Shown: one piece after another, positions 1 through 64,000 of the stretch
Layout of the letters: every line of letters starts with the position of its first letter
How positions within the stretch are numbered: the first letter of the stretch is position 1
Source: an uncultured Bacilli bacterium
GTDB lineage: Bacteria; Bacillota_I; Bacilli_A; RFN20; CAG-826
Assembly: GCA_944349595.1 (NCBI GenBank)
Contig: CALVNF010000002.1
Location: forward strand, 4,386 to 68,385
DNA length: 64,000 nt
Reading direction: 5' to 3'
Position numbers and translations under genes: made by a program
Notes under the pieces: model-generated
What the model saw: the letters and a program-made list of their open reading frames with translations, nothing else
Databases searched by the model: none
Told to the model about the DNA's origin: nothing

Positions 1-2847
1 CTAATCGATACTTTTAGCAAAATTAGAAGCAGAGGGCTCACCAAAGAAATATATGTGCCTAGAAAAGAACAACAAGACTGTATTAATGCATTAAAGAGAT
101 ATTTTGATAAACATCCTACTGGCGGTAGGTTCCTTTTAAACTGCAAGATGAGGTTTGGTAAGTCTTATACCACATATAAATATTGTGAAGAAGCTAATCT
201 TAGGAAAATTCTTATTCTTACTTTTATTCCTGCTGTTGAGTCTTCTTGGAAAGATGATTTAACACACATTAAAACTGAATATTTGTATTTAACGGACGAA
301 AATTTAAGACAGCCTCTTTTTCAATTATATTCTATAGATAAGCCTTATGTACTCTTTTTGTCGTTGCAGAACATGTTGGGCAAAGATAGAAATAACAATG
401 ATGTAAAAGATAAAATTAAGAAGTTAAAAGACGAACATTTTGATTTAGTAATATTAGATGAATATCACTTCGGTGCTTGGAATCAAAGAACTCAAGAAAA
501 ATTAGAGGATTTTGATCCTGAATATCAAAAAGAGTTAAGTAAGACAAAAGATGTAATTGATAAATTCGGTATTAAGACTGATAAAATTATTTGTTTATCT
601 GGTACTCCGTTTAAAGCTATTGCTAGGGGCGAATTTATTGAGGAGAATACTTTTACTTATTCGTATTTTGATGAGCAGAAGAACAAATATCCAAACGACG
701 ATATTACTCATCCTAACCCTCAATATGCTCAATTTCCAGATATGAAGATATTTGGTTATAACATGTCGGCTTTATTTGGCAATTTAACAGCCCAGGTATT
801 TTCTGATGATAAGATATTAGGAAAAAAATACTTTTCTTTGAATCGCTTCTTTGAGGTCAGAAAAGATAGCAGCGACACCGAACCTTATACATTTGTTTAT
901 GAAAAAGAAATCAAAAAATGGCTTGATATCATAAAAGGTCGTTCTGATTTTGGTCGTAATTTTCCATATTCTAAACAAGAAATGCTAGATAACAACAAGC
1001 ATACTTTATGGCTTATGCCTACAGTAAATTGTTGCATTGCAATGAGTTTGTTACTTGAAAAAGACGAATATTTTAACAAATATCAAATTATTAATCTCTC
1101 TTCTCCTGAAGTAGGTTCAGGTGTTGATGCTTATGATTTTTTGCTAGAAAACATTAATAAGGCTAATAACATAAATAAACTAGGCAGCATTGCATTAACA
1201 GTTAATAAATTAACAACAGGTGTAACCGTTAAAGATTGGTTTAGCGTCTTTGTACTAAAAGATTTAGCGTCACCTGAACAATATTTCCAATCTATATTTA
1301 GAATTCAAACTCCACTTGTAATAGATAGAGAAATAAAAAAGAAGGTTGGATATGTTTATGATTTTAACATTGATAGAGCCTCAGCCTTACTTCTAAGGTA
1401 TGCAGAAGAAACAGCTGATCAATCAGTTACTAAACTCCAAATTGCTAAGCTCATAGTTAAATATTTACCTATCTTTATGAATGGTGATATGGATAAGCCT
1501 ATCGAATATGAAGTGTTTTATCAATTAGCTCAATTTGGTGACCAAAGCAATGTACCTTTATCTAGAAAGATTACAAATCTTGAGGCTACTACGCATGCTT
1601 TAAATGAAGAAACTATGGCAGCAATGCTTAACGATCCTGAAGTCAGCGACATAATAAAAAGAGTTTTTGCTCACTCTAAATTAACTAAGAGTAAAGATAG
1701 AACAAAGCCTGCAAAGCCTGAACAAGATGGTTTTGAAACTGAAGTGGCGAAAAAAGGTCGAGATCTTGGTTATAGACTAGGGATGGAAGACTCAAAGAAT
1801 TATCTTGATTTAGATGATTCAGATGTTCAAAAAGCTTTCGAAGATAACATTGAAAAATATATCGCTGAAAACATGCCAAAAAAATACAGAGATAAAGAAA
1901 AAGTCTGGTATTCAAACGGATTTAAAAAAGGCTATGAAAGCGGAGTTAATGTTCCTATTAAGAAACTAAATTGTGGCTATGATGATGGCAAGAAATTTGT
2001 TGACGAGGTTAAGAAAAAATTCGGTGAAAATATTCATTATACAAGAGAGACTAGACCTCAAATAATGAACTTTACTAATCCATATTTAAATAACATCAAT
2101 CATATACCACTACAATATAGAGGAATGCTATATAAAAGATGGTACATTGAATCATTTGTGAGAGCAGTGAAAGATTGTTTGAGACCAGTTATAAAAGACG
2201 AAGATGGTGGAACAACAATAGATGATGCTGATAATGTGCTAAGACATATTTTAGCGAGGTTAGTTGAATTCTTATATATCAGTGTTTATAGAGAGACAAC
2301 ATTTAATGAAATATTTCAAAACGCTGACCCTAATGTATTCCTTGAGGCTGTTGGCATCCAAAAGAAGGAGTTTGAAACTTTAAACAAATATCGTGTCTTT
2401 GAAGAAAATACTCTTAATAACTATATTCATGAATTCTTTGTTAATGAATCTATTGGTAAAGACTTAACATCAAATGGGAAAGAGTCAGATCAATACCGAA
2501 ATAGTTTTGGCTGGTTTGGCTTTAATAAAATTGAGCAAGAAGTCAAAGATTATGTTAACGAAACAAATGCTAAAGCTGTTCAAGATGAAATTGCTTCTTA
2601 TAGTAATATGGTTAGCGCTGATGCCGATGCTGATTTAGATATTGAAGAAACACCACAAAGCGAAACTGCTAACGATGAGGATAGTTTAGAAGAGAGGATA
2701 ATATCTTTACTGAAAATTAACACTAAAGGTATGAGTTCTAAAAAGATAGCTAAAGCTTTGAGCGTTTCTAAAAAAGAAGTTAACAAAGTTCTTTATGAAA
2801 GCAAGAATAAATTCACTCAAGACTTTTTGTCATGGAAATTAAAGTGA
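1..2847 (+). CDS. Superfamily-2 DEAD/DEAH-type helicase family protein, 5' end outside the window, C-terminal winged-helix-like tail
   Basis: Frame 1 is open from position 1, and the listed GTG at 55 is only an internal alternative start. Motifs: Walker-A-like RFGKSYT, motif II VILDEYHFG (DExH), motif III LSGTP, motif VI-like QSIFRIQT. The C-terminus (KKIAKALSVSKKEVNKVL) looks like a wHTH. The ORF ends in TGA. Confidence 0.6.
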   Translation, partial: LIDTFSKIRSRGLTKEIYVPRKEQQDCINALKRYFDKHPTGGRFLLNCKMRFGKSYTTYKYCEEANLRKILILTFIPAVESSWKDDLTHIKTEYLYLTDENLRQPLFQLYSIDKPYVLFLSLQNMLGKDRNNNDVKDKIKKLKDEHFDLVILDEYHFGAWNQRTQEKLEDFDPEYQKELSKTKDVIDKFGIKTDKIICLSGTPFKAIARGEFIEENTFTYSYFDEQKNKYPNDDITHPNPQYAQFPDMKIFGYNMSALFGNLTAQVFSDDKILGKKYFSLNRFFEVRKDSSDTEPYTFVYEKEIKKWLDIIKGRSDFGRNFPYSKQEMLDNNKHTLWLMPTVNCCIAMSLLLEKDEYFNKYQIINLSSPEVGSGVDAYDFLLENINKANNINKLGSIALTVNKLTTGVTVKDWFSVFVLKDLASPEQYFQSIFRIQTPLVIDREIKKKVGYVYDFNIDRASALLLRYAEETADQSVTKLQIAKLIVKYLPIFMNGDMDKPIEYEVFYQLAQFGDQSNVPLSRKITNLEATTHALNEETMAAMLNDPEVSDIIKRVFAHSKLTKSKDRTKPAKPEQDGFETEVAKKGRDLGYRLGMEDSKNYLDLDDSDVQKAFEDNIEKYIAENMPKKYRDKEKVWYSNGFKKGYESGVNVPIKKLNCGYDDGKKFVDEVKKKFGENIHYTRETRPQIMNFTNPYLNNINHIPLQYRGMLYKRWYIESFVRAVKDCLRPVIKDEDGGTTIDDADNVLRHILARLVEFLYISVYRETTFNEIFQNADPNVFLEAVGIQKKEFETLNKYRVFEENTLNNYIHEFFVNESIGKDLTSNGKESDQYRNSFGWFGFNKIEQEVKDYVNETNAKAVQDEIASYSNMVSADADADLDIEETPQSETANDEDSLEERIISLLKINTKGMSSKKIAKALSVSKKEVNKVLYESKNKFTQDFLSWKLK

Positions 2848-2860
2848 GGGCAACTAACCT

Positions 2861-3154
2861 ATGGAAACTAAATCACAAGGAGTAATCTATATACTTACCA
2901 ACCCATCATTCCCTGATTACGTTAAGATTGGATAAGCTGACGATGTTCAAAAGCGTCTGAAGGAACTAAACAGGAGCGAGTGTATTCCTTTTGCTTTTAG
3001 GCTTTATGCTTATTATGAAGTTCCTAGAAGACTCACTGATATGAAGCTCCATCAAATGATAGATAAGTTAAATCCTAATCTTAGATCTATTGAGGAATTT
3101 GATGGTAAGACTAGAAAAAGTGAATATTCTAACGCTTCGGAGCTACCAGTTTAA
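2861..3154 (+). pseudogene. T5orf172 (GIY-YIG-like / MUG113-type) domain gene interrupted by an in-frame TAA
   Basis: ATG at 2861 gives METKSQGVIYILTNPSFPDYVKIG, then TAA at 2933-2935. The same frame continues as ADDVQKRLKELNRSECIPFAFRLYAYYEVPRRL...ELPV to a stop at 3152-3154. Together this is the canonical T5orf172 core (VIYILTN...KIGxxxxxxxRLxxLN). Confidence 0.6.
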
Positions 3155-3585
3155 AGCTAGAGAGCCATACCCTATTTAACTAATAATTTTGACCTTGAGA
3201 GCCATCTTTAAATTATATCCCCTAAAATATTTTTACTTGAGTTTTCATTGAGTAATTTCAACCATAATTCAGAAAAATATTATCTATAATATTTTTTAAG
3301 ACACACAATTATTCAATTTTTAAAACTTTAAATTCATATAAAAAAACATTATTTTTAGTATTATTTAATTAAGATTGATGAGTTTGGAACAAAAACGAAA
3401 ATTAATGATACATTTTTACCAACAATAGATTCTTTTAAAATTCAAAATGTAAGTAAAGACTTAAAACTAACAGAAAGAAAAAATAAATTAATAAGTGATA
3501 TCATCAGTTAAGCTAAAATTGTAATTTACAGATATTTAAAACATAATATATTATGTTTTTAATTAATATTTTTATAATAACGTGT

Positions 3586-3613
3586 TAATATTATTAAAAT
3601 TTTAATAATATTA
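3586..3613. promoter_or_regulatory. 28-bp perfect A/T palindrome (TAATATTATTAAAATTTTAATAATATTA) just upstream of the RBS of the 3631 gene; candidate operator
   Basis: Positions 3586-3613 are exactly self-complementary, centred between 3599 and 3600. An RBS (GGAG) lies at 3618-3621 and the ATG at 3631. Confidence 0.4.
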
Positions 3614-3630
3614 TATTGGAGTTTGTTATT

Positions 3631-5886
3631 ATGAAAAAAAGTAATGTATATTATGTATATAATCAATGTAAAGTTTGTAAAAATAGAAAAGAAAGAATTC
3701 AAATAATAAATGATTATCTTAAAGCTGGAAAAATTACAAAAAAAGAAGCGGAAGATATAAAAAGAAAATTAATTAAAAAACCAACTTCATATCTTGTTTA
3801 TAGCATTTTAAAAAAGTATTCATCTGTAAATAATAGATTAACAAGAGAAGATATTATTAAAAAAATTGAAGAGGATTATGGTGTTAAAATTGAATCAAAA
3901 GATACAATAAGTGCAGCCATAGAAGAAATTGGTTATATAAATTATGTTGATTTAAAAGAAAATACTTTTGATAAGTTTAATGAATCTACAATTGTAAAAG
4001 CGGGTAAAACTGGATTCTTTTTATTAGATAGTGAAAAATTATCTCTTGGAGAGATCGCTTTTATTGTAAATGCAATTTTATCATCGGTATCGCTAACTAA
4101 AAAAGAAAGTGAAGAATTCATCAAAAAAATATTAAAATTAGGAGAAAGCGATATTACTTTTCATGATTTATTAAATGTAAAAGAAAATTATAGTTATAAT
4201 TCATCACTAATTAAAATAGAAACTAATTCAACACTAGATAAATTATCATTATTAACTAGAGCTAAAGAAAATAAAAAAGATATAACTTTTGAAACAGGTG
4301 TAGGATTAATTAATAATGAAGTAGATTTAAAAAATGCATTTAATAACAAGAAAACAACAATTACTATGACTCCTTATTATATATTTTCTAAAAATGGTAA
4401 GGAAATTGTTATTGGCTCTGTTGCGAATACTAATTTTAATTATTTAAAACCAGAGAGTAATTTGAATCATAAATATCTAATATATTTATGTTATGTTCAA
4501 AACATGGAAAACATTCAAATATTAGATACTTCAACACCATTTAAAATTTATAACAAAATAAATTTTGATATGTTTATTTCTAAATTTATAAATGGAGAAA
4601 CATTTATAAAAGAAGGAACATTTCATCCAGCACAACTTAATATTATAAGGTATATATGTCTTGTAAAATCTATTTATGGACTTAAAATTTTAATTGATTT
4701 TTTTAACTTACCATTTAAAACTCAAAAACAAAAAAAGAAAATTAATATTAGTGAAGACATAAAAAATAGTTCTGTGATATCTTTAAGTAAAAGTGAACAA
4801 AATAAGCTTATAAAAGAAAGTAGTAAATATCGATATACGATCCGATTTAATACTGATTACTTTAAGATGGAATCATTTATTTCTTATATTAAAATGTATC
4901 AACTTGATTATTTAATTTTTAAAAAAGATATTTCAGGACCATTGAGAATTATTTATTCAAAAGAAGAATATCGCAAAGAACTAATTAATAAATATAATAT
5001 AGAAAATGAAAGAAATTATAAATTAACTTATATAGATAATTTAACTAAACTTCTTGCAATTAAATATAAAATTGGAGAAAAAAGTGATGAATTAAAACAT
5101 TATTTAATTAGAAATAAACTAATTGAAGAACCTCTTATTAACGGCAAATTAAAAATAGCAGAAAATTATTATTATGATAATTTTAAAAATAAATCAAATA
5201 AAGATATTTTTGAAAACTTAGATAATGATCAAATAATATATTTATATAGACATTTAAATTTTAAAGAATTAACTTATCTTGAATTAAATTTAGAATTTTT
5301 AAATGGTTTAAATATTCTTCAAAATTTAGATTTGAATTTAGATATAGATATTAACAATACATTTATAATTGGAGAAGAAAATAATAAATTAATTACATGT
5401 AATTTAGATAATATATGGTATCAAGGAATTTCTGGAGTTGGTAAAAGTACTTTTATTTCATCTCTAATAACAGATTTAATTAATTTAGATAATAATTATA
5501 AGTTTGTTATATATAATGATAAAGGTCTTTATGAATATGATGTAGATAAAGAATATTTATTAAAACCATTATTAAAAAATGCTGAAGAATTAATTAATTT
5601 TTTAAGTTCTTATCAAATAAATGATAATGAAAAGTTAGTTTTAATATTAGATGGAGCTGATTTTGATTTAACTTATCAATTAGGAATTAATAAATTAATA
5701 AATAAAATATTAACTGAAAAGAAGATTATATTAATATTAACAAGTCAAGGACAAGAATTTTTAACTAAAGAAAATTCTAATTTATTTAATATCAAAATCA
5801 ATAAAACAGAAAACAAAGAAAACGGCATAATTATAAATAAAGATAGTTATACTTATTCTATTATAAGATTTGAAGTATTTAGATAA
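3631..5886 (+). CDS. Large hypothetical protein: wHTH-like N-terminus, LRR-like repeats, C-terminal NB-ARC/STAND-like P-loop NTPase
   Basis: RBS TTGGAG precedes the ATG at 3631. The N-terminal segment LTREDIIKKIEEDYGVKIESKDTISAAIEEIGYI fits an HTH_11/DeoR-type wHTH. Residues around 520-580 (LNFKELTYLELNLEFLNGLNILQNLDLNLDIDINN) are LxxLxLxxN-like. Walker A is GISGVGKST and Walker B is LVLILDGADFD. Composition is extreme (K/N/I/Y rich, GC well below the housekeeping genes). Confidence 0.55.
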   Translation: MKKSNVYYVYNQCKVCKNRKERIQIINDYLKAGKITKKEAEDIKRKLIKKPTSYLVYSILKKYSSVNNRLTREDIIKKIEEDYGVKIESKDTISAAIEEIGYINYVDLKENTFDKFNESTIVKAGKTGFFLLDSEKLSLGEIAFIVNAILSSVSLTKKESEEFIKKILKLGESDITFHDLLNVKENYSYNSSLIKIETNSTLDKLSLLTRAKENKKDITFETGVGLINNEVDLKNAFNNKKTTITMTPYYIFSKNGKEIVIGSVANTNFNYLKPESNLNHKYLIYLCYVQNMENIQILDTSTPFKIYNKINFDMFISKFINGETFIKEGTFHPAQLNIIRYICLVKSIYGLKILIDFFNLPFKTQKQKKKINISEDIKNSSVISLSKSEQNKLIKESSKYRYTIRFNTDYFKMESFISYIKMYQLDYLIFKKDISGPLRIIYSKEEYRKELINKYNIENERNYKLTYIDNLTKLLAIKYKIGEKSDELKHYLIRNKLIEEPLINGKLKIAENYYYDNFKNKSNKDIFENLDNDQIIYLYRHLNFKELTYLELNLEFLNGLNILQNLDLNLDIDINNTFIIGEENNKLITCNLDNIWYQGISGVGKSTFISSLITDLINLDNNYKFVIYNDKGLYEYDVDKEYLLKPLLKNAEELINFLSSYQINDNEKLVLILDGADFDLTYQLGINKLINKILTEKKIILILTSQGQEFLTKENSNLFNIKINKTENKENGIIINKDSYTYSIIRFEVFR

Positions 5887-5891
5887 TACTT

Positions 5892-6557
5892 TTATAAATT
5901 ATTCATCATATTATTTTCTTTTCGATATTTATTGTATTCTTTAAATTTATCAGGGAATTTGTACACTATACAAATTACCATTATAAATTTCATATACATA
6001 CCAAAATTTTCAATTTTTTTATCATCAATTTCTCCACAAGTTAAAGCATTTAAGTTATTATACATATCAATAACTTTTACTAGACTTGCCGTTGGATTTA
6101 TAATTAGTTTAGATATATATTCATCATATGATTCACTTTTATTATGAGTTAATAGTAAAAGTGATGCTTTAATATTAACTTGAAAATAACTTAATAAATC
6201 AACTTCATTAAATAAATTTTCTAAATCATTTATTGTCAATTTTGTGTCTTCAATTATATCATGAAGACAACATAATTCTTGCACACCTCTATATGGTATT
6301 TCTAATTCGTCTAATTTATCTAAATCTATCGAATTAGGATTATTATTAATTCCAATTAAATCTTGATATAATTCCATACATCTAAGTGGATGAAAATAAT
6401 AATATTCTTCGTTTAATCTAACTTGATCTTGATGAGCATAATAAGCAATCATTATTGACAAAAATACACTATATTGAGATAACTCTTTTGCTTGGTCAAT
6501 TGTAATGTTTTTATGCTTACTATAATAATTAATTACTTCTCCATATAATTTATTCAT
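5892..6557 (-). CDS. Stand-alone HD-domain (p)ppGpp-hydrolase-like protein (small alarmone hydrolase, Rel/SpoT/Mesh1 family)
   Basis: Rel/SpoT hydrolase motifs: R-x-N-x3-YYYFHP (HD1), LCCLHDIIEDT (the HDxxED signature), and VKVIDMYNNLNAL (cf. LADRLHNMRTL). The start is placed at MNKLYGEV behind a GGAGGT RBS. Confidence 0.7.
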   Translation of the reverse strand: MNKLYGEVINYYSKHKNITIDQAKELSQYSVFLSIMIAYYAHQDQVRLNEEYYYFHPLRCMELYQDLIGINNNPNSIDLDKLDELEIPYRGVQELCCLHDIIEDTKLTINDLENLFNEVDLLSYFQVNIKASLLLLTHNKSESYDEYISKLIINPTASLVKVIDMYNNLNALTCGEIDDKKIENFGMYMKFIMVICIVYKFPDKFKEYNKYRKENNMMNNL

Positions 6558-6648
6558 TTTTTTACCTCCAGTAATTACAAAATAAATATAAAACATAAAT
6601 TATTAGTTTTGGTAAAATCTCATTTGACTAATATGGTATTATATAAAT

Positions 6649-7035
6649 ATGAGTTTAGAAGAATATATTAAATTTCATAAAACTAACAAAGAAAAATCAT
6701 TAGATTTTGTAAGTTATTTATATTATTTAATGGATAAATATAAATTTGATTCGGTAACTTTATATAATAAAGCAAATATTAGTAAGCAATTATTTTCTAG
6801 TGTAATATCTAATAAATCAAAACCAAGTATTAATTTTATTATCAAAATTGTCTTTGCAATGCATGTCAATAATCATGAATGTAAATATTTATTAAAAAAA
6901 GCTAATTTTACATTAGCTTCTAATTCTAATTATTCATTAATTATTCGTTATTTTATTGAAAGTAGTAATTTTGATTTAAATAAACTAAATGATGCTTTAA
7001 TAAAATACGGATATCAGGATAAAATAATTTATTAA
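6649..7035 (+). CDS. XRE-family helix-turn-helix protein, divergent from the HD hydrolase gene
   Basis: The central segment TLYNKANISKQLFSSVISNKSKPSINFIIKIVFAMHV matches the Cro/C1 HTH pattern (ISxxxxSxxxxxxxxPSxxxxxKIxxAL). Confidence 0.5.
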   Translation: MSLEEYIKFHKTNKEKSLDFVSYLYYLMDKYKFDSVTLYNKANISKQLFSSVISNKSKPSINFIIKIVFAMHVNNHECKYLLKKANFTLASNSNYSLIIRYFIESSNFDLNKLNDALIKYGYQDKIIY

Positions 7036-7118
7036 AAACATTAAATATTACGCTTTAATACAAACCTTAATAATAATTTTATTAATATGAAATAATATTT
7101 GTATTAGGAGATTTTAAA

Positions 7119-7271
7119 ATGAGTGAGATTAACAAAAACAATAATAATTTCAATATTGGTAATAAAGATACCGATGAAATTAATGAAGAGTTTGGAAATG
7201 AATTAAGAGATTTTTTTCAATCATTAATTGATGAAGAATTTGACGATGATGACGAAGATGATGAATATTAA
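7119..7271 (+). CDS. Small highly acidic protein (50 aa; C-terminus EEFDDDDEDDEY), not in the supplied ORF track
   Basis: AGGAG RBS at 7106-7110, ATG at 7119, and the ORF MSEINKNNNNFNIGNKDTDEINEEFGNELRDFFQSLIDEEFDDDDEDDEY runs to TAA at 7269-7271. It sits tightly upstream of the next gene. Confidence 0.45.
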   Translation: MSEINKNNNNFNIGNKDTDEINEEFGNELRDFFQSLIDEEFDDDDEDDEY

Positions 7272-7283
7272 TTGGAGGATTTT

Positions 7284-7574
7284 ATGAAAAAATATAGTTA
7301 TTTAATGTTTGTTGAAAGTGGTGAAGGACAAAGGGTTTATACAAGAAGAGATGGTATCAGATTAAGACTTGTTGGTGAAAAAGAAGATTATAATATTATT
7401 AATAATTTAAAATTTGATGAATGGAATTGCACAACCTTTAAAGATTTAGGAGAAGCAGGATATGATTTAATTCATGTTGTTAATTCAGGAATTTTCTTAA
7501 ATAAAGGTTCTTCTAGAGAAGGTGGAGTTCTTGAAATTGCTTATTTATTTAAAGCGGAATTTGAAGAAAATTAA
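7284..7574 (+). CDS. Hypothetical small protein (96 aa)
   Basis: RBS TTGGAGGA at 7272-7279 and ATG at 7284 (MKKYSYLMFVESGEGQRVYTRRDGIRLRL...). Likely co-transcribed with the acidic ORF. Confidence 0.5.
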   Translation: MKKYSYLMFVESGEGQRVYTRRDGIRLRLVGEKEDYNIINNLKFDEWNCTTFKDLGEAGYDLIHVVNSGIFLNKGSSREGGVLEIAYLFKAEFEEN

Positions 7575-7682
7575 ATAAATTATAAAAAAACATTAATTTA
7601 AATTATTTTAATTAATAAAAATAACTTTATATATATTTGCTCATAAAGAGTAAAATAATTATATATAAAGGTGGTCTTTAAT

Positions 7683-9992
7683 ATGCCAAAAAAATTTAAA
7701 AGTTTAAGTTTTATAATAATAGCTCTATTTTTAAGTTTATCTAGTATTTCTTCTTGCAATAATACTTATCAAAATACGACATCAGTTGTTCAATATGTTT
7801 TAGATATTGAAAATGGAGAAGAAGTTCAATTAAAAGTTAATGACACTCTTCAATTAAATATATCAAGTCAAAATTTAACCGAAACAATAATTTATACTTC
7901 ATCAGATCCAAGTGTTGTAAGTGTCAGTAATACTGGTTTAATAACTGCCTTAAGTGAAGGAGAAAGTTTTATTACTGCAAGTGCTAATAATACATCAGAT
8001 ACAATTAAAGTTCTTGTTAGTAAAAATACAACAATTTTAAATCCTAGTATTGAAATTCTTGATGGAGATGAGCTTAGTTTAGAAATTGAACAAACTTATA
8101 AATTAAATGTTAAAACCGAAAACATAACTGAAGATTTAGTATTTTCTTCTCAAAATGAATTTATTGCAAAAGTTGATAATTCTGGTTTAATTACTGCCAT
8201 AAGTAAGGGTGAAACATTAATTGAAGTAAAAGCTAACAATGTTAAAGATCTAATAAAAATTATTGTAAAAGAAAAAACAATAACTCCTACACCTGTTTTG
8301 GAAATATTAACCCCAGATAATAGTGAATTAGAAGTTGAAAGTAGTTTACAACTTAATTTGAAAACTGAAAATTTAACTGAAGATGTTACTTATTCATCTT
8401 CTAATAATGAAATTGCGACAATTTCAAATACTGGTTTAATAAGTGGCATTTCAAAAGGCAGCGTCACAATTAGTGCTTCAGCCAATGGAATTAGTGATTC
8501 AATAAATATAATTGTTAAAGAAAAAGAAGTTCCTCCAAGTTTAGTTATTTTAAATGGAGAAGAAATAACATTAAATTTAGGTGATACTTTACAATTAAAT
8601 GTTAGTTTAGAAAATATTGAAGGTTCAATATTATATGAAAGTAATAATTCTAATGTTGCAAGTGTTAATCAAAGTGGATTAATTAGTGCAATTAAAGAAG
8701 GTGAAGCAATAATAACAGCTTCTATTGATGAAGTTAAAGATAGTATTAAAGTTACAGTAGTTCCAAATGAAGATGGTAGTGTTCAATATTATGAACATAT
8801 CTTTAATAAAGATGATTTTAATGGAGGATCTACAAGTGCAGGAAGCTTTTCTTCAAATGGTTTAACTTGGAATTATGATGCTTTTAATTATTTAGGTCAA
8901 GATTATGAAGGAATTCAAATTGGATCTAATAGTAAACCTCATAAAACTCCATGGAATATAGTTACTCAATTTAATGGTGAAGTGACAGTTTTATCTTATG
9001 AATTAATCATTAAAACAAACTCACCTGCTAGATATGATGTAACAATGGATAACTATAGCCATGGAGAGAATTTACCAAAAGAAAATATTGCAAAACTTTG
9101 GGGAGAAAATGATATATCAATTGATACAACCTCATTTAAATTATCGTTATCTAATCAAACAAAAGCCATTTATTTATATAGTGTTAGTTTAAAAGTATTT
9201 GTTCCAAGTGATGTAGATTTAAATTTAAAGAAACCTGAAATTGATTTAGTTGCAGCAAAACCTGGAGAAGGAGTTGTTCCAAATGCAAACTATACATTAA
9301 CTAGTAAAGAAGATTATTATAAAGATATTGATTTTGAAGCAGATTCAACAATATTAAAAAATGAATTACATTCTTTAATTTCAAATATGACAAAAATTAA
9401 TTATGGAACAGTTTCTAATACAATTATTTATACCGATGAAAGTATTAAAAAACCAGGTGTTTTATATGGTATGTTTGATGGAGATGAATTAAGTGCAAGC
9501 TATAATGGAACATGGAATAAAGAACATGTCTGGCCATGTTCTTTAATGAAAGAAAACGGAAAAGATCCTCGACCATCAGATTCAACTAAAAATCATGCAA
9601 CTGATTTATTTAATTTAAGAGCATGTTGTCAAACAACAAATGGTTTACATGGAAATAAATTTTATGATAATACAGATTCAAGTAATACATTTTTTCCAAA
9701 TGTAGCAAATAATGGTAGTGTATTACATAAATTTGAAGGTGATCATAGAGGTGATGTTGCAAGAATTTTATTTTATATGGCTTTAAGATATGACTTTTTA
9801 AGTATTGTTGAAGATATTAATAATGCAACAGATACTCAAATTGGAAAACTTTCTGTTTTATTAAAGTGGAATGAATTAGATCCAGTAGATGATTTTGAAA
9901 TTCAAAGAAATAATAGAATTTATGAATTTCAAGGAAACAGAAATCCATTTATTGATTATCCTGAATTAGTTGACAAATTATATTCAATTTAA
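7683..9992 (+). CDS. Surface lipoprotein nuclease: signal peptide + lipobox, 4x Big_2 Ig-like repeats, C-terminal Endonuclease-I (EndA/Dns) domain
   Basis: RBS AAAGGTGG then ATG at 7683. Lipobox SISSC. Four roughly 95-aa repeats of the form VxSVSNTGLITAxSEGExxITASANNxSDxIKVxV (Big_2). The C-terminus carries WNKEHVWP, NLRAC...N, GDVARILFYMALRY and GNRNPFIDYPEL, which are Endonuclease_1 family hallmarks. Confidence 0.85.
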   Translation: MPKKFKSLSFIIIALFLSLSSISSCNNTYQNTTSVVQYVLDIENGEEVQLKVNDTLQLNISSQNLTETIIYTSSDPSVVSVSNTGLITALSEGESFITASANNTSDTIKVLVSKNTTILNPSIEILDGDELSLEIEQTYKLNVKTENITEDLVFSSQNEFIAKVDNSGLITAISKGETLIEVKANNVKDLIKIIVKEKTITPTPVLEILTPDNSELEVESSLQLNLKTENLTEDVTYSSSNNEIATISNTGLISGISKGSVTISASANGISDSINIIVKEKEVPPSLVILNGEEITLNLGDTLQLNVSLENIEGSILYESNNSNVASVNQSGLISAIKEGEAIITASIDEVKDSIKVTVVPNEDGSVQYYEHIFNKDDFNGGSTSAGSFSSNGLTWNYDAFNYLGQDYEGIQIGSNSKPHKTPWNIVTQFNGEVTVLSYELIIKTNSPARYDVTMDNYSHGENLPKENIAKLWGENDISIDTTSFKLSLSNQTKAIYLYSVSLKVFVPSDVDLNLKKPEIDLVAAKPGEGVVPNANYTLTSKEDYYKDIDFEADSTILKNELHSLISNMTKINYGTVSNTIIYTDESIKKPGVLYGMFDGDELSASYNGTWNKEHVWPCSLMKENGKDPRPSDSTKNHATDLFNLRACCQTTNGLHGNKFYDNTDSSNTFFPNVANNGSVLHKFEGDHRGDVARILFYMALRYDFLSIVEDINNATDTQIGKLSVLLKWNELDPVDDFEIQRNNRIYEFQGNRNPFIDYPELVDKLYSI

Positions 9993-10038
9993 ATAAAAAA
10001 AATTTGAATTTCATTTTTTTGTTATAATTAATGTGTAA

Positions 10039-10821
10039 ATGAAAAAGAAAAACCTATTACTATTACTTCCAACAATTTTAACGATTACTTCTTGTAAGTT
10101 TGATTTTCTTTTTGATAAATATAAGTTAACAGTTGTTGATAATTGGGATCTTTTATATGAAATGCCAAAATTAACTTATAATGAAGGTGATGTTATTGAA
10201 GTAAAACTTCAATTTAGATCTGGTCCTAGAGTTGGTTTATTATTTGAAGGAGAAAATTATTATTTAGGTAATTATACTTTTGATGAACATAACAATCCAC
10301 TTTATTTTACAGTGAATTTAACAATGCCAGATTATGATACTACTTTATATACAACTTTTAATGGATTAGTGGAATCTCCATATGATTCTTATACAAGTTT
10401 TGAAATAAATTATGACTATAATTTTATTTCAAATCAAAATAAAGCAACTTTATTATATGGATATACATTACCTTTTTTAGATAAGTCTAAATATGAAGAA
10501 TTAAATACATTAATTGGTGGCGATTTACTTTATTTATATTATAATGGTAATTTTTTAATTAAAGAAACTTATCCTGGAGCGGTAGAATTAGCTAATGATT
10601 TTGAAGTAATTGACTTACTTGTTATTAAGGCAGATTTAAAAGAAATAAGCTATGATGAATACTTAACAATTAAAGATGAATTACCAGAAAACATTATTTT
10701 AAATAATGATTTAGAATACGAATCAGTAGAAGATTATTTTAAAAATAATGATAAAGCATATGTTTCTTCTAAAGATAATAAATATTATGCTTTATATTCA
10801 TATTTACCTAGAAATAATTAA
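10039..10821 (+). CDS. Hypothetical lipoprotein
   Basis: N-terminus MKKKNLLLLLPTILTITSCKF (lipobox ITSC). Confidence 0.6.
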   Translation: MKKKNLLLLLPTILTITSCKFDFLFDKYKLTVVDNWDLLYEMPKLTYNEGDVIEVKLQFRSGPRVGLLFEGENYYLGNYTFDEHNNPLYFTVNLTMPDYDTTLYTTFNGLVESPYDSYTSFEINYDYNFISNQNKATLLYGYTLPFLDKSKYEELNTLIGGDLLYLYYNGNFLIKETYPGAVELANDFEVIDLLVIKADLKEISYDEYLTIKDELPENIILNNDLEYESVEDYFKNNDKAYVSSKDNKYYALYSYLPRNN

Positions 10822-10908
10822 TAAAAACTCATTTATTAAATATTAAATTAATATACAAATATAAATAAAAAAACAATAATAAATAAAGTATCAAAATAAT
10901 TAAAATTA

Positions 10909-11754
10909 ATGCCTTATTTTTTTATTTTAATTGACAATATAATTGTTTATCATTGCGTTTTATGTTTTAATAATTTTGTGAATACATTAAGCGTTAGAAA
11001 TTTAACTAAAAAATTTAAAATAAATCAAAAACAACAAAAAAATAATAAAAGCAACGCGCAATATTTAACAGCATTAAAAGATTTTTCAATGGATTTTAAA
11101 GAAGGAAATATTTATGGTATTTTAGGACCAAATGGTGCTGGAAAAACGACATTACTTAGAATTTTGTCTTCTTTAATTCAACCTAATAGTGGAGAAATTT
11201 TTTATAATGATAAAAAAATAACTGGTGATGCTTTAGAATATAAAAGTAAAGTTGGTTTTTTAACAAGTGAACTAAAATTAGATGACTTTTTTACTCCAGA
11301 TTACACTTTTACATATTTTTCTAAATTATATGGAATATCTGATGAAGATACAATTAAAAATAAAGAAAAATTATTTAAAGAATTTGAAATTGATAAATAT
11401 AAAGATACTAAAATTTGTAATTTATCTACTGGAATGAAGCAAAAAGTATATTTAGCAATTTCTTTATGTAATAATCCAGATATTATCATTTTTGATGAAC
11501 CTACGAACGGTCTTGATTTAATTGGTTGTAAATATGTTGAAGATTATTTACTAAATTTGAAAAAACAAAATAAAATTATTATTGTCTCAACTCATATTTT
11601 TTCATTAATTGAAGATTTATGCGATGAAATTGCAATAATATTAAATGGTTCAAAAGTTCTAGAAGGAAATTTAAATGAATTAACAAAAAATAAATCCTTA
11701 AGTGATCTATTTTTTGAATTATATGAAAAAGAAGAAAAAGGAGTAAAGAATTGA
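10909..11754 (+). CDS. ABC transporter ATP-binding protein
   Basis: Walker A GPNGAGKTT, signature LSTGMKQKV, Walker B IIIFDEPTNGLD. The start is uncertain (a GTG at 10978 is possible). The ORF ends in TGA overlapping the next gene. Confidence 0.85.
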   Translation: MPYFFILIDNIIVYHCVLCFNNFVNTLSVRNLTKKFKINQKQQKNNKSNAQYLTALKDFSMDFKEGNIYGILGPNGAGKTTLLRILSSLIQPNSGEIFYNDKKITGDALEYKSKVGFLTSELKLDDFFTPDYTFTYFSKLYGISDEDTIKNKEKLFKEFEIDKYKDTKICNLSTGMKQKVYLAISLCNNPDIIIFDEPTNGLDLIGCKYVEDYLLNLKKQNKIIIVSTHIFSLIEDLCDEIAIILNGSKVLEGNLNELTKNKSLSDLFFELYEKEEKGVKN

Positions 11755-12968
11755 AAAATATAAAGGTAATATTTTTAAAAGAAATTAAGCGATATTTTAC
11801 TGAACCAAGAATGTTGCTTGCTTTGTTTTTACCAGGAATTTTAATTTATATTTTGTATTCTTTTTTAGGACCTTTTGTTAATTCGAATTTTACTGCAACT
11901 TCAAATCAACCTCAAAATTATGAATATAAAATTGTCGCAACCAATAATTATAATAATCAAGAAGATGCAGCACCTTTGGTTTTTGACGTATTTGATTCTT
12001 ATTTGAAAGTTAGTGAAAAAACTAATAGCATTAAATATTTTTATATAGATCCAAGTAAAATCGATCAATATAAAAATGAATTAATAAATGATAAATATGA
12101 TTTATTAGTAATTTTTGATGACGATTTTGAAAATAAATTATTTGAAAATAAACTAACAAGTAAAACGAATGTATCAATTTATTATAATGGAAGTAGTTCA
12201 GAGTCATCTTATTTATATAATATTTTTTCTGCAATTGTTAAAGAAACTTATACTAATTTCACAACTAATTTTGAAAATAATATAATTACTAATCCAAATT
12301 TATCTAATGAAGACTACAATATGAAAAATATTATGAGTTTTATTATTCCATTAATTACAATATCATTATTATTTTCAACAATATCTTCAATTTGTCCTGA
12401 AACAATTGCGGGAGAAAAAGAAAGAGGAACTTTAGCTAGTATTTTAATGACACCAATTAAAAGAAATGAATTAGTTATAGGAAAAATTTTAGCTATCACT
12501 TTAACAAGTGTAGCAAGCGGTCTTACATCTTTTGTTGGTTTAATTTTATCTCTTCCAAAATTATATGGAGAAGGAAGTAGTTTAAGTAGTATATTTTCAG
12601 TCGGTTCATTTATTTTGTTACTATTTTTAATTGTAACTTCAATGTTATTATTTGTTTCAATTGGTTTATTAATATCAGCTTTAACAAAGTCAAGAAGAGA
12701 AGCATCAAGTTATTTAATTCCATTTTCTTCTATATTAATAGTCTTATCAATTATTCCATTTGTTTTAGATTTGACAAATATAGGTTACTCATTTATTCCA
12801 ATTTTAAATATTGTTTCATCAATGAATTTTATAATTAAAACTTCTAATATAGATTCTTTAATTCCATATTTAAGTATTACAATTGTTATTAATATTTTAT
12901 TATCAATTATTATTGTATTTATTGTTTCAAAATTGTTTAAAAAAGAAAACATAATGTTTCAACGATAG
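11751..12968 (+). CDS. ABC-2 family transporter permease
   Basis: Starts at a TTG overlapping the upstream stop. It is multi-TM, with a large extracytoplasmic loop after TM1 typical of the ABC-2/NatB-like group. Confidence 0.7.
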   Translation: MKNIKVIFLKEIKRYFTEPRMLLALFLPGILIYILYSFLGPFVNSNFTATSNQPQNYEYKIVATNNYNNQEDAAPLVFDVFDSYLKVSEKTNSIKYFYIDPSKIDQYKNELINDKYDLLVIFDDDFENKLFENKLTSKTNVSIYYNGSSSESSYLYNIFSAIVKETYTNFTTNFENNIITNPNLSNEDYNMKNIMSFIIPLITISLLFSTISSICPETIAGEKERGTLASILMTPIKRNELVIGKILAITLTSVASGLTSFVGLILSLPKLYGEGSSLSSIFSVGSFILLLFLIVTSMLLFVSIGLLISALTKSRREASSYLIPFSSILIVLSIIPFVLDLTNIGYSFIPILNIVSSMNFIIKTSNIDSLIPYLSITIVINILLSIIIVFIVSKLFKKENIMFQR

Positions 12969-13078
12969 TCGTCGATTTTTAAAAATATTAAAGATATGCT
13001 ATAATAATTAAGCAAGACTTATAGATAATAAAACATTACTTTATTATCTTTTTCTTTAATGTTTTTAGGAGGTATTTA

Positions 13079-13588
13079 ATGATGAAAAAAGAATTAAAAA
13101 GCATTGAATTAGATGATTTAAAAGAATTACAAACGATGTTAAAAGATTTTTGGACAACACAACTCGTAGAAGCAAGTAAAGCAGATATTTTAGAAGATAT
13201 TAGAAGATTATTAAGCCCGAAATGTTATTCTTATTTAATAATGTGTGATGATAATATTGCGGGTTTTATATATATTAATGAAAAATATGGATATGTTAAT
13301 AACATTGAATATTTATATATAAAAGAAAAATTTAGAGGTAATGGATTAGGATCTTTTGCTTTAAGTAAAATTAAAGAAATATTGAAAGAAGACGGATTAG
13401 ATAGAGTTCAAATAGAAGTAAATCCATCAAATTTAAAGACTTTAAAACTTTATCATTCACTTGGTTTTAATAATATTGATACATTAACTTTATCAACTGG
13501 AATTGTTGGAGATACTGAAGTTAAAAATATTTTTGGTTTAGATTTTAAAATAAATAAATTAAGTTTATTTGCACATAAAAAACAATAA
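13079..13588 (+). CDS. GNAT family N-acetyltransferase
   Basis: AGGAGG RBS. Motif A is RGNGLGSFAL within an IEYLYIKEKFRGNGLG context. Confidence 0.75.
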   Translation: MMKKELKSIELDDLKELQTMLKDFWTTQLVEASKADILEDIRRLLSPKCYSYLIMCDDNIAGFIYINEKYGYVNNIEYLYIKEKFRGNGLGSFALSKIKEILKEDGLDRVQIEVNPSNLKTLKLYHSLGFNNIDTLTLSTGIVGDTEVKNIFGLDFKINKLSLFAHKKQ

Positions 13589-13616
13589 AAACTCTGCAAA
13601 ACCTCAATATTTTTTA
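13587..13616 (-). repeat. Copy A of the dispersed ~30-bp repeat (minus orientation), just after the GNAT stop
   Basis: Plus strand reads aaaactctgcaaaacctcaatattttttaag, the reverse complement of AAAAAATATTGAGGTTTTGCAGAGTTTT. Confidence 0.8.
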
Positions 13617-13690
13617 AGAAAAGTAGTTTTTAAGTAGTTTTTTAGGATTGTATTAGTATATTTTTGACAATTTTTTAGTATAATAAAAAC

Positions 13691-14248
13691 ATGAAAAAAA
13701 GTGTTTTACTAAATTTGCTAGTGTCATTATTTTTAATTACGGGATGTCAAACATCTTATAAATTAAATTATGATGTTAGCTTGATTTATGGAATTGGAAA
13801 ATATCCAAGGTGGGCAGATTTGTTAGAAGAGCCAAATCATGATGAAAACTATTTTAGATATATTGATATGAAATTATTTTCTTCGTTAGATGATTTGCTA
13901 AATTATTTAAACAATCCATATTATTTTAAATATGAAACAAATAATGAATATATTAAAGTTAGAATAGAAAATGAAATTGATTTTAGCAAATTAAATTTAC
14001 TTGTTACTTGTAAATATGAGGGTACAGGTTCATATGTTCATTTTGCAAATGTGAAAGATAATAAAGTGAACATTTATTCATATTGTGGAGAGGTTGTTAC
14101 TGAAGATATTGCCTTTAAAAGTTTAATTATTCCAGTTAAGAAAGAATATAATTTGGATGAGATAGAGGTAAAATATCATTATGAAATTTTAAAAGCAGAA
14201 GATATTGCAAATATCTGTAAAACTTATGGTAATAAATACTATTATTAA
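13691..14248 (+). CDS. Hypothetical lipoprotein
   Basis: MKKSVLLNLLVSLFLITGCQ (lipobox ITGC). Confidence 0.6.
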   Translation: MKKSVLLNLLVSLFLITGCQTSYKLNYDVSLIYGIGKYPRWADLLEEPNHDENYFRYIDMKLFSSLDDLLNYLNNPYYFKYETNNEYIKVRIENEIDFSKLNLLVTCKYEGTGSYVHFANVKDNKVNIYSYCGEVVTEDIAFKSLIIPVKKEYNLDEIEVKYHYEILKAEDIANICKTYGNKYYY

Positions 14249-14274
14249 AAGCAAAAATTAATTATAATTTTTAT

Positions 14275-14949
14275 ATGAAAAAAATTGACGATAAATATTT
14301 TATTAAAGATAAAAAAGTAAACTATAATCCTTCAATTGAACAAGTGCTTACAAATGATGAAGTTATTCTTTGGAAAGGAAAACCAAGGAAATTATCTTTT
14401 ATTTTATCTATCATTTTCAAATTTTTACCATTTGTTATTATATGGCTAGCAATTGATATATCTTTAATTGTAATGATGTCTAGTTTTTTCTCTGAGATAC
14501 CATTGCCTGGAATTATTTTTTTGATAATCTTTTTTATCTTACATTTATTACCAGTTTGGATATGGATTTCTTCTATAATTACTGCCTCAAGAAGACAAAA
14601 ATTAGAAGAATATGCCTTTACTGGAAGTAGAATTATTATTAAAACTGGTTTTATTGGTGCAAATATATCTAGTATTAATTATTCATCAATTTCTAGTGTA
14701 AATTTAAAGATTGGAATTATTGAAAGATTATGTAAAGTTGGAGATATTTATATTGTTGCGGATAATAAAAAATATATTTTAGAAGATATTAAAGATCCAT
14801 ATTTTATTTATGAAAAATTACAAAAAATAGCTAATGATATAAAATCAGATATAATTTATCCAAATAATTATCGACCTAGTGAAAATAATGGCTATAAAAC
14901 AAGTTATAATCCAAAAGAAGTTGATAAAATTATTAAAAAAGATAAATAA
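14275..14949 (+). CDS. Membrane protein with a bacterial PH-like (YdbS/YdbT, DUF304-type) domain
   Basis: DEVILWKGKP motif followed by two TM helices, the DUF304-like arrangement. Confidence 0.45.
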   Translation: MKKIDDKYFIKDKKVNYNPSIEQVLTNDEVILWKGKPRKLSFILSIIFKFLPFVIIWLAIDISLIVMMSSFFSEIPLPGIIFLIIFFILHLLPVWIWISSIITASRRQKLEEYAFTGSRIIIKTGFIGANISSINYSSISSVNLKIGIIERLCKVGDIYIVADNKKYILEDIKDPYFIYEKLQKIANDIKSDIIYPNNYRPSENNGYKTSYNPKEVDKIIKKDK

Positions 14950-14954
14950 ATTAT

Positions 14955-17831
14955 ATGAGTGAAACTTATAATGATATTAAAAATGCTCTTAATAAAGCAT
15001 TTATAGATTATAACTTAGATTCTGTCGACTCATTATGTCCATCTTTTTTATATAATAATAAAGAAGAAAATAAAAAAATAATTTCAACTTTAAAAGAAGA
15101 ATTTAAAAAATGTGAAGAATTTTATATTTCCGTTGCATTTATTACATATTCTGGACTTCAAATTTTAAAAGAAACATTAAAAGAAATTAATGATAAAGGT
15201 ATTAAAGGAAAAATTTTAACAAGCGATTATTTATGTTTTACTGAACCAAAAGCTTTGAAATTTTTGCAAGATAATTTTAATAATATTGAAGTTAAAATGT
15301 ATAAATCATCTGATCTTGATGGTTTTCACACAAAAGGTTATTTTTTTAAACAAAAAGATGATATCTATAAAATTATTATCGGATCTAGTAACATTACTGC
15401 AAAAGCTTTAACAGTTAATCAAGAATGGAATACTGAATTAATTTCCACAAAAGATGGAAAATTAATAAAAGAATTATTTGATCAATTTAATTTATTATGG
15501 AATAAATCGACCGATTTAAAAGATTATATAAATACATATACTAAAATTTATGAAGAAGCCAATAAAGAAAAAGTTATATTAAATGTTGATAATATAATTA
15601 ATCAAAAAATAGAACCAAATTCAATGCAAATAGAGTTTAGTCAAAAATTTAAACAACTTATTGAAAATGATGGTAAAAGAGGTTTATTAATTTCTTCTAC
15701 TGGAACTGGAAAAACATACGCAAGTGCATTTGCTTTAAAAAATGTTAACGCTAAAAAAGTTCTTTTCTTAGCTCATAGAACAACATTATTGATTCAAGCT
15801 ATATCTGCTTATCAGCGAATTTTTCCTAATTCATCTTTTTCAATTCTAACTGGAGATAAAACTTATATTAAAAATTTAAATGATGTTTCATATTTTGATA
15901 ATAATGAATATGATTTTGTATTTTCAACTTGTGAGATGATGTCTAAAAAAATTGACGAATTTATTAACGCTAAAAAATTTGATTATATTATTATTGATGA
16001 AGTTCATAGAGCGGGTTCAAATACATATCAAAAAATATTGAATTATTTTAAACCTAAATTTATTCTTGGAATGACTGCAACACCTGAAAGAACCAATGAT
16101 GAAAGTTTGATTTTTAATTTATTTGATCATAATGTTATTTTTGAAATTAGATTAGAAGATGCCCTTGATTATGGTTTGTTATGTCCTTTTCATTACTATG
16201 GAATAACTGATTTAAAAGGAATTAATGATGAAACATATGACAAACAAGACTTTAATAAATTATTTAGTAATGAAAGAGTTGAATATATTATTAAACAAAG
16301 CAATTTTTATGGATATAGCGGTGATAGATTAAGAGGTTTAATTTTTGTCTCAAGAAAAGATGAGGGAAGAAGACTTGAAACTTTATTGAATCAAAAAAAT
16401 TATAAAACTAAATTTTTAGATGGCTCTTTTTCATCAAGCGAGAGAGAAAAATACTTTAGATTACTTGAAGAAACTAATAAAAATAATGAATATTTAGATT
16501 TTATTATTTCTGTTGATATTCTTAATGAAGGCGTTGATATTCCAGAAGTTAATCAAATAATAATGTTAAGACCAACTCAATCAAGCATTATTTTTATTCA
16601 ACAACTTGGTAGAGGTCTAAGAAAATGGAAGAATAAAGATTTTGTAACAATTATTGACTTTATTGGAAATTATGATTCAAATTATATGATAGCTAAAGCA
16701 TTTTCAGAATCTGGTAATAAAGAACAAGCTAGATTAGTTGTTACATCTTCGTTTATTCCTGGAATTTCTACAATTGAATTTGACGAAATTGCGCAAAAGA
16801 AAATATTTGAATCAATTAAGAAAACTAATTTTGATACTATGTCGAACTTTAAAATCGAATATATGCATTTAAAAAATAGAATAAATAGAATTCCAAATTT
16901 GACTGATTTTTATGAATTTACTTATTTTGATCCATATAGAATTATTGAAAAATTTAAATCTTATCAAGATTTTCTTTTAAAAATTGAAAAAGATTTAAAT
17001 TATTCACAAAAAGAACTTGAATATTATCGATTTATTTCAAAAATTATATCTTCTGGATTAAGATTAGATGAAGTTAATGCTCTTGAATATCTAATTAAAA
17101 ATAAGAATTTAACTAAATATTTAGATGAAAAATTAATTTCTTTAAATAAAAAATTAACAATTATTAATGAATTTAATTGTAGTTTTTATGGAAAAAACAA
17201 TGATTCTTTAAGTTTAATTAATAGTTCATTAAACATTAGTGAAGATTTTGATGAAATGTTAAAAAATTTTTCATTTTTAGATAATATTAATAACTTAATA
17301 TTAATGTCTAAATTAAGGAATAATAAATTTTATGGAAAAAAATATAAAAATTCTGATTTATGTTTAAATTCTTTATATTCAAGAGAAGATATTTCAATTA
17401 TTTTTAATTGTAAAGTGAATAGAGCTAGTACAATTTATGGTTATCAATATTTAAAAGAAGAAAATGTATTTCCTATTTTTATTAATTATATAAAAACTCC
17501 AGAAATTTCTGATGCCACTAGATATGAAGATATGTTTATAAATAGACAAAAGTTTCAATGGAATTCAAGACACGGTGAATATATTGAATCAAAAAACATG
17601 CAAACTTTAATTAATGCTAAAAATAATAATACAAAAATTTATTTATTTGTTAGAAAATCAATTGATGAAAATAGCGGAAGTAACAAACATTATTTTTTAG
17701 GTGAAATGAGTGTGATAGATTTTAAAGAAATTATGAGAAATAATTATAAATATGTTTTGTTTAATTTTGCTTTAAGCGATGAGGTAAGAAGTGATTTATA
17801 TGAATATTTTAAAAAGGATATAAATAATTAA
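14955..17831 (+). CDS. PLD-family (HKD) nuclease / SF2 DEAD-DEAH helicase fusion protein with a large uncharacterised C-terminal domain
   Basis: HKD motif GFHTKGYFFKQKDDIYKIIIGSSNIT (HxKx4Dx6GSxN). Helicase motif I STGTGKTY, motif II IIIDEVHRAG, motif III GMTATPER, motif VI QQLGRGLR. About 320 aa follow with no recognisable motif. Confidence 0.75.
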   Translation: MSETYNDIKNALNKAFIDYNLDSVDSLCPSFLYNNKEENKKIISTLKEEFKKCEEFYISVAFITYSGLQILKETLKEINDKGIKGKILTSDYLCFTEPKALKFLQDNFNNIEVKMYKSSDLDGFHTKGYFFKQKDDIYKIIIGSSNITAKALTVNQEWNTELISTKDGKLIKELFDQFNLLWNKSTDLKDYINTYTKIYEEANKEKVILNVDNIINQKIEPNSMQIEFSQKFKQLIENDGKRGLLISSTGTGKTYASAFALKNVNAKKVLFLAHRTTLLIQAISAYQRIFPNSSFSILTGDKTYIKNLNDVSYFDNNEYDFVFSTCEMMSKKIDEFINAKKFDYIIIDEVHRAGSNTYQKILNYFKPKFILGMTATPERTNDESLIFNLFDHNVIFEIRLEDALDYGLLCPFHYYGITDLKGINDETYDKQDFNKLFSNERVEYIIKQSNFYGYSGDRLRGLIFVSRKDEGRRLETLLNQKNYKTKFLDGSFSSSEREKYFRLLEETNKNNEYLDFIISVDILNEGVDIPEVNQIIMLRPTQSSIIFIQQLGRGLRKWKNKDFVTIIDFIGNYDSNYMIAKAFSESGNKEQARLVVTSSFIPGISTIEFDEIAQKKIFESIKKTNFDTMSNFKIEYMHLKNRINRIPNLTDFYEFTYFDPYRIIEKFKSYQDFLLKIEKDLNYSQKELEYYRFISKIISSGLRLDEVNALEYLIKNKNLTKYLDEKLISLNKKLTIINEFNCSFYGKNNDSLSLINSSLNISEDFDEMLKNFSFLDNINNLILMSKLRNNKFYGKKYKNSDLCLNSLYSREDISIIFNCKVNRASTIYGYQYLKEENVFPIFINYIKTPEISDATRYEDMFINRQKFQWNSRHGEYIESKNMQTLINAKNNNTKIYLFVRKSIDENSGSNKHYFLGEMSVIDFKEIMRNNYKYVLFNFALSDEVRSDLYEYFKKDINN

Positions 17832-17832
17832 T

Positions 17833-18222
17833 ATGAAAATAGTAAATGTAGTTGCGGCAATAATAGTTAAAAATGATTTAATTTTTATAACTCAAAGAGG
17901 TTATGGGGAATTTAAAGACGGTTGGGAATTTCCAGGTGGAAAAATAGAAGAAAACGAAACTCCTGAAAATGCCTTAAAAAGAGAGATTAAAGAAGAATTA
18001 AATGCTGATATTGAAGTTGACAATTTCTTGATGGACATTGATTATGATTATCCAAACTTTCATCTACATATGAAAGTTTATTTTTGTCATTTATTAAAAC
18101 CTCATATTGAATTATTAGAACATGAAAATGCATTATGGGTTAAAAAAGAAGATTTAAAAAATATTAATTTTTTACCAGCTGATAAATTAATTATTAAAAA
18201 TATATTGAATTTAAAAATTTAA
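17833..18222 (+). CDS. NUDIX hydrolase (MutT-like)
   Basis: Nudix box GGKIEENETPENALKREIKEELN. The start lies 1 nt after the stop of the PLD-helicase gene. Confidence 0.8.
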   Translation: MKIVNVVAAIIVKNDLIFITQRGYGEFKDGWEFPGGKIEENETPENALKREIKEELNADIEVDNFLMDIDYDYPNFHLHMKVYFCHLLKPHIELLEHENALWVKKEDLKNINFLPADKLIIKNILNLKI

Positions 18223-18286
18223 TATTTTGATCAATTAATTTAAATGGGAATTACGTAAAAATAAGATAAGAAAGGTATTATTAAAC

Positions 18287-18916
18287 ATGAATAATGAAAA
18301 AGATATTAAAAATATATATTTTCTAGGTGATTCTATTACATATGGTCATGATGATTTAGTTCATGGAGGTTATGTAAATCAAGTTAGAAATGAATTAGAT
18401 CAAAATAAATTTAATATTATAAATTGTGGTGTAAGTGGTGATAGAGTAATAGATTTAATAAATAGACTTGATTATATATTTAATAAAGAAAGAAATAATA
18501 ATAGTGAATTAGTTTTTATTTTTATCGGGATTAATGATACAAATCTTGGTCTTAGCGAAGTTATTAGTCAAAATGAATTAAATTTTAGACTTAAACATTT
18601 TTATATTGATTATAAAGAATTAATTAATTTATTAATTAATGTATATCAAGTTAAAAAAGAAAATATTGTTTTATTAACATTAATTAATATAAATAAAGAT
18701 GAAATATATAATAATTATGGTCAATATTTTGATAATAAAGTAATTGAAAAATTTAATGAAGAAATATTAAAAATTAAAGATGAATATAATTTAGATAGTA
18801 TTAATTTATTTAATGAATTAAAAAAAGAAGATTTTTATGATGGACTACATCCAAATTATAATGGACATAAAATAATTAAAGATTTAATATTAAAATATAT
18901 TAAAAAGGAATATTAA
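18287..18916 (+). CDS. SGNH/GDSL hydrolase family protein
   Basis: Block I FLGDSITYG and block V DGLHPN. Confidence 0.75.
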   Translation: MNNEKDIKNIYFLGDSITYGHDDLVHGGYVNQVRNELDQNKFNIINCGVSGDRVIDLINRLDYIFNKERNNNSELVFIFIGINDTNLGLSEVISQNELNFRLKHFYIDYKELINLLINVYQVKKENIVLLTLININKDEIYNNYGQYFDNKVIEKFNEEILKIKDEYNLDSINLFNELKKEDFYDGLHPNYNGHKIIKDLILKYIKKEY

Positions 18917-18918
18917 TT

Positions 18919-19875
18919 ATGTGTACAGCAATAAAATTAAAATATAAAGATAATTATATTTTTGGTAGAAATTTAGATTTAGATTATCATTTTAATGAAA
19001 AATTAATACTATTAAATAAAAATTACAAATTCACTTTTAAATTTTTAAGTGAACAAAAATCTAATTATAATATGATGGGAATTGGAGCTTTAGTAAATAA
19101 TTATCCATTATTTTCTGAAGCAATGAATGAAAAAGGATTATGTATTGCAGGATTAAATTATCCACAAAACGCTTATTATTTTAATGAAATAAATAAAGAT
19201 AAAATTAATTTAGCACCTTATGAATTAATAATTTATTTATTAAATAATTGTTCAAATATTAACGAAGTAAAAGAAGTATGTAAAAATATTCAATTAATAA
19301 ATAAACCATTTTTAGATAATATGCCATTAAGTTATTTACATTTTTTAATTAGTGATAAAGATGGCTCGATTGTTTTAGAACCTGATAAAGATGGATTAAA
19401 AATATATGATAATATATTTGAAGTATTAACAAATAATCCTCCATTTACATATCATTTAGAAAATATTAAGTTATATTTAAATTTAACAAATAAATATTAT
19501 TCAAATAATTTAAATACAAATTATGATTTAAAACCATTTTGCATTGGAAGCAATGCTACTGGTTTACCAGGAGATTCTTCAAGTCCTTCAAGATTTATTA
19601 GAAGTGTTTATTTAAAAGAAAATTTATTAAAGAATATTTATGATAAAGACAATTTAATTAATGGGTTGTTCCATATATTTTCGAAAGTTAGCGTTATTAA
19701 AGGTGAAGCTTTAACAAGCGATAATAAAAGTGAAATTACAATTTATACATCAATTTTAGATCCAAAAAATATGACTTATTATATAAAAACATATGATAAA
19801 TTAGATTGTTTTGTTTGTAAATTTGATGATTATTTATCAAAATTTAGTGATATTTTAGCTTTAAATTTTAATTAA
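18919..19875 (+). CDS. Choloylglycine hydrolase / penicillin V acylase family (Ntn) amidase
   Basis: N-terminal MCTAIKL with the Cys2 nucleophile, and FGRNLD at the CBAH family positions. Confidence 0.7.
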   Translation: MCTAIKLKYKDNYIFGRNLDLDYHFNEKLILLNKNYKFTFKFLSEQKSNYNMMGIGALVNNYPLFSEAMNEKGLCIAGLNYPQNAYYFNEINKDKINLAPYELIIYLLNNCSNINEVKEVCKNIQLINKPFLDNMPLSYLHFLISDKDGSIVLEPDKDGLKIYDNIFEVLTNNPPFTYHLENIKLYLNLTNKYYSNNLNTNYDLKPFCIGSNATGLPGDSSSPSRFIRSVYLKENLLKNIYDKDNLINGLFHIFSKVSVIKGEALTSDNKSEITIYTSILDPKNMTYYIKTYDKLDCFVCKFDDYLSKFSDILALNFN

Positions 19876-19943
19876 ATTAAAAAATAACAAGATAAATTTG
19901 ACAATATTGTTAATTTTTTTCAAATAAATTTAAACCTTTTTTT

Positions 19944-19978
19944 AAAAAAAATATTGAGGTTTTGCAGAGTTTTTTGAT
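19944..19978 (+). repeat. Copy B of the dispersed ~30-bp repeat, intergenic upstream of the LysR gene
   Basis: aaaaaaatattgaggttttgcagagttttttgatat. Confidence 0.8.
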
Positions 19979-20042
19979 ATATAGTTTTTAAAACTAAGTA
20001 AAATTGTTGCGAATATTGTTATTTTTATTTATACTTTTTTAT

Positions 20043-20960
20043 ATGTTAAGTAAAGAATTTAAAAACTTTATGGTAGTTGCAGAAGTTTTGAGCTTCTCAA
20101 AGGCTGGCGAACAATTATTCATATCACCAGTTGCAATCATGAAGCAAATTAACTCATTAGAAGAAGAATTAAAATTGCAATTATTTATAAGAGCAAACAA
20201 AGGACTAGAATTAACAAAAGCTGGACAAGCTTTATATAATTCCGGGAAGTATATTAGCAATTTTTGTAAAACTGCTTTATTAAGTGCAACATCGGCTCAA
20301 TACGGAGATACAACTGATTTAGTAAGAATTGGAATTTCTTTAATGACTCCTGCTAATTATATTTTTGATGTGTGGAGTAAAAGTCCGGTTTTAAAAGATA
20401 AATTTAAAATTGAAATAATACCTTATAATAATGCCTTAGATTATGGAAATGCTATTTTAACTGAATTAGGAAAAAATATTGATGTTATTTTTGGTATTTT
20501 TGATGAAAAAATAATTGAGAGAGATAAGTTGTGTAATTATTTAAAACTAAAAGAACTTGAAATGAAATTTGCAGTTCCAATTAAAAATCCATTATCAAAT
20601 AAAATTTTATTAACACTTAATGATATTAAAGGCGAAACAATATTAATGGTTAAAAAAGGTATAAATAGTTATGTTGATTTATTAAGAAAATACCTAACTA
20701 ACAATGATGTTGAAATCTCTGATGTTGATTTCTTTAATTTTAAATCTTATGAAGCTGCAAATAGAACTGGTTTTCCAATTGTTAGTTTTGAAAATTGGAG
20801 AGATATACATACAAATTTAAACTTAATTAGTTTTGAAAAATCTTTTAAAGTTCCATATGGCGTAATGTATGCCTTAAATCCAAATCAAAATGTTAAAGAA
20901 TTTATAAAAACAGTATCTGAAATGAAAGATACAATATCTAAAATTTTAAAATTTAATTAA
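20043..20960 (+). CDS. LysR-family transcriptional regulator
   Basis: N-terminal HTH FMVVAEVLSFSKAGEQLFISPVAIMKQINSLEEELKLQLFIR is the LysR signature. The start is placed at the ATG at 20043 (MLSKEF...). Confidence 0.75.
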   Translation: MLSKEFKNFMVVAEVLSFSKAGEQLFISPVAIMKQINSLEEELKLQLFIRANKGLELTKAGQALYNSGKYISNFCKTALLSATSAQYGDTTDLVRIGISLMTPANYIFDVWSKSPVLKDKFKIEIIPYNNALDYGNAILTELGKNIDVIFGIFDEKIIERDKLCNYLKLKELEMKFAVPIKNPLSNKILLTLNDIKGETILMVKKGINSYVDLLRKYLTNNDVEISDVDFFNFKSYEAANRTGFPIVSFENWRDIHTNLNLISFEKSFKVPYGVMYALNPNQNVKEFIKTVSEMKDTISKILKFN

Positions 20961-20961
20961 A

Positions 20962-21609
20962 ATGGATTTATATTTTTATATAAAAAATAAATTAACTAAT
21001 AAAAATAAAATAAAAACAAAAGATTTAGATGAAATTTCTAAATATATTATAAAAAATAATTTAGATGTTAGTGTTTTAAGACCTTTTGTAATTAAAGAAG
21101 ATTATTTATTTAATCGAATTTATTTTCAAGTTTCATTATATTATTTAAAAGATGATTTTAATAAACAACTTGATTTTATTAAAAATAATTTAAACAATTT
21201 AAATGATTGGTGGCACGTTGATCAAATTAATCAATTTTTAAATAATGTAAATATAAATTCTTTATATGAATTTGCAAAATATTTAATTAATAATTATAAA
21301 GAAGAATTTATTGTAAGACTTGGTTATGTTTTACTTTTAAAAGATGTATACAAAAATATTGATTATCTTGATAAAATTTTTAAATTATTTAAAGATGATG
21401 ACCAATATTATGTAATAATGGCTGAGGCTTGGTTAATTTCTTTTTTATATATGAAATTTCCAAGCAAAACCTACATATTTTTGAAAAATTCACCATTAAA
21501 TTTAAATATAAAATTAAAAGCAATCTCAAAAATAATTGACTCATTCCAAGTTAATGATGATGAAAAAACTAAGATAAAAAAATTAAGACTTGAACTAAAA
21601 AATAAATAA
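20962..21609 (+). CDS. Hypothetical protein, possible DNA alkylation repair (AlkD-like HEAT-repeat) family
   Basis: NDWWHVDQI resembles the DNWDLVD motif of AlkD-type glycosylases. Predicted all-helical and about 215 aa. Confidence 0.35.
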   Translation: MDLYFYIKNKLTNKNKIKTKDLDEISKYIIKNNLDVSVLRPFVIKEDYLFNRIYFQVSLYYLKDDFNKQLDFIKNNLNNLNDWWHVDQINQFLNNVNINSLYEFAKYLINNYKEEFIVRLGYVLLLKDVYKNIDYLDKIFKLFKDDDQYYVIMAEAWLISFLYMKFPSKTYIFLKNSPLNLNIKLKAISKIIDSFQVNDDEKTKIKKLRLELKNK

Positions 21610-21664
21610 TATTTATTTATATTATATAAATAAATGATAAAATATTTTAGACGAGGTGATTAAA

Positions 21665-22417
21665 ATGAAAAAATTTACATTTGTAATGATTAGACACGGT
21701 GAAAGTGAATGGAATAAATTAAATTTATTCACTGGATGGACTGATGTTGATTTAAGTGAAAATGGAGTTAACGAAGCTAAAAACGGCGGTAAATTATTAA
21801 AAGAAGCTGGTTTTGAATTTGATATTTGTTATACATCATTTTTAAAAAGAGCAATTCATACAGCAAATCATGTTTTAGAAGAAATGGATGAAGAATACAT
21901 CCCAGTTATTAAAGATTATCGTTTAAATGAAAGACACTATGGTGCTCTTCAAGGTTTAAATAAAGCAGAAACAGCTGAAAAATATGGTGAATCTCAAGTT
22001 AAAATTTGGAGAAGAAGTTATGATGTTCAACCTCCAGCATTAAAAGAAGATGATCCAAGAAATCCTGCTTTACAAAGACATTATCGTACAATTGATAAAA
22101 AAGATTTACCATTAACAGAATCTTTAAAAGATACTGTTGCAAGAGCAGTTCCATATTTTAATGAAGTAATTTTAAAAGATATTTTAGCTGGAAAATCAGT
22201 TTTAATTGCAGCTCACGGTAATTCACTTAGAGCTTTAGTTAAATATTTAGATAAATTAAGTGATGAAGAAATTGTTGCAGTTAATATTCCAACCGGTGTC
22301 CCATTAGTTTATACAATTGATGAAAATTTAAATGTTTTAGATAAGCATTATTTAGGAGATCAAGAAGCAATTAAAGCAAAAATGTCTGCAGTAGCAAATC
22401 AAGGAAAAGCTAAATAA
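21665..22417 (+). CDS. gpmA: 2,3-bisphosphoglycerate-dependent phosphoglycerate mutase
   Basis: [10 protein letters not shown] catalytic His motif and the full dPGM signature ([16 protein letters not shown]). Confidence 0.9.
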
Positions 22418-22419
22418 AA

Positions 22420-23688
22420 ATGAATATTGTTAATAAGGTTCGTGGAAAAAATTTAAAATCTCCTAATAAATTATTTTATTGCATACTTGGTTATGTAATG
22501 AAACCAATTTTGAATCACCAATATAATGTTCATTATAATTACATTACTGATCCAAGAAAAGATGATGGACCTTTTATTATTGTTGCAAATCATGCATCAA
22601 GGGTTGATTATTTGTATACAGCATTTCCAATGTTACCAAAAACTTGTAATTTTGTCGCAGGTTATAATGAGTTTTTTAGAAGTCATTTACATTTTATTTT
22701 TTCTGCTGCACAAGTAATTTCAAAAAAGAATTTTGTTACAGATGTTTATGCCGTTAAACAAATTATGAATATTATTAAAAAAGGTGGAAGAGTAATTTTA
22801 TTCCCAGAAGGTATGTCATCAATTTCTGGACATAATCAACCTGTTGCAATTGGAAGTGGAAAATTATTAAAGGCTCTTGGTGTACCGGTTTATTCTTGCA
22901 TTATTAAAGGTGGATATTTATCAAATACTAAATATTGTCTTGATGTAAGAAGAGGTAGAGTTGATGTTGACATTGATTTGATGTTTTCTAAAGAAGATTT
23001 AGAAAATCATAATGCAGATGAAATTCAAGATTTATTAAATGAAAAATTATATCATGATGATTTTGAATGGAATAAAAAAGAAAGAATTGCTTTTGATACT
23101 CATGGTGAAGTATGTAAAAACCTTCATCAATTATTATATTATTGTCCAAAATGTCATCATGAATTTGAAATGCATGGTGAAAAAGATAAGTTATATTGTA
23201 AACACTGTGGAAATACCGTTACAATAAATGATTATTATGATATTATCAAAACAAGTGATGATACTGTTGCTCCTGAAACAATCTCAAAATGGTTTGATTT
23301 AGAAAGAGAAGTAACTAAAAAATATTTAAAAGAACATCCAGATTATTATTTTAAAGAAAAAGCAAAACTCGGTGTTCTTCCAAAAAATAAATATTTAACC
23401 AAACAATTAACTAGTAAAATTGATGGTGAAGGTTATATTTCAATTTCTAAAGATGGTTTTGATTTCGTTGGAAAAAAACACGGTGTAGATTTTTCTTTCC
23501 ATTTAGATCCATTAGAATTTCCAACAATCGGAATGGTAACTGATACTTCTAAATTTGCTGTTTATTATGATGGTGAATTTTATGAAATTTTACCTGAAAA
23601 TAAATCTACAATTAAATGGTTATTTTTAGTTGAAGAAACTCACAGATTAAACGGCGGTAAATGGCAAGATTTTAAATTTAAAAAATAA
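22420..23688 (+). CDS. PlsC/LPLAT-family acyltransferase with C-terminal extension
   Basis: VANHASRVD (HX4D) and FPEGMSS motifs. A C-terminal CxxC...CxxC region follows. Confidence 0.6.
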   Translation: MNIVNKVRGKNLKSPNKLFYCILGYVMKPILNHQYNVHYNYITDPRKDDGPFIIVANHASRVDYLYTAFPMLPKTCNFVAGYNEFFRSHLHFIFSAAQVISKKNFVTDVYAVKQIMNIIKKGGRVILFPEGMSSISGHNQPVAIGSGKLLKALGVPVYSCIIKGGYLSNTKYCLDVRRGRVDVDIDLMFSKEDLENHNADEIQDLLNEKLYHDDFEWNKKERIAFDTHGEVCKNLHQLLYYCPKCHHEFEMHGEKDKLYCKHCGNTVTINDYYDIIKTSDDTVAPETISKWFDLEREVTKKYLKEHPDYYFKEKAKLGVLPKNKYLTKQLTSKIDGEGYISISKDGFDFVGKKHGVDFSFHLDPLEFPTIGMVTDTSKFAVYYDGEFYEILPENKSTIKWLFLVEETHRLNGGKWQDFKFKK

Positions 23689-23709
23689 ATTATAGAAGAA
23701 GAGTGATAT

Positions 23710-24543
23710 ATGAAATATAAAATTATTGTTGATTCTTCTAGTAATCTTTTATCAAATTACATAAAAGACGATGAAATTGGCTTTGAAGTCGTTCCACTAA
23801 CAATACGAGTGGGAGATAATGTTTTTGTTGATAATGACTTATTAAATATTGATAAGATGCTAGAAGTTATGGAAAAATCATCTAGTAAATCGACGTCTGC
23901 TTGTCCTAGCCCTTTTGAATTCGAAAATTCTATAAAAGAAGCTTCAAATAGTATTATTATTACAATTTCAAGTAAATTATCAGGTTGCTATAATAGTGCT
24001 GTTTTAGCTAGTAAAAGTTTTGAAAACACTGATAAAAATGTGTTAGTATTAGATTCAAAAGCTACAGCTGGTACAATGATTTTATTAGTTGATAAAGCTT
24101 ATGAATTAATGAAAAAAGATATTCCATGGGATGAATTTGTACAAGCTATGAACGAATATCGAGATTCATTAGAATTATTATTTGTCTTAAATAAATATGA
24201 TAACTTAGTTAAAAACGGTCGTATGTCAAAAGCAGTTGCATTTATTGCAAAAGCTTTAATTATCAAACCTTTATGTGTTGCAAATAATGGTGAAATAAAA
24301 ATTCAAGAAAAAGTTAGAACTTTTAAAGGCGTTTTAAAAAGATTAGTCTTTAATATCGGTGTTTTAGTTAAAAATACTGAAGAAAGAATTTGTGTAATTT
24401 GTCACACAAGAAACAAAGATGATGCTAATTATTTAAAAGAAATGATTAATTCTCATTATAAATTCAAAGATGTTAGAATCGTTGAAAATCGAGGATTGTG
24501 TGCATTTTATGCTGAAGATAAAGGTTTAATTGTATCATTTTGA
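23710..24543 (+). CDS. DegV family fatty-acid-binding protein (FakB-like)
   Basis: N-terminal KIIVDSSSNL, and KSTSACPSP in place of the KTSQPSPG motif. Confidence 0.75.
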   Translation: MKYKIIVDSSSNLLSNYIKDDEIGFEVVPLTIRVGDNVFVDNDLLNIDKMLEVMEKSSSKSTSACPSPFEFENSIKEASNSIIITISSKLSGCYNSAVLASKSFENTDKNVLVLDSKATAGTMILLVDKAYELMKKDIPWDEFVQAMNEYRDSLELLFVLNKYDNLVKNGRMSKAVAFIAKALIIKPLCVANNGEIKIQEKVRTFKGVLKRLVFNIGVLVKNTEERICVICHTRNKDDANYLKEMINSHYKFKDVRIVENRGLCAFYAEDKGLIVSF

Positions 24544-24565
24544 TAACAATAAATAAAAAAGATTT

Positions 24566-25285
24566 ATGATAAGTGATGAAAGACTTAATGTAATATTAAA
24601 ATCGGCAATATCTGGTATATTTGCTGGTTTTTTCATTGCTTTAGGTGGCATTTCTTATATTTTTTGTTTAGCTTATATCAGTGACCAAGGACTTACAAAA
24701 GTTTTAGGATCATTAATTTTTACAGTTGGTTTATTTTTTGTTTGTGTTCTTGGTGTCTTTTTATATACCGGGAGAATCGGTTATGTTTTTGAAAAAGATG
24801 ATTATAAATTTACTAAATTAATAACGATGCTTTTATTTAATTTACTTTCAGCATATTTATTTGGTTTAGTTTGTTATTTTATTTTTCAAAATGATACAAA
24901 TTTAATAAATAGTGTTAATAATTTAACTTTAAATAAGATTAATTTTTTAACTGATTATTATTTGCCATTAAAATTAATGGCAAAAGGATTTTTGTGTGGA
25001 GCATTAGTATTTATTGCAACTTATATTTATAAGTTTTCAAAAACTGCTGTTTTTAAATATCTTGGAATTGTAATTCCAATTTTTATATTTGTTCTTTGCG
25101 GTTTTGAACACTGTATTGCAAATGCTTTTTATTTCGGATTTAGTTTTGTATTTGATTGGTTTGCATTATTAAATTTAGTACTAGTAATCATATTTAATTC
25201 ATTAGGATCTATTGTATTTTATTTAGGCTTTAAATTTATTAATGTAAAAATATTAGATAAGAAAGATGAAAAAAACAAAGAATAA
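24566..25285 (+). CDS. Formate/nitrite transporter (FNT) family-like membrane protein
   Basis: Six TM helices, with LFTGR at the FNT LFTGN-like position. Assignment is tentative. Confidence 0.4.
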   Translation: MISDERLNVILKSAISGIFAGFFIALGGISYIFCLAYISDQGLTKVLGSLIFTVGLFFVCVLGVFLYTGRIGYVFEKDDYKFTKLITMLLFNLLSAYLFGLVCYFIFQNDTNLINSVNNLTLNKINFLTDYYLPLKLMAKGFLCGALVFIATYIYKFSKTAVFKYLGIVIPIFIFVLCGFEHCIANAFYFGFSFVFDWFALLNLVLVIIFNSLGSIVFYLGFKFINVKILDKKDEKNKE

Positions 25286-26348
25286 GTTTTTATTTACAAA
25301 TTTATTATTATTTTCAATAAGTTTGATTAGTTCGTGTGGAAATAATGATAATCATGAAATAAGTGAATACATGTTGAAATTAGAATTAAATAATCCTAAT
25401 TTTAAAATTATGCAATTAAGTGATATTCATTTAGGATTAGAAAGTAATTTAGATGAACAATTTGAATATTTAGAAAATAATATTAAAAATTGTGATCCAA
25501 ACTTAATTGTAATTACTGGTGATACATTTTTATTTTCAAATGAAAATATAATTAATTCTTTTTTTGAATTCTTAGATAATACTTGTAAAGAATTGTCAAC
25601 AAATTCTAAAAAGATGTATTATACTTTCACATATGGAAATCATGATAATCAAGGAGATTATTATTCATATTTTATTAATGATACGCTAAATTCTTATGCT
25701 TCTAAGGATGACACAAATTGTTTATTTGTTGATTTTATGAATGATGATTTACCAGGTTATACAAATTTTACAATCGATTTAAATTACAATAATGATTTAA
25801 AATATCGTTTATATATAATTGATTCAAATTCATATTATTATAATAATTTAGTTTATGATTATGATGTCATTAAAGATGAACAATTAACTCATTTTGAAAA
25901 CATTTATAAAAATACAAGTGATAAAGATTTTATTGGCTTAGCTTTCTTTCATATTCCTTTATATGAATATGTTGACGCAAATAACATTGTAACTAATAAC
26001 AAAGAAAATAGTGATAGTTATCCAAAAGTATTAAGTCATACTGGTTTTTATCTTGAAGAGTCAGCTCCAGGATATACCGATGAATTTCATCCTTTTGATA
26101 GATTATATAATATGAATGTAAGAATGTTTTTTGCCGGGCATGACCACTTAAATAATGCAAATTCATTATTTAAAAAATCTGAAGATAAACAGGAAGTTAT
26201 TTTATCTTATGCTGTTAAGTCTACAAATCAAATATATCATAACGAAAATGCTCTTGGATATAAGGAAATAAATTTGAATTTAAATGATGACAAAAATGTT
26301 GTTAGTTTAAGTCAAATTAGAAATGTGTATGTAGATTATGAAAACTAG
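25266..26348 (+). CDS. Lipoprotein metallophosphoesterase (calcineurin-like)
   Basis: Lipobox LISSC. Phosphoesterase motifs IMQLSDIHLG, ITGDTF, GNHDN and AGHDHLNN. Confidence 0.7.
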   Translation: MKKTKNKFLFTNLLLFSISLISSCGNNDNHEISEYMLKLELNNPNFKIMQLSDIHLGLESNLDEQFEYLENNIKNCDPNLIVITGDTFLFSNENIINSFFEFLDNTCKELSTNSKKMYYTFTYGNHDNQGDYYSYFINDTLNSYASKDDTNCLFVDFMNDDLPGYTNFTIDLNYNNDLKYRLYIIDSNSYYYNNLVYDYDVIKDEQLTHFENIYKNTSDKDFIGLAFFHIPLYEYVDANNIVTNNKENSDSYPKVLSHTGFYLEESAPGYTDEFHPFDRLYNMNVRMFFAGHDHLNNANSLFKKSEDKQEVILSYAVKSTNQIYHNENALGYKEINLNLNDDKNVVSLSQIRNVYVDYEN

Positions 26349-27294
26349 TAAAAAAGATTTAACATTTATTTTTGGAATTGAAATTATTTTATTAATTCTT
26401 TTAACAATTTCAATCTATAATTTATTAAAAATGGCTACAGTTTATATTACTAGTCATTATCAAAATACAATTCCAGTTATTGGAAGTGTAATAATGTATT
26501 TAATGCCAATTGTTTTTTATATATTCCATATAAAAAGATCAAAACATAAAGAATTTAGTAAAATTGGTGCAATAATTTATGTAAGTATTACAAGTATATT
26601 AATTTTAACTGGATTAATAATGATTTTGATGAGCTTTAATTATTTTTGGAATAATAACAACAATGGTAATTATGTCAACTTTGGATTTTTACCTCTCCCA
26701 ATTGATATGATAATTTATAGTGTAATTATGCTTTTATTAAATGTTTCATTAATTTATAAAACATTTAAAAATAATGAAAAATTAAATTATTATTATGAAT
26801 TATTTAATGCCTATGATGTAATTTCTTATAAAACATTTAATATTATTTTTTCAATTATTTTATTATTAATTTCTGGCTGTTATTTTGGAATGTTTTTTGC
26901 AAGCTTTAATTCGTTAAAAAATGTTTTAATAAATGCAAATTATATTTTCTTAATATTTGCCGTTTTAATTCCTTTTTATAATATAATTTATTTTACTTAT
27001 AACTATTTTAAAAATAAGACATATAAAAGTAATTTAATTTATACAATAATTACTATTAGTTTAAATTTCTTATTCTTAATTATATTTTTAATTTTAGAAT
27101 TAACAAGTCCAAATTTTGTTGTTCAAGTTGGAAAGCCTTTATTTTTAATTGATTTTGCTTTAAGTATTCCGGTTGGAAGTTATATTTTAGTTTTTGATTT
27201 ATTATTTACTTTAATAATTTCTGTAATTTCTTTAGTTAAACTAATTAGATCAAAAAAATCATCAAATAAAATAGAAGAATCAACAAATAATTAA
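26338..27294 (+). CDS. Hypothetical polytopic membrane protein
   Basis: About eight hydrophobic segments and no recognised motif. Confidence 0.5.
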   Translation: MKTSKKDLTFIFGIEIILLILLTISIYNLLKMATVYITSHYQNTIPVIGSVIMYLMPIVFYIFHIKRSKHKEFSKIGAIIYVSITSILILTGLIMILMSFNYFWNNNNNGNYVNFGFLPLPIDMIIYSVIMLLLNVSLIYKTFKNNEKLNYYYELFNAYDVISYKTFNIIFSIILLLISGCYFGMFFASFNSLKNVLINANYIFLIFAVLIPFYNIIYFTYNYFKNKTYKSNLIYTIITISLNFLFLIIFLILELTSPNFVVQVGKPLFLIDFALSIPVGSYILVFDLLFTLIISVISLVKLIRSKKSSNKIEESTNN

Positions 27295-27327
27295 GTTTAA
27301 TTACTAAATTAAAAATAAATATCTAAT

Positions 27328-27358
27328 AAAAAAGAAGATTTGGAATCTTCTTTTTATT
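27328..27358. terminator. Bidirectional rho-independent terminator
   Basis: Stem aagaagatt / aatcttctt with loop tgg, flanked by an A-run and a T-run. It lies between the convergent genes ending at 27294 (+) and 27381 (-). Confidence 0.7.
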
Positions 27359-27380
27359 TATGTTTATAAAATTTAGTCAA

Positions 27381-28673
27381 TTATTTAATTTTTCTTAAAA
27401 TTAATGGTTCGCTAACTTTATAACCTTCTTTAATGGTAATAGTTTTGTTGGTAATTAAATTTTTATATTTACCAAAATATTTTTCTTCTTTAAATTCAAG
27501 GCTAGAATTAGTTTTTGATAAATTAAAAATACCTAATAAATGACTTTGATCTTCAAAAACATTATCTACGATAAATAATTCTTCATCGGATTTTTCATTT
27601 TGAATGACAGAACTTGTTAATAATTTTTTATTTTTTCTATTGTGTTTTAACTCAATCATTAATTTAACAAATTCAACATAGTCTTTGTTTTCATCATTAA
27701 TATCTAATGAAATAACATCTTTATCAAACAATGATGGTTTATTTGTATTTAGTGTTTCTTGTCCAGCATAAATAAAGCCGGTTCCTTTTAAGAAAAATGA
27801 ATATGCTAATAAATTTCTCAATTGTTGTTTATCTAAAAATTTAGCTAATCTTTCTTGATCATGATTTTCAAAAGATCTAATTCTTAAAGCATTTGATGGA
27901 AGTAGAGCTTCTTCAAAATACATATAATCTTTATATTCTTTAATATCTTTATTTAATTGAATGTAGTCTTTTAAAAATGGGAAACTATCATAATTATATA
28001 ATAAATCAAAATATTGATATAATTCTGCATCACAATCAGCAACATAATTTTGACTTCTCATAAAATTCGTAAAATTATATTCAATTGCTTCACCTAAGAA
28101 AATAATATTTCTATTAACCTTATTTAATTTTTTTCTGGCTAATTTATAAAAAGACATTGGAATTAATGAACAGACATCAAATCTAAAGCCATCAACACCC
28201 ATTTTTGCCCAATATACTAAGTTATCTGATAAATATTCATCTAATTCTTTATTATGAACCATATCATAAACATCTGTCCAATCACCAGCTTTTGATGTAT
28301 ATTTTCCATCTCTTTTAAAAAACCATTCTGGATGTGTTTTAAATAATAATGAATCTCTTGAAGTATGGTTAAAAACAATATCCATCATTATTTTCATTCC
28401 ATGGTTATGTGTTTCATTAATTAATTCTTTAAAATCATCTAATGTTCCTAATTCTTTTGCGATAGAATAATAATCTTTAATTGAATAAGGACATCCAAGA
28501 CTTCCTTTATGGCCTTCAATTCCAATTTCATGAATTGGTAATAAGTATAAAATATCCGTTCCAAGTGATTTAATGTAGTCTAACTTTTCAATTACTTGTT
28601 TAAATGTTCCTTCTTTTGAAAAGTTTCTGACATAAACTTGATAAATTGTTTGTGTTTTTAATTCGTTTTTCAT
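27381..28673 (-). CDS. GH13 alpha-amylase family glycoside hydrolase
   Basis: GH13 regions DIVFNHTS, GVDGFRFDV, FLGEAI and FENHDQ. Confidence 0.85.
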   Translation of the reverse strand: MKNELKTQTIYQVYVRNFSKEGTFKQVIEKLDYIKSLGTDILYLLPIHEIGIEGHKGSLGCPYSIKDYYSIAKELGTLDDFKELINETHNHGMKIMMDIVFNHTSRDSLLFKTHPEWFFKRDGKYTSKAGDWTDVYDMVHNKELDEYLSDNLVYWAKMGVDGFRFDVCSLIPMSFYKLARKKLNKVNRNIIFLGEAIEYNFTNFMRSQNYVADCDAELYQYFDLLYNYDSFPFLKDYIQLNKDIKEYKDYMYFEEALLPSNALRIRSFENHDQERLAKFLDKQQLRNLLAYSFFLKGTGFIYAGQETLNTNKPSLFDKDVISLDINDENKDYVEFVKLMIELKHNRKNKKLLTSSVIQNEKSDEELFIVDNVFEDQSHLLGIFNLSKTNSSLEFKEEKYFGKYKNLITNKTITIKEGYKVSEPLILRKIK

Positions 28674-28744
28674 AAATAAAATTAAATTTTCCTCCTTTAA
28701 TATTTTACTATTTTATTCAAAATTTGTATTAAAATATTACTTGT

Positions 28745-29548
28745 ATGATTTACATGTTTATTTTTTCATTTATTGGAACAGTTATATTTTCTTTAGGGGG
28801 ATATCTTCTTGCCATATTTGAAAAGAAATTTAATAAAACATTAATATCTATTTTACAAGGCGTTGCTCTTGGATCTGTTATAGCTTTGTTATTTTTAGAT
28901 ATTATAATTGAAGCAGTCGAAGGCTTTTCTAGTATAAATTATGGTTATTTAATATCGTGCGGAATTATTTTGGCAGTATTTTTGTTATTTTATTTAATTC
29001 ATTTTATCAGTGATAAAATACTTGATAAATATGATAAACATAATCATCTAGAAATTGAGCACAGTTGTGAAGAACATGATTTAAATTTGAGTAATTCTAA
29101 TTCTTTAAAAGTGTCAAGTTTAATATTTTTATTTTCTATATTTATACATAATATTCCAGAAGGAATGTCTCTTGGAATTACCTTCTTAAATAATCAATAT
29201 TTTGGAATAATTATGGCTATTTTAATGATTGGAATTCATAATTTTACTGTTGGATTTATGATAAGTGATTCATTTTTAAATTCTGGTACTAAAAAAATTA
29301 ATATACTAATGAGTATACTAATAATAAGCCTAGTATCGTATGGATTTTCTATTTTAGGTTATTTTATCAGTTCGATAAATGAAATATTTGCAGCTGTTAT
29401 GTTTTCATTTTCTGCTGGTGCTTTATTATTTGTATTGTTTAAAGAATTGCTACCTGTTTATTTCAAAAAATATAATTCTAATTTATCAATAATATTTTTA
29501 ATAATTTCATTTATTATAATTTCTTGTTTAATTACTTTTTTACAATAA
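28745..29548 (+). CDS. ZIP-family (ZupT-like) metal cation transporter
   Basis: HNIPEGMSLG and IGIHNFTVG signature motifs, polytopic. Confidence 0.7.
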   Translation: MIYMFIFSFIGTVIFSLGGYLLAIFEKKFNKTLISILQGVALGSVIALLFLDIIIEAVEGFSSINYGYLISCGIILAVFLLFYLIHFISDKILDKYDKHNHLEIEHSCEEHDLNLSNSNSLKVSSLIFLFSIFIHNIPEGMSLGITFLNNQYFGIIMAILMIGIHNFTVGFMISDSFLNSGTKKINILMSILIISLVSYGFSILGYFISSINEIFAAVMFSFSAGALLFVLFKELLPVYFKKYNSNLSIIFLIISFIIISCLITFLQ

Positions 29549-29585
29549 GATTGTTAATAATAAATTTTTATGATATTATGAAAAT

Positions 29586-30215
29586 ATGAAAAGAAATTTT
29601 AAGAAATTAAATTTATTTATATTAATATTTTCTTTATTTTTAACATCTTGCGATAATAATTTTGATACATCTGATATTTTAACTCATTCAACAACAACTA
29701 GTCGATTTGTACCTGGTAAAAATTACTTTGATGAATATTTTGACACTAAAGAAGAATTATTTTCTTTTGCAAAAGAATTAATAAATAGAGGAAAAAATGG
29801 TGATTTTAACATTATTTATTCTGATTTCGAAACTCAAAAGAATTTATTTAACAATATTTATTTTAAATTTTATGGTGAAACTCGTGGAGCTTCATATGCT
29901 GACAAAGCGTTAGACTTAAAATATATCGATTTTAATTTTACACAAACTTATTGGATCGATGAAAAAGATATTGCACTTTATTTTGTAACACCTCCTTTAG
30001 ATAAGTCATTCGTTTTAAATAAAGATAATTTATATTATGAAGAAATAAGAAATGATGATGAAGTACAAGGTGGTTATATCTATAACAATGGTTTTAAAAT
30101 AGCCACAACATATGTTAAATCATACAAGAGAGAAATTAAATTATCAGAAGTTAATGTAAATTTTAATAAAATAGCAGACGAATTTATTGAAAATATGGAG
30201 TTGTATGTATTATGA
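29586..30215 (+). CDS. Hypothetical lipoprotein
   Basis: MKRNFKKLNLFILIFSLFLTSCDN (lipobox LTSC). Overlaps the next gene by 4 nt. Confidence 0.6.
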   Translation: MKRNFKKLNLFILIFSLFLTSCDNNFDTSDILTHSTTTSRFVPGKNYFDEYFDTKEELFSFAKELINRGKNGDFNIIYSDFETQKNLFNNIYFKFYGETRGASYADKALDLKYIDFNFTQTYWIDEKDIALYFVTPPLDKSFVLNKDNLYYEEIRNDDEVQGGYIYNNGFKIATTYVKSYKREIKLSEVNVNFNKIADEFIENMELYVL

Positions 30216-32086
30216 AAATAAAATTCTTTAAAAAAATTTTGTTGAATTTTAATGTCTTAATGTTAATTTTTGGTTTTATTGGTTTTTATAACTTAATTTT
30301 ACCAACGACAAATTTAGGACCTAAAGAAGAAATTATTAAAAATGAAGAAAACCTAAATAAACAAGAAAACACAACTTTAACTTTAAATACTAATAATTTT
30401 GCATCCTATTATTTCTCAAATTTAACGACAAATTTTGGCGATAATATAAAAGGATCGTGCACGCTTGTAGCTGCTGAAATGCTGCTGTCTTTTTATGATA
30501 CTTATTGGGATGACAATATTATAGATGAAAAATATGAACAAAATTCATACTTAGATGAGAACAGTAACATATTTGAATGTAAAGTTTCACCTGGTACAAA
30601 AAATGATTACTTTTATGATACAAATTTTAATAAGAAAAATTTTACAACAAAAGAATATTGGGATTATGTTGTTAGCACTAAAGATAAATTGTTCCATAGT
30701 TATTTAATATATGAAGCTGAAATAAAATATGATTTATATCACGAAAATGAAGATGAACCTATGGGAATTTGGTTGCATGAATTATTAAAATTGCTAAATG
30801 GTTATTTTTTTCCAAATAATATTGGTTTGTTAAAAAAAATTTCTATATATTATTCAGATTTTAGTCCGCTTCTTATGAGAAATTCAATTATTGAGAATGT
30901 TAAAAATGGTGTTCCGGTAATTGTAAATGCTTTTAGTGAGGATGGTGAGGAAGGACACTCATTTATTGCTTATGATTATGATGAAAAGTTAGATGAAATC
31001 ATTTGTCATTCTGGTTGGTTAAATAGGAATGATATAGGCGGTATTTATTCAGATAACCCACAAACGATAACAACAATGGAACAAATGAAGTATACAGATA
31101 TAAGGGAAATTTTATATTTAAAACATAATGGGGAGCACGTTCATTCGAATAATTACATAGGCATTAATGAATATGGTGAAGAAGAAAAATATTGTTCCTG
31201 TATTACTCGTTATCCGATTAATTTAACTGTTGAAGATTTTTATTTGGATGAACTACCAACATTTAGATGGAATTCTTTAATAAATGAAAAATGGTATAGT
31301 GATATTGGCTTAAAATTTCAATTTTCAATTTTAAATGCAAATAGAGTCAAAATAGTTGAAAAAAATAATTTAACTAAAAATTATTACAAATTAAAGACTA
31401 GCGATTTTATTCAAGCAGTAGACTCTTTCAGCGATAATTTTTATATAAAAATAGGTGTCGTTCCAACAAAAGAGGATGTTAATGGATATGATGATATTTT
31501 CCTTTTAAAAGAATTTAAAGAACCGTCAAGATATTTATATAAAACTCAAATTAAACCACACGAATGGGGAATTCATCCTCGATATTATTTCCAAAATGAA
31601 ATAGATTCAAATGAATATTATAAATATACAACAATCGTTAAAGGTGGAATAAGTATCTCAACTCAAAGATTACGATGTGGTTATATTGAAAACAGATTTA
31701 TCAATTTATCTCCAAGAAGAGAAGATGCAGGTTATGCATATTTTCAAATGGAATTTGATGTTCCAATTTACTCGTTTATGTTTGGTGTTTGTTTATGGAG
31801 CAACTATGAATACTTAGATGATGCAACTTTAAGGATAAAAAACTCCAATAATGAATGGGTTGATTTTATAAATATTACCGATGACCTTGAATTAAAAACA
31901 AAAGAAGAAGGTGTTAATAGATATCACTATTTATTTGATGAAGGAATTTATGGACTAAAATTCGAATGTTATGCTGAGGCTGTTGGCGATAGAAATAAAG
32001 GAAGATTATGCATTGATGATATAGTTTTATGTAAAGAAAAAGATCCATTTTATAATCGATATTATGGAACAAATTATGAATCATAA
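30212..32086 (+). CDS. Membrane-anchored protein with a putative papain-fold (C39-like) cysteine peptidase domain
   Basis: N-terminal TM helix. GSCTLVAAEMLLSFYD is a candidate catalytic Cys and EGHSFIAYDYDE a candidate catalytic His. Assignment is tentative. Confidence 0.4.
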   Translation: MKIKFFKKILLNFNVLMLIFGFIGFYNLILPTTNLGPKEEIIKNEENLNKQENTTLTLNTNNFASYYFSNLTTNFGDNIKGSCTLVAAEMLLSFYDTYWDDNIIDEKYEQNSYLDENSNIFECKVSPGTKNDYFYDTNFNKKNFTTKEYWDYVVSTKDKLFHSYLIYEAEIKYDLYHENEDEPMGIWLHELLKLLNGYFFPNNIGLLKKISIYYSDFSPLLMRNSIIENVKNGVPVIVNAFSEDGEEGHSFIAYDYDEKLDEIICHSGWLNRNDIGGIYSDNPQTITTMEQMKYTDIREILYLKHNGEHVHSNNYIGINEYGEEEKYCSCITRYPINLTVEDFYLDELPTFRWNSLINEKWYSDIGLKFQFSILNANRVKIVEKNNLTKNYYKLKTSDFIQAVDSFSDNFYIKIGVVPTKEDVNGYDDIFLLKEFKEPSRYLYKTQIKPHEWGIHPRYYFQNEIDSNEYYKYTTIVKGGISISTQRLRCGYIENRFINLSPRREDAGYAYFQMEFDVPIYSFMFGVCLWSNYEYLDDATLRIKNSNNEWVDFINITDDLELKTKEEGVNRYHYLFDEGIYGLKFECYAEAVGDRNKGRLCIDDIVLCKEKDPFYNRYYGTNYES

Positions 32087-32169
32087 TTTTGTTATTTAAT
32101 TATAAATTTAATCTTTAATTATTATTATTTTTTATAAGTGGTTTATAATATTAAGCGGGGCTTAATATT

Positions 32170-33039
32170 ATGGAAAAATTAAAAAGAATATTAGCAATTC
32201 ATGATGTATCTTGTGTTGGCAAATGTTCAATTACTGAAGCATTACCTGTTATTTCAGCATGTGGGATTGAGTGTAGTATTTTACCAACTTCATTATTGTC
32301 AACTCATACAGGTGGTTTTACAAATTATACATTTTTAGATTTAAGTGATGAAATGAATAAAATAGTAAATCATTTTAAATCATTAAATTTAGATATTGAT
32401 GGCTTTTATACGGGATATTTAGGAAATATTAAACAAATTGAAGATGTAATAAATTATATAGACTTATTAAAAAATAAAAATTCAATTATTTTTGTAGATC
32501 CAGTTATGGCAGATGATGGGAAATTATATAAAGCCTTTGATTTAAATTATGCTCATAAAATGGTTGATTTAGTTAAAAAAGCTAATGTAATTATTCCAAA
32601 CTTAACAGAAGCTTGCTTATTACTTGATATTCCATATTTAGATAAAAAAGATTGGAATTTAGATAACTTTAAAAATATTGTTTTTAAGTTATCTAATTTA
32701 TCAAATAATATAAATAATGTTATTTTAAGCGGTGTTGAAATAAAAAAAGGAAAAATTGGTGTATTAGGATATAACAAATTAAATAATGAATTTTCTTATG
32801 TAGAAACAGACAAAATTGATGGCTATTTTCATGGAACTGGGGACTTATTATCTTCTAGTATAATATCTTGTTTAATGAACGGTTTATCTTTAGATAAATC
32901 TTGTCAATATTCAATTGATTTTGTTTTTAATTCTATATTAAAAACTGTTGAAGAAAATAGAGATTATAAATATGGTGTTAGTTTTGAAAAAGAAATATTT
33001 AATTTTTTAAAAAATATTAGAGGTGTTATAAATGAATAA
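32170..33039 (+). CDS. pdxK: Pyridoxal/pyridoxine/pyridoxamine kinase (ribokinase superfamily)
   Basis: ILAIHDVSCVGKCSITEALPVISACGIE N-terminus typical of the Firmicutes PdxK group, and a GTGDLLSS anion-hole motif. Confidence 0.6.
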   Translation: MEKLKRILAIHDVSCVGKCSITEALPVISACGIECSILPTSLLSTHTGGFTNYTFLDLSDEMNKIVNHFKSLNLDIDGFYTGYLGNIKQIEDVINYIDLLKNKNSIIFVDPVMADDGKLYKAFDLNYAHKMVDLVKKANVIIPNLTEACLLLDIPYLDKKDWNLDNFKNIVFKLSNLSNNINNVILSGVEIKKGKIGVLGYNKLNNEFSYVETDKIDGYFHGTGDLLSSSIISCLMNGLSLDKSCQYSIDFVFNSILKTVEENRDYKYGVSFEKEIFNFLKNIRGVINE

Positions 33040-34036
33040 AGAATATTTATTAAATTATTTAATGAATTATTATAAATTTAGCGATAATTTAATTTTACTA
33101 GATGGACCTTGGGGTAGTGGAAAAACTTATTTATTAAACGAATTTATGAAATCATTTAATAAATGTAAAGTTATTTATTTATCTTTACTTGGAAAAAGAA
33201 GTGTAGATGAAATAAATACATCTTTATTTATGGAAATTAATCATAAACATATCGTTGATTCATTAGTTCCAAGCGCAATTAATCCTTTATTATATTTAGA
33301 AAATAATAAAAATAACTTAGATTTTTCATTAAAAATTAATAATAACAATCCATCTGCAATTGTTATTTTAGATGATTTAGAAAGATATGCTTCTAGTGAT
33401 TTTGATACTTTAATTTCATATTGTCAAAATTTAATTAGAAGCAATGCCAAAGTAATAATTGTTTCAAATATTTCTGAATTAGGTGGGGGTACAAGACATA
33501 ATTTTGAATTAAGTCTTGAAAAAGCTTTTGATAGAATTTTATATGCAGAATTATTTACAGATAATTTAATTAAAAGTAAATATCCAAATTTATTTAAATA
33601 TTTAGATGAATATTTAATTAGTTTAATTAATAATAATTATCGTGTTTTTGAAAAATGTAACTATTTATTTACATATTTAATTAATAAATATAATAATGAA
33701 TTTTTAAAAATATCCAAGAATTGCAAAGATTTTTATAAAATATTGTTATTTTATGTAATCAATATTATTAAATATGGTTATCGTGATCCATTTATTAGAT
33801 ATGAATTAATTAGAGATCATATTGACTATAGAATTGAAGGAGAAGTTAACAATATTATTAATAATCCAAAAGCTGCAAATGAAATTAAAGTTATACTAGA
33901 TTATTGCTTAAACTATAACAAAAATGATAATATGATTTACCAATTGAAAGATGAATATCAATTGATAACTGCAATTTATATGGAATATTTCTATTTAAAT
34001 GATACATTTATGAAAGATTTATTAAAAAAATATTAA
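33032..34036 (+). CDS. KAP-family P-loop NTPase, unusually short
   Basis: LLDGPWGSGKTYLL (the GxWGxGKT KAP Walker A) and AIVILDDLERY Walker B. Overlaps the pdxK 3' end by 8 nt. Confidence 0.55.
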   Translation: MNKEYLLNYLMNYYKFSDNLILLDGPWGSGKTYLLNEFMKSFNKCKVIYLSLLGKRSVDEINTSLFMEINHKHIVDSLVPSAINPLLYLENNKNNLDFSLKINNNNPSAIVILDDLERYASSDFDTLISYCQNLIRSNAKVIIVSNISELGGGTRHNFELSLEKAFDRILYAELFTDNLIKSKYPNLFKYLDEYLISLINNNYRVFEKCNYLFTYLINKYNNEFLKISKNCKDFYKILLFYVINIIKYGYRDPFIRYELIRDHIDYRIEGEVNNIINNPKAANEIKVILDYCLNYNKNDNMIYQLKDEYQLITAIYMEYFYLNDTFMKDLLKKY

Positions 34037-34059
34037 AAAAATAAATTAGGAGGGCGTTT

Positions 34060-36288
34060 ATGAAAAAGAAAAAGATTCTTACTTGTTTATTTCTTATTAG
34101 CTTATTTTCACTTGTTTCTTGTAATAATGACTCAACAAGTCAAACAACAACTACAACTCAAACTACTACAACTACAACAAGTGAAGATAATTTACCAAAC
34201 CAATTTATTATTAGTGTAAATGGTGAAAATGAAAACGGAATTAATGATAATAATTTATCTACTAGCGATGGATTAGAAGTAAAGATATTAAATTCTAATA
34301 AATTAAATGTTTCAAATAATGAAATCTCATTAAATAAAAATGGTGAATTAGTTTTTTCTTTAACTAAGCAATACAAAATTAGTAGTGTAATTTTAAGTGG
34401 ATATACACAAGAAATTGGTAAAACTTCAAATATTGAAGTAAGCTATGATGGAATTTCATATGAAAAACAAATTGATTCAAATGGTGGTTCAACTACTTTT
34501 GATTTTGATTTTTTAGCCTACACTGATAATTTATCAATTAAAAATTTATCTAATAATGATTTTAAATTAGACACAATATTCTTAAATTTATCAAAAGATA
34601 ATTTAGTTAACGCTACAAGTTTTACTAAAACAATTAATGATGATGTTATTGAATTTTCGAATGCTAAACCTTTTGATTTAACTAGTTTATATGAAATTTC
34701 TCCATTAAATACATCATCAAGAAAAATTAGCGTTAGTGTAGATAAAGATAGCTATGAAATTGTCAATAATAAGATTATTTTTGATGAAGTCGGAACTTAT
34801 GAAATTACAATAAATTTAGTTAATACCAACTTTAGTCTAACTTACAAATTTGATTGTAGTTGTTTGTATAAATTAAGCGAAGATGATATTAAATTTTCTT
34901 CATATGATGTAAATAAATATTCTCATACTAATTCTTTAAAATCAGTTGGCAATCAAAAAGTTTTAGTTGTACCGGTTCAATTTGATGCTCAATATTATTA
35001 TGGTTTTGAAACAAGTCCGTATTCTGATTATTATTTGGATTTAATGCAACAAGCTTTTACAGGCGATGCTGATACAGGCGATTTAAATTGGGAATCTTTA
35101 AGAAGTTATTATGAAAAATCATCTTTTGGAAAATTAAATTTAGATTTTGTTTTCTCAGATATTTATGAACCAGAAATGAGTTTTTCTGAATTTATGAGTT
35201 ATGAAATGGGTGTTGGTTCTAGTTTACTTTTAAGTGAAATTCATGAAAATTTAACAATTAATAATACATCAGTTGATTTTAAAGATTTTGATTTAGATGA
35301 AGATGGTTATGTTGATGCAGTTTGGCTAATTTATAATGTCTTTGATCAAATTTATACAAATGAAGTACCTCTTTGGGCTTTTAAGAGTGTTAATTTTGTT
35401 GAAGCAAATAAAGATGATCCAGTCTTTAATGATTATGCAAATTGTGCATTTTCGTTCATGACTGAAAATGGATATTTAGATGCTCATACTTTAATTCATG
35501 AAACTGGCCATATTTTAGGATTAAATGATTATTATAATAATGATTATGTAAGTCCACTTGGAGCTTGTGATATGATGAGTTATACATTGGGTGACCATAA
35601 TGTTTATTCAAAATATTTACTAAATTGGATCGAACCTTATGTATTTACAGGTGAAGGAAGTGTTACTTTAAAACCATCTAATGAAACTGGCGATGCTTTA
35701 ATTATTCCAGCTAGTGATGAATTTTCAAATTCACCATATGATGAATATTTAATGATTGAATTTTATACTCCAGAAAATCTTGAATATAATGATGCTATTC
35801 AAGGAGTCCCAGGTTATGGTAGAAAATTTAATAACTATGGTCTAAGAGTTTATCATATTGATGCAAGATTATTTATTGTAAATATTGATATTACCAATGG
35901 ATCTTTTGGTTTTGATTACAATAATCCACAATATTTTGATATAAATAATAGTGATGAATTACTTTATAACAAAGTTGAAAATGAAGAAAATGTTTACGAA
36001 GTTGCATTTCATTTGAACTCAAATTCAAATATTTATAATGAATATTTTGGAAGAAAAGTAACAAATTATGAAATCGAAACAATTACTAGAAATAATAAAT
36101 CTTTATTATCTGGTTATGTTGAAGGAAATGAAATTCTTTGGAAAGAAGGCGATAATATTAATAAAAATACCGCTAGTAATTTCTTTAAAAACGGTTTATT
36201 CCATAATGGTTATGAATTTAATTATAATATTGAAATAAGTTCAATGAGCGAAGATGAAGTTGAATTAAATATTTCTTTACTAGATTAA
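34060..36288 (+). CDS. Lipoprotein zinc metallopeptidase (HExxH; M6/InhA-like)
   Basis: Lipobox LVSC. A Thr-rich linker (TTTTTQTTTTTT). HETGHILGLNDYY zinc-binding motif. Confidence 0.5.
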   Translation: MKKKKILTCLFLISLFSLVSCNNDSTSQTTTTTQTTTTTTSEDNLPNQFIISVNGENENGINDNNLSTSDGLEVKILNSNKLNVSNNEISLNKNGELVFSLTKQYKISSVILSGYTQEIGKTSNIEVSYDGISYEKQIDSNGGSTTFDFDFLAYTDNLSIKNLSNNDFKLDTIFLNLSKDNLVNATSFTKTINDDVIEFSNAKPFDLTSLYEISPLNTSSRKISVSVDKDSYEIVNNKIIFDEVGTYEITINLVNTNFSLTYKFDCSCLYKLSEDDIKFSSYDVNKYSHTNSLKSVGNQKVLVVPVQFDAQYYYGFETSPYSDYYLDLMQQAFTGDADTGDLNWESLRSYYEKSSFGKLNLDFVFSDIYEPEMSFSEFMSYEMGVGSSLLLSEIHENLTINNTSVDFKDFDLDEDGYVDAVWLIYNVFDQIYTNEVPLWAFKSVNFVEANKDDPVFNDYANCAFSFMTENGYLDAHTLIHETGHILGLNDYYNNDYVSPLGACDMMSYTLGDHNVYSKYLLNWIEPYVFTGEGSVTLKPSNETGDALIIPASDEFSNSPYDEYLMIEFYTPENLEYNDAIQGVPGYGRKFNNYGLRVYHIDARLFIVNIDITNGSFGFDYNNPQYFDINNSDELLYNKVENEENVYEVAFHLNSNSNIYNEYFGRKVTNYEIETITRNNKSLLSGYVEGNEILWKEGDNINKNTASNFFKNGLFHNGYEFNYNIEISSMSEDEVELNISLLD

Positions 36289-36312
36289 AATAAAATTAAT
36301 TTAAACAAAAAT

Positions 36313-36350
36313 AAAAAAAAGTTAATTCAAATCGAGAATTAACTTTTTTT
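36313..36350. terminator. Bidirectional rho-independent terminator
   Basis: aaaaaaagttaattc-aaatcga-gaattaacttttttt lies between the convergent metallopeptidase and rubredoxin genes. Confidence 0.7.
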
Positions 36351-36371
36351 ATTTATTGCTATTTTGTTATT

Positions 36372-36533
36372 TTATTCTTGCTTTTCAAAATTTTCTTTGC
36401 CAGCTCCACAAATTGGGCAAACAAATGTATCTGGTAAATCTTCAAATTTTGTTCCAGGAGCAATTCCGTTTTCTGGATCTCCTAATTCTTCATCATAAAC
36501 ATAACCGCATAATAAGCAAACATATTTCATCAT
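36372..36533 (-). CDS. Rubredoxin
   Basis: Minus-strand 53-aa [56 protein letters not shown] with both CxxCG and CPxCG knuckles, and a perfect GGAGG RBS. The listed plus ORF 36356..36553 is its antisense artefact. Confidence 0.85.
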
Positions 36534-36661
36534 TTAATTTCCTCCATACATAAATATTATCTAACATTTTAATCGTTATTTAAACAAAAATACATTAAAT
36601 TAATCATATTACTTTATTTTTTTTATGTTTTTATTAAAATATACTCTTGGAGGTTTATTTT

Positions 36662-38008
36662 ATGAGTGAATTTAAAATGGAAAATGAATATTTAAGTTTA
36701 AAAAACTTAAATAATATAAAAGAAAAATATAATTTAGATGAAAAAAATGTAATTATTCGTCATGCATTAAATAAAACAGCATTAAGTAATATTATTTATG
36801 TTCAAGAATCAGAAAAAGATATTGATAACAAATTTTCAATTGATTTAAAAACAATGAAAGTTTGTAATCAAAAAGAATCTGGAAGATGTTGGATTTTTGC
36901 TGGTTTAAATATTTTAAGAGAAATAATTGCTAAAGAATTAAATGTTGAATTCTTTGAATTGTCTCAAAACTATGTTGCTTTTTTTGATAAATTAGAAAAA
37001 ATCAATTATACTTTATCTGTTATCATGGAATTAGCAGACAAACCACACGATGATCGTGTTTTAATGCATATTTTAAAAAGTGGCATCGGTGATGGTGGTC
37101 AATGGGATATGTTTGCAAATCTTGTTAAAAAATATGGTATTGTTCCAAAATCAGCTATGGTTGAAACTTTTCAATCAAGTTCAACAAGAGAAAGTGATAT
37201 GCTAATTAATACAACTATTCGTCAATTTGCTGCAAAAGTTTCAAAATTATATGAAGAAAACAAACTAGATGAAATTAAAAAAGAAAAAGAAAGAATTTTA
37301 CAATTATCTTATAATTTATTATCAAATTGTTTTGGTGTACCACCAGAAAAATTTGATTTAGAATACGTTGATAAAGATGACAATTATCACCTTGAAAGAA
37401 ATTTAACACCTATTGAATTCTTTAGTAAATTTATTGGAAGTAAAATTGATGAATATCAATCTGTTACAAATGCTCCAACAAAAGATAAAATGTTTAACAA
37501 AACATTTACGGTTAAATATTTAGGTAATGTCATTGAAGGTAAAAAAGTAATTCACTTAAATCTTGAAATGAAACGATTAAAAGAGTTAATTATTTCTCAA
37601 TTAAAAAATGGAGAACCAGTTTGGTTTGGAAGTGATGTTGCATTTTATAGAGATAGACAAAGAGGTATTTGGGATGATAATGCTTTTGATTATCTTTCAA
37701 CATTTAATTTAGATCTAAAAACAAATAAATCCGATATGCTTGATTATTTTATTTCAGCAATGGGACATGCTATGGTGATAACTGGTGTTAATTTAGTTGA
37801 TGGAAAACCAACAAAATGGAAAATTGAAAACTCATGGGGCGCTGATAATGGCTTTGATGGCTATTATATTATGTCTGATAGTTTCTTTGATTCATTTGTT
37901 TATCAAGCAGTTATTCTTAAAAAATATTTAAATGAAAAAGAACTTGAAGTATTAAAAGAAAAACCAATTGAACTTGATCCATGGGATCCAATGGGAACTT
38001 TAGCTTAA
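36662..38008 (+). CDS. pepC: Aminopeptidase C (bleomycin hydrolase, peptidase C1B)
   Basis: GGAGG RBS then ATG at 36662. Active-site QKESGRCWIFAGLN and C-terminal ...GTLA. Confidence 0.85.
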   Translation: MSEFKMENEYLSLKNLNNIKEKYNLDEKNVIIRHALNKTALSNIIYVQESEKDIDNKFSIDLKTMKVCNQKESGRCWIFAGLNILREIIAKELNVEFFELSQNYVAFFDKLEKINYTLSVIMELADKPHDDRVLMHILKSGIGDGGQWDMFANLVKKYGIVPKSAMVETFQSSSTRESDMLINTTIRQFAAKVSKLYEENKLDEIKKEKERILQLSYNLLSNCFGVPPEKFDLEYVDKDDNYHLERNLTPIEFFSKFIGSKIDEYQSVTNAPTKDKMFNKTFTVKYLGNVIEGKKVIHLNLEMKRLKELIISQLKNGEPVWFGSDVAFYRDRQRGIWDDNAFDYLSTFNLDLKTNKSDMLDYFISAMGHAMVITGVNLVDGKPTKWKIENSWGADNGFDGYYIMSDSFFDSFVYQAVILKKYLNEKELEVLKEKPIELDPWDPMGTLA

Positions 38009-38018
38009 TTATTTTTTA

Positions 38019-38498
38019 TTAAGAATTTAAATTAATATATTGCAAAATGCTATTAGCACCTAAATAAACACTGCTAATAGCATTTTTATTTAATATATAT
38101 AAAGTTGGATAACCATAATAAGTAAAATCATTTAAGTTATTAACTCCAACAGTTACTTTATTATAGTTTTCTTTACTTGGATTTTGATCTTGATAAACTT
38201 CAAAGTAATAACTCATTTGATTTAAGTTTGCAATTGTCGCTTCAAGAAAATAAATATTTTCAAGTGAAGTAGAAGAATTTTTAATGTTATTTGCAAAATT
38301 TAAAATATTATCCCTAATTTTTTCACATTCATTACAAGTTTCATTATAAAAATAAACACCATAATTTTCTTCACTTTGGGTGAAGAATTCTACTGGTGTT
38401 ATTTTATTAAAATCTTCGTAATTTAAATTAAGTTCTGTATTATTACAACTTGTTAATATAAATAATGTTAGTAAAAAATATAATTTATTTAACTTCAT
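38019..38498 (-). CDS. Lipoprotein with a thioredoxin-like CxxC motif
   Basis: Lipobox LTSC. CNEC in YFYNETCNECEKI. Confidence 0.4.
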   Translation of the reverse strand: MKLNKLYFLLTLFILTSCNNTELNLNYEDFNKITPVEFFTQSEENYGVYFYNETCNECEKIRDNILNFANNIKNSSTSLENIYFLEATIANLNQMSYYFEVYQDQNPSKENYNKVTVGVNNLNDFTYYGYPTLYILNKNAISSVYLGANSILQYINLNS

Positions 38499-38513
38499 TA
38501 AAATATTTTAAGT

Positions 38514-39392
38514 TTATTCAATAATTTCAGAAATAGCAATTGCAATTGCGCCTGGACCAATGTGAGTTGCAACAGACAAGCTTAATGGATCAATTAAAGT
38601 TATTTTAATTTTATTATCAAAAGCTTTTATAACATCATTTGCAAATTCAAGTGCTGCATCTCTGTTATAAGTATAAGCAATGCCATATTCAACTTTTTTA
38701 ATTCCATTTTTTTCTTGGAAACGTTTTTCTAAGTCTTCTTTGATAAATTTAATCATTGCAATTTTTGCTTTTTTAACGCCGATTTCTTTTGATTTAGCAT
38801 CAAGTTTTCCACCTTCAATTTGAAGGACTGGTTTAATATGAAATGTTGCACCAAGTGCAGCGCCAGCAGCTGTTACTCTTCCACCTTTTTTAAGATATTT
38901 AAGAGTATCAACCATAATATAAATAGAGCTATTTAGTTTTCTTTTTTCTAAAATCTCTTTAATTTCTTTTGCATCTTTTCCTTTTTTTATTAAATTTAGT
39001 GCATCGAAAACAGCTCTTTTTAAAGTAATACTAATTCTATGATTATCAACTACAAAAACTTTATCTTTATATTTTTCATCATTTGCTAAAACTTTTGCAG
39101 TATTACAAGATTCACTTAAACCACTGGACATTGGCATGTGAATGACTTGGTCATTATTAACTAAAAGATTATCCCATAATTTTAAAATGTTGCCTGGGCT
39201 TGGTTGGCTTGTTTTAATATCTTTATTTTGAGCTAAAAAATTATAAAATTCTTCAGTTGTGAGATTTTCATGCTCATAATAAGTTTCACCATCAATTAAA
39301 ACAGGCATTCTTACTAAATAAATGCCTAATTCTTTGCATTCTTCTGGTGTGAATCCAGAATTATCATCTGTTACAATCGCTATCTTTTTCAT
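38514..39392 (-). CDS. DegV family fatty-acid-binding protein (second paralogue)
   Basis: KKIAIVTDDNSGF and KTSQPSPGN motifs. The start is taken at the internal ATG (MKKIAIV). Confidence 0.75.
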   Translation of the reverse strand: MKKIAIVTDDNSGFTPEECKELGIYLVRMPVLIDGETYYEHENLTTEEFYNFLAQNKDIKTSQPSPGNILKLWDNLLVNNDQVIHMPMSSGLSESCNTAKVLANDEKYKDKVFVVDNHRISITLKRAVFDALNLIKKGKDAKEIKEILEKRKLNSSIYIMVDTLKYLKKGGRVTAAGAALGATFHIKPVLQIEGGKLDAKSKEIGVKKAKIAMIKFIKEDLEKRFQEKNGIKKVEYGIAYTYNRDAALEFANDVIKAFDNKIKITLIDPLSLSVATHIGPGAIAIAISEIIE

Positions 39393-39437
39393 ACGAAAAT
39401 ATTTTATCAAATTTTTAATGTCAATAACATTAAAAAA

Positions 39438-39887
39438 TTAATAAAATGAATAATTTTTAAATACTACATTTACATTATTTTTTTCAATAATTAATAAAGC
39501 ATAAGTTCCAATATTGGAGTCTCTTGGTTGTGTTAAACTTCCAGGATTTATAATAATTTTATTATCAGTTTTTTTGTAAATTTTTCTATGGAGGTGGCCA
39601 AAAATAAAAATGTCACAATCAATATTTTTTACATAATTTTCAAGACTTGGATATAATTTATGACCGTGTTCTAAATGTATTTTAAAATTTTCAATAACTA
39701 AATCATATGATTCTTTATAATCTTCAAAGTCACAATTTCCTTTAACAGTTAAAAAATCACTTGTTAAATATTTTGGAAGCATTGAATCCCCTAAAAGAAA
39801 ATAATAATCGCAATTTAAGTTTTGATTATATACATCTTTTAATGCATTATAGTCACCATGAATATCGGATATTAATAAAATTTTCAT
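39438..39887 (-). CDS. YfcE/MJ0936-family metallophosphoesterase
   Basis: MKILLISDIHGD, GDSM and GHLH motifs. Confidence 0.7.
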   Translation of the reverse strand: MKILLISDIHGDYNALKDVYNQNLNCDYYFLLGDSMLPKYLTSDFLTVKGNCDFEDYKESYDLVIENFKIHLEHGHKLYPSLENYVKNIDCDIFIFGHLHRKIYKKTDNKIIINPGSLTQPRDSNIGTYALLIIEKNNVNVVFKNYSFY

Positions 39888-39943
39888 AGTTATATAAATT
39901 ATAATATTGTTTTTTTAAAAAATGATATTATTATTATTTTGTT

Positions 39944-41428
39944 ATGAAAAAAAGTGAACAAGAAAAAACACCATATGTTGACGCTTTAAAAAAATATTTA
40001 AAAGGAAAATATACTGGATTTGATGTTCCTGGTCATCATCAAAAACCTCTCCATACAGAACTTTCAAAATTATACACTTCAAGGATTTATAAATATGATG
40101 TTAATGCTCCAAGGGGACTTGATAATTACATGAATCCAACAAGCGTAATAAAAGAAGCACAAGACTTGTGGGCTGATTTTACTGGAGCAAAAAGAGCTAG
40201 ATTTTTAGTAAATGGTTCAACAAGTGGTATTTTAATCATGCTTTTAAGTTGTTTAAAAGCAGATGATAAAATAATTTTACCAAGGAATGTCCATAAATCA
40301 GTTATAAACGGGCTTGTTTTAAGTGGCGCTTCTCCAGTTTTTATAATGCCTGAGATTGATTTGTGTACTGAAATTGTAAATCAAATAAGTTTTGAAAATT
40401 GGAAAAAAGCAATTGATGAAAATCTTGATGCTAAGGCAATTTTTATAATTAATCCAACATATTTTGGTGCAACTTGTGATCTTGAAAAAATTGTTAAATA
40501 TGCTCATTCAAAAAATATGTTGGTTTTAGTTGATGAAGCTCATGGAACTCACTTTTATTTTAATGATAAAATGCCAATTAACGCTATAAAAGCTGGAGCT
40601 GATATGTCAACATTATCAGTTCATAAAAGTGGTGGTAGTTTAACTCAATCTTCAGTTTTATTAATTAATAATGATAATATAACTGATTATATGGTATCAA
40701 AATCTGTCAATTTGATTACTACAACTTCACCAAATAATACTCTAATTGCATCACTTGATGCAGCTAGAAAATTTATGGTTTTTAATGGCCAAAAAATATT
40801 AGATAGAATATTAGAGATTGCAAAATTTGCTCAAAGTGAAATATCTAAAATTAAAGGTTTTAAAGTTCGAGCCAGGGAACATTTTTTAAAAAATGGTGCA
40901 TATGATTTTGATGAAACAAAATTAGTTATTGAAATTGATAAATTAAAATTAAATGGTTTTGATATTTATAATTTATTGAAAGATAAATATAAAATTCAAA
41001 TAGAATTAGCTGAAACATATCTATTTTTATGTATTTTATCAATTGGAACGACCAAAAAAGATATTATTAAATTAATTAAAGCTTTAAAATCTATATCAAG
41101 TAAATATTATGATGAAAATATAAAATATGAAGATCATCATTATTTTAAGTCATTTCCAACGATATTTTGTAGACCAAGAACTGCATTTCATGCTCCTTTA
41201 AAAGTTGTAAATTATAAAGATGCATTAAATGAAGTTTCAAAAGAAATGATTATGATTTATCCTCCAGGTATTCCAATTATTATTCCTGGTGAAAGATTTT
41301 CAAAAGAAGTTATTGATCAATTAGAATATTATGAAAAGATTAATACAAAAGTTTTAAGCGATCATAAAGATGGAAAAGTGTCAGTAATTGATTTTGAAAA
41401 CTGGAATAATAGTGAAGATAAAAAATAA
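39944..41428 (+). CDS. Orn/Lys/Arg decarboxylase family PLP enzyme (SpeA/YaaO-like)
   Basis: PLP-lysine region SVHKSGGSLTQSS. About 490 aa with fold-type-I features. Confidence 0.75.
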   Translation: MKKSEQEKTPYVDALKKYLKGKYTGFDVPGHHQKPLHTELSKLYTSRIYKYDVNAPRGLDNYMNPTSVIKEAQDLWADFTGAKRARFLVNGSTSGILIMLLSCLKADDKIILPRNVHKSVINGLVLSGASPVFIMPEIDLCTEIVNQISFENWKKAIDENLDAKAIFIINPTYFGATCDLEKIVKYAHSKNMLVLVDEAHGTHFYFNDKMPINAIKAGADMSTLSVHKSGGSLTQSSVLLINNDNITDYMVSKSVNLITTTSPNNTLIASLDAARKFMVFNGQKILDRILEIAKFAQSEISKIKGFKVRAREHFLKNGAYDFDETKLVIEIDKLKLNGFDIYNLLKDKYKIQIELAETYLFLCILSIGTTKKDIIKLIKALKSISSKYYDENIKYEDHHYFKSFPTIFCRPRTAFHAPLKVVNYKDALNEVSKEMIMIYPPGIPIIIPGERFSKEVIDQLEYYEKINTKVLSDHKDGKVSVIDFENWNNSEDKK

Positions 41429-41434
41429 TAACTT

Positions 41435-42691
41435 ATGACAAATAAGAGTAAAATATTGAGGTTTTGCAGTACTTTTTTGATATTAACTTTGTATTCTTTT
41501 TTAGTAAGTCTTTTCTTATTCGCTTTTAGTAAATTAAGTGTATTAATATTTAATTTTATAAATATTGAATTAAATTACGCGTTTTTAATACCATATTTTT
41601 TATTAATCGTTTTAGTTTTGCTCCTGGAATATTTTTTATTAAAATTAGCAGAAAAATTTGTCAATAAAGGATTTATTAAAAGACATAAAATTATTGGAAC
41701 AATTCTTTTAATAATTTTAACAATTGCAAGTTGTTGCTTAAGTTTTTTAATTGGATTACCATTTGGAACAGAAGCACCAAGTGTTTTAATTGCCTTTATA
41801 TTAGGTTTTTTATTTTTTAATTATTTAAGTGACGACTTTAAAAAATATTTTCCTGGAATTGGTTTTTCTATTGCTTTTTTAAATCCATTAGCTGGTTTAT
41901 TTTATAGTTTTGAGAATTTTAAAATAAAAATTCTAAATAAAAATAACTTATATTTTGTTTATGTTTTGTTAGTTAGTTATTTATTTTATATCTTATTAAA
42001 TGGTAACTATATTTATTCAAATTTTATTTATATTACTTCATATTTAGAGCCATTATATTTATGTTTTGTACCAATTATTGCAATAATTTCTTTTATTTTA
42101 GGTTTTTTATATAAAAATCTTTTCTATTTATTTAGATATTTAAGAAATAAATTTAGTTTTGTTATTTTTCTTATTTTGACTTTTATTTTAATTTTTGTTT
42201 TGAAATTTATTTCTAATGATTATGTTAATAATGGAGCAATCTTTTTTGAAAATATTTTAAATATTAAATCAATTTATTATTTATTATCATTAGTGTTTGT
42301 TCGTTTATTTTTAATGTTATTTTCATATAATACTAAATTAGCTGGTGGTAGAGTTGTTCCAACTTTAACTTTAGGTTATTTATTTGGATATTTATTTTGC
42401 AATATTTTATCTTATTTTGTAAGTCTAAATTCATCTAATGCAATTATTCTTTCAATAATATTTATGGTTTGTTTTTATGCAATTGTTAGTAATAATCATT
42501 TGACTTCATTAGCGATATCATTTTCATTTTTACCTTTTAATATTATTTTCTTACCAGCATTAATTGGATTAATTATTAACAAAGTTTTATGTCAAGTTAT
42601 TAAGAATAAATCAATGGTTAATTTGATTTATAATAATGATTTACAATTTAAAGTTTTTGATCAACTAAAATTAAAAGATTACATGGATTAA
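41435..42691 (+). CDS. ClC-type chloride channel / H+-Cl- antiporter-like membrane protein
   Basis: GLPFGTEAPSVLIA (cf. the GREGP motif) and GGRVVPTLTLGYLFG (cf. GxFxP). Polytopic. The true start may lie downstream of the repeat. Confidence 0.45.
   Translation: MTNKSKILRFCSTFLILTLYSFLVSLFLFAFSKLSVLIFNFINIELNYAFLIPYFLLIVLVLLLEYFLLKLAEKFVNKGFIKRHKIIGTILLIILTIASCCLSFLIGLPFGTEAPSVLIAFILGFLFFNYLSDDFKKYFPGIGFSIAFLNPLAGLFYSFENFKIKILNKNNLYFVYVLLVSYLFYILLNGNYIYSNFIYITSYLEPLYLCFVPIIAIISFILGFLYKNLFYLFRYLRNKFSFVIFLILTFILIFVLKFISNDYVNNGAIFFENILNIKSIYYLLSLVFVRLFLMLFSYNTKLAGGRVVPTLTLGYLFGYLFCNILSYFVSLNSSNAIILSIIFMVCFYAIVSNNHLTSLAISFSFLPFNIIFLPALIGLIINKVLCQVIKNKSMVNLIYNNDLQFKVFDQLKLKDYMD
41450..41483 (+). 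repeat. Copy C of the dispersed ~30-bp repeat, at the extreme 5' end of the ClC-like ORF
   Basis: aaaatattgaggttttgcagtacttttttgatat. Confidence 0.8.
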
Positions 42692-42719
42692 AAATATCTT
42701 TAAAAACTATAAGTAAATT

Positions 42720-42727
42720 TGTATAAT
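42720..42727 (+). promoter_or_regulatory. Extended -10 element (TGTATAAT) of the rimP-nusA-infB operon promoter
   Basis: TG at 42720-42721 and TATAAT at 42722-42727, about 80 nt upstream of rimP. Confidence 0.45.
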
Positions 42728-42758
42728 ATTAATGCTCTTTGTTTATAAGATAAATTTA

Positions 42759-42790
42759 AGAGTGGTTGCGAAACCACTCTTTATTTTTTA
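42759..42790 (+). promoter_or_regulatory. Leader hairpin plus U-tract in the rimP-nusA 5' UTR (candidate NusA autoregulatory attenuator)
   Basis: agagtggtt-gcga-aaccactct followed by ttatttttt, located between the promoter and the rimP RBS (GGGAGG). Confidence 0.5.
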
Positions 42791-42803
42791 AAGGGAGGTT
42801 TTA

Positions 42804-43268
42804 ATGAAATATACACCAGAATTAAAAGAGTTTCTAAATCAATTAATTACTTCAAAAGGTTACAATTTAGATGATGTTAGTGTAAGTAAAGAAAATAACG
42901 AAACATTTTTAAATGTAACTGTTAGTTGGTCAAAGCCACTTGATGTTAATATTTTATCGGAATTATCAACTTTCTTAAGTGATGAATTAGATAAATTTGT
43001 TAAAGATGATGATTCGTATATATTAAATGTTCAATCAAATTTATATGATGATTCAATAAATTTTGAAGATTTAAAAAATCATATTGAAGAAAAATTAATA
43101 ATTGAATTTAAAAATGAATTTAATGGAATTAATGAAACTAAGTGTATAATTCATGAAATTAAAGATGATAAAGTTTATCTTCAATATTTCTTAAAAGGAG
43201 CTAAACGAAAATTAGAATTAAATGTGGATGATATTAAAAAAGGAGATATAAAATTTAAAACAATTTAA
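42804..43268 (+). CDS. rimP: Ribosome maturation factor RimP
   Basis: Position immediately upstream of nusA, a 154-aa size, and a YlxS-like N-terminus. Confidence 0.65.
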   Translation: MKYTPELKEFLNQLITSKGYNLDDVSVSKENNETFLNVTVSWSKPLDVNILSELSTFLSDELDKFVKDDDSYILNVQSNLYDDSINFEDLKNHIEEKLIIEFKNEFNGINETKCIIHEIKDDKVYLQYFLKGAKRKLELNVDDIKKGDIKFKTI

Positions 43269-43283
43269 TTTAGGAGAAAAATT

Positions 43284-45026
43284 ATGGGAAGAACAAAATC
43301 AAACAAAATTAGCATCACAGATGCAGTTGAATCTCTTGTACAAGCAAAAAATTTAAGTGAAGAATTTATTTTGGATACACTTAAATCAACACTCAAAAAG
43401 ACATTTACAAAAATATTTTTAGGTAGTAATGACGATGATGCAATTGTCAGAGTTGAACTTGAAAAGAAAGGTAAAAGTGAATCATTTGTTATTTATTATG
43501 GAAGAAAAGTTCAAGAAGAAGACAAAATAACTGATGATTTCTTTGAAATTTCTGAAGATGATCCAAATGTTAAAGAAGCTGGATTAAAAGTTGGAGATTT
43601 ATATGAAGTAAGATACACTCTTGAAGATATTATTAATGATCGAACAAGAGGGAATAAATTTATTAATTCATTTTCAACTAGTTTCAGATCAAAAGTATTA
43701 GAAGCTGAAAAAGCTACTTTAATTGAATTATATAAAGGAAAATTAGGCGAATTAATTACTGGAATTGTCACTCAGTATAATCGAGAAACTCACGAAGCAG
43801 TCGTTGAAATTGGAAAAAATACTGAAGTAACCCTTGAAAGAAAAGATCAAATTGGTGATGAAACTTTTAAAGTTGGTGAAAGTATTAAAGTCTGTGTTGC
43901 AAGTGTTGATGCAAATCAAGCTGGTGCAAAAATTCATATTTCAAGAAGTAACCCATTATTTTTAAAAAGATTATTTGAACAAGAAATTCATGAAGTTTAC
44001 GATGGAACAGTTGTAATTAAAGATATCGCAAGAAGAGCTGGAGAAAGAAGTAAAGTTGCTGTTTATTCAAATGATCCAAATGTTGATCCGTGCGGTACAT
44101 GTATTGGTAAAAATGGCGATAGAATTGGCGCTATTACTAAAAACTTTGGAAATTCTAAAGATAAAGAAAAGATCGATGTTGTTTTATATGATGAAAATCT
44201 TGCAATTTATATCGCTGAAGCTTTAGTTCCAGCCCATGTTGTTGGTTTAACTTTTATTGAAAGAGAAAGCGAAAAGAGCAATGAGCTTGAAAAAGTTGCT
44301 CTTGCTGTCGTAAAAGATGGTGAATTGTCAACTGCAATTGGTAAAAAAGGTTGTAATGTTTCTTTAGCTGCAAAATTAACTGGTATTAAAATTGAAATCA
44401 AAGAACATCAAGATGCTCTTAAAGAAGGAATTCAATTTAAGACTATGGAAACAATTAGAGATGAAGCTAAACTTTCTAAATTAGAAAAAACTGTATTAAA
44501 TTCAAAAGATGAATTTAAAGAAAATTATATTGAAGATAAAGATTTACAAGATGATGAAAAAGTTATCGAAAATTCTGTTGAAAATATTGATTCTACAGTT
44601 GATAAAATTGATAAAGATTTCGATATAAAAGTTGAAGATAATATTCCAGAAGAAACAAAGACGGAAGTTAGTATTGAAGAAAAACCTCAAGAGGTAAAAA
44701 AAGAGAAAAAACCTGAAGAAAAAACTCATGTCAATGTTGACACAATTAAGATGGAAGATTTATTAAATCAACTTGAAAAAGAAAAAGAACAAGAAGAAAG
44801 TAAAAAAGCTAAATCAAATAAAAAATCTTACAAGAAGAAAGAAGATAAATCTGAATCAGAAAGAAAAGAAGACAATAAAAAACCAATTAAAGGCATGGCA
44901 ATCTATACTGATGAAGAATTAGAAGAATTAAAAAGAGAAGAAGAGGAAGAAGACGAATCATATGGTGTCGATGAAGATGATGATTATGATGAATATGATT
45001 CAGATGAATACTACGAAGACAAATAA
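43284..45026 (+). CDS. nusA: Transcription termination/antitermination factor NusA with a long acidic K/E/D-rich C-terminal extension
   Basis: NusA N-domain, S1 and KH regions (GKNGDRIGAITKNFGN, GKKGCNVSLAAKLTG), then about 200 aa of low-complexity acidic tail. Confidence 0.9.
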   Translation: MGRTKSNKISITDAVESLVQAKNLSEEFILDTLKSTLKKTFTKIFLGSNDDDAIVRVELEKKGKSESFVIYYGRKVQEEDKITDDFFEISEDDPNVKEAGLKVGDLYEVRYTLEDIINDRTRGNKFINSFSTSFRSKVLEAEKATLIELYKGKLGELITGIVTQYNRETHEAVVEIGKNTEVTLERKDQIGDETFKVGESIKVCVASVDANQAGAKIHISRSNPLFLKRLFEQEIHEVYDGTVVIKDIARRAGERSKVAVYSNDPNVDPCGTCIGKNGDRIGAITKNFGNSKDKEKIDVVLYDENLAIYIAEALVPAHVVGLTFIERESEKSNELEKVALAVVKDGELSTAIGKKGCNVSLAAKLTGIKIEIKEHQDALKEGIQFKTMETIRDEAKLSKLEKTVLNSKDEFKENYIEDKDLQDDEKVIENSVENIDSTVDKIDKDFDIKVEDNIPEETKTEVSIEEKPQEVKKEKKPEEKTHVNVDTIKMEDLLNQLEKEKEQEESKKAKSNKKSYKKKEDKSESERKEDNKKPIKGMAIYTDEELEELKREEEEEDESYGVDEDDDYDEYDSDEYYEDK

Positions 45027-45031
45027 TTTAT

Positions 45032-45283
45032 ATGAAAAAAGAAATTAAAAGAAAATGTATTGCTACAAATGAAGTAAAAAACAGAAATGAATTATTTAGG
45101 ATTGTAAAAACTCCAAATAATGAAGTTAAAGTTGATTTCACATATAAATTAAATGGTCGAGGAGCTTATTTAAGTAAAAATAAAGATGTAATTTTACTTG
45201 CAAAAAAGAAAAAATTACTAAATAGAGCTCTTGAAACAGATGTAAGCGATGATGTATATGATTTTTTAATTACAAGATTATGA
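45032..45283 (+). CDS. ylxR: YlxR/RnpM (DUF448) RNA-binding protein
   Basis: KRKCIATNEVKNRNELFRIV motif. Ends in TGA overlapping the next ATG (ATGA). Confidence 0.8.
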   Translation: MKKEIKRKCIATNEVKNRNELFRIVKTPNNEVKVDFTYKLNGRGAYLSKNKDVILLAKKKKLLNRALETDVSDDVYDFLITRL

Positions 45284-45588
45284 CAAAAGATAAAATTATT
45301 TCCTTAATTCAATTTGCAAAAAGAACAAATGATATTGTTTATAAACAAACACTACCTATTTTTATTAAAAAAGGACAAATAAAATTAATATTTGTTGCAA
45401 GTGATATAGGTAGTGCAAGTTTAAAATCAGTAATAAATTTTAATGATAAATCTTATAAAATTTGTAATTTATTTAATAAACAAGAATTAGGAAATATTTT
45501 ATCAAAAGATGAAGTTGCAATTTTTGCAATTAAAAACATTCATATCGTAAAACAAATTATTAAAATATTAGATGAAAAGGAGGTTTAA
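45280..45588 (+). CDS. ylxQ: L7Ae-family RNA-binding protein YlxQ
   Basis: Conserved position between ylxR and infB, and about 100 aa. Confidence 0.7.
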   Translation: MTKDKIISLIQFAKRTNDIVYKQTLPIFIKKGQIKLIFVASDIGSASLKSVINFNDKSYKICNLFNKQELGNILSKDEVAIFAIKNIHIVKQIIKILDEKEV

Positions 45589-45591
45589 TTT

Positions 45592-47442
45592 ATGGCTAAA
45601 AACAAAAATAAAAATGATCGTCAAACAAATTTATCTAATACTAAATTAGAAACTAATAAGAAATGTTTCTTAAAAGATGGTGTTTTAGAATATTATGGTA
45701 GTTTAACTGTTGGTGAGTTAGCTAATGCTTTAAAAATTCAAGCCAGTGATATTATTAAAAAATATTTCTTAAAAGGTATTATTTATACAATTAATTCAAA
45801 TTTGGATGATGAAATAATTGGTGAAATTTGTATTGATAATAACATCGACTTTAAAAAGATGGTCGAAAATGAAGCAAATGCTTTAAGTTCAATCTTAAAT
45901 TTAAAAGATGATCCAAAAGAATTAAAAGAAAGACCTCCTGTTGTAACTGTAATGGGACACGTTGACCATGGAAAAACAACATTAATTGATACAATTAGAA
46001 ATTCAAGATTAACAGAAGCTGAATTTGGTGGAATTTCTCAAGAAATTGGTGCTTATCAAAAACAATGTCATGGGAAATTAATTACATTTATTGACACTCC
46101 TGGGCATGAAGCATTTACTGAAATGAGAAGTAGAGGAGCTAGTGTAACTGATATTGTTGTTTTAGTTGTAGCAGCCGATGATGGTGTTATGCCACAAACA
46201 ATTGAAGCAATTGATCACGCAAAAGCTGCCTCTGTTCCAATTATTGTTGCAATTAATAAAATTGACGTTCCTGGAGCGAATCCAGAAAAAGTTATAAGTG
46301 AATTGATGAAATATGATATTATTCCAGAAAAATATGGTGGTAGTAATATTTTTTGTGAAATTTCTGCAAAGAAAAACATTGGAATTGATAACTTATTAGA
46401 AAATATTTTACTTGAAGCTGAAATGTTAGAATTAAAAGCCAATCCAAATAGATACGCTTATGGAACAGTTTTAGAAGCAAAACTTGATAAAGGTGAAGGT
46501 CCAAAAGCAACGTTTTTAATTAGCAATGGTACTTTAAAAGTTGGAGATTATGTTGTAGTTGGTTCAACTTATGGAAAAATTAGAAGAATGACTAATGATT
46601 TAAATCAAATTGTAACAGAGGCAATTCCAAGTATGCCTGTATCTGTAATTGGAATTAACGAAGTTCCTCAAGCTGGCGATCATTTCTTTGCTCTTGATAA
46701 TGAAAAATTAGCAAAAGAAATTGCAAATGATAGAAAATTAAGACTTGAAGAAGAAAGTAGAAAATCAAATAATGTTTCAACTCTTGACGAATTATATGAT
46801 AAAGTCAAAGAAGGTGAATTAAAAAATATTAATATTGTTTTAAAAGCAAATTCTACTGGATCTGTAGAAGCTGTTAAAAATGCGATTTTAAAATTAAATG
46901 TTGAAGGAACTAAAATTAATATTATTAGAGCAAGTGCTGGGGCAATTACTGAATCTGATGTTTTACTTGCTAATGCATCACATGCTTTAATTTATGGTTT
47001 TAATGTCAGACCAGATTCAAATGTTAGAAATAAAGCAATTGAAGAAAAAGTAGAAATTAGATTACATCGAATTATTTATGCTTTAATTGAAGAACTTGAA
47101 AGCATGTTAAAAGGTATGAGAGCTAAAAAAGAAATTGAGCAATATCTTGGACAAGCTGAAGTAAGACAAGTATTTAAAGCAAGTAAAATTGGAACTATTG
47201 CAGGATGTTATGTTGTTGATGGCGAAATTACAAGTACATCATTACTTAGAGTTTTAAGAGACGGTGAAGAAGTTTATAATGGAAAAATTAACGGCTTAAA
47301 ACGATTTAAGGACGATGTAAAAGAAGTTAAATCTGGTTTTGAATGTGGTATTTCAATTTTAAACTTTAATGATATTCATGAGGGCGATATTATTGAAGCT
47401 TATAAAATGGTAGAGGAAGAAGATAATGGCAGACAAAATTAA
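45592..47442 (+). CDS. infB: Translation initiation factor IF-2
   Basis: G-domain [18 protein letters not shown] and NKID motifs, with a short N-terminal region. Confidence 0.95.
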
Positions 47443-47779
47443 AAGAATTGAAATGCTAATTAAGAAAAATATAGCTGATATTTTAGTCTTTGAAGTTAGA
47501 AATAAAAGTATCGGATTTGTAACAGTTACTGACTGTAAACTTTCAAGTGATTATCAATATGCAAGAATTTATGTTTCCTTTTTAGGAACTCAAGATCCTA
47601 TAGTTAATTTAGAAGAATTAAATAAAATGAAAGGATATATTAAGAGTTCGTTAGCTAAAAAAATGGATATTTATAAAATTCCAAACATTGAATTTTTATT
47701 AGATGATTCATTTGAAAATGGTAAAAAAATCGAAGAACTTATTAAAAAAGACGAAGAAGAAATTAAATCACTTAAATAA
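47426..47779 (+). CDS. rbfA: Ribosome-binding factor A
   Basis: RIEMLIKKNIADIL...VTVTDCKLSSDYQYARIYVS. Confidence 0.9.
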   Translation: MADKIKRIEMLIKKNIADILVFEVRNKSIGFVTVTDCKLSSDYQYARIYVSFLGTQDPIVNLEELNKMKGYIKSSLAKKMDIYKIPNIEFLLDDSFENGKKIEELIKKDEEEIKSLK

Positions 47780-47784
47780 AATTA

Positions 47785-48912
47785 TTATTTTAAAATATTA
47801 CTTAATTTACCATTTAAAGGAAGATAAAAAGTGTTATCTTCCTTTTTATATTTTCCATTAAAATAATTATTTTTTAATTTTGTATAAAGAATACAAGGAT
47901 TATATTTTTCAAATAACATAACTTCAATTTCTTTTATAATTTTTAAAAAATATTGAGGTTTTGCAGAGTTTTTTAAAATTTTAATCGAATTTAGATATAT
48001 ATTTTTGTTTTTTTGGTAATAAGAAAAATAACCGATTATATTGTTTTTTTCATATATTAAGTAATAAATATAATTGTTATGAAATTTGTTAATTTCAAAC
48101 AAATTAAATAAGTTAAAGTAATCATTTTTATTTAAACAAATTTTTAAACTTAAATCAGTATTTTGTATTTTTCTAAATTCATATTCATCCCACAAACCAA
48201 TATGATCGTAATTACTAATCATTGTTAAAAAATTTTCATGAGATTCTGGAAATTGTTTATATATTGAATTTAATAGTTCTTTAACATCTTGTCTTTGAGT
48301 TAATTTATCGGCAGGACAGTTTGAAGAAATTGTAACAATATCATTTTCTTTAACACATCTTATTATATCTTTTTCAAAAACCAATATTAGAGGTCTAATG
48401 AAAGTAATTTTTTCTCTTGTCAAAAACATTTTTGGAGAAAAAGTGTCAATTCTTCCACCAGATATTTCATTCATAAATAATGTTTCTATTGCATCATCGG
48501 CGTGATGAGCAAAAGCAACTTTATTACATTTATATTTTTTAGCTGCTTTATTAATAATTGCTTTTTTCATTTTAGAACAAATTGAACATGGTAAATGATG
48601 GTTTTCTTTAGTATTTAATTTTAAAATTTGATATACATTTTTAGCATCATAAATTTTTAAATTATAACCAAAAGAAGAAAGATATTTTATTATAGGTTCA
48701 GGATTAAAATTATCAAATCCTAAATCTATCATAATTGGAACTATTTTAAAATTATTAAAAGAAAATTTAGAATAAAAATGTAAAGCGTAAAAAAGAAGCA
48801 TTGAATCTTTTCCACCCGAAATTCCAATTGCAATTTTATCTTCATTTTCAATTAAATTAAATTTTTTATCAGCTGTTCTAATGCAAGCTAAAATCTTTTT
48901 TATAGAATTCAT
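47785..48912 (-). CDS. PP-loop ATPase, TtcA-like tRNA 2-thiocytidine synthetase family, with a C-terminal extension containing a repeat copy
   Basis: PP-loop ISGGKDS. CSICSKMKK and C-x-K-V-A-F-A-H-H-A-DD (the CxxC/GHHxDD pattern of TtcA). The ORF is about 60 aa longer than typical TtcA. Assignment to TtcA rather than TilS is moderate. Confidence 0.55.
   Translation of the reverse strand: MNSIKKILACIRTADKKFNLIENEDKIAIGISGGKDSMLLFYALHFYSKFSFNNFKIVPIMIDLGFDNFNPEPIIKYLSSFGYNLKIYDAKNVYQILKLNTKENHHLPCSICSKMKKAIINKAAKKYKCNKVAFAHHADDAIETLFMNEISGGRIDTFSPKMFLTREKITFIRPLILVFEKDIIRCVKENDIVTISSNCPADKLTQRQDVKELLNSIYKQFPESHENFLTMISNYDHIGLWDEYEFRKIQNTDLSLKICLNKNDYFNLFNLFEINKFHNNYIYYLIYEKNNIIGYFSYYQKNKNIYLNSIKILKNSAKPQYFLKIIKEIEVMLFEKYNPCILYTKLKNNYFNGKYKKEDNTFYLPLNGKLSNILK
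47945..47974 (+). repeat. Copy D of the dispersed ~30-bp repeat, in-frame inside the 3' part of the TtcA-like ORF (antisense to it)
   Basis: aaaaaatattgaggttttgcagagtttttt, translated on the minus strand as ...ILKNSAKPQYFL... Confidence 0.8.
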
Positions 48913-48934
48913 AAAAATATGTTAACATAAAAGC

Positions 48935-49804
48935 ATGGATTTGAATGGTATTTTCTTAATAAATAAAGAAAAAGGTCTTTCTTCAAGAAAAATAGATGAT
49001 TTATTAAATAAAAAATTTAATATTAAAAAAAGCGGTCATTTAGGAACTCTTGATCCTTTTGCAAGTGGATTATTAATAATTGCCGTTAACAAGGCGACAA
49101 AATTATTACAATTTATTAATGATGATATTAAAGAATATGTTGCAGTATTAAAATTAGGTGAAAAAACAGAAACTTTTGACACGGAAGGTGAAATTATTGA
49201 AAAAAAACCTGTAACAAATTTTAGTAAAAATGATATTTTAAATGTTTTTAAAGAATTAAAAAATATTACAAAATTGGTTCCTCCAATTTATAGTGCAATT
49301 AAATTTAAAGGTAAAAAATTATATGAATATGCATTAAAGAAAAAAGAAATTAATTTAAAAGATTTTGAACGAGATGTAAAAATTTATGATTTAGAATTAA
49401 TTACTTTTACAAATGATGAAATAAAATTTAGATGTATTGTTTCAAAAGGTACTTATATTAGAAGTTTAGGCGTTTTAATTGCTGAAAAATTAAATAATAT
49501 TGGTTATTTAACATCATTAGAAAGAACTAAAATAGGAAATTTTAGTTTAAGTGAAGCAAAAACAATAAATGAAGTTAAAGAAAGTGACTTAATTCCATAT
49601 AACAAAGTATTAACAAATTATTTTAAAGTTAAAGTTGATGACGATCTTATTAATATTATAAAAAGTGGTAAAAAATTTTATTTAAATGGTGATTTTTATG
49701 ATTATCCAGATAAAATTTTAATTGTTGATAATAATGATAATTATTTAGCAATATATAAATATTCAGAAAGCAATATTTATCTTCCATTTAGAGGACTGTT
49801 TTAG
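48935..49804 (+). CDS. truB: tRNA pseudouridine(55) synthase
   Basis: SGHLGTLDPFASGLL catalytic Asp motif. Confidence 0.9.
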   Translation: MDLNGIFLINKEKGLSSRKIDDLLNKKFNIKKSGHLGTLDPFASGLLIIAVNKATKLLQFINDDIKEYVAVLKLGEKTETFDTEGEIIEKKPVTNFSKNDILNVFKELKNITKLVPPIYSAIKFKGKKLYEYALKKKEINLKDFERDVKIYDLELITFTNDEIKFRCIVSKGTYIRSLGVLIAEKLNNIGYLTSLERTKIGNFSLSEAKTINEVKESDLIPYNKVLTNYFKVKVDDDLINIIKSGKKFYLNGDFYDYPDKILIVDNNDNYLAIYKYSESNIYLPFRGLF

Positions 49805-49893
49805 TATAATATTTGGGCAACTTAGTCTTGGGATTAAAAGTCTCCGATTTTATTCTAGGATTAAGCGTTGAAATCAAGAAAGGAGAAAAGAAA

Positions 49894-50160
49894 ATGTTAT
49901 CAAAACAAGAAAAAGCCAAAATCGTAAAAGAATTTGGAAAAAACGAACATGATACAGGTTCTGATGCAGTTCAAATTGCTATTTTAACAGAAAGAATTAA
50001 ACAATTAACTGCACACTTAAAAGTTTCAAAAAAAGATGCGTCTGCTAGAAGAGGTCTTATGATACTTGTTGGTCAAAGAAGAAGTTTATTAAGACACTTA
50101 GCTGAAAAAGATAGAGATGCTTATGTTGAACTTTTAGTTAAACTTGGTATTAGAAAATAA
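49894..50160 (+). CDS. rpsO: 30S ribosomal protein S15
   Basis: MLSKQEKAKIVKEFG...GLMILVGQRRSLLRHL. The start is chosen at the ATG at 49894. An 80-nt structured leader lies upstream. Confidence 0.95.
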   Translation: MLSKQEKAKIVKEFGKNEHDTGSDAVQIAILTERIKQLTAHLKVSKKDASARRGLMILVGQRRSLLRHLAEKDRDAYVELLVKLGIRK

Positions 50161-50164
50161 GATT

Positions 50165-50194
50165 AAAAACCTAGATTAATATCTAGGTTTTTTT
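50165..50194 (+). terminator. Rho-independent terminator after rpsO
   Basis: aaaacctagat-taat-atctaggttttttt. Confidence 0.75.
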
Positions 50195-50254
50195 ATTAAA
50201 TATTAATTTAAAGTGTTATAATTATAGAGTTATTTTTAAGGAGAATTAGTTTAG

Positions 50255-52438
50255 ATGAAAAAAGTATTCGAATTTGAATTCGAAGGAAGAAAATTGGTTG
50301 TTGAAACTGGTGAAATTGCTAAACAAGCAGATGGTGCTGTTTTTGTAAGATATGGTGATACTGTTGTTTTGTCTACAGCTTGTGTTAGTGATTTACCAAA
50401 AGAAGGAGATTTCTTTCCTTTAACTGTTACTTATGAAGAAAAACAATATGCTGTTGGAAAAATTCCTGGTTCATTTTTAAGAAGAGAAGGCAGACCAGGA
50501 GAACATGCTACTTTAACTGCAAGATTAATTGATAGACCAATTAGACCAATGTTTGCAGATGGATTTAGAAATGAAGTACAAATAATTAATACTGTTATGT
50601 CAGTTGATCAAGATTGCACTCCAGAAATGACTGCAATGTTTGGTTCGAGTTTAGCTTTATGTATTTCAGATATTCCATTTGATGGTCCAATTGCAGGTGT
50701 TTATGTTGGAAGAGTTGATGGTAAATTTATTATTAATCCAACTGTTGAACAAATGGAAAAATCTGATATTAACTTAGCGGTTGCTGGTACAAAAGATGCA
50801 ATCAATATGGTTGAAGCTGGAGCTGCTGAAGTTAGTGAAGATGATATGCTTGATGCATTAATGTTTGGTCATGAAGCTATTAAAAAATTATGTGAATTTG
50901 AAATTCAAGTTGCAAAAGCAATTGGAAAGGCAAAAAGAGAAGTTGATTTATATAAAATTGATGACTCAATTAAACTAGATATTGATTCAAGAATAAAAGA
51001 TCAAATGATCAAGGCTATTTCAATTCATGATAAATTAGAAAGACAAGATGCTATTGATCATCTTAAAAAAGTAATCATTGATGATTACGATTCAAGACAA
51101 TATCAAAATGAAAAAGAACATATGCAAGCAATGTTAATGGTCAATGACTATTTAGAACAAATGGTTGCAGATGAAGTTAGAAGATTAATTACTGAAGAAA
51201 AAATTAGACCTGATGGCCGTAGAATTGATGAAATTAGACCATTAGATGCTCAAATTGATTTACTTCCAAGAACACATGGAAGTGCAATGTTTACAAGAGG
51301 ACAAACTCAAGTTATTTCAATTACAACGCTTGGACCAAAAGATGATGAACAAATTATTGATAATTTAACTCCAGAAGAAAGTAAAAGATTTATTCATCAT
51401 TATAATTTTCCACCATTTAGTGTTGGAGAAATTGGAAGAACTGGGACTCCAGGAAGAAGAGAAATTGGTCATGGCGCTTTAGGTGAAAGAGCATTATCTT
51501 ATGTAATTCCAAGCGAAGATGAATTTCCATATACAATAAGAGTTGTTTCTGAAGTTGTTGAATCAAATGGTTCTTCTAGCCAAGCTTCAATTTGTGCTGG
51601 ATGTATGTCATTAATGGCAGCTGGCGTTCCAATTAAAGATGTAGTTAGCGGAATTGCCATGGGATTAGTTACAAGTGGACCACTTGATGGAAAACATCCT
51701 TATACAATTTTAACTGATATTCAAGGTTTAGAGGATCATTTTGGTGACATGGACTTTAAAGTTGCAGGTACTAAAAATGGTATTACAGCTTTACAAATGG
51801 ATATCAAGATTAAAGGTATAACTAAAGAAATTTTAAAAGAAGCACTAGCTCAAGCACATGGAGCAAGAGCTCAAATTAGAGAAGTTATGGAAAAAGCAAT
51901 TGCTGAACCAAGAAAAGAAGTCTCTAAATATGCTCCAAAATTTGCTGTTATGTATATTAACCCAGATAAGATAAAAGAAGTTATTGGTTCTGGTGGTAAA
52001 GTAATAAATGATATTATTGAAAAATGTGATGGAGTAAAAATTGACATTTCTGATGATGGTAGAGTCTTACTTTATCATATGAATAAAGAATCAATTGAAA
52101 AAGCTAAACAAATGATTGATGATATCGCAAGAGAAGTTCAAATCGGAGAAGTCTTTGACGGTGTTATTACAAGAGTTGAAGATTATGGAGCTTTTGTTAA
52201 TTTATTTGGATCTACTGATGGTTTATGCCATGTATCTCAATTATCAAATGACTATGTAAGTAAAGCTAGTGATGTAGTTAGAGTTGGCGAAAAATTGCAA
52301 GTAAAGGTAATTGGAATTGATGATAATGGAAAAATTAAATTATCTCATAAAGATTTCTTAGAAAAAAATAAATCTGATGATAATAAACCAACAGAAAAAA
52401 CTAAGAAAAAAGGTTTCTTTAAAAGAAAAGATAAATAA
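50255..52438 (+). CDS. pnp: Polyribonucleotide nucleotidyltransferase (PNPase)
   Basis: Two RNase PH domains plus KH and S1 domains ([30 protein letters not shown]). Confidence 0.95.
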
Positions 52439-52444
52439 TTAGAT

Positions 52445-52474
52445 TGAAAAACTCTTGAAAAGAGTTTTTCTTTT
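52445..52474 (+). terminator. Rho-independent terminator after pnp
   Basis: gaaaaactctt-gaaa-agagtttttctttt. Confidence 0.75.
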
Positions 52475-52618
52475 ATATAAGTAATTTTTTGGTAATTTAA
52501 TAGTTAATTTTTAGTAATTAAATAATGAAAATTTAGTAATATTTTTTCATATATCTTTATTTTTCTATTAAAATACAAAAAGATAAGATATAATAATCAA
52601 GAAAGAAAACATATAAAT

Positions 52619-53206
52619 ATGAAATTATTAATTTGCTCTGATTTACACGGCTCAAGAAACGCAGCTAAAATTGTAACTTATTTGATGGAAAAATATGATT
52701 TTGATAAATTAATTTTGCTTGGAGATTTGTTATATAATGGTCCAAGAAACTATGTTGAAAAAGATTATGATCCTTCTTTTGTTTACAAAGAATTAAATAA
52801 ATTTTCTGACAAAATTATTGCTTGTAAAGGTAATTGTGAATCAGATGTCGATTTAATGGTATTAAATTTTAAAATGCCAATTTTTAATAGTTTTAAAAAT
52901 GATAATTATTTATTTTATTTAAATCATGGACATATAAATGAAATAAAACTTGAATCAAATATTGATAAAAATGAAATATTAATGTCAGGTCATACTCACA
53001 TTCCATTATTTAAACATTCTAAAAATGGTGGAATTATATTAAATCCTGGTTCTATGACCTTTCCAAAGGGTTCTATTGATAAAAGTTTTATGATTATGGA
53101 TGATGATGATTTATATTTGATTGAATTTGATTATGATGAAAATGACAATTATATTGTAAAAAATAAATATAAATTTTCAGATGGTGATAGAATTTTTGAA
53201 AGGTAA
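52619..53206 (+). CDS. Metallophosphoesterase (YfcE/MJ0936-like)
   Basis: MKLLICSDLHGS, GDLL, GNCE and GHTH motifs. Confidence 0.7.
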   Translation: MKLLICSDLHGSRNAAKIVTYLMEKYDFDKLILLGDLLYNGPRNYVEKDYDPSFVYKELNKFSDKIIACKGNCESDVDLMVLNFKMPIFNSFKNDNYLFYLNHGHINEIKLESNIDKNEILMSGHTHIPLFKHSKNGGIILNPGSMTFPKGSIDKSFMIMDDDDLYLIEFDYDENDNYIVKNKYKFSDGDRIFER

Positions 53207-53211
53207 TTGAT

Positions 53212-54900
53212 ATGGGAGATAAGATTCGATTTGTTGCTTTAGGCGGTTTAGATTCTAATGGTAATAATTGTTATTGTTTAGAAATAAATGGTGACATTTT
53301 TGTTATTTCTGCAGGTATTGGATATCCTGATAAGTTTGCTTCAGGAATTGATTTTATAATTCCAGATTTTTCTTATTTAGTAGAAAATAAAGATCGTGTC
53401 GTTGCATACTTAATAAGTCACGGACATGATGATACTTTAGGAGCAATAACTTACTTATATGAAAAAGTTAAAGCACCAATTTATGCTTCTAAATTTACAA
53501 AATATTTATTGCAACAATTATGTAAACAAAGAAATGTTAATTTTGATAATTATGATGTGAGAGAACAAGAACCATCAAGTGAATTTTATGTAAAAGATCA
53601 CAAAATTAGATTTTTCCAAATAACTCATAGTCTACCAGAAACTTCTGGAATTGCTATCTCTACTAGTGAAGGAAACGTTGTTTTTTCAGGTGATTTTATA
53701 ATTGAAAGTAGTGGTAATAAATATTTTAATTTTGATTTTAAAGCATTAGCAAAATTATCTGAAGAAAATAACTTTTTATTATTAATGGATTCTTTAAATT
53801 CATCAAAAACTGGATATACAAGTCCAAGTCATCGAGTTTCAAGTTATGTAAGACATGCATTAAATGACTGTAATGGAAGATTGTATGTTTCAGTTTATTA
53901 TCAAAATATTTATAATTTTATTGAAATTATGGATGAATGTATAAAATCAAATAGGTATATTTGTTTTTATGATGAAGAGACATATGAAATTTATCATTCA
54001 ATATCAAGTCTCGGAATATATAATGTTGATCCACAATTTATTATACATGTTGACGATATTTCAAAATATAAAAATTCATCAATTTGCATTATTATTTCTG
54101 GAATGGGCGATTTACTTTATAGAAAAATTTCAATGCTTGCTTTAAAAGACATTTCCGAACAAAGATTTTATATTTCAGAGGATGACACATTTTTACTATT
54201 AACTCCAGCAGCTAGTAATTTTGAAGTTTTAGCAGTTTCTTGTTTAGATGAACTTTATAAAACCGATTGTAATGTTATTAATATTTCACGTAAACAAATT
54301 AAAAAGATGCATCCAAGCGAAGATGATATCAAACTTTTTATATCTTTAATTAATCCAAAATATTACATTCCAGTTAAAGGAGTCTATCAAGATTTAATTG
54401 CAAATGCTGAAGTTGCCGCTTCAATGAAAACAGGATTATCTCATAAAAATATTTATTTATTAGATAATGGAACAGCTATTGATTTTGTCAATGGAGAGAT
54501 TAAATTAAATTACATTGAAAATGATAAAGTAAAAGTTGGTTACTTAATGGTTGACGGAATTGGTGTTGGTGATGTCGAAAGTGGAATTATTTTGGAACGA
54601 AACAAATTATCAGAAGAAGGTATTGTTGTTATGTCATTATTGGTTTCATTATCTGCGAAAAAAATAATTGGTGGTCCAGATATTCAAATGAGAGGATATT
54701 TATATTTAAAAGAAAGCGAAACAATATTAAAAGGAATTGAAAATTTATTTATTGAGACCGTTAATAAATATTTAGAACAAGAAAAACCATTTAATAAAAA
54801 TGAATGTATTAGTGAAATTAAAGAATTAGTTTCAAAATATACAAGAAGAACAACACTAAGATGTCCAGTTATTGAACCTGAAATAATTTTGGTCGATTAA
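53212..54900 (+). CDS. rnj: Ribonuclease J family (metallo-beta-lactamase/beta-CASP), degenerate zinc motif
   Basis: GGLDSNGNNCYCLE and the beta-CASP architecture. The canonical HGHEDH motif reads HGHDDT here (last His replaced by Thr). Confidence 0.7.
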   Translation: MGDKIRFVALGGLDSNGNNCYCLEINGDIFVISAGIGYPDKFASGIDFIIPDFSYLVENKDRVVAYLISHGHDDTLGAITYLYEKVKAPIYASKFTKYLLQQLCKQRNVNFDNYDVREQEPSSEFYVKDHKIRFFQITHSLPETSGIAISTSEGNVVFSGDFIIESSGNKYFNFDFKALAKLSEENNFLLLMDSLNSSKTGYTSPSHRVSSYVRHALNDCNGRLYVSVYYQNIYNFIEIMDECIKSNRYICFYDEETYEIYHSISSLGIYNVDPQFIIHVDDISKYKNSSICIIISGMGDLLYRKISMLALKDISEQRFYISEDDTFLLLTPAASNFEVLAVSCLDELYKTDCNVINISRKQIKKMHPSEDDIKLFISLINPKYYIPVKGVYQDLIANAEVAASMKTGLSHKNIYLLDNGTAIDFVNGEIKLNYIENDKVKVGYLMVDGIGVGDVESGIILERNKLSEEGIVVMSLLVSLSAKKIIGGPDIQMRGYLYLKESETILKGIENLFIETVNKYLEQEKPFNKNECISEIKELVSKYTRRTTLRCPVIEPEIILVD

Positions 54901-54928
54901 AAACGCTGCAAAACTTTAAAATTTTTAT
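54901..54928 (-). repeat. Degenerate copy F of the dispersed repeat, immediately after the rnj stop
   Basis: Plus strand aaacgctgcaaaactttaaaattttt, matching the reverse complement of the consensus at roughly 24 of 31 positions. Confidence 0.5.
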
Positions 54929-54973
54929 TTTTATGTCTATAAATTATATCAATACTTTGATATAATTTTATTT

Positions 54974-57850
54974 ATGAATAGATTAAAAAATAAAATAAAA
55001 AATAAACATTTAAAAATACTATTTGGAATAATAATTTGTTTGTTTTCCGTTTTGGGCTTAATTAATTACTCTTACGTTTCAGGTGGTATTACTTACGCTT
55101 TTGTTTTTTTGTTTGGTAATTTATATTTTTTAATTTTTGCAATATTAATTTTTCTTGGAATTTGTTTGATTATACAAAATGAAAAATTTAAAAAAATTAA
55201 ATGGAATTTTGTATTCACTGGGCTAATTTTATTATTCTTTGGAATCTTAGTTGCAATAAATATTCCACTTATTAATGATAAATCTTTGATTTTAAATAAT
55301 TTTTCAAGTTACTTTTTGGATACTATAAAATTTACTAACGGCTCTGTTAATGTCTTTAATTTTGATTTAGGCGGTGGCTATATTGGCATTTCTTTAGCTT
55401 GTTTATTTAATACAATTTTTACATCAAATATTGGAACAATAATAATTTGTGCTTTATTAATGTTTTTAAGTTTATTCTTTTTGCTTTATAAACCAATAAA
55501 ATTATTGATTATATTTTTTGTAAATAACAACAAAAAAGAAAAAACTGAAAAAATTGAATTGAAAGATAATAAGATTGTCGAAAAAACTGATTTTAATAAT
55601 GATGAAACCAATGAAACAAGTTCAAATGATAATATTGAAAATTCATCAGATTTAAATTTAAATCAAGTCGAAGCTAAATCAAATGATATAGAAACTCAAA
55701 CGAGTATTCCAAACTATAATAATGATTATGGCTCTCATAAAATTTATGAAGATGAATCTATTTCCCCTTTATCTTTAGAAAATGAATTTAAAAAACAAAA
55801 TGAAGGAGAAATTACTCTTTCTTCATTTCCATGTGATGCTTTTGAGGATAAAAATTTAACAAAAAATCAACCTATTAATTCTAATTTATCTTTAAACAAG
55901 AACAATGTTTCAAATTCAAATGATGATTTTAAAACAAAATATGATAGTGTTTTTAATTTAAAAGAACACGAAAATGAGTTTAAAAAAGAAGAACTTAATA
56001 ATGCAAATTTAAATAATAACATCGATAATAACGTTACTTTAGATCAAAATAATGAAAGTGTTAGTGTTAATATAGATTCAACAAACAATTTTATTAATGA
56101 AGAATTAAATATTTCAAAAAATATCACAAATGATTCAATTGAAACTAAACAACAAGATGAAAAAGATGATTACAAGAAGAATGATGAAAATAATAATAAC
56201 GAAAATGTTACTGATCAAAACGTTTTAAGAGAAGAAAAGAAAACAAACGAATATATGAATATTTTTAAATCAAATGAAAATAATCAAAATACAACTCCAA
56301 ATAATAATTTTACAAATGATACTAATTTAAAAACCGAAAATAACGAATATGTAGATCCATATAAAAATTTTAAGCCAATAGATCCTAATAAAGTTTTAAA
56401 GGATGTAGTTATTGATAATAATGAACTACAAGAAAATATTGAACTTGCTGAACAAATTAAAGAAAAAATTAATGAAAAATTTTCTCAACTTAATATAAAG
56501 GCAAAAGCTGTATCTTATACAATTGGACCTTCAGTTACTCGTTATGATATTGCACCTGATGCAAATGTTTCAATTGGAAGTTTAGATCGATATTTAGATG
56601 ACATTTCAATGAGTTTGGCTGGACGTAAAGTTAGATTTGAAAAAATTGTTTTTGGAAAAACAACTTCAAGTTTTGAAATTCCAAACTCCAAAAGTACTGT
56701 AGTTCCATTTAAAGAAATATTCGAGGCAATGCCAAAAATTGATAAAAGAAGTTTAATACTTCCTTTTGGAAAAGACATAAATGGTGATTTTGTTTTTGGT
56801 GATTTAGTTAAATTTCCTCATCTTTTAGTTTGTGGTCAAACCGGGAGTGGTAAATCGGTTTTAATTCACTCATTCTTAGTTGCTTTAATGATGAGATATT
56901 CTCCAAAAGAATTAAAATTCATTTTTGTCGATCCAAAAAGAGTTGAACTTGGACAATACAAAGATTCACCACACTTACTTTGTCCAATTTTAAAAGATAT
57001 GCAATATGCAAAACAATTACTTGATAAATTAATTCAAGAAATGGATCATAGATATATTTTATTTGAAGAAGTTGGTGTTAGAGACATTTTTGATTATAAC
57101 GAATATATGGAAACAATAAATGGTGCAACTATACCTTATATTGTTTTAGTTATTGATGAATTTGCGGATTTGATTGAAACAGATCGCACCATTCAAAGTG
57201 ATGTTGTAAGATTGGCTTCAAAGGCAAGAGCTTGTGGTATTTCAATGATTATTGCCACTCAAAGACCAAGTGCAGATGTAATTTCTGGTTTAATTAAATC
57301 TAATATTCCTGCTCGTGTTGCATTAAGTGTCAAAGATTCAATTAATAGTAAAATTATTCTTGATGAAGTCGGAGCTGAATCGCTTTTAGGACATGGTGAT
57401 ATGTTAATTTCTAGTATGGAAATGTCAAGGAATGGCTTATTAAGAGTTCAAGGAAGTTTTATTAGTACAGCAGAAATTAGAAATGTTGTGCAAGAATTAA
57501 AATCAAAATATCCTGTTATTTATGATGAAAACTTCTTGAATTTAGTTGAAAAAGCCGAAAATATGCAAACAAGCGAAAACGTAAGATATGGAGAAGAAAA
57601 TGTTACTCCTAGAAAAGAACAATCTGATCCTTTATATGAAGAAGTTAAAGAATTAGCTTTTTCTCGTGATTTAATGTCAATTAATTACATTATTAGAAGT
57701 TTTGGAGTTGGTTTTAATAGAGCTGGTAAATTATTTTCAATGCTCGTAAAAGAAGGAATTGTTGAAGATAATGGAAGCAATACTAAAGCAAGTAAAGTTT
57801 TAGTTCATTCACAAGAAGAATTAAATGATAAAATGTCTGGAGAAATTTAA
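54974..57850 (+). CDS. ftsK: DNA translocase FtsK/SpoIIIE
   Basis: N-terminal TM helices, an N/D-rich linker, the motor domain (GQTGSGKSV, VLVIDEFADL) and a C-terminal gamma wHTH. Confidence 0.9.
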   Translation: MNRLKNKIKNKHLKILFGIIICLFSVLGLINYSYVSGGITYAFVFLFGNLYFLIFAILIFLGICLIIQNEKFKKIKWNFVFTGLILLFFGILVAINIPLINDKSLILNNFSSYFLDTIKFTNGSVNVFNFDLGGGYIGISLACLFNTIFTSNIGTIIICALLMFLSLFFLLYKPIKLLIIFFVNNNKKEKTEKIELKDNKIVEKTDFNNDETNETSSNDNIENSSDLNLNQVEAKSNDIETQTSIPNYNNDYGSHKIYEDESISPLSLENEFKKQNEGEITLSSFPCDAFEDKNLTKNQPINSNLSLNKNNVSNSNDDFKTKYDSVFNLKEHENEFKKEELNNANLNNNIDNNVTLDQNNESVSVNIDSTNNFINEELNISKNITNDSIETKQQDEKDDYKKNDENNNNENVTDQNVLREEKKTNEYMNIFKSNENNQNTTPNNNFTNDTNLKTENNEYVDPYKNFKPIDPNKVLKDVVIDNNELQENIELAEQIKEKINEKFSQLNIKAKAVSYTIGPSVTRYDIAPDANVSIGSLDRYLDDISMSLAGRKVRFEKIVFGKTTSSFEIPNSKSTVVPFKEIFEAMPKIDKRSLILPFGKDINGDFVFGDLVKFPHLLVCGQTGSGKSVLIHSFLVALMMRYSPKELKFIFVDPKRVELGQYKDSPHLLCPILKDMQYAKQLLDKLIQEMDHRYILFEEVGVRDIFDYNEYMETINGATIPYIVLVIDEFADLIETDRTIQSDVVRLASKARACGISMIIATQRPSADVISGLIKSNIPARVALSVKDSINSKIILDEVGAESLLGHGDMLISSMEMSRNGLLRVQGSFISTAEIRNVVQELKSKYPVIYDENFLNLVEKAENMQTSENVRYGEENVTPRKEQSDPLYEEVKELAFSRDLMSINYIIRSFGVGFNRAGKLFSMLVKEGIVEDNGSNTKASKVLVHSQEELNDKMSGEI

Positions 57851-58170
57851 TGGAAGTTGGAATTGATATTGTTGAATTAGAACACATTAAAGACGAAAAA
57901 TTATTAGCGAGTAAAATATTAAGTGATTCGGAATTTTTATTGTATCAAAAAAAAGAAAATAAATTACAATTTTTGGGTGGTAGATTTGCTGCAAAAGAAG
58001 CCTTAATTAAAGCTTTAGGATTGAGTATTCTTGGAACAAATTTAAAAGATATTGAAATTTTAAATAAAGAAAATGGAAAGCCATATCTTATATATAAAAA
58101 TAAAGAATACAAAGTTTCCATTTCTCATGAAAAACATTGCGCAATTGCAATTGTAATTGATGAAAATTAA
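57850..58170 (+). CDS. acpS: Holo-[acyl-carrier-protein] synthase
   Basis: MEVGIDIVELEHI...GGRFAAKEALIKALG. Confidence 0.85.
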   Translation: MEVGIDIVELEHIKDEKLLASKILSDSEFLLYQKKENKLQFLGGRFAAKEALIKALGLSILGTNLKDIEILNKENGKPYLIYKNKEYKVSISHEKHCAIAIVIDEN

Positions 58171-58187
58171 AAAAGAAGAGGTGAATT

Positions 58188-60344
58188 ATGAAAAATACAA
58201 CATTTCAAGCTATTTTAGTCGATTTTAATACAATTAGAGTTACTGTATTTTCTTTAAATGCAAAACCAGAGAGAGAAGCAATAAGAATTGTTAAAGATGA
58301 ATTTGATATACAAAATTTACAAATTTTAAAGACAAATTCAATTTCTGGTATTTTTATTTATGAATGTAAAACTCCTTATACAATCGAATTAGGTCATAAA
58401 TATGATATTCAAATTGATTCTTTTGGAATTACATCCTTAAATGTCAATGAGATTTCTCTTGATCCTAAATTTGATGAAAAATATTATTATGATGGAGATG
58501 ATTTAGGAGCAAATTATTTTGATAAATATACTGAATTTGTCCTTTGGGCGCCTCTTGCAAGTAATGTTTTATTAAAATTATCAAGAAACAATGGTAAAAG
58601 TTTTGAAGCTCTTCCAATGGTTAGATTTTCAAAAGGCGTTTATAGATGCAAAGTTGATGGTAATTTAGATGGAGCTTATTATTCATATTTTGTTGAAAAT
58701 TCCGGATTAGTTAGAGAAACAAGTGATCCTTATGCAAAAGGTTCGACTCCAAATGGTAGATATAGTGTTGTAATTAATTTTAAAAGAACAAAAATTGATT
58801 TAGAAAATGAAGATTTACCTATTACTAAATCTTACACAGATGCAATAATTTATGAATTAAGTGTTAGAGATTTTACAATTTCTCCTTATACGAATATTAA
58901 AAATAAAGGTAAATTTTTAGGTTTGGCTGAAGAAAAAAGAACGACATTAAAGGGTAATCCTGCAGGTTTAGATTATTTAAAATATCTTGGTGTAACCCAT
59001 GTTCAAATTCTTCCATTTTTTGATTTTAAAACTGTCGATGAACTTCACCCTGATTTACAATATAATTGGGGTTATGATCCAGCACAATACTTTGTTCCAG
59101 AAGGTAGTTATGCAAGTGATGTCGAGGATCCATATTCAAGAATTATTGATTTGAAGAAGATGATTAAAGCATTACACCATAACAAAATTAAAGTTGTCAT
59201 GGATGTTGTTTTTAACCATGTATTTGAAAGTGGTTTTAATGCTTTTGAAAAAGTTGTGCCAAATTATTATTTTAGAAGAAGACAAAATGGATTTTTATCA
59301 AATGGATCTGGTTGTGGAAATGATGTTGCAAGTGAAAGACAAATGGTTTCTAAATTAATTTGTGACGCTTGTACTTTTTGGATTAAAGAATATGGAATTG
59401 ATGGCTTTAGATTTGATTTAATGGGTTTAACTGATAAACATACAATTAATAAAGTTTATCGAGAAGCAATTTCAATTAAAAAAGATTTTATTCTTTATGG
59501 TGAAGGTTGGAACATGCAAACTGAACTTGAAGAATCTCTTAAAACTAATTTAAATAATGCATTAAACTTACCACAAATTGGATTTTTTAATGATTCATAT
59601 CGAGATATTATAAAAGGTCCATCTTCAGAAGGTGGTTTTTATCAAAAAGGTTATTTAACTGGTGATTTTTCATACTTAGAAGGTTTTAAATTTGCTGTTA
59701 TGGGTTCATGCATAAATTATTGTTTTAACCGAAGATTTTTAAATGCTAATCAATCAATTAATTATGCCGAATGCCATGATAATGGGGCTTTATATGATAA
59801 GATTTGTGCATGTGATGGAAATAGTGATTATTCATTTGTAAAAAGAATTTTAAAAATGGTTAATGCAACTATTCTTTTATCGTTTGGTGTTCCATTTTTC
59901 CATTCTGGTCAAGAAATTGGTCAAAGTAAAAATAATAATCACAATACTTATAATATGGGTGATAAATATAATATGTTTAGATACGATTTATTAGATCAAC
60001 GTTTTGATATGGCAAATTATTTAAAGAGTTTAATAAAATTTAGAAAAACCATGAATTTTATAAAAGTTTCATCTGCTGATTTAATTCAAGATATTGTTTA
60101 TTTTGAAAATCTTGAAAAGGGAGGAGTAAGAATTGAATATAATATAGAAAAATATGATTCAAATTCAAAATTTAAGAAAATGCATTTATTTATAAATCCT
60201 TCAAATGAAACAATATATTATAATTCAGAAGTTTATTTAAGATTGTTATTAAGTGATGTTGGATATGCTGAAATGGAATCTTTAAATGTTATTAATTTAG
60301 CAATTCCTGGCTTTTCAATTCAATTATTTGGTGAGGTTAAATAA
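58188..60344 (+). CDS. pulA: Type I pullulanase (GH13_14)
   Basis: YGANY-like FDKYTEFVLWAP (CBM48), YELSVRDFT, DVVFNHV, GIDGFRFDLMG, YGEGWNM and ECHDN. Confidence 0.85.
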   Translation: MKNTTFQAILVDFNTIRVTVFSLNAKPEREAIRIVKDEFDIQNLQILKTNSISGIFIYECKTPYTIELGHKYDIQIDSFGITSLNVNEISLDPKFDEKYYYDGDDLGANYFDKYTEFVLWAPLASNVLLKLSRNNGKSFEALPMVRFSKGVYRCKVDGNLDGAYYSYFVENSGLVRETSDPYAKGSTPNGRYSVVINFKRTKIDLENEDLPITKSYTDAIIYELSVRDFTISPYTNIKNKGKFLGLAEEKRTTLKGNPAGLDYLKYLGVTHVQILPFFDFKTVDELHPDLQYNWGYDPAQYFVPEGSYASDVEDPYSRIIDLKKMIKALHHNKIKVVMDVVFNHVFESGFNAFEKVVPNYYFRRRQNGFLSNGSGCGNDVASERQMVSKLICDACTFWIKEYGIDGFRFDLMGLTDKHTINKVYREAISIKKDFILYGEGWNMQTELEESLKTNLNNALNLPQIGFFNDSYRDIIKGPSSEGGFYQKGYLTGDFSYLEGFKFAVMGSCINYCFNRRFLNANQSINYAECHDNGALYDKICACDGNSDYSFVKRILKMVNATILLSFGVPFFHSGQEIGQSKNNNHNTYNMGDKYNMFRYDLLDQRFDMANYLKSLIKFRKTMNFIKVSSADLIQDIVYFENLEKGGVRIEYNIEKYDSNSKFKKMHLFINPSNETIYYNSEVYLRLLLSDVGYAEMESLNVINLAIPGFSIQLFGEVK

Positions 60345-60346
60345 TA

Positions 60347-60631
60347 ATGATTTCAAGTGTTACTTTAGTATGTAGAGCAGAAGAAGTTTTAGAAAATGGT
60401 TATCGAATGGTTTCTTTTGATAATTTTAATGATGGCGAGGCTAAAACTTTTAGATTTAAAGTAAGATATTGGAACTCTTCTCCAAATTGTAAATTTATGT
60501 CATTTAAAGATGGTACTTTATTAGTTATAATGGGATCTTTAGCAAATGATGATAGTGGATTACCAATCATTGTCGCTGAAAGAGTTCAATATTTAGATAA
60601 TGGAAAAGAAAGGATTGCAAAAGATTTATGA
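60347..60631 (+). CDS. Small hypothetical protein (94 aa)
   Basis: Tightly coupled between pulA and plsC, with housekeeping-like composition and no recognised motif. Confidence 0.4.
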   Translation: MISSVTLVCRAEEVLENGYRMVSFDNFNDGEAKTFRFKVRYWNSSPNCKFMSFKDGTLLVIMGSLANDDSGLPIIVAERVQYLDNGKERIAKDL

Positions 60632-61425
60632 TTAGATTAATTGTTGCAATTTTTGTATTAGTTCCAAAAATTATATATTGGTATTTTTCCTGGATTTTAT
60701 ATTATTCAATTAAAAAAGATAAAATTCCATTAGAACAAAGATTTGCAAAAGTCCAATATGCTTGTATACAAGTTATTAAATATTTAAATATAAAAATTGA
60801 TGTTCATGGATTAGAAAAGTTTAATGTAAATGATGAAAATAAATATTTAATAATGTGTAATCATCAATCAATGATTGATCCATTAATTTTTATTGCATTA
60901 GCTTCAAGACCAATGAGCTTTGTTGCAAAAAAAGAAGTCATGAAATATCCTTTTGTTGGAAGAGTTCTAAAAATTTTAGATGGTAAAACTCTTGATAGAA
61001 ATGATTTAAAGAGTCAAGTCAAAACTATTTTAGAAATTGAAAAGAGTCTTAAAAATAATGAAATCGATTGGTTAATTTTTCCAGAGGGTAAAAGACAAAA
61101 AAGTCCATATGATGGAATTTTAACAATTCATCATGGTACTTTTAAAATACCTTTAAATACTTCAAAAGATCTATATGTCTGCAATTTATTTGGAACTTTT
61201 AGACCATTGCAATTTTTAAGATATCAAAATATTAAATCCTTAATTCAATTAAACATTGATCAAAAATTAACAATAGATGATTATAAGGAATTTAAAAGCA
61301 CTGATTTTGCAAATTATGTAGCAAATATAATGTCTGATGTTTATAATGAGCAAAAAGAAGTTGATATAAAAAAGTACAAAGTTAAAATCAAAAAGGAAAA
61401 GAAAAAATTAAAGAAAGCATCTTAA
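60628..61425 (+). CDS. plsC: 1-acyl-sn-glycerol-3-phosphate acyltransferase
   Basis: MCNHQSMIDP (NHxSxxD) and FPEGKRQ motifs, plus an N-terminal TM helix. Confidence 0.8.
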   Translation: MIRLIVAIFVLVPKIIYWYFSWILYYSIKKDKIPLEQRFAKVQYACIQVIKYLNIKIDVHGLEKFNVNDENKYLIMCNHQSMIDPLIFIALASRPMSFVAKKEVMKYPFVGRVLKILDGKTLDRNDLKSQVKTILEIEKSLKNNEIDWLIFPEGKRQKSPYDGILTIHHGTFKIPLNTSKDLYVCNLFGTFRPLQFLRYQNIKSLIQLNIDQKLTIDDYKEFKSTDFANYVANIMSDVYNEQKEVDIKKYKVKIKKEKKKLKKAS

Positions 61426-62670
61426 TTTTTTTGGATAAAGATTATTTCCTTTATTATTTGAAACTTTTATAAAGCCTAAATTAATGTTGTTATATGAAAC
61501 AATATAATAACCGTTTTCTTTATTTATATTTAATTGTTGTCCCGAAATATATTGCTTAAATTCATCGTACGTTAATTTTATTGCGCTATCATTATCTAAA
61601 TATCTTGAAAGAGCTAAAGATGGTTTTATCTTTTTATTTTCAATATCAAGAATTTTTAATCCATATCTTAAAACGTTAAAATATTTTAAATTTATTACAT
61701 TATTAAATCCATAAATTCCATTATCTGTTTTGTATAAGTTTTTAAAATTTAAGAAGTTTAATTCTTTCATTTTTACGTTTGAAAAATTGATATTATTGAA
61801 AAATATTGAGGTTTTGCAGTGTTTTTTGATTAAACAAATATATTGTCCTTCGCATTCAAATAAATATGGCATTATATAAATACCAATATTTTTATCACCA
61901 TTTACAAATTCATTATCTTTATTTAGATCAATTAATTCTAAATCTTCGTGTTTATTTAAAAATTTTTCAATTTGGTTTTCATTTTCTTGTTTTGATAATG
62001 AACAAGTTGAATAATATAAAGTTCCGCCATCTTGTAACATGTAATATGCATATTCAAGCAAATTTTCCTGCATGAATGAATATTTTTTAACTTTTTCTTG
62101 TGTCCAATCTTCTTTTGCAAATTCATTTTTTCTAAACATAAAAGATCCGCTACATGGGGCATCTAGAATAATTTTAGAAAACTTTTTGTTATAAAATTTA
62201 TATATTTTTTCAAAATCATTACAAGTTACAAAAACATTACTAAATCCATAATTTTCAATATTATTTGATAATATTTTTGCTCTTGAATAATTAATATCAT
62301 TTGAAATTAAGACCCCATTATTTTTTAATTTAATTGCAATATCAATGCTTTTTCCTCCCGGAGCAGCACACATATCTAAAATTATATCGTTTTCATTTAC
62401 ATCTAAAAATTTAGAAATCATCATAGATGCGGCATCTTGAATATAAAATACCCCATTATAAAATCTATAATCATTTCCTAAACTTTGTTTTGAATAATAC
62501 GCATTGTCAATGTATGGGTGTTTTTTATAAATGATATCAGAAACAAAAGTTTCATCATATTTAATTGTATTTAAAATAAAAGAGTAAGTTCTTTCCTTAT
62601 CAAACTCATTTATTAATTTTTCATATACATCTTTTGAATATTCTTTTTGTAGATAATCTAAAAAATTCAT
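61408..62670 (-). CDS. RsmB/RsmF (NOL1/NOP2/Sun) family rRNA cytosine-C5 methyltransferase with RsmF-like C-terminal domain
   Basis: SAM motif DMCAAPGGKS, catalytic DAPCSGSF and TCS. The C-terminus (GLKILDIENKKIKPSLALSRYL) matches the RsmF C-terminal domain. The start is taken at MNFLDYL. Confidence 0.75.
   Translation of the reverse strand: MNFLDYLQKEYSKDVYEKLINEFDKERTYSFILNTIKYDETFVSDIIYKKHPYIDNAYYSKQSLGNDYRFYNGVFYIQDAASMMISKFLDVNENDIILDMCAAPGGKSIDIAIKLKNNGVLISNDINYSRAKILSNNIENYGFSNVFVTCNDFEKIYKFYNKKFSKIILDAPCSGSFMFRKNEFAKEDWTQEKVKKYSFMQENLLEYAYYMLQDGGTLYYSTCSLSKQENENQIEKFLNKHEDLELIDLNKDNEFVNGDKNIGIYIMPYLFECEGQYICLIKKHCKTSIFFNNINFSNVKMKELNFLNFKNLYKTDNGIYGFNNVINLKYFNVLRYGLKILDIENKKIKPSLALSRYLDNDSAIKLTYDEFKQYISGQQLNINKENGYYIVSYNNINLGFIKVSNNKGNNLYPKKLRCFL
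61799..61830 (+). repeat. Copy E of the dispersed ~30-bp repeat, in-frame inside the RsmF-like CDS (antisense to it)
   Basis: aaaaatattgaggttttgcagtgttttttgat, translated on the minus strand as ...IKKHCKTSIFF... Confidence 0.8.
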
Positions 62671-62703
62671 ATAATTATTATATATAAAAAAGAGGTTATT
62701 TGT

Positions 62704-64000
62704 ATGAGAATGGTTGAAATTATCGAACACAAAAGAGATAAAAAAGTTTTAACTGATGAAGAAATAAAGTTTTTTATTTCCAATTACGTCAAAGGCGAAA
62801 TTCCAGATTATCAAGCATCTTCTTTATTGATGGCTATTTTATTAAATGGAATGAATGATCACGAAACATTTATTTTAACAGAATGTATGTTACATAGTGG
62901 CGATGTAATGGATCTTTCAAAAATTAATGGAGTAAAAGTAGATAAGCATTCAACAGGCGGAGTTGGTGATAAAACTAGTTTAGTTTTAGGACCTCTTGTT
63001 GCAAGTTGTGGTGCAAAATTAGCAAAGATGTCTGGAAGAGGTTTAGGTCATACTGGTGGAACTTTGGATAAAATGGAATCGATTCCTGGAATGAAAATTA
63101 ATATAAGAGAAGAAGATTTTATTAATCAAGTTAATAAAATTGGAATGGCTATTGTTGGCCAAACTGGTCATTTAGTTCCAGCTGATAAAAAATTATATGC
63201 TTTAAGGGATGTAACTGGAACCGTTGATTCAATTCCATTAATTGCAAGTTCAATTATGTCAAAAAAATTAGCTTCTGGAAGCGATGCTATTTTACTTGAT
63301 GTTAAAGTTGGTGATGGTGCATTTATGAAAACAATGCAAGACGCTGAAAAACTTGCTAACACAATGGTTTCAATTGGAAAATATTTCAAAAAAGATGTAA
63401 AAGCAATTTTAACGGATATGGATGAACCATTAGGCAATGCAGTTGGAAATACTTTGGAAGTAATTGAAGCTATTAATACACTTAAAGGCAATGGTCCAAA
63501 AGATTTAACTGAATTATGTTTAAAGGCTGGAAGTATTATGCTTATGCAAGCAAAAATTGTAGATTCATTAACTGAAGGTGAAGAACTACTAAAAACAAAA
63601 ATTAAAAGTGGTGAAGCTTTCAATAAATTTGTTGAATTTGTTCAAGCACAACATGGTGATATCTCATATGTTTTAGATACAGAAAAATTCCAAAAAGCAA
63701 AATATGTTTATAATTTTACTTCAAAAGAAGAAGGTTATCTTAAACGTATTAAAGCATTTGAAATTGGTGAATTTGCCATGAATTTAGGTGCTGGAAGAGA
63801 AAAAATAGAAGATAAAATTGATTATTCAGCTGGAATTCTACTCAATAAAAAAATTGGAGATTATGTTAAAAAAGGTGATATACTTTGTACAATTTACACA
63901 AATAAAGACAATTTAAATGAATTTGTAAATAAATTATATTCTGCTTATGAATTTTCAAATGAAAAAATAAGTGATAGAAAAATTATTTATAAAATTATTT
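62704..64000 (+). CDS. pdp: Pyrimidine-nucleoside (thymidine) phosphorylase, 3' end beyond the window
   Basis: AGAGG RBS then ATG at 62704. Motifs VDKHSTGGVGDKTSL, GRGLGHTGGTLDK and SIMSKK. It is absent from the ORF track because no stop occurs in the window. The listed minus ORF 63168..63623 is its antisense artefact. Confidence 0.9.
   Translation, partial: MRMVEIIEHKRDKKVLTDEEIKFFISNYVKGEIPDYQASSLLMAILLNGMNDHETFILTECMLHSGDVMDLSKINGVKVDKHSTGGVGDKTSLVLGPLVASCGAKLAKMSGRGLGHTGGTLDKMESIPGMKINIREEDFINQVNKIGMAIVGQTGHLVPADKKLYALRDVTGTVDSIPLIASSIMSKKLASGSDAILLDVKVGDGAFMKTMQDAEKLANTMVSIGKYFKKDVKAILTDMDEPLGNAVGNTLEVIEAINTLKGNGPKDLTELCLKAGSIMLMQAKIVDSLTEGEELLKTKIKSGEAFNKFVEFVQAQHGDISYVLDTEKFQKAKYVYNFTSKEEGYLKRIKAFEIGEFAMNLGAGREKIEDKIDYSAGILLNKKIGDYVKKGDILCTIYTNKDNLNEFVNKLYSAYEFSNEKISDRKIIYKII

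Follow-up and report, generated by a model that had tools for sequence, protein, structure and literature searches.

A defence hotspot and adjoining, probably resident DNA in the genome of an uncultured Bacilli bacterium

The first 7.6 kb of the window (the whole 64,000-nt stretch analysed here) belongs to an ordinary defence hotspot and is not a single mobile defence/anti-defence island. In the reading that we favour, with a probability of about 0.68, this segment joins two parts that are unrelated: defence cargo, variable between strains and acquired horizontally, which reaches back at least 4.1 kb beyond position 1 and ends at ~3120, and resident, lineage-specific DNA that begins at 3504 and runs through 7574 and onward. 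Among relatives the slot occupied by the cargo holds either a Type I restriction-modification (R-M) system, in two forms, or a MazG-like gene together with an SLFN-type helicase. Four cargo types occur in this slot, all abutting the same gene for a 751-aa WYL protein, and it is this variety of defence cargo in one place that marks a hotspot. An earlier note on this DNA had described all of positions 1-7600 as a defence/anti-defence island, a description that suits the variable defence cargo of 1 to ~3120 and fails for 3504-7600, which is syntenic and of native composition.

The imported restriction-modification cassette

The main component of the cargo is, judging by its genes, a helicase-dependent R-M cassette, of which the window holds the 3' end. 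The suggestion that the island may continue upstream of position 1 was borne out by an ENA contig (L030) that is 100% identical to the window and supplies the upstream genes. The members of the cassette are:

1-2847, plus strand: Res-like subunit, 3' 948 codons of a 1091-aa protein (Pfam ResIII, E = 2.6e-7)
Cassette member, 64 aa: HTH controller-like protein
Cassette member, 222 aa: MTase-N-like protein (methyltransferase-like)
Cassette member, 563 aa: Eco57I-type N6-adenine methyltransferase with an NPPY motif
2861-3154, plus strand: T5orf172(-RAMA) pseudogene (Pfam T5orf172, 5.4e-11; PADLOC PDC-S57, 2.1e-45)

The reading frame at 1-2847, rightly called a helicase before, is a ResIII/SF2 frame open at the left edge, and the full 1091-aa protein in L030 consists of an SF2 helicase followed by a C-terminal wHTH-like segment. 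The N-terminus, upstream of the window, possibly forms a GIY-YIG/T5orf172-like nuclease domain, as suggested by a T5orf172 match at E = 0.16 and by the annotations of plasmid homologs that are 27-31% identical. The helicase also matches positions 159-593 of the PADLOC REase_MTase_IIG profile PDLC03626 (1.3e-30), and the methyltransferase matches positions 1005-1320 of the same 1359-position profile. From the genes alone, the cassette may be likened to a split version of fused Type IIG/ISP-like helicase-methyltransferase enzymes; a Lactococcus lactis plasmid carries a fused helicase-methyltransferase form, with a 230-aa N6-MTase ahead of the fused gene. In such a system ATP would drive the helicase/nuclease subunit against unmodified DNA, the host's own DNA being marked by the methyltransferase.

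Over 6,023 bp (-3096 to 2925) the cassette shares 98.3% identity with contigs L039-L042, where rubrerythrin and YqeY genes lie to its left and an HTH_Tnp gene to its right, in flanking DNA of about 30% GC; identity to L039 ends at 2925. Such near-identity between contigs with different flanking genes points to recent acquisition. The same operon, 55-71% identical, recurs in one IMG/VR contig and in 27 genomes spread over several phyla. Farther upstream lies another cassette (-4109 to -3254), which matches an unrelated JGI contig at 96.7% identity. The composition is likewise foreign, in the opposite direction to that reported earlier: rather than having lower GC than the core genes, the helicase (GC 0.31, GC3 0.238, z = +4.9 against 48 background genes) and the T5orf172 gene (GC 0.35, GC3 0.276, z = +6.4) are markedly higher, with a GC3 of 0.24-0.28 for the cassette against a genome background of 0.11, and the other flagged genes lie within about 1.6 SD of those 48 genes.

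The T5orf172-RAMA gene at the 3' end of the cassette appears to be a decayed accessory gene. It had been recognised as a pseudogene, and comparison with intact homologs agrees: codon 25 is TAA where L003 and L005 encode Tyr (VKIGY), and the sequence, 90% identical to the intact 230-aa homolog in L003, breaks off past codon ~85 (of ~225-230), with loss of the RAMA-like C-terminus. No integrase or transposase had been seen in the window, and a limited test, tblastn of one tyrosine integrase and one HTH_Tnp protein, also gave 0 matches there; no tRNA is present.

The junction and the conserved block

Composition and homology both break sharply at about 3120-3504, where two features adjoin the cassette:

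3118-3375, no strand: junction element, 81% identical to L032 9393-9647
3504-3630, plus strand: start of the conserved syntenic block and promoter region of the 751-aa gene (blastn to relatives)

The T5orf172 gene is truncated where the junction element starts. In the relative L032 an inverted copy of the first ~93 bp of the element lies ~400 bp away, giving MITE-like inverted repeats; the window holds no second copy, and no Rfam family matched. The interval 3154-3630 had been called almost pure A/T, but 3155-3630 is AT-rich only (18.7% GC, against 24.0% for the window).

Homology to L032, L036, L037, L038 and L045 begins at 3504 (92-95% identity by blastn). From there onward the DNA is syntenic at 92-93% nucleotide identity in all sampled relatives, with gene order unchanged in these five and in L047. 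The earlier note held that synteny and conservation in all relatives would speak against an accessory block; this is the pattern of 3504-7600 in every relative sampled, whereas 1 to ~3120 is variable. Native codon composition, dN/dS of 0.15-0.41 (purifying selection) and shared synteny together indicate that the DNA from 3504 is not variable cargo. By resident we mean fixed within the sampled clade rather than ancient, the relatives compared being metagenome contigs only, from one narrow clade at 86-100% protein identity. The block genes fall in clusters of 20-28 members, compared with 27 for a neighbouring acyltransferase gene, and all five qualify as near-orphans (8 and 4 clusters in a set of 5.8e9 proteins). 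Their rate of evolution exceeds that of the neighbouring genes downstream, as would also be expected of genes involved in conflict.

It is therefore very improbable, and largely refuted already, that positions 1-7600 form a single accessory mobile island with genes that move as a unit. The sharp break at 3120-3504 and the synteny of 3504-7574 regardless of cargo both oppose it, as does the presence of the imported cassette elsewhere without the block genes, even though neighbouring gene classes are typical of immune islands, variable cargo adjoins the block, and the block genes are lineage-restricted and evolve quickly. At the locus of a homolog (P0008) 42% identical to the 751-aa protein, no hydrolase, XRE-like, acidic or 96-aa gene is linked to it, and the small proteins have neither a PADLOC match nor mobile-element context.

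The 751-aa protein and its candidate operator

3538-3559, no strand: perfect 22-bp dyad AAAACATAATATATTATGTTTT (AAAACATAA-N4-TTATGTTTT), overlapping a promoter-like -10 element
3586-3613, no strand: perfect 28-bp palindrome between the promoter-like site and the ribosome-binding site
3631-5886, plus strand: 751-aa protein with an N-terminal wHTH and Walker motifs near the C-terminus

The first gene of the block had been read as a wHTH-LRR-P-loop protein. The wHTH, a Walker A motif (GISGVGKST) and a Walker B motif (LVLILDGAD) are indeed present, but the LRR was rejected, with no LRR family match and the region modelled as short helices. A STAND-like assignment was also rejected: NACHT/NB-ARC matches fall under curated cut-offs (E 0.002-0.03), the NTPase-like part forms the very end of the protein, where no sensor repeats follow it, and Walker A is missing from the homolog that is 42% identical. 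Residues ~49-318 form a wHTH and WYL module (hhalign against wHTH-WYL-WCX regulators, 99.1%, E = 6.9e-19); distant matches of the protein carry Pfam WYL and WCX, and blastp finds a WYL protein in L034 at 1.3e-9. Residues ~340-751 are an orphan region that ends in a putative P-loop fold, with Walker A at ~600-608. The protein thus differs from the usual wHTH-WYL-WCX regulators in the loss of WCX and the gain of this C-terminal region. Homologs are rare (8 among 5.8e9 proteins; 19 matches among 1.84e9 representatives), the gene has a dN/dS of 0.26-0.30, the AF2 model is poor (pLDDT 52), and the Walker motifs, including Walker A, are lost in the 42%-identical homolog.

The dyad at 3538-3559 is unique in the window, where 0.06 copies are expected at up to 3 mismatches. 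It is conserved in three relatives, L032, L045 and, at 2 mismatches, L036, and the locus of the 42% homolog has 3 intergenic copies with 0-1 mismatch, compared with 0.13 expected. The best promoter-like match, TTTACA (3525), N16-18, TATATT/TATTAT (to 3554), comes from a scan that as a whole did no better than shuffles. The dyad is a putative operator of the wHTH-WYL protein, assigned only by co-occurrence in two lineages. Since it overlaps the promoter of the gene and recurs at the locus of the only distant homolog, the protein probably represses its own gene; most likely it would do so by binding the dyad, and the WYL domain would be a ligand sensor, by analogy with BrxR/CapW. The variable cargo has no dyad copy, so the protein does not appear to regulate the cargo. 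The palindrome at 3586-3613 may be another operator or form a hairpin in the 5'-UTR. It occurs once in the window, and no perfect palindrome in the 64 kb is longer. Arms of at least 14 nt arose in 0.05% of 476-bp simulations, and in L036 both arms carry matching changes.

The remaining block genes and the role of the block

5892-6557, minus strand: RelA/SpoT-type HD pyrophosphohydrolase, 221 aa (PDB 7smg)
6649-7035, plus strand: 128-aa XRE-like protein, HTH core ~20-84 and C-terminal helical extension
7119-7271, plus strand: 50-aa acidic peptide, 38% D/E, pI 4.05
7284-7574, plus strand: 96-aa protein, conserved in relatives
7683-9992, plus strand: 769-aa protein with Big_2 repeats (Pfam, 4e-32) and Endonuclease I (Pfam Endonuclease_1, 2.4e-26)

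The hydrolase, already identified as an SAH, has the (p)ppApp hydrolase Aph1 (7smg) as its best PDB match (E = 6.3e-11) and also matches phrog_990 (1.9e-21) and, below cut-off, NCBIfam spoT_relA (1.7e-5). With HxxQxR, HP, HD, ED and DxxN motifs present, it looks like an active small alarmone hydrolase of uncertain substrate. Although Aph1 is the nearest match, only about 1-2 of 6 Aph1 signature residues are kept, with Arg at the D24 position and Thr at the R119 position.

The three small genes are real and conserved. The XRE assignment of the 128-aa protein holds at the fold level, as a modelled five-helix HTH core, and had no significant sequence-family match: the AF2 model has a pLDDT of 73 (78-90 for residues 20-84), and its top Foldseek matches (DdrO, 434 Cro, C.AhdI, SinR) are all XRE-type HTH proteins (target TM 0.6-0.79, E 0.04-1). 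Its gene has a dN/dS of 0.15-0.22. The small peptide is acidic as described (D/E at 19/50 residues), conserved in relatives at 45-50 aa with a dN/dS of about 0.32 and no family match; neither mobile-element context nor homology supports the anti-defence role once attached to it. The 96-aa gene is likewise present, with a dN/dS of 0.36-0.41, a frameshift in one relative (L047) and no family or PDB match. The 769-aa gene, next on the same strand, is syntenic in all relatives.

It is possible, if doubtful, that the block serves ordinary lineage-specific regulation and physiology and adjoins the defence slot by coincidence. The block would then comprise a transcription factor, a (p)ppGpp hydrolase with a housekeeping role in a small genome, and an operon under XRE control that leads on to a secreted nuclease for scavenging nucleotides. 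Native composition, fixed synteny and purifying selection fit this, as do the co-orientation of the 128-, 50- and 96-aa genes with the nearby Big_2-Endonuclease I gene and the Arg and Thr substitutions, which go in the direction that broadened Aph1 towards ppGpp in vitro. Near-orphan status of all five genes is unusual for housekeeping functions, however, WYL proteins are enriched near defence genes, and this WYL gene is abutted by four different defence cargos.

We consider it rather unlikely that 3504 to about 18.2 kb is an old, lineage-fixed part of a larger defence island of which the upstream slot is the most recently exchanged end. In that case the wHTH-WYL-P-loop protein would act as a sensor-effector that regulates itself, and the hydrolase would give protection from alarmone-based defence or from toxins that are alarmone synthetases. 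A full-length PADLOC mREase_IV match (Type IV restriction enzyme, E = 2.6e-186) at 14955-17831 and a PDC-S07 NUDIX match (1.7e-48) at 17833-18222 favour such an island, but an ABC transporter, a GNAT and a secreted nuclease, none of them defence genes, intervene. Between 48 and 61% of BrxR homologues co-localise with defence systems (PMC9122601), block dN/dS is elevated relative to neighbours, and the locus of the 42% homolog also has Macro, WYL, AAA-M41 and LRR_5 genes; that homolog, on the other hand, lacks Walker A. Aph1-type hydrolases can be immunity to (p)ppApp-synthetase toxins (PMC10083569), yet the Aph1 specificity signature is not kept, and a scan of neighbouring genes revealed no alarmone synthetase. 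The PADLOC search, which the earlier note had advised, matched the helicase and T5orf172, and the 751-aa, hydrolase, 128-aa, 50-aa and 96-aa proteins gave no meaningful match to any known defence model.

On the favoured reading of imported cargo next to resident DNA, the window genome shows only one boundary of the slot, whose left flank is seen in one cargo type only, as a tRNA-synthetase gene in L032 and L047. Defence cargo would likely be exchanged by recombination in the conserved flanks.

The R-M cassette at the left end of the window

The window belongs to a very AT-rich genome (24.0% GC overall), and translation table 11 gives long ORFs throughout it, so the code has been read correctly. 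The following features occupy its left end.

Features at the left end of the window
1-2847, plus strand: ResIII/SF2 helicase ORF, open at the left edge
2861-3154: T5orf172 fragment with a TAA at codon 25
3155-3630: AT-rich gap of 476 bp (GC 18.7%)
3631-5886: 751-aa ORF
5892-6557, minus strand: 221-aa ORF, convergent
6649-7035: 128-aa ORF, co-oriented with the 50- and 96-aa ORFs
7119-7271: 50-aa ORF, co-oriented with the 128- and 96-aa ORFs
7284-7574: 96-aa ORF, co-oriented with the 128- and 50-aa ORFs
7683-9992: gene for a Big_2 and Endonuclease I protein, the next gene, just past 7600

No tRNA genes were found in the window, and Rfam gave no match in 2700-7700. A promoter scan returned 52 sites where 51.7 are expected, with no terminators, and thus tells us nothing about operon structure. 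Elsewhere in the window, a choloylglycine (bile-salt) hydrolase family protein is encoded at 18919-19875 (Pfam CBAH, 1.2e-81), consistent with a gut-dwelling organism.

An exact-protein look-up retrieved an ENA contig (L030) that is 100% identical to window positions 1-16557 and adds 4,109 bp upstream. The accessory region does extend beyond position 1, as the earlier note had suspected: the additional 4.1 kb carries R-M genes and a second, L046-like stretch (negative coordinates below lie upstream of the window). From about position 3250 leftwards to the end of L030 the GC content is 28-35%, against 17-23% for 3.3-7.6 kb. Relative to a background GC3 of 0.108 +/- 0.026 in the 48 genes beyond 10 kb, the helicase (0.238, z = +4.9) and the T5orf172 remnant (0.276, z = +6.4) are both enriched, the opposite of the lower GC content that had been ascribed to the block.

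The full-length helicase in L030 has 1091 residues and is preceded by genes for a 563-aa Eco57I-type methyltransferase (MTase), a 222-aa MTase-N-like protein and a 64-aa HTH_3 protein. Its SF2 helicase-like ATPase is identified by Pfam ResIII and by the PADLOC profile REase_MTase_IIG (PDLC03626, 1359 positions), which it fits at positions 159-593 (E 1.4e-30). The 563-aa protein is assigned to the gamma-class N6-adenine MTases by Pfam Eco57I, by the sequence IISNPPYQ, which contains the NPPY motif, and by PADLOC MTase_II (1.9e-45); it fits PDLC03626 at positions 1005-1320. Because one profile spans both proteins, the cassette is best described as a split form of a fused helicase-methyltransferase enzyme.

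The fused relatives of the cassette include Type ISP enzymes such as LlaGI and LlaBIII. The cassette resembles fused enzymes in several respects: (i) its helicase and its Eco57I-type MTase are both covered by PDLC03626. (ii) A small N6-MTase-like gene precedes the enzyme, as on the conjugative L. lactis plasmid NZ_CP065987, where a fused 1452-aa form lies downstream of a 230-aa N6-MTase. (iii) The 5' end encodes an XRE-type, controller-like HTH protein. Unlike the single polypeptide of Type IIG/ISP enzymes, however, the cassette is split into Mod-like (563 aa) and Res-like (1091 aa) genes, in the mod-then-res order of Type III systems. Its Res-like protein, unlike the fused enzymes, has a C-terminal wHTH-like tail, and the cassette includes an accessory T5orf172-RAMA gene (PDC-S57), here a pseudogene. 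Type ISP enzymes carry a Mrr-type PD-(D/E)xK nuclease domain, whereas the putative nuclease of the Res-like subunit would be an N-terminal GIY-YIG/T5orf172-like domain. This assignment is tentative, since the N-terminal 151 residues match T5orf172 over its full length but weakly (E 0.16) and the plasmid homologs annotated as GIY-YIG nucleases are remote (27-31% identity).

Operons of the same layout, with a gene of ~225-330 aa followed by an Eco57I MTase of ~570 aa, a helicase of ~1100 aa and a T5orf172-RAMA protein of ~225 aa, occur at 54-71% identity in 27 species-representative genomes, including gut Bacilli/Mollicutes MAGs and bins labelled Bacteroides, Dialister, Faecalibacterium and Hallerella, and also in one IMG/VR contig. 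Helicase homologs in the species-representative genomes are at most 71% identical. Four Logan contigs (L039-L042) share a stretch of 6,023 bp (window -3096 to 2925) at 98.3% identity; in them the cassette lies between rubrerythrin/DUF2188/YqeY genes on one side and a 194-aa gene and an HTH_Tnp gene on the other; these flanks have a GC content of ~30% and show no similarity to the window beyond the cassette. At the sequence level, this match indicates that the cassette moved between different hosts by horizontal transfer, and recently. In the same contigs (ERR4087790-93) gene calling breaks the MTase and the helicase into two or three parts that vary by sample, for example 192/99/232 aa or 676+410 aa; either the cassette is decaying in that host or the assemblies contain errors.

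Farther upstream, a 40-mer from the far left of L030 led to an unrelated JGI contig (L046) that is 96.7% identical to window -4109 to -3254. L046 carries two intact genes (190 and 145 aa), the second of which is split into 59 and 83 aa in the source genome. The split gene (L030 19965-20401, window about -3400 to -3850; L046 7547-7984) encodes an RNYYAH motif of the HEPN-like Rx4H form, with faint Pfam HEPN hints (E about 0.1), and a homolog of it adjoins the R-M operon in L003 (tblastx 2e-15), a contig with an intact T5orf172 homolog.

The junction and the defence hotspot

The T5orf172 fragment matches PADLOC PDC-S57 (PDLC05043) at 2.1e-45, and the intact homolog in L003, to which the remnant is 90% identical over ~84 residues, matches it over its full length at 1.1e-80. 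The gene is indeed nonsense-disrupted, with a TAA at codon 25 where the intact homologs in L003 and in a second contig, L005, have Tyr, and it is also truncated, being cut off at ~3121 where a junction element begins. It thus differs from stand-alone PDC-S57, a single-gene system, both in being an interrupted remnant and in that its relatives form the last gene of an R-M operon.

The junction element (3118-3375) is 81% identical to positions 9393-9647 of a relative's contig, L032. There, inverted repeats of ~93 bp flank about 400 bp (second arm 9880-9788); the window keeps one arm only. No other copy of the element was found in the window and Rfam gave no match; from its sequence it looks like a MITE-like remnant. 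Two independent Logan assemblies of the same sequence (L001 and L002) end inside the AT-rich junction, at window positions 3339 and 3476. Such breaks are expected if strains with different cargo coexist in the samples; the alternative is low coverage of AT-rich DNA.

Contigs from relatives were found via homologs of the 751-aa protein and the 221-aa hydrolase, at 86-94% protein identity. Nucleotide homology to all of them begins at window position 3504, which marks a common right boundary. Upstream of the 751-aa gene, or of its 754-aa counterpart, four types of cargo occupy one position: (i) the R-M cassette of the window; (ii) in L036 and L037, a tyrosine recombinase, an MqsA-type HTH protein and Type I hsdM/S/R genes; (iii) in L045, a differently organised Type I system with an HsdR of 1035 aa and an MTase of 568 aa; and (iv) in L032 and L047, a MazG-like gene and an SLFN-g3/DUF2075 helicase (PDC-S41/AbiO-like; split in L032). 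The last of these is preceded by a tRNA-synthetase gene (tRNA-synt_1c) and other core genes. The right flank is conserved in all sampled relatives, and the left flank was seen with one cargo type only (L032 and L047). The cargo consists of defence genes: REase_MTase_IIG with PDC-S57, Type I HsdM/S/R, and the SLFN-type helicase (PDC-S41/AbiO). Judged from these alignments, the slot upstream of the 751-aa gene is a defence hotspot with variable cargo.

Chromosomal defence hotspots hold variable defence cargo between conserved core flanks. The present slot resembles known examples in that four unrelated defence cargos share one position and a common right boundary, and in that one cargo variant carries a tyrosine recombinase. 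It differs from them in that a left flank comes from one cargo type only, the gene on the right encodes a WYL-domain protein rather than a housekeeping protein, and MITE-like inverted-repeat remnants lie at the junction. The arrangement, variable cargo in a hotspot, is thus of a known kind, and the cassette is a new member of it.

The window holds a second set of defence genes, at 14955-18222. The first encodes a 958-aa PLD-helicase-DUF3427 protein that matches PADLOC mREase_IV from end to end (E 2.6e-186), the profile being that of a Type IV methyl-directed restriction enzyme. The next, directly 3' of it, encodes a NUDIX protein of 129 aa that fits candidate system PDC-S07 (E 1.7e-48). Both genes are syntenic in relatives and therefore constitute a conserved defence locus outside positions 1-7600.

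Resident genes and the wHTH-WYL protein

Over a stretch running from 3504 to 15.9 kb or beyond, nucleotide identity of the window to L032, L036, L037 and L038 is 92-93%, and the genes come in the same order; L045 and L047 also share this order, the L045 alignment joining near 3504. The variable presence that the earlier note expected of positions 1-7600 therefore applies to the left ~3.1 kb and not to 3504-7574. GC3 values of the 751-aa, hydrolase, 128-aa and 96-aa genes are 0.077-0.117, within 1.2 SD of the background. Against two relatives, dN/dS is 0.15-0.41 for the genes of this block, which marks them as real genes under purifying selection, and 0.0-0.25 for downstream genes; selection on the block genes is somewhat relaxed and their amino-acid identity lower than that of the downstream genes. 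They have 20-28 cluster members, similar to the neighbouring acyltransferase gene (27). Synteny in all relatives, which the note had named as the sign that the block belongs to the core genome, is thus what we found for 3504-7600, together with native GC3, constrained coding sequence and ordinary cluster sizes.

The 751-aa protein is a near-orphan: searches found 8 proteins in a set of 5.8 billion and 19 hits in 1.84 billion representatives; its full-length homologs form two clusters only. Weaker matches are to proteins of 270-350 aa with Pfam WYL and WCX domains. In a profile-profile comparison (hhalign), residues 49-318 align to wHTH-WYL regulators (99.1%, E 6.9e-19), the members of the comparison alignment carrying Pfam WYL above the cut-off, and the alignment runs no further than column 245 of the 337-column template, short of the WCX domain. 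A WYL protein in L034, which carries part of the locus of a distant homolog (P0008, 42% identical), matches the 751-aa protein directly (1.3e-9). The remaining ~430 residues find only fragments as relatives. The P-loop-like domain lies at the extreme C-terminus; its Walker A and B motifs are kept in close homologs, and P0008 reads SKNRSDRLT and IVFVIE--D instead. The best-conserved part is the N-terminal region, including the wHTH. An AF2 model built on a 7-sequence alignment was poor (pLDDT 52, pTM 0.29), and Foldseek on it gave weak AAA+ hits only (E 0.006 or worse), which are no more than consistent with a P-loop domain.

The protein had been described as wHTH-LRR-P-loop and STAND-like. The wHTH and the Walker motifs stand, but no LRR or other repeats were detected in it, and a WYL module is present instead. 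Nor does the STAND assignment hold: NACHT (18 bits, cut-off 26.7) and NB-ARC (13.9 bits, cut-off 23.5) are both below curated thresholds, the domain is C-terminal without sensor repeats, and Walker A is lost in P0008. We therefore rename the architecture "wHTH-WYL plus orphan C-terminal region with P-loop". At the P0008 locus (contigs L034/L035), two LRR_5 genes precede the homolog, and the neighbours include Macro, WYL, YjbR-like and HTH genes and two AAA-Peptidase_M41 paralogs.

Upstream of the 751-aa gene, at 3538-3559, a perfect dyad of 22 bp (AAAACATAATATATTATGTTTT) overlaps the best promoter-like match (TTTACA at 3525, with a -10 element ending at 3552/3554). When up to 3 mismatches are allowed, 0.06 occurrences would be expected in the window, which has just this one; L032 and L045 carry the dyad unchanged, and L036 differs from it at 2 positions. 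At the P0008 locus, where 0.13 would be expected, AAAACATAA-N4-TTATGTTTT is found three times with 0-1 mismatch. Each copy lies between genes: one precedes an AAA-M41 gene, one a 107-aa gene and one the LRR_5 operon to which the homolog belongs, an arrangement that suggests a small regulon there. BrxR, a WYL regulator, is autorepressed (PMC9122601). From this analogy, the conservation of the dyad, its recurrence at the P0008 locus and the conserved wHTH-bearing N-terminus, we infer that the dyad is a putative operator of the 751-aa protein and that the gene may be autorepressed. In sequence searches the dyad was absent from every cargo examined (the R-M cassette, L036 and L045), which suggests that the 751-aa protein, unlike BrxR, does not regulate neighbouring defence genes; control of the adjacent cargo by the WYL protein is unlikely, and we rejected it. 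A half-site at 6590, in the divergent promoter region of the hydrolase and 128-aa genes, was also dismissed as not significant, the window holding 15 half-sites where ~8 are expected. A second inverted repeat, the perfect 28-bp palindrome TAATATTATTAAAATTTTAATAATATTA at 3586-3613, is found 18 bp 5' of the start codon of the 751-aa gene. Among the perfect palindromes of the 64 kb it ranks as the longest, a size reached in 0.05% of simulations, and in L036 it has matching changes in both arms.

Three features are shared with BrxR and CapW: (i) the wHTH and WYL module (hhalign 99.1%), (ii) an inverted repeat overlapping the gene's own promoter-like site, and (iii) a position directly beside defence systems. 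However, the protein has 751 residues, whereas BrxR has about 295 (PMC9122601). Unlike in BrxR/CapW, WCX is not aligned and is replaced by a ~430-aa orphan region with Walker motifs, the gene lies downstream rather than upstream of the variable cargo, and its dyad is missing from that cargo. The host is also low-GC and Bacillota-like, whereas 97% of BrxR homologues are proteobacterial (PMC9122601).

The alarmone hydrolase, the small genes and the nature of the block

The call of the 221-aa protein as an SAH proved sound at the sequence level, as it has the HD-domain RelA/SpoT hydrolase core. Its best PDB match is the (p)ppApp hydrolase Aph1 (7smg, E 6.3e-11), followed by Rel/SpoT hydrolase chains (E 3e-4 to 7e-3); it matches phrog_990 at 1.9e-21, and the motifs HxxQxR, HP, HD, ED and DxxN are all present. 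It resembles Aph1 in these HD-domain RelA/SpoT motifs and in a match that is strongest over the C-terminal half, which defines the Aph family. Unlike Aph1, it does not keep the six-residue specificity signature D24, R96, D116, R119, K133, Y134 (PMC10083569): the aligned residues are R47, K150, N170, T173, M187 and Y188, so that only the Tyr is retained and Lys replaces Arg. It also has an insertion of ~35 residues between the HP and HD motifs, and no (p)ppApp-synthetase toxin or MuF gene adjoins its gene. Since the D24R/R119A variant of Aph1 gained ppGpp hydrolysis in vitro (PMC10083569), activity on ppGpp or on both alarmones is plausible by analogy. Homologs of the hydrolase form four clusters at 85-100% identity in a word-indexed search. 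A toxSAS/SAH toxin-antitoxin pair was considered and set aside: no alarmone synthetase (RelA_SpoT domain) was found among the scanned neighbours, and the SAH is unlinked to P0008.

The 128-, 50- and 96-aa proteins have nothing significant in Pfam, NCBIfam or PADLOC; in PHROGs the 128- and 50-aa proteins match only families of unknown function and the 96-aa protein has no match. For the 128-aa protein, sequence searches reached SinR at E 1 with no Pfam or NCBIfam HTH_3-type hit, and hhalign of its family against three local HTH_3 proteins gave 0.1%, the alignments being too shallow. Its AF2 model has a pLDDT of 73, with a core (residues 20-84) at 78-90, and the top Foldseek hits are all XRE HTH proteins (target TM 0.6-0.79, rmsd 1.7-2.6 A, E 0.04-1). 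The model thus supports a five-helix, lambda-repressor-like HTH of XRE type, and the earlier label of XRE regulator survives at the level of the fold but not as a significant sequence-family match. The 96-aa gene is frameshifted in L047 (9002-9288), with residues 1-18 and 17-96 in different frames, either a real pseudogene or a contig error.

In the 50-aa peptide, 19 of the 50 residues are D/E (38%) and the pI is 4.05; its best match, to a PHROG of unknown function, is marginal (E 0.0024). Small size and strong acidity are shared with anti-defence DNA-mimic proteins. Unlike them, however, the peptide has neither a mobile-element location nor homology to a known inhibitor, and it is encoded in a fixed chromosomal block of native composition. 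As the small genes show no link to a mobile element, the anti-defence part of the earlier reading is unsupported.

What the earlier note observed is thus confirmed in part, and its reading also holds in part: the left ~3.1 kb and at least 4.1 kb upstream are variable defence cargo, but the rest is fixed and lineage-specific. The link of this resident block to defence is circumstantial. One could imagine the 751-aa protein as a self-repressed, single-polypeptide sensor-effector of a new type that permanently anchors the hotspot, with the divergent hydrolase, the XRE-like protein, the acidic peptide and the 96-aa protein completing a hitherto undescribed nucleotide-signal-linked immunity module; we regard this as improbable, at roughly one chance in eight.

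The analysis is of value mainly as a correction: what was flagged as one island is better annotated as two units, namely a recently imported R-M cassette in a strain-variable slot and a set of resident, lineage-specific genes. As it stands, every component falls in an already described category. What stands out most is the WYL fusion protein, in which WCX gives way to an orphan region with a P-loop, together with its conserved dyad; in this uncultured gut bacterium of low GC content, the fusion is encoded at the fixed border of a defence hotspot. The AAAACATAA-N4-TTATGTTTT dyad and the wHTH-WYL protein offer a testable operator-regulator pair, and a sensor-effector role for the 751-aa protein, if borne out, would add to what WYL proteins are known to do.

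Follow-up and report, generated by a model that had tools for sequence, protein, structure and literature searches.

The forward-strand coding sequence at 3631..5886 of the 64-kb window (the whole stretch of DNA that was analysed) probably encodes a very divergent wHTH-WYL-WCX regulator that would be autoregulated and that carries a lineage-specific, NTPase-like C-terminal extension. The reading frame starts with ATG at the place where an earlier sequence-only reading had put it; its 752 codons include the stop, so that the protein has 751 aa rather than the 752 given there. The gene had also been called the most AT-rich and the most N/K/I/Y-rich in the window, whereas it ranks 8 among 49 ORFs in AT richness (GC 19.4%) and 4 by N/K/I/Y content; the source organism is itself an uncultured, very AT-rich gut bacterium. 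The description of the protein as an orphan is close to what we find, i.e. a near-orphan with 8 proteins among the 5.8 billion searched. An exhaustive HMMER search of 1.84 billion representatives gave 19 matches, and the full-length family, which is sporadic in its phyletic distribution, comprises one species-level clade and a single distant orthologue, P0008. Scans of the whole protein against Pfam, NCBIfam, PHROGs and PADLOC returned P-loop matches only, all of them sub-threshold, and its comparison with the PDB by sequence returned nothing significant. Two AlphaFold models were used, one of the full-length protein built from a 7-sequence alignment (pLDDT 52) and one of the C-terminal half alone (pLDDT 61).

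The wHTH, WYL and WCX regions of the N-terminal half

Profile-profile alignment by hhalign of aa 46-361 with five canonical regulators gives a probability of 99.3% and an E-value of 4e-20, and by this measure its homologues are the canonical regulators with the wHTH-WYL-WCX layout, of which BrxR, CapW, DriD and PafBC are examples; identity to canonical WYL family members is only ~19-26%. Outside the protein's own clade, the exhaustive HMMER search matches proteins of 270-500 aa only, which cover aa ~49-394 and bear WYL (PF13280), WCX (PF25583) and HTH_11, and the matches to P0019 and P0024 extend into the WYL domains of those proteins. A profile built from alignment A3 and compared with the PDB recovers DriD (8tp8, 7u02, 7tzv) and PafBC (7p5x, 9fnd) at E-values of 0.005-0.05.

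The protein begins with a helical extension, aa 1-48 (3631..3774), which forms three helices in the model and is common to the subfamily members P0011 and P0012; a CxxC zinc finger was considered for this extension and dropped because P0008 keeps only one Cys. The winged helix-turn-helix DNA-binding domain follows at aa 49-135 (3775..4035), as delimited by hhalign coverage against canonical WYL regulators, in which aa 46-135 pair with their wHTH; the relatives aligned here carry HTH_11/HTH_12, and the model has helices at 52-63, 72-83 and 90-99 followed by a beta-wing at 119-133. The winged-helix pattern reported earlier for the N-terminus is thus real, the segment LTREDII...EIGYI lying at aa 70-103. 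Linker helices between wHTH and WYL, placed by alignment A3 and hhalign, occupy aa 136-235 (4036..4335) and contain the family-typical segment 'LSLGE..F.VNAILSS.SLT'.

A WYL (Sm-like) ligand-binding domain is recognised, by remote homology only, at aa 236-320 (4336..4590), from alignment to the PF13280-positive proteins P0019-P0025; the profile-profile alignment to PF13280-positive proteins is continuous through aa 236-300. The region reads 'ITMTPYYIF..NGKEIVIGS ... YVQNMENIQIL' and has an insertion of ~17 aa. Even at E<=1, the Pfam WYL model misses the protein itself, and AlphaFold pLDDT is <50 across aa 170-337, which makes the model of the WYL region unusable there. In CapW, the WYL residues that contact ssDNA are S158, R180, R184 and R200 (PMC11662680). 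In an alignment that is very remote, these contacts are recognisable only at T247 (Ser158-like), which occupies the 'sP' position, and at K/R257 (Arg180-like), which opens the RWHVR-equivalent strand; the two remaining arginines have no clear counterpart. Further, this subfamily has Y.Q/A.E where canonical members have the 'R.D' of their fRlDrI strand. Given the altered 'R.D' and the few recognisable contacts, the ligand of the WYL domain may differ from that of its relatives.

The WCX-like domain, with an insertion, is placed at aa 321-~455 (4591..4995). The hhalign alignment follows it as far as aa 361, where its first block, 'FIKEG...LIDFFN', corresponds to 'F.G....v.dwFG' of relatives that are PF25583 positive; aa 362-455 would belong to the same domain according to the beta-alpha-beta pattern of the model. 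The sequence-only reading had proposed an inverted NLR-like layout for the protein, with leucine-rich repeats between the N-terminal winged helix and a C-terminal NTPase. By the hhalign comparison given above (99.3%, as far as aa 361), the region between the wHTH and the C-terminal half is taken up instead by WYL and, probably, WCX; since this sensor module accounts for the central ~300 aa, we file the protein under the wHTH-WYL-WCX regulators and not under NLR/STAND proteins.

The C-terminal helical domain and P-loop core

The C-terminal half opens with an all-helical domain, aa 456-562 (4996..5316), modelled at pLDDT up to 90 with helices at 457-480, 485-494, 500-518, 523-528, 532-541, 544-549 and 554-559. 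The stretch formerly described as LRR-like is the C-terminal end of this domain. The L-x-x-L-x-L-x-x-N repeats claimed for it are not there: the expression LxxLxLxx[NC] has 0 matches in the protein, the string quoted as evidence was slightly misread (FKELTYLE, not LKELTYLE), and no LRR family matches in Pfam at E<=0.1. In place of a solenoid, AlphaFold gives short helices in both models, followed in the full-length one by a disordered linker, and no LRR structure occurs among the fold matches of the models. Nor is there any other sensor repeat of the kinds sought, Pfam showing no LRR, TPR or WD40 and the region before the P-loop being helical or disordered. Without an LRR solenoid, nothing about the layout is inverted.

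A low-complexity linker rich in N, D, L and I (aa 563-591, 5317..5403, pLDDT <50) leads to a minimal ASCE/AAA+-like P-loop NTPase core at aa 592-725 (5404..5805). Both nucleotide-binding motifs named earlier are present, Walker A as GISGVGKST at G599-T607 (K605; 5425-5451) and Walker B as LVLILDGADFD at L669-D679 (D674, D677; 5635-5667), and they are followed by an 'ILILTSQG'/'LILTSQG' strand at aa 700-707 (5728-5751). The suggestion that the NTPase module is too short for a full NACHT also holds, in that it is too short for a STAND NOD and no HD1/WHD arms come after the core: the last modelled core strand is at ~aa 721-724, neither model gives an ordered tail, and the final residue is 751, ~45 aa past the 'LILTSQG' strand.

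The assignment of the P-loop to NB-ARC/STAND fares less well. The NACHT profile reaches 18.9 of the 26.7 bits required by its cut-off, NPHP3_N 20.4 of 24.8 and NB-ARC 14.5 of 23.5, and the best E-value among the family members is 3.7e-4. Among the structural matches, RecA-, FtsK- and AAA+-type folds come first and the first STAND structure appears at rank 47. The C-terminal profile has no significant match in the PDB by sequence, and PADLOC offers mad8 at E 7e-4 over the P-loop length only. The P-loop is unassignable to STAND because its profile matches are sub-threshold, its best structural matches are of RecA, FtsK and AAA+ type, HD1/WHD is missing and Walker A is lost in P0008. As to AAA+ criteria, the C-terminal model has a core-like fold and no helical lid following it, and a search for an arginine finger found no arginine invariant in the C-terminal alignment. 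We conclude that the C-terminal ~160 aa are predicted to fold as a generic ASCE/AAA+-like P-loop core. Homologues of the C-terminal half were found nowhere outside the clade (exhaustive HMMER, IMG/VR, JGI metagenomes), those in GTDB genomes being from the same species only, and Pfam, NCBIfam, PHROGs and PADLOC contain no recognisable effector domain for the protein.

Constraint differs sharply along the protein. By pairwise Nei-Gojobori estimates only, the wHTH is the most constrained part, with dN/dS 0.02 in the comparison with L005, followed by the WYL region at 0.08 and the N-terminal extension at 0.30; the C-terminal half is the least constrained, at 0.40 overall and 0.36-0.63 across its parts, the highest value being that of the low-complexity linker. 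The wHTH and WYL are thus under very strong purifying selection, and the C-terminal module is ~20 times less constrained than the wHTH. P0008, the only distant orthologue, was recovered from independent assemblies and keeps the full length at 42% overall identity; its identity to the protein is 78% in the wHTH vs 25% in the P-loop domain, where TSKNRSDRLT replaces Walker A and VFVIE--D replaces Walker B. Both Walker motifs are intact in 6/6 members of the window's clade. Because the C-terminal module is so much less constrained and the distant orthologue is without Walker A, the family probably does not depend on catalysis by this module. The extension is absent altogether from the subfamily members P0010, P0012 and P0015.

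Upstream palindromes and the defence-island border

A ribosome-binding site, GGAG, is read directly at 3618..3621 on the forward strand, 9 nt before the ATG, and is kept in L005, L007, L009, L010 and L012. Upstream of it lie the two longest perfect palindromes of the 64-kb window. The second-longest, P1 (3538..3559, 11+11, arms AAAACATAATA and TATTATGTTTT), is a putative operator with the half-sites AAACATAA-N4-TTATGTTT; the half-site pattern recurs with <=1 mismatch at -84 to -92 in 7/7 strain-level loci, among which L011 keeps the half-sites although the rest of its upstream region differs. P1 overlaps the best -10-like hexamer, TATATT (3547-3552), and a -35-like TTTACA lies at 3525-3530; promoter-like matches occur at chance density in the promoter search, and so we infer only that the promoter may lie at TTTACA/TATATT. 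The longest palindrome, P2 (3586..3613, 14+14, arms TAATATTATTAAAA and TTTTAATAATATTA), ends 4 nt before the ribosome-binding site and corresponds to the 28-bp palindrome noted there before. It could be a second operator or a 5'-UTR hairpin; an arm of at least 14 was reached by 1/200 shuffles, and with as many as 3 mismatches allowed P2 still occurs only once in the window. At its position 7 the window has T/T; L009 and L010 have A/A, which keeps the symmetry, and L005 has A/T.

The promoter block (~100 nt) shows ~3 differences per 100 nt vs a coding dS of 0.27 and is far more conserved than synonymous sites. No further copy of P1 or P2 was found within the 64 kb at up to 3 mismatches, leaving the gene itself as the sole candidate target of the regulator. 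At 6591-6610, where the HD gene is separated from a 128-aa ORF, a P1-like site differing by 2 mismatches was set aside as a chance match: 0.78 such matches are expected per window, and the site is not better conserved in other strains.

Comparison of strains shows that the gene is the constant boundary of a defence island whose content is hypervariable, which agrees with the non-housekeeping setting described for it. It always stands directly to the right of a slot with strain-specific defence cargo: a ResIII helicase and a T5orf172 pseudogene in the window, MazG and an SLFN helicase in L005, an integrase and type I R-M in L009, HsdR in L010, and ASCH, an HsdR-like gene, T5orf172 and IS21 in L012. 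The genes downstream stay constant while this cargo varies. The first of them is the convergent hydrolase gene reported earlier, an HD-domain gene with 5 bp between the two stop codons, whose product resembles the (p)ppApp hydrolase 7smg (E 6e-11) and the RelA/SpoT HD domain. This gene and the others downstream are syntenic within the species only, and the loci of P0008, P0010, P0012 and P0015 have no neighbour in common that could be a conserved partner gene; the EF-G-like GTPase downstream of P0012 is unrelated to the C-terminal half.

In the mechanism that we propose, a dimer of the protein would bind P1 over the -10 region, and perhaps P2 as well, and would thereby repress its own promoter; a nucleic-acid ligand on the WYL domain, which is ssDNA in characterised relatives, would alter DNA binding. 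The helical and P-loop module might add self-association or partner binding that is nucleotide-dependent or merely structural, this role of the C-terminal half being pure inference.

Alternative readings and related systems

Several features sit uneasily with an autoregulator: the Pfam WYL model is silent, the structural model is poor over aa 170-337, P2 is not conserved in L011 despite a near-identical wHTH there, the P0008 locus has no comparable palindrome, and the gene lies 3' of variable cargo, unlike the usual 5' position of BrxR/CapW. The palindromes might instead be RNA elements, 5'-UTR hairpins that occlude the start codon and control translation or transcript stability. The RNA at 3553-3640 does fold at -16.5 kcal/mol (z = -3.0), with the P2 hairpin nested within an outer stem whose pairing spans the AUG, and the compensatory change in P2, from T/T to A/A, is also expected of an RNA stem. 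However, the stems are A/U-only, equally stable folding arises in 3/200 shuffles, and Rfam has no match around the gene even at E<=1 (nor was a tRNA found). The conserved outer half-sites of P1 around a variable 4-nt centre form the pattern of a dimeric operator rather than of a stem, and DNA binding has precedent in the family (PMC9122601). We regard control at the RNA level as quite unlikely and continue to treat P1 and P2 as putative operators of the regulator.

Other alternatives turn on the C-terminal half. The protein could be a WYL autoregulator of the ordinary kind, with a former NTPase as its C-terminal half that is in decay or purely structural, of use for dimerisation or stability and with no signalling role. 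The gradient in dN/dS from the wHTH and WYL to the C-terminal parts, the drop in identity to P0008 over the same distance, the replacement of Walker A there and the members that lack the extension all speak for such an appendage, which we nevertheless hold to be rather unlikely: a reading frame of ~300 aa has been maintained in both lineages at 42% identity with dN/dS <1, the Walker motifs are intact throughout the window's clade, and the helical domain is modelled confidently. A single-polypeptide defence or signalling sensor, in which the WYL domain senses infection or DNA damage, a NACHT-like P-loop oligomerises in an NTP-dependent manner as the output, and the wHTH serves mainly for autoregulation or DNA anchoring, is unlikely. 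It would fit the location at a defence hotspot, the sporadic distribution, the lack of a conserved partner gene, the nearest P-loop families (NPHP3_N, NACHT and NB-ARC, all sub-threshold) and the NACHT-like motifs GxxGxGKS, hhhhDGxD and hhhTSx. The fast C-terminal evolution (dN/dS 0.4-0.6) is as in arms-race interfaces, but a dN/dS of 0.4 fits relaxed constraint equally well. Against this sensor also stand the lack of a recognisable effector domain and of HD1/WHD arms or sensor repeats after the NTPase, the generic ASCE character of the structural neighbours, the marginal mad8 match as the sole PADLOC result, and P0008, which is full length yet without Walker A and B. More doubtful still is a proto-NLR, acting as a transcription factor or as a defence sensor on its own, in which a WYL nucleic-acid sensor and a minimal NTPase switch of NACHT-like kind are coupled within one chain. 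Binding of the ligand would make such a protein assemble on DNA at the defence-island border, or leave it, in a nucleotide-dependent way. The inverted NLR itself, with wHTH, LRR solenoid and C-terminal NB-ARC/STAND NTPase in that order, is scarcely tenable: a wHTH and a P-loop are both present and weak NACHT and NB-ARC matches exist, but its LRR part is already refuted by pattern, Pfam and model, WYL and WCX fill the space intended for it, and the STAND arms and Pfam thresholds are both wanting. The P-loop extension is unusual; the wHTH-WYL-WCX family is a known one.

Among known systems, BrxR and CapW are wHTH-WYL-WCX repressors that accompany BREX, CBASS and defence islands. They repress by binding inverted repeats of 20-30 bp in the interval from the promoter to the start codon, and for 61% of BrxR homologues a defence system is found no more than 50 kb away (PMC9122601, PMC11662680). 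The protein here resembles them in the order of wHTH, linker helices, WYL and putative WCX, in the inverted repeats between its putative promoter and its own start codon, and in the variable defence cargo adjoining the gene (PMC9122601). It differs in its ~300 extra C-terminal residues and 48-aa N-terminal extension, in several ssDNA-contacting arginines that are unrecognisable in the remote alignment, and in the gene being 3' of the cargo and co-directional with it, whereas BrxR/CapW are usually 5' of the genes they control; no second operator was found before the neighbouring genes. DriD and PafBC are the best solved-structure relatives by profile, at marginal similarity, and probably have the three-domain core in common with the protein; unlike it, these ssDNA-activated activators of DNA-damage regulons are without an NTPase domain. 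With STAND proteins (Avs, bNACHT, MalT, AfsR) it shares a NACHT-like Walker A, 'DGxD' Walker B and 'TSx' strand at sub-threshold Pfam scores, but it has neither HD1/WHD nor sensor repeats, and its P-loop is dispensable in P0008. AfsR-type regulators carry their DNA-binding domain N-terminal to the NTPase, an order that the protein here recalls. Other WYL fusions, which likewise join a WYL sensor to another functional module, involve Cas3, SF1/PIF1 helicases, Mrr/HNH nucleases, the AbiGII NTase, BRCT and TerB; wHTH-WYL-WCX with a small P-loop core is absent from the architecture classes of the same two surveys, supplementary tables aside (PMC4012209, PMC6789036).

Since the family is tiny, one species-level clade and one distant orthologue, its general importance is limited, and should the C-terminal tail be no more than an appendage in decay, what has been found is a divergent regulator of the ordinary sort. 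If the proto-NLR reading were true, the protein would be a natural hybrid, uniting two ways of sensing and signalling that until now have been known only apart. WYL regulators are increasingly recognised as switches of bacterial immune systems and DNA-damage responses, and their signal processing is actively studied; a WYL regulator that brings along a P-loop module would wire that switch in a new way. Further, the gene marks the constant edge of a hotspot that swaps restriction-modification and helicase/nuclease cargo between strains, and this edge offers a way of approaching how a defence island is regulated in an uncultured gut bacterium.

The regulator protein and its C-terminal extension

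The regulator gene is borne out as an open reading frame of 751 aa at window positions 3631-5886 (+), with a GGAG 9 nt 5' of its ATG, in host sequence of ~23% G+C whose ORFs are uninterrupted under code 11. The family is very small, with 8 proteins out of 5.8 billion searched: six members are 86-100% identical and the distant orthologue P0008 is 42% identical. Direct family scans and a PDB sequence search with the protein came back nearly empty, and the Pfam WYL model has no match to it. An exhaustive search of 1.84 billion representatives with the family profile gave 19 matches; those outside the clade are all 270-500-aa proteins that cover only query residues ~49-394 and carry Pfam WYL, WCX and HTH_11/12. 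Profile-profile comparison with five canonical WYL regulators gave 99.3% probability (E 4e-20, residues 46-361), and the solved WYL regulators DriD and PafBC are matched by the family profile once canonical relatives are included. The alignment landmarks shared by the family and the regulator protein are the wHTH, 'LSxxE..L...vLSS.SLT' in the linker, the WYL strands 'sPYY....ng.yyligs' (where the regulator protein has a ~17-aa insertion) and the WCX start 'F.G....v.dfFG'; the HTH-like LTREDII...EIGYI is present at aa 70-103. Because of the relatives' Pfam domains, the profile-profile match and these landmarks, the protein is, very probably, a divergent wHTH-WYL-WCX regulator, a kinship that inspection by eye would not have revealed.

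The structure model of the C-terminal half has a helical bundle at aa 456-562 (pLDDT up to 90), a disordered linker rich in N/D/L at aa 563-591, and a beta-alpha-beta P-loop core at aa 592-725 followed by a disordered tail to the chain end. The core contains the Walker A-like GISGVGKST (aa 599-607) and Walker B-like LVLILDGADFD (aa 669-679). Its Foldseek matches are generic (RuvB, clamp loaders, EssC, ORC; none below E 1e-3), and its best sequence families are STAND-type (NPHP3_N, NACHT, NB-ARC), all under curated cut-offs and limited to the five members that retain the P-loop. These sub-threshold families are where the module resembles STAND NTPases; in the structure models no lid, HD1 or WHD domain follows the core. 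A STAND NOD was rejected, and we class the module as a minimal ASCE/AAA+-like P-loop core of NACHT-like flavour. The C-terminal half has no homologue outside the clade among the 1.84 billion representatives or in a PDB profile search, IMG/VR or JGI metagenomes.

The sequence-only reading had taken the protein for an inverted NLR, with a wHTH, LRR-like repeats and a C-terminal NB-ARC/STAND P-loop. The wHTH and Walker-like motifs it pointed to exist, but its 'LxxLxLxxN repeats' gave 0 regex matches and Pfam returns no LRR, the stretch in question being the last short helices of the helical domain plus the disordered linker in the structure model; with WYL and WCX after the wHTH and a P-loop core that is not a STAND NOD, an inverted NLR is highly improbable. 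Nor is this the most AT-rich gene in the window, as had been claimed: at 19.4% G+C it ranks 8th of 49 ORFs.

Pairwise Nei-Gojobori comparison of the window gene with its 86%-identical orthologue at strain-level locus L005 gives dN/dS of 0.02 for the wHTH, 0.08 for WYL, 0.40 for the WCX-like part, 0.36 for the helical domain and 0.40 for the P-loop domain, and its identity to P0008 is 78% over the wHTH, dropping to 25% over the P-loop domain. In P0008, whose sequence was found again in independent assemblies, Walker A is replaced by TSKNRSDRLT and Walker B by VFVIE--D, with clear alignment anchors on both sides. Judged from the sequences, the essential function is borne by the DNA-binding and putative sensor domains, and the C-terminal extension is kept as an ORF under loose constraint; that the protein is an ordinary regulator carrying a decaying appendage is, in our estimate, unlikely.

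Palindromes in the promoter block

The 28-bp palindrome P2 (3586-3613) is perfect, as had been noted, and together with a second perfect palindrome of 22 bp, P1 (3538-3559), forms the two longest perfect palindromes in 64 kb; an arm of 14 or more was reached by 1/200 block shuffles. The ~100 nt 5' of the ATG show about 3 differences between the window and L005/L007, with a dS in the gene of 0.27. All seven strain-level loci keep the P1 half-sites AAACATAA-N4-TTATGTTT, with no more than one mismatch, at offsets of -84 to -92. L011 is among them, although the rest of its upstream region differs and contains similarly placed palindromes of its own. The best -10-like hexamer shares positions with P1, but in DNA this rich in AT matches of that kind turn up as often as chance predicts.

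In L009 and L010, P2 has changed at one position of both arms, from T/T to A/A, so that its symmetry is kept. The palindromes might instead constitute an RNA element, e.g. a P2 hairpin, which we regard as unlikely; their layout 5' of the start matches that described for BrxR, in which the stretch from promoter to brxR contains 11-bp inverted repeats bound by an autorepressing dimer (PMC9122601). CapW likewise binds a 30-mer palindrome, from which ssDNA releases it (PMC11662680). The 64-kb window contains no further P1/P2 operator copies. A P1-like site with 2 mismatches (AAACATAA-ATTA-TTAGTTTT) is located at 6591-6610, in the intergenic stretch from which an HD hydrolase gene and a 128-aa ORF diverge; since ~0.8 such sites are expected by chance per window and other strains have a more degenerate version, it offers no more than a weak lead to a candidate second operator.

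Genomic setting

Downstream of the regulator gene, all strains have the same HD hydrolase, small ORFs, Big_2-endonuclease I lipoprotein and ABC transporter, and the slot directly upstream has different content at each locus: a ResIII helicase with a PADLOC type-IIG-like match and a T5orf172 pseudogene in the window (block 31% G+C vs 21% in the flank), a MazG-like gene and split Schlafen-type helicase in L005, an integrase, MqsA-like HTH and complete type I R-M in L009, HsdR in L010, ASCH, HsdR-like, T5orf172 and IS21 in L012, and a 280-aa gene of unknown kind in L011. Because the downstream genes are constant and the upstream cargo differs each time, the regulator gene, which sits 3' of the cargo, marks the unchanging right-hand edge of a defence hotspot. 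The loci of P0008 and of P0010, P0012 and P0015, related subfamily members without the extension, are unrelated contexts with no common neighbour.

Window positions 1-3150 (31-32% G+C vs ~21% around) look like recently acquired, partly degraded defence cargo. The 930-aa ResIII helicase-like ORF (55-2847) has a C-terminal wHTH (weak z-alpha/HTH_11 matches) and matches PADLOC 'REase_MTase_IIG' at E 1.7e-30 (model positions 161-593). The T5orf172/MUG113 (GIY-YIG-like) pseudogene at 2861-3154 (+) has an in-frame TAA (2933-2935) in place of a conserved Tyr codon (Pfam T5orf172 E 1.3e-11 with the stop read as Y), and its 3' end enters an IS-remnant terminal repeat; the L012 gene is intact (175 aa), 3' of the HsdR-like helicase. 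A MITE-like IS-derived element adjoins the promoter block upstream (window 3123-~3400; L005 9396-9880; L012 5600-7900), and strain synteny is lost to its left. The L005 copy has ~36-nt terminal inverted repeats (TGAATATTCTAGAGCTTCGGAGCCATCAGTTTAGAC), subterminal repeats 'GGCTCT.AAG / GGGAGTCAT' and no ORF; the window copy retains only the left end and interior. Since L012 has IS21 (IstA/IstB) at the same place, the element is probably an IS21-derived remnant.

The alarmone hydrolase reported as converging on the regulator gene is a stand-alone HD-domain gene (5892-6557, -) that does converge from 5 bp downstream; its product is closest to 7smg, a (p)ppApp hydrolase of solved structure (E 6e-11), and to phrog_990 (E 2.5e-21), and also resembles the RelA/SpoT hydrolase domain. 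Its start is likely the ATG at 6557, with a GGAGG RBS, in favour of which a start at 6596 was set aside. It keeps its place in every strain of the species but is absent beside P0008, and was rejected as a conserved partner. The 128-aa ORF (6649-7035, +), downstream of the regulator gene in all strains, aligns with the C-terminal end of phrog_4031, a family of long phage proteins (E 2e-7, profile positions 503-622/626). About 9 kb downstream, the conserved flank encodes a defence-like 958-aa PLD-nuclease + ResIII/DEAD helicase + DUF3427 protein (14955-17831, +), likewise present in L005, and then a NUDIX gene. A gene of the choloylglycine (bile-salt) hydrolase family (18919-19875, +; E 1e-81) suggests a gut-dwelling organism. 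The P0008 contig encodes two short FtsH-like proteins (AAA + Peptidase_M41; L003 4015-5343 and 16751-19119), one of 442 aa and the other of 422 aa (L003 call) or 434 aa (L004); one of the genes lies directly 3' of a canonical 334-aa WYL-domain gene.

Proposed function

Surveyed WYL architectures include wHTH-WYL(-WCX), PafB-PafC fusions and fusions to helicases, Cas3, nucleases, AbiGII NTase, BRCT and TerB (PMC4012209, PMC6789036); the main texts of these surveys yielded no description of wHTH-WYL-WCX with a small P-loop core. The reach of the finding is limited to one uncultured species-level clade and one distant orthologue, and its significance is lessened by the distinctive domain being the least conserved part of the protein.

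WYL regulators tend to co-localise with defence islands (PMC9122601), which the position at the hotspot border fits. A stand-alone WYL-NTPase defence sensor appears rather unlikely. Homology and constraint identify a WYL regulator, predicted to bind DNA and sense a ligand, and we somewhat favour a model in which its dimer would repress its own promoter via P1, perhaps also P2, with this repression modulated by a nucleic-acid ligand bound to the WYL domain; in the model the C-terminal helical and P-loop module would add self-association or partner binding, perhaps in a nucleotide-dependent manner within the window's clade.

Follow-up and report, generated by a model that had tools for sequence, protein, structure and literature searches.

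A divergent stand-alone Rel/SpoT-type HD hydrolase and its XRE-type partner gene, a candidate orphan antidote module of mobile-element origin

Two adjacent, divergently transcribed genes in the 64-kb stretch of DNA analyzed (hereafter the window) encode a small alarmone hydrolase-like HD protein of 221 aa (5892..6557, minus strand, stop codon included) and an XRE-type helix-turn-helix (HTH) protein of 128 aa (6649..7035, plus strand), and the comparison of their relatives indicates that the hydrolase and the HTH gene form a conserved module that is new here. The pair is best explained, with about even confidence, as an orphan detoxifier that derives from a mobile element, is controlled by the XRE protein and acts on the toxic products of pyrophosphokinases, with both the substrate and the role of the enzyme being predicted ones. 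Most likely, the module is a portable antidote and not the partner of the neighboring ATPase-like gene. The first-pass annotation of this DNA had described a stand-alone (p)ppGpp hydrolase with a divergent XRE regulator, acting either as an orphan antitoxin or together with the adjacent NTPase; what it observed is confirmed, and its interpretation is partly supported.

The hydrolase gene was called from its open reading frame, a Shine-Dalgarno sequence, homology and an AF2 model. The mechanical reading frame starts from 6596 and would give 234 aa, while GGAGG precedes the ATG at 6557, which yields the 221-aa protein that had been read before, and the HD motifs quoted for it are present in the translation (EEYYYFHP, LCCLHDIIEDT and LVKVIDMYNNLNAL). 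The conserved residues are H42, R47, H56/P57, H99/D100, E103/D104, K161, D164 and N168 (221-aa numbering), among which H56, H99-D100, E103-D104, D164 and N168 align with H53, H77-D78, E81-D82, D144 and N148 of Rel. The catalytic HD residues, whose loss on careful alignment had been raised as a possible objection, are intact in the window protein, and the metal/catalytic positions are kept in 46–52 of 52 hydrolase family members. A phmmer search against the PDB placed Aph1 (7smg) at the top with 7.9e-11, followed by Rel/SpoT hydrolase domains, and the family profile matched Aph1 at 1.2e-21, the Rel proteins of S. aureus and B. subtilis at ~1e-10 and Mesh1 at 9e-10. The hydrolase also matches PHROG 990, 'metal-dependent phosphohydrolase', at 1.9e-21. 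The AF2 model (pLDDT 95.5, pTM 0.92) has the all-helical Rel/SpoT-type HD fold, as was also found with Foldseek, for which 7smg is the nearest PDB entry (TM 0.88 normalized to Aph1, rmsd 2.6 Å, 25% identity) and the top matches are Aph1 and then MESH1, PaSAH, SpoT and Rel only. The PDB matches, the model, Foldseek and the residue conservation all bear out the assignment as a stand-alone Rel/SpoT-type HD hydrolase. The protein consists of a single domain, with SYNTH, TGS and ACT absent, as judged from its length, the AF2 model and a SYNTH HMM. The remark that it carries nothing besides the HD signature holds in that there is no second domain, but not for the ~30 extra N-terminal residues, the insertion and the two long C-terminal helices that lie beyond the Aph1 core in the AF2 model, which has 13 helical segments, two of them before the core (aa 3–26) and two long ones after it (aa 179–214).

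Curated domain models overlook this protein. Pfam HD_4 did not report it, with nothing at E < 0.1, NCBIfam spoT_relA (TIGR00691) gave an E-value of 2e-5 and 23 bits against a cut-off of 499 bits, and neither the two proteins of the pair nor the small genes further downstream were matched by PADLOC. The hydrolase falls below the curated cut-offs because of divergence and not because of motif loss; on the basis of sequence and model comparisons it belongs to, and the locus defines, an uncharacterized, divergent ~215-aa Rel/SpoT-type subfamily nearest to Aph1. This family is rare: an exhaustive search of 1.8 billion representatives gave only ~60 clusters at 50% identity. That search was needed for the family view, since a word-indexed protein search returned 4–9 hydrolase relatives. 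A scan of 185,579 species genomes found one full-length member, L004 (35% identity), among the best 80 loci, using a pattern from a 12-sequence alignment (LHDV[IV]ED[TS]) that mostly picked up Rel/SpoT proteins and further HD proteins and that cannot match the LHDIIEDT of the window. One family member, L084, was obtained from a viral scan with the hydrolase alignment, and the scan with the HTH alignment led to L084 again. The hydrolase gene is under purifying selection, with dN/dS of 0.14–0.25 against strain-level relatives.

The earlier identification as a (p)ppGpp hydrolase is refined in that the nearest characterized relative is a (p)ppApp hydrolase and not a (p)ppGpp-specific enzyme, namely Aph1 of Bacteroides caccae (PDB 7smg, PMC10083569), whose specificity residues are replaced here. 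Aph1 is the best match in both sequence and structure, has the HD metal centre in common with the window protein and likewise has phage-associated relatives; it is an enzymatic antidote to a toxic pyrophosphokinase and provides enzymatic immunity against a phage MuF (p)ppApp synthetase toxin. Homology to Aph1 Y90–E143, the defining region of the Aph family, was found (profile positions 95–201 versus Aph1 49–147, domain E-value 2.2e-16). The specificity signature of that family consists of D24, R96, D116, R119, K133 and Y134 (Ahmad et al. 2023, PMC10083569), and the hydrolase has R47, K150, N170, T173, M187 and Y188 at these six positions, with only Y134 being identical. Membership of the (p)ppApp-specific Aph family was therefore rejected. 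The compact eight-helix Aph protomer, which has no N-terminal helix 0 or C-terminal helix 9 and is the basis of the tetramer, is not seen in the hydrolase model either, and it is not expected given the extra N-terminal helices, the insertion and the C-terminal helices of the 221-aa protein, compared with ~143 aa in Aph1. Across the 52 family members, the D24 position is Arg in 50, as in Rel, the R119 position is T, S, D or G and never Arg, the D116 position is mostly Asn with Asp in three members, the R96 position is Lys or Arg in 30 and the K133 position is variable. As the D24 position has Arg and the R119 position lacks it, an adenine-only specificity seems unlikely, and since the Aph1 double mutant D24R/R119A acquires ppGpp hydrolysis (PMC10083569), a promiscuous or guanine-permissive pocket is plausible. 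The hydrolase may thus be regarded as carrying a natural 'hybrid' signature, which would provide a direct test of the published two-residue specificity model.

The second gene of the pair had been described as a divergent XRE gene, and this is borne out by a 91-nt spacer between the two start codons and by HTH assignments from the family, a CylR2 profile match and an AF2 model, that is, at the level of family and structure only. The window HTH protein by itself matches no Pfam HTH model; 14 of 26 family members match HTH_3 and 13 of 26 match HTH_26 (best 3e-6; 3.3e-6 for HTH_26), and the family profile matches CylR2 at 1.2e-3. The protein has a core at ~aa 20–84, two extra C-terminal helices (aa 94–119) and an invariant NNHECKYLLKK motif. 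The core of its AF2 model (pLDDT about 90) superposes on DdrO-N, 434 Cro, C.BclI and SinR at ~2 Å in Foldseek; the model was built on a shallow alignment of close relatives and has an overall pLDDT of 78.5, so the C-terminal part is less certain. The five-helix HTH_3 fold is common to DdrO, SinR, CylR2 and the restriction-modification (R-M) controller C proteins, and in size and architecture, with helices C-terminal to the HTH, the protein resembles DdrO. Unlike XRE/Cro-C1 repressors, the window sequence is very divergent, contains the invariant NNHECKYLLKK motif and has a domain that is fused elsewhere to Macro, and no IrrE- or ImmA-type protease partner was seen with it. The gene is under purifying selection (dN/dS 0.12–0.16 against strain-level relatives), and its product, the conserved partner of the hydrolase, is presumed to be a repressor.

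The 91 nt between the two start codons (6558..6648) would constitute a divergent control region with back-to-back promoters, one for the hydrolase on the minus strand and one for the HTH gene on the plus strand. An alignment of the intergenic regions of the divergent class revealed one conserved block, ATTTGGTMAAA-N5-TTTGAC(A)TTTAYAAT, and the minus strand ahead of the hydrolase gene in L194 reads TTGACC-N18-TATAGT. A candidate operator, TTTGGTAAAATCTCATTTGAC (6608..6628, plus strand), overlaps the presumed −35 region and contains the imperfect inverted repeat GTAAAA-N5-TTTGAC, for which relatives have GTCAAA-N5-TTTGAC. This operator-like motif has one match in the window (≤1 mismatch) versus 0.04 expected, and of 210 loci it is matched in 13, which all belong to the divergent class and have it nowhere but ahead of the HTH gene. 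The HTH protein is predicted to bind this repeat, in the manner of the C proteins, whose autoregulatory inverted repeat overlaps the promoter. As the repeat would overlap the −35 regions of both promoters, the repressor would set the expression of itself and of the hydrolase. A conserved cognate repressor with a recognizable candidate operator would offer a means of learning under which conditions hydrolases of this kind are expressed. A generic promoter and terminator consensus scan gave 17 promoter-like sites versus 24 expected and no terminator, and is uninformative in DNA of 20% G+C.

The earlier suggestion that the XRE gene is a plausible local regulator appears to have been an understatement, as it is a conserved partner of the hydrolase. 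Among the metagenome loci, which were found via the HTH gene, a hydrolase family gene directly adjoins the HTH gene in 26 of 31 informative ones, of which 19 are co-directional and seven are divergent as in the window; the two genes are also adjacent in L004 and L084. In the 19 co-directional loci the HTH gene comes first, in bicistronic arrangement with short or overlapping spacers. HTH homologs at 51–63% identity adjoin hydrolase homologs, and the pairwise identities of the hydrolase and HTH proteins correlate (r = 0.86), with the HTH protein being more conserved than the enzyme. The loci include near-duplicates (L187/L188/L204 and L194/L195), so these counts overstate independence. The HTH gene occurs without a hydrolase in five informative loci, and the hydrolase lineage P0155 has no HTH gene; the pairing is therefore frequent and not obligate.

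Further genes accompany the module in other genomes. A gene of ~95 aa ('c2') follows the hydrolase in nine loci, P0032 carries the two as a fusion, and a Macro-domain gene follows the hydrolase in L084 and L197. The same HTH domain forms one protein with a Macro domain in the phage PV036457.1, with an HD hydrolase bearing the Aph1 signature two genes downstream, and HTH-Macro fusions were also found in Firmicutes replicons, those of Vescimonas, Peptoclostridium and Selenomonas. Such repeated linkage, by operon or by fusion, to Macro domains and the ~95-aa protein suggests that antidotes to different nucleotide-based toxins are bundled.

Mobile and defense-related contexts were observed for many of the relatives. 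L084, an IMG/VR contig, encodes a holin as well as serine recombinases, a ParB-methylase comes after the module in L173, L178 and L183, and other hydrolase family contexts include AIPR, sacsin-like, Abi and R-M genes. Full-length hydrolase relatives are present in 188 phage records, and viral structure matches exist as well; the relatives in lytic Pakpunavirus adjoin an endolysin gene and have no regulator. In the window, variable cargo starts ~130 nt upstream of the neighboring gene (3631–5886), and the cargo at this junction is a ResIII/Eco57I system in the window; L001 has a type I R-M system there, and L002 and L209 have MazG plus an SLFN-like helicase. Within the window lineage the cassette shows vertical stability, being at the same locus at dS values up to 0.5, and it is not inside a recognizable prophage. 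These contexts are consistent with a cassette of mobile-element origin, most relatives of which lie in prophage-like contexts, and which in the window lineage would have settled stably in the chromosome as a gene pair bordering a defense-island hotspot.

The statement that no synthetase gene is recognizable nearby was upheld. An HMM built from 13 SYNTH domains of long RSH proteins (hmmsearch --max), by which a very divergent toxSAS could be missed, detected no RelA/SpoT synthetase in the window (best E-value 9.2) or in ~45 module loci (best E-value 0.16). With no pyrophosphokinase toxin found adjacent by this HMM, a type IV toxSAS-SAH module (FaRel-ATfaRel) and an Apk2-Tis1-Aph1 cluster were both rejected; unlike Aph1, the window hydrolase is paired with an XRE regulator, and neither an Apk2 toxin nor a Tis1-like immunity gene is adjacent to it. 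Parallels are found in PbcSpo of Salmonella phage PVP-SE1 and PaSpo of phage SSU5, which are single-domain RSH hydrolases without a cognate synthetase on phages or prophages (PMC7229694). Together with the type IV antitoxin ATfaRel they neutralize toxSAS in trans by hydrolysis, and the stand-alone phage SAHs neutralize all tested toxSAS (PMC7229694); the same mode is predicted here. The dedicated XRE partner, the ~95-aa partner or fusion and the Macro linkage set the present family apart, as they are undescribed in the literature found on those enzymes. PaSAH (6yvc), Mesh1/MESH1 (3nr1, 5vxa) and the Xanthomonas orphan SAH (PMC9765508) are likewise stand-alone and have the same fold (Foldseek E-values of 1e-4 to 1e-3), but they are less similar to the window hydrolase (TM ~0.65, rmsd ~6 Å, 17–20% identity) and belong to chromosomal housekeeping-type genes without a cognate repressor.

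Taken as an antidote, the two-gene cassette would combine a stand-alone RSH-family 3′-pyrophosphohydrolase (SAH) with a dedicated XRE-type repressor. The Rel/SpoT metal centre (H56, H99-D100 and D164, with E103-D104 and N168) would remove the 3′-pyrophosphate from pyrophosphokinase products, which may be (p)ppGpp and/or (p)ppApp and possibly 3′-pyrophosphorylated tRNA. Since no synthetase is encoded with it, the hydrolase would act in trans as an orphan factor, that is, as an orphan 'type IV antitoxin', an immunity factor or a counter-defense against toxic alarmone synthetases that competing bacteria, phages or other mobile elements bring in. Among Gram-positives, (p)ppGpp synthetase toxins delivered by T7SS are on record (PMC12691689), and stand-alone alarmone hydrolases of phages are suspected counter-measures both to toxSAS-type abortive infection and to injected or secreted alarmone-synthetase toxins. 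A wider reading, which we offer only tentatively and consider rather doubtful as a whole, is that the ~130-aa NNHECKYLLKK HTH family is a dedicated partner of nucleotide-modification erasers, with SAH by operon and with Macro by fusion, in mobile, repressor-gated 'eraser cassettes' composed of SAH, to which the ~95-aa c2 protein and a Macro domain may be added. Such cassettes would be broad-spectrum antidotes for temperate phages and defense islands against toxSAS, CapRel, Apk and ADP-ribosylating toxins, with the hydrolase, which combines a Rel-like Arg with an Aph1-like scaffold, acting on (p)ppGpp, (p)ppApp and 3′-pyrophosphorylated tRNA alike and the C-terminal extension of the HTH protein sensing the attack.

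The vertical stability of the cassette outside a prophage also fits a domesticated housekeeping role, in which the hydrolase would tune (p)ppGpp and would be no antidote. The chromosomal copy would then be the cell's own, possibly its only, hydrolase balancing a distant SAS, and the phage relatives would lower host (p)ppGpp and thereby favor replication. This agrees with a Rel-like Arg (R47) where guanine is contacted and with the loss of the adenine determinants of Aph1, with the stability and purifying selection of the chromosomal gene in several strains, and with the regulator-free Pakpunavirus relatives beside an endolysin gene; phage enzymes of such a kind have been proposed to reprogramme host alarmone signaling (PMC12846349). 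We nevertheless consider it unlikely, because a patchy mobile distribution, an own repressor and proximity to recombinases, Macro and Abi/R-M genes are atypical of a housekeeping enzyme, and the family is as rare as described above, both among the representatives and, with a pattern that cannot match LHDIIEDT, among the best 80 loci of the species genomes.

The 19 loci with HTH-first bicistrons, whose spacers are short or overlapping, could also point to a toxin-antitoxin or abortive-infection pair, in which the HD enzyme would be a growth-arresting effector, for example by depleting NADPH or another essential nucleotide, of which MESH1-type enzymes are capable. The XRE protein would then serve as antitoxin or repressor, and the ~95-aa partner as a sensor or a second antitoxin. 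The siting in prophages and defense islands by AIPR, sacsin-like and R-M genes, the higher conservation of the HTH partner and the promiscuity of the structural neighbors MESH1 and PaSAH, with NADPH and PAPS complexes among the Foldseek matches, would all suit such a pair. However, hydrolase homologs without an HTH partner, as in the P0155 loci and in lytic phages, are unexpected for a toxin, and the divergent transcription in the window and in seven other loci is atypical of type II toxin-antitoxin operons. The characterized members of the enzyme family are all detoxifiers and not toxins (PMC7229694, PMC10083569), and the co-occurrence or fusion with Macro 'eraser' enzymes fits antidotes better, which makes an effector role improbable and favors the detoxifying antidote.

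The gene at 3631–5886 encodes a 751-aa P-loop protein and is convergent with the hydrolase gene as had been described, their stop codons being 5 nt apart. It carries GISGVGKST and LVLILDGAD (Walker A/B), with weak matches to NACHT, NPHP3_N and RNA_helicase (E-values of 0.002–0.03), all below the curated cut-offs, and a weak mad8 P-loop match. A word-indexed protein search returned eight relatives. The gene is lineage-specific: it is co-conserved with the hydrolase in all strain-level relatives and accompanies it nowhere beyond relatives of strain or species level. There is a single more distant homolog, P0185 (43% identity); its neighbors are a YjbR-like gene and a small HTH gene, with no hydrolase, and both Walker A and Walker B have been lost in it. 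The cooperation with the adjacent NTPase that had been proposed, and with it a new two-component defense system made up of the hydrolase and this protein, is largely refuted by comparative genomics and highly improbable: the 5-nt spacing, the co-conservation among strain-level relatives, the position of both genes on the conserved side of the defense-island junction and the weak, sub-threshold NACHT, NPHP3_N and mad8 matches speak for it, but no homolog of the neighbor is found in any of the 26 module loci of other lineages or in L004, L084 and L164–169, and P0185, without an adjacent hydrolase and without a P-loop, gives no support to a functional coupling. A tempting idea is thereby removed.

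Neither Rfam nor tRNA scans gave a match in the window. Two small genes with strong Shine-Dalgarno sequences lie downstream of the HTH gene on the plus strand and encode a highly acidic protein of 50 aa (7119–7271) and a protein of 95 aa (ATG, 7287–7574), neither of which has family matches in Pfam, PADLOC or PHROG. The 95-aa protein was considered as an equivalent of the ~95-aa c2 partner and rejected (hhalign probability 0.1). Both genes occur only in strain-level relatives and are thus lineage-specific and outside the conserved module, and they may share a transcript with the HTH gene.

The gene of the hydrolase is the minus-strand reading frame ending at 5892, for which the listed start at 6596 would give 234 aa, while the ATG at 6557, preceded by a GGAGG Shine-Dalgarno sequence, gives the 221 aa product carrying the motifs quoted in the first-pass annotation. 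No Pfam model matched this product at E<0.1, and the only NCBIfam match was the hydrolase part of spoT_relA (2e-5), so the protein escapes recognition by curated domain models. A phmmer search of PDB sequences placed the (p)ppApp hydrolase Aph1 (7smg) first (7.9e-11), followed by Rel/SpoT hydrolase domains, and PHROG 990, 'metal-dependent phosphohydrolase', was matched at 1.9e-21. HMMER, run exhaustively against 1.84 billion representatives, yielded 978 matches at E≤1e-3, among which about 60 are full-length relatives (~215 aa, 24–46% identity), and the remainder are mostly ~145 aa proteins aligned over the Aph1-matching segment only. An alignment of 52 full-length relatives was used for an AlphaFold2 model (pLDDT 95.5, pTM 0.92), which Foldseek superposed best on Aph1 (TM 0.88 normalised to Aph1, rmsd 2.6 Å, 25% identity), with MESH1, PaSAH, SpoT and Rel ranking next; the family profile likewise reached Aph1 at 1.2e-21 and the S. 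aureus and B. subtilis Rel proteins at about 1e-10. By alignment, H56, H99-D100, E103-D104, D164 and N168 occupy the metal and catalytic positions of Rel and Aph1, are intact in the window protein and are kept in 46–52 of the 52 family members, and the dN/dS against strain-level relatives is 0.14–0.25. The gene is therefore real and intact, and the earlier description of a stand-alone Rel/SpoT-type HD hydrolase agrees with the sequence matches, the fold and the catalytic residues of this single-domain product.

Aph enzymes were defined by six residues, D24, R96, D116, R119, K133 and Y134, and by a compact, eight-helix protomer without the terminal helices of other small alarmone hydrolases (SAHs) (Ahmad et al., PMC10083569). 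Pairwise and profile alignments revealed R47, K150, N170, T173, M187 and Y188 at these positions in the window hydrolase. Of the 52 members, 50 carry Arg in place of D24 and 46 retain Y134; Arg is absent from the R119 position, where T, S, D or G occurs instead, and D116 is matched by Asn in 29 members and by Asp in three. The model contains 13 helical segments, including additional N- and C-terminal helices. Thus, although Aph1 is the closest relative by sequence and fold, this residue mapping and the 13-helix model place the family outside the Aph definition, as it lacks both the six-residue signature and the compact architecture. The Aph1 D24R/R119A double mutant gained ppGpp hydrolysis (PMC10083569), and the family naturally resembles this mutant of broadened specificity at the two experimentally decisive positions; we infer from the residues that its pocket is probably not adenine-restricted. 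Stand-alone RSH hydrolases are an already known kind of enzyme, and what is new here is a subfamily invisible to Pfam with a hybrid specificity signature, a conserved cognate XRE partner with a candidate operator, and the associations with a small protein, c2, and with Macro domains.

The partner gene (6649–7035, +) encodes a 128 aa protein which alone matched no Pfam HTH model and, among PDB sequences, only SinR (E=1). Its XRE identity, assigned in the first-pass annotation, was settled by its homologs, since 14 of the 26 aligned members matched HTH_3 and 13 matched HTH_26 (best 3.3e-6); the family profile matched CylR2 at 1.2e-3, and the AlphaFold2 model (pLDDT 78.5, about 90 over residues 21–80) superposed at about 2 Å on the HTH domains of DdrO, 434 Cro, C.BclI and SinR. 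Beyond the HTH core, two more helices (aa 94–119) and an invariant NNHECKYLLKK motif were observed. Hydrolase homologs of 35–38% identity in L004, a Bacilli MAG, and in L084, an IMG/VR contig, lie on the same strand immediately downstream of an HTH copy that is 52–55% identical. With the HTH protein as seed, a scan of metagenomes gave 35 loci, 31 of them with enough flanking DNA, and a hydrolase-profile search of their ORFs revealed a family member directly adjoining the HTH gene in 26 (19 co-directional, with the HTH gene first, and seven divergent as in the window) and a different neighbour in five, these counts not being fully independent because some loci are near-duplicates. Across 22 loci, the HTH proteins share on average 66% and the hydrolases 50% pairwise identity, and the correlation between the two identity sets (r=0.86) indicates co-inheritance of the pair. 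In a Clostridia MAG lineage (P0155, 30% identity), the hydrolase lacks the HTH gene of the module; its neighbours there are a pair of small HTH_3 genes and an EcoRI-methylase/GmrSD insert that varies.

Shortly before the HTH start, every divergent locus carries a common block, ATTTGGTMAAA-N5-TTTGAC(A)TTTAYAAT. The pattern TTTGGTMAAM-N5-WTTGAC has one window site (6608–6628, with 0.04 expected when up to one mismatch is allowed), and among the 210 fetched loci it occurs in 13, at this same position only. The block holds an inverted repeat, GTCAAA-N5-TTTGAC (GTAAAA being the window arm), over a TTGGTM −35-like hexamer, and on the opposite strand of locus L194 the same bases read TTGACC, with TATAGT following 18 nt later, ahead of the hydrolase gene. 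We infer that this may be two promoters arranged back to back, whose −35 regions overlap and which share one operator. In the other divergent loci, a −10-like TATAAT stands merely 6–8 nt ahead of the HTH ATG, which suggests that the HTH mRNA may be leaderless or near-leaderless there. The HTH start codon itself differs by strain: in the window (6631–6651) ATG 6649 is used and the upstream in-frame codon is ATA, and in the close relative L002 (9906–9926) an ATG lies 18 nt upstream and ATA stands at the window's start. On the 3′ side of the HTH gene are genes for a 50 aa protein whose tail is very acidic (DEEFDDDDEDDEY; 7119–7271, +) and a 95 aa protein (7287–7574, +), each with a strong Shine-Dalgarno sequence, present solely in close relatives and without family matches; that the acidic protein is a DNA mimic is speculation.

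Directly 3′ of the hydrolase, nine loci encode c2, a ~95 aa protein (MKYLLLGDDYK, then GFDASEPEDSPYRYG, then CM) with the invariant motif G.D.SEP..S.YR.G...CM, for example at L178 1837–2124, L173 9134–9430, L183 2340–2627 and L194 6977–7288 (−). No Pfam or PHROG family matched c2, and no equivalent was detectable in the window. The 319 aa family member P0032 is a gene fusion, as its C-terminal domain (aa ~217–319) matches c2 at 41% identity. A Macro-domain gene follows the hydrolase in L084 and L197, with an AIPR Abi gene next in L084. The gut phage PV036457.1 encodes a fusion protein (L211 3302–4336) in which a Macro domain (3e-42) precedes the HTH domain and its C-terminal extension (1.9e-15 by hhalign against the HTH family), and two genes downstream of it lies an HD hydrolase with the Aph1-type D24, D116 and R119. 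Macro-HTH fusions were likewise found in Vescimonas, Peptoclostridium and Selenomonas replicons (plasmid-collection matches H28, H31 and H32), and those of Firmicutes carry the annotation O-acetyl-ADP-ribose deacetylase or macro domain protein. Hydrolase pairing and Macro linkage thus tie the HTH family repeatedly to erasers of nucleotide-derived modifications. Upstream of the module, L084 has two large serine recombinases as well as a holin-like gene; homologous recombinases lie near the module in L184, L185 and L200, and a ParB-N6/N4 methylase gene lies 3′ of it in L173, L178 and L183. Full-length hydrolase relatives of about 27% identity were found in 188 phage records, mostly as Pseudomonas Pakpunavirus 'metal-dependent phosphohydrolase' genes adjoining the endolysin, and many structural matches are present in BFVD.

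Coding density is high in the window, a very AT-rich segment of a bacterial chromosome (about 18–32% G+C, standard code) in which nusA, infB, pnp, RNase J and ftsK lie at 43–58 kb; its exact sequences were matched solely in metagenome-derived assemblies (NCBI, ENA, Logan). Nucleotide homology between strains begins at 3504, about 130 nt upstream of the 3631–5886 gene, and the cargo to the left varies: a ResIII protein and an Eco57I-type methylase in the window (1–3504), a type I R-M system in L001 (12936–20021), and a MazG(-like) protein with an SLFN-like helicase in L002 (13061–16279) and L209 (6657–9875), the hotspot counterpart compared in L170 being 13711–19561. The cassette therefore lies on the conserved flank of a defence-island hotspot.

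As the first-pass annotation had noted, no synthetase partner was found nearby: an HMM of the RelA/SpoT synthetase domain, built from 13 long RSH proteins and which very divergent toxSAS might escape, found nothing in the window (best E 9.2) or the module loci (best E 0.16). The cassette would thus be a repressor-gated hydrolase without a synthetase, carried on mobile elements and defence islands and bundled with Macro domains. All toxSAS tested were neutralised in trans by ATfaRel and by the stand-alone SAHs of phages (PbcSpo and PaSpo types), and prophages often carry SAHs (PMC7229694); Aph1 provides enzymatic immunity against a phage MuF-fused (p)ppApp synthetase, and Gram-positives have (p)ppGpp synthetase toxins associated with the T7SS (PMC12691689). 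Locus anatomy and this literature together best suit a portable antidote to toxic pyrophosphokinases, a role to which we give about even credence. A modulator of (p)ppGpp levels or a housekeeping hydrolase suits them less well and is unlikely, and a TA/Abi pair in which the HD enzyme is the effector is more doubtful still. Coupling to the P-loop neighbour (3631–5886, +), one of the alternatives proposed earlier, is scarcely credible and was rejected, since the two genes are not co-conserved beyond close relatives: module loci of other lineages lack a homolog of this 751 aa protein, and its only homolog beyond strain level, P0185 (43% identity), is neighboured by a YjbR-like gene and a small HTH gene, without a hydrolase. 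The NTPase label is itself uncertain. GISGVGKST (aa ~598–606) and LVLILDGAD (Walker B, ~aa 672) lie near the C-terminus, NACHT, NPHP3_N and RNA_helicase were all sub-threshold, and PADLOC mad8 was weak; in P0185 both Walker motifs are replaced and the N-terminal ~330 residues are best conserved, and the function is probably not centred on NTP hydrolysis.

Further observations concern the island and its surroundings. In L209, a class-I aminoacyl-tRNA synthetase gene (tRNA-synt_1c) forms the left flank of the hotspot. The window-truncated ResIII product (55–2847, +) weakly matches Z-alpha at its C-terminus (aa 875–915, E 0.0017, sub-threshold), as well as other winged-helix/HTH models, also sub-threshold. 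Between the ResIII gene and the 3631–5886 gene, a 770-nt gap holds an apparent pseudogene remnant (2861–3130, +) with an in-frame stop between METKSQGVIYILTNPSFPDYVKIG and ADDVQKRLKELNRSECIPFAFRLYAYYEV and, as judged by eye, a GIY-YIG/T5orf172-type domain likeness. A ~256-nt segment (3118–3375) is about 81% identical across strains with differing cargo (L002 13056–13148 and 13289–13543; L209 9393–9647 and 9788–9880), its first ~93 nt being present inverted too in L002 and L209, and it may represent a site of recombination, or else a small repeat element, where the island joins its flank. To the right, a bPH_2 protein (14275–14949) precedes a PLD-helicase-DUF3427 type IV restriction enzyme (14955–17831, +), matched end to end by the PADLOC type IV methyl-directed model (2.6e-186). 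The product of 7671–9992 (+), a predicted nuclease that would be secreted or a lipoprotein, has four Big_2 Ig-like domains ahead of an Endonuclease I domain (2.4e-26) and is kept in all close relatives.
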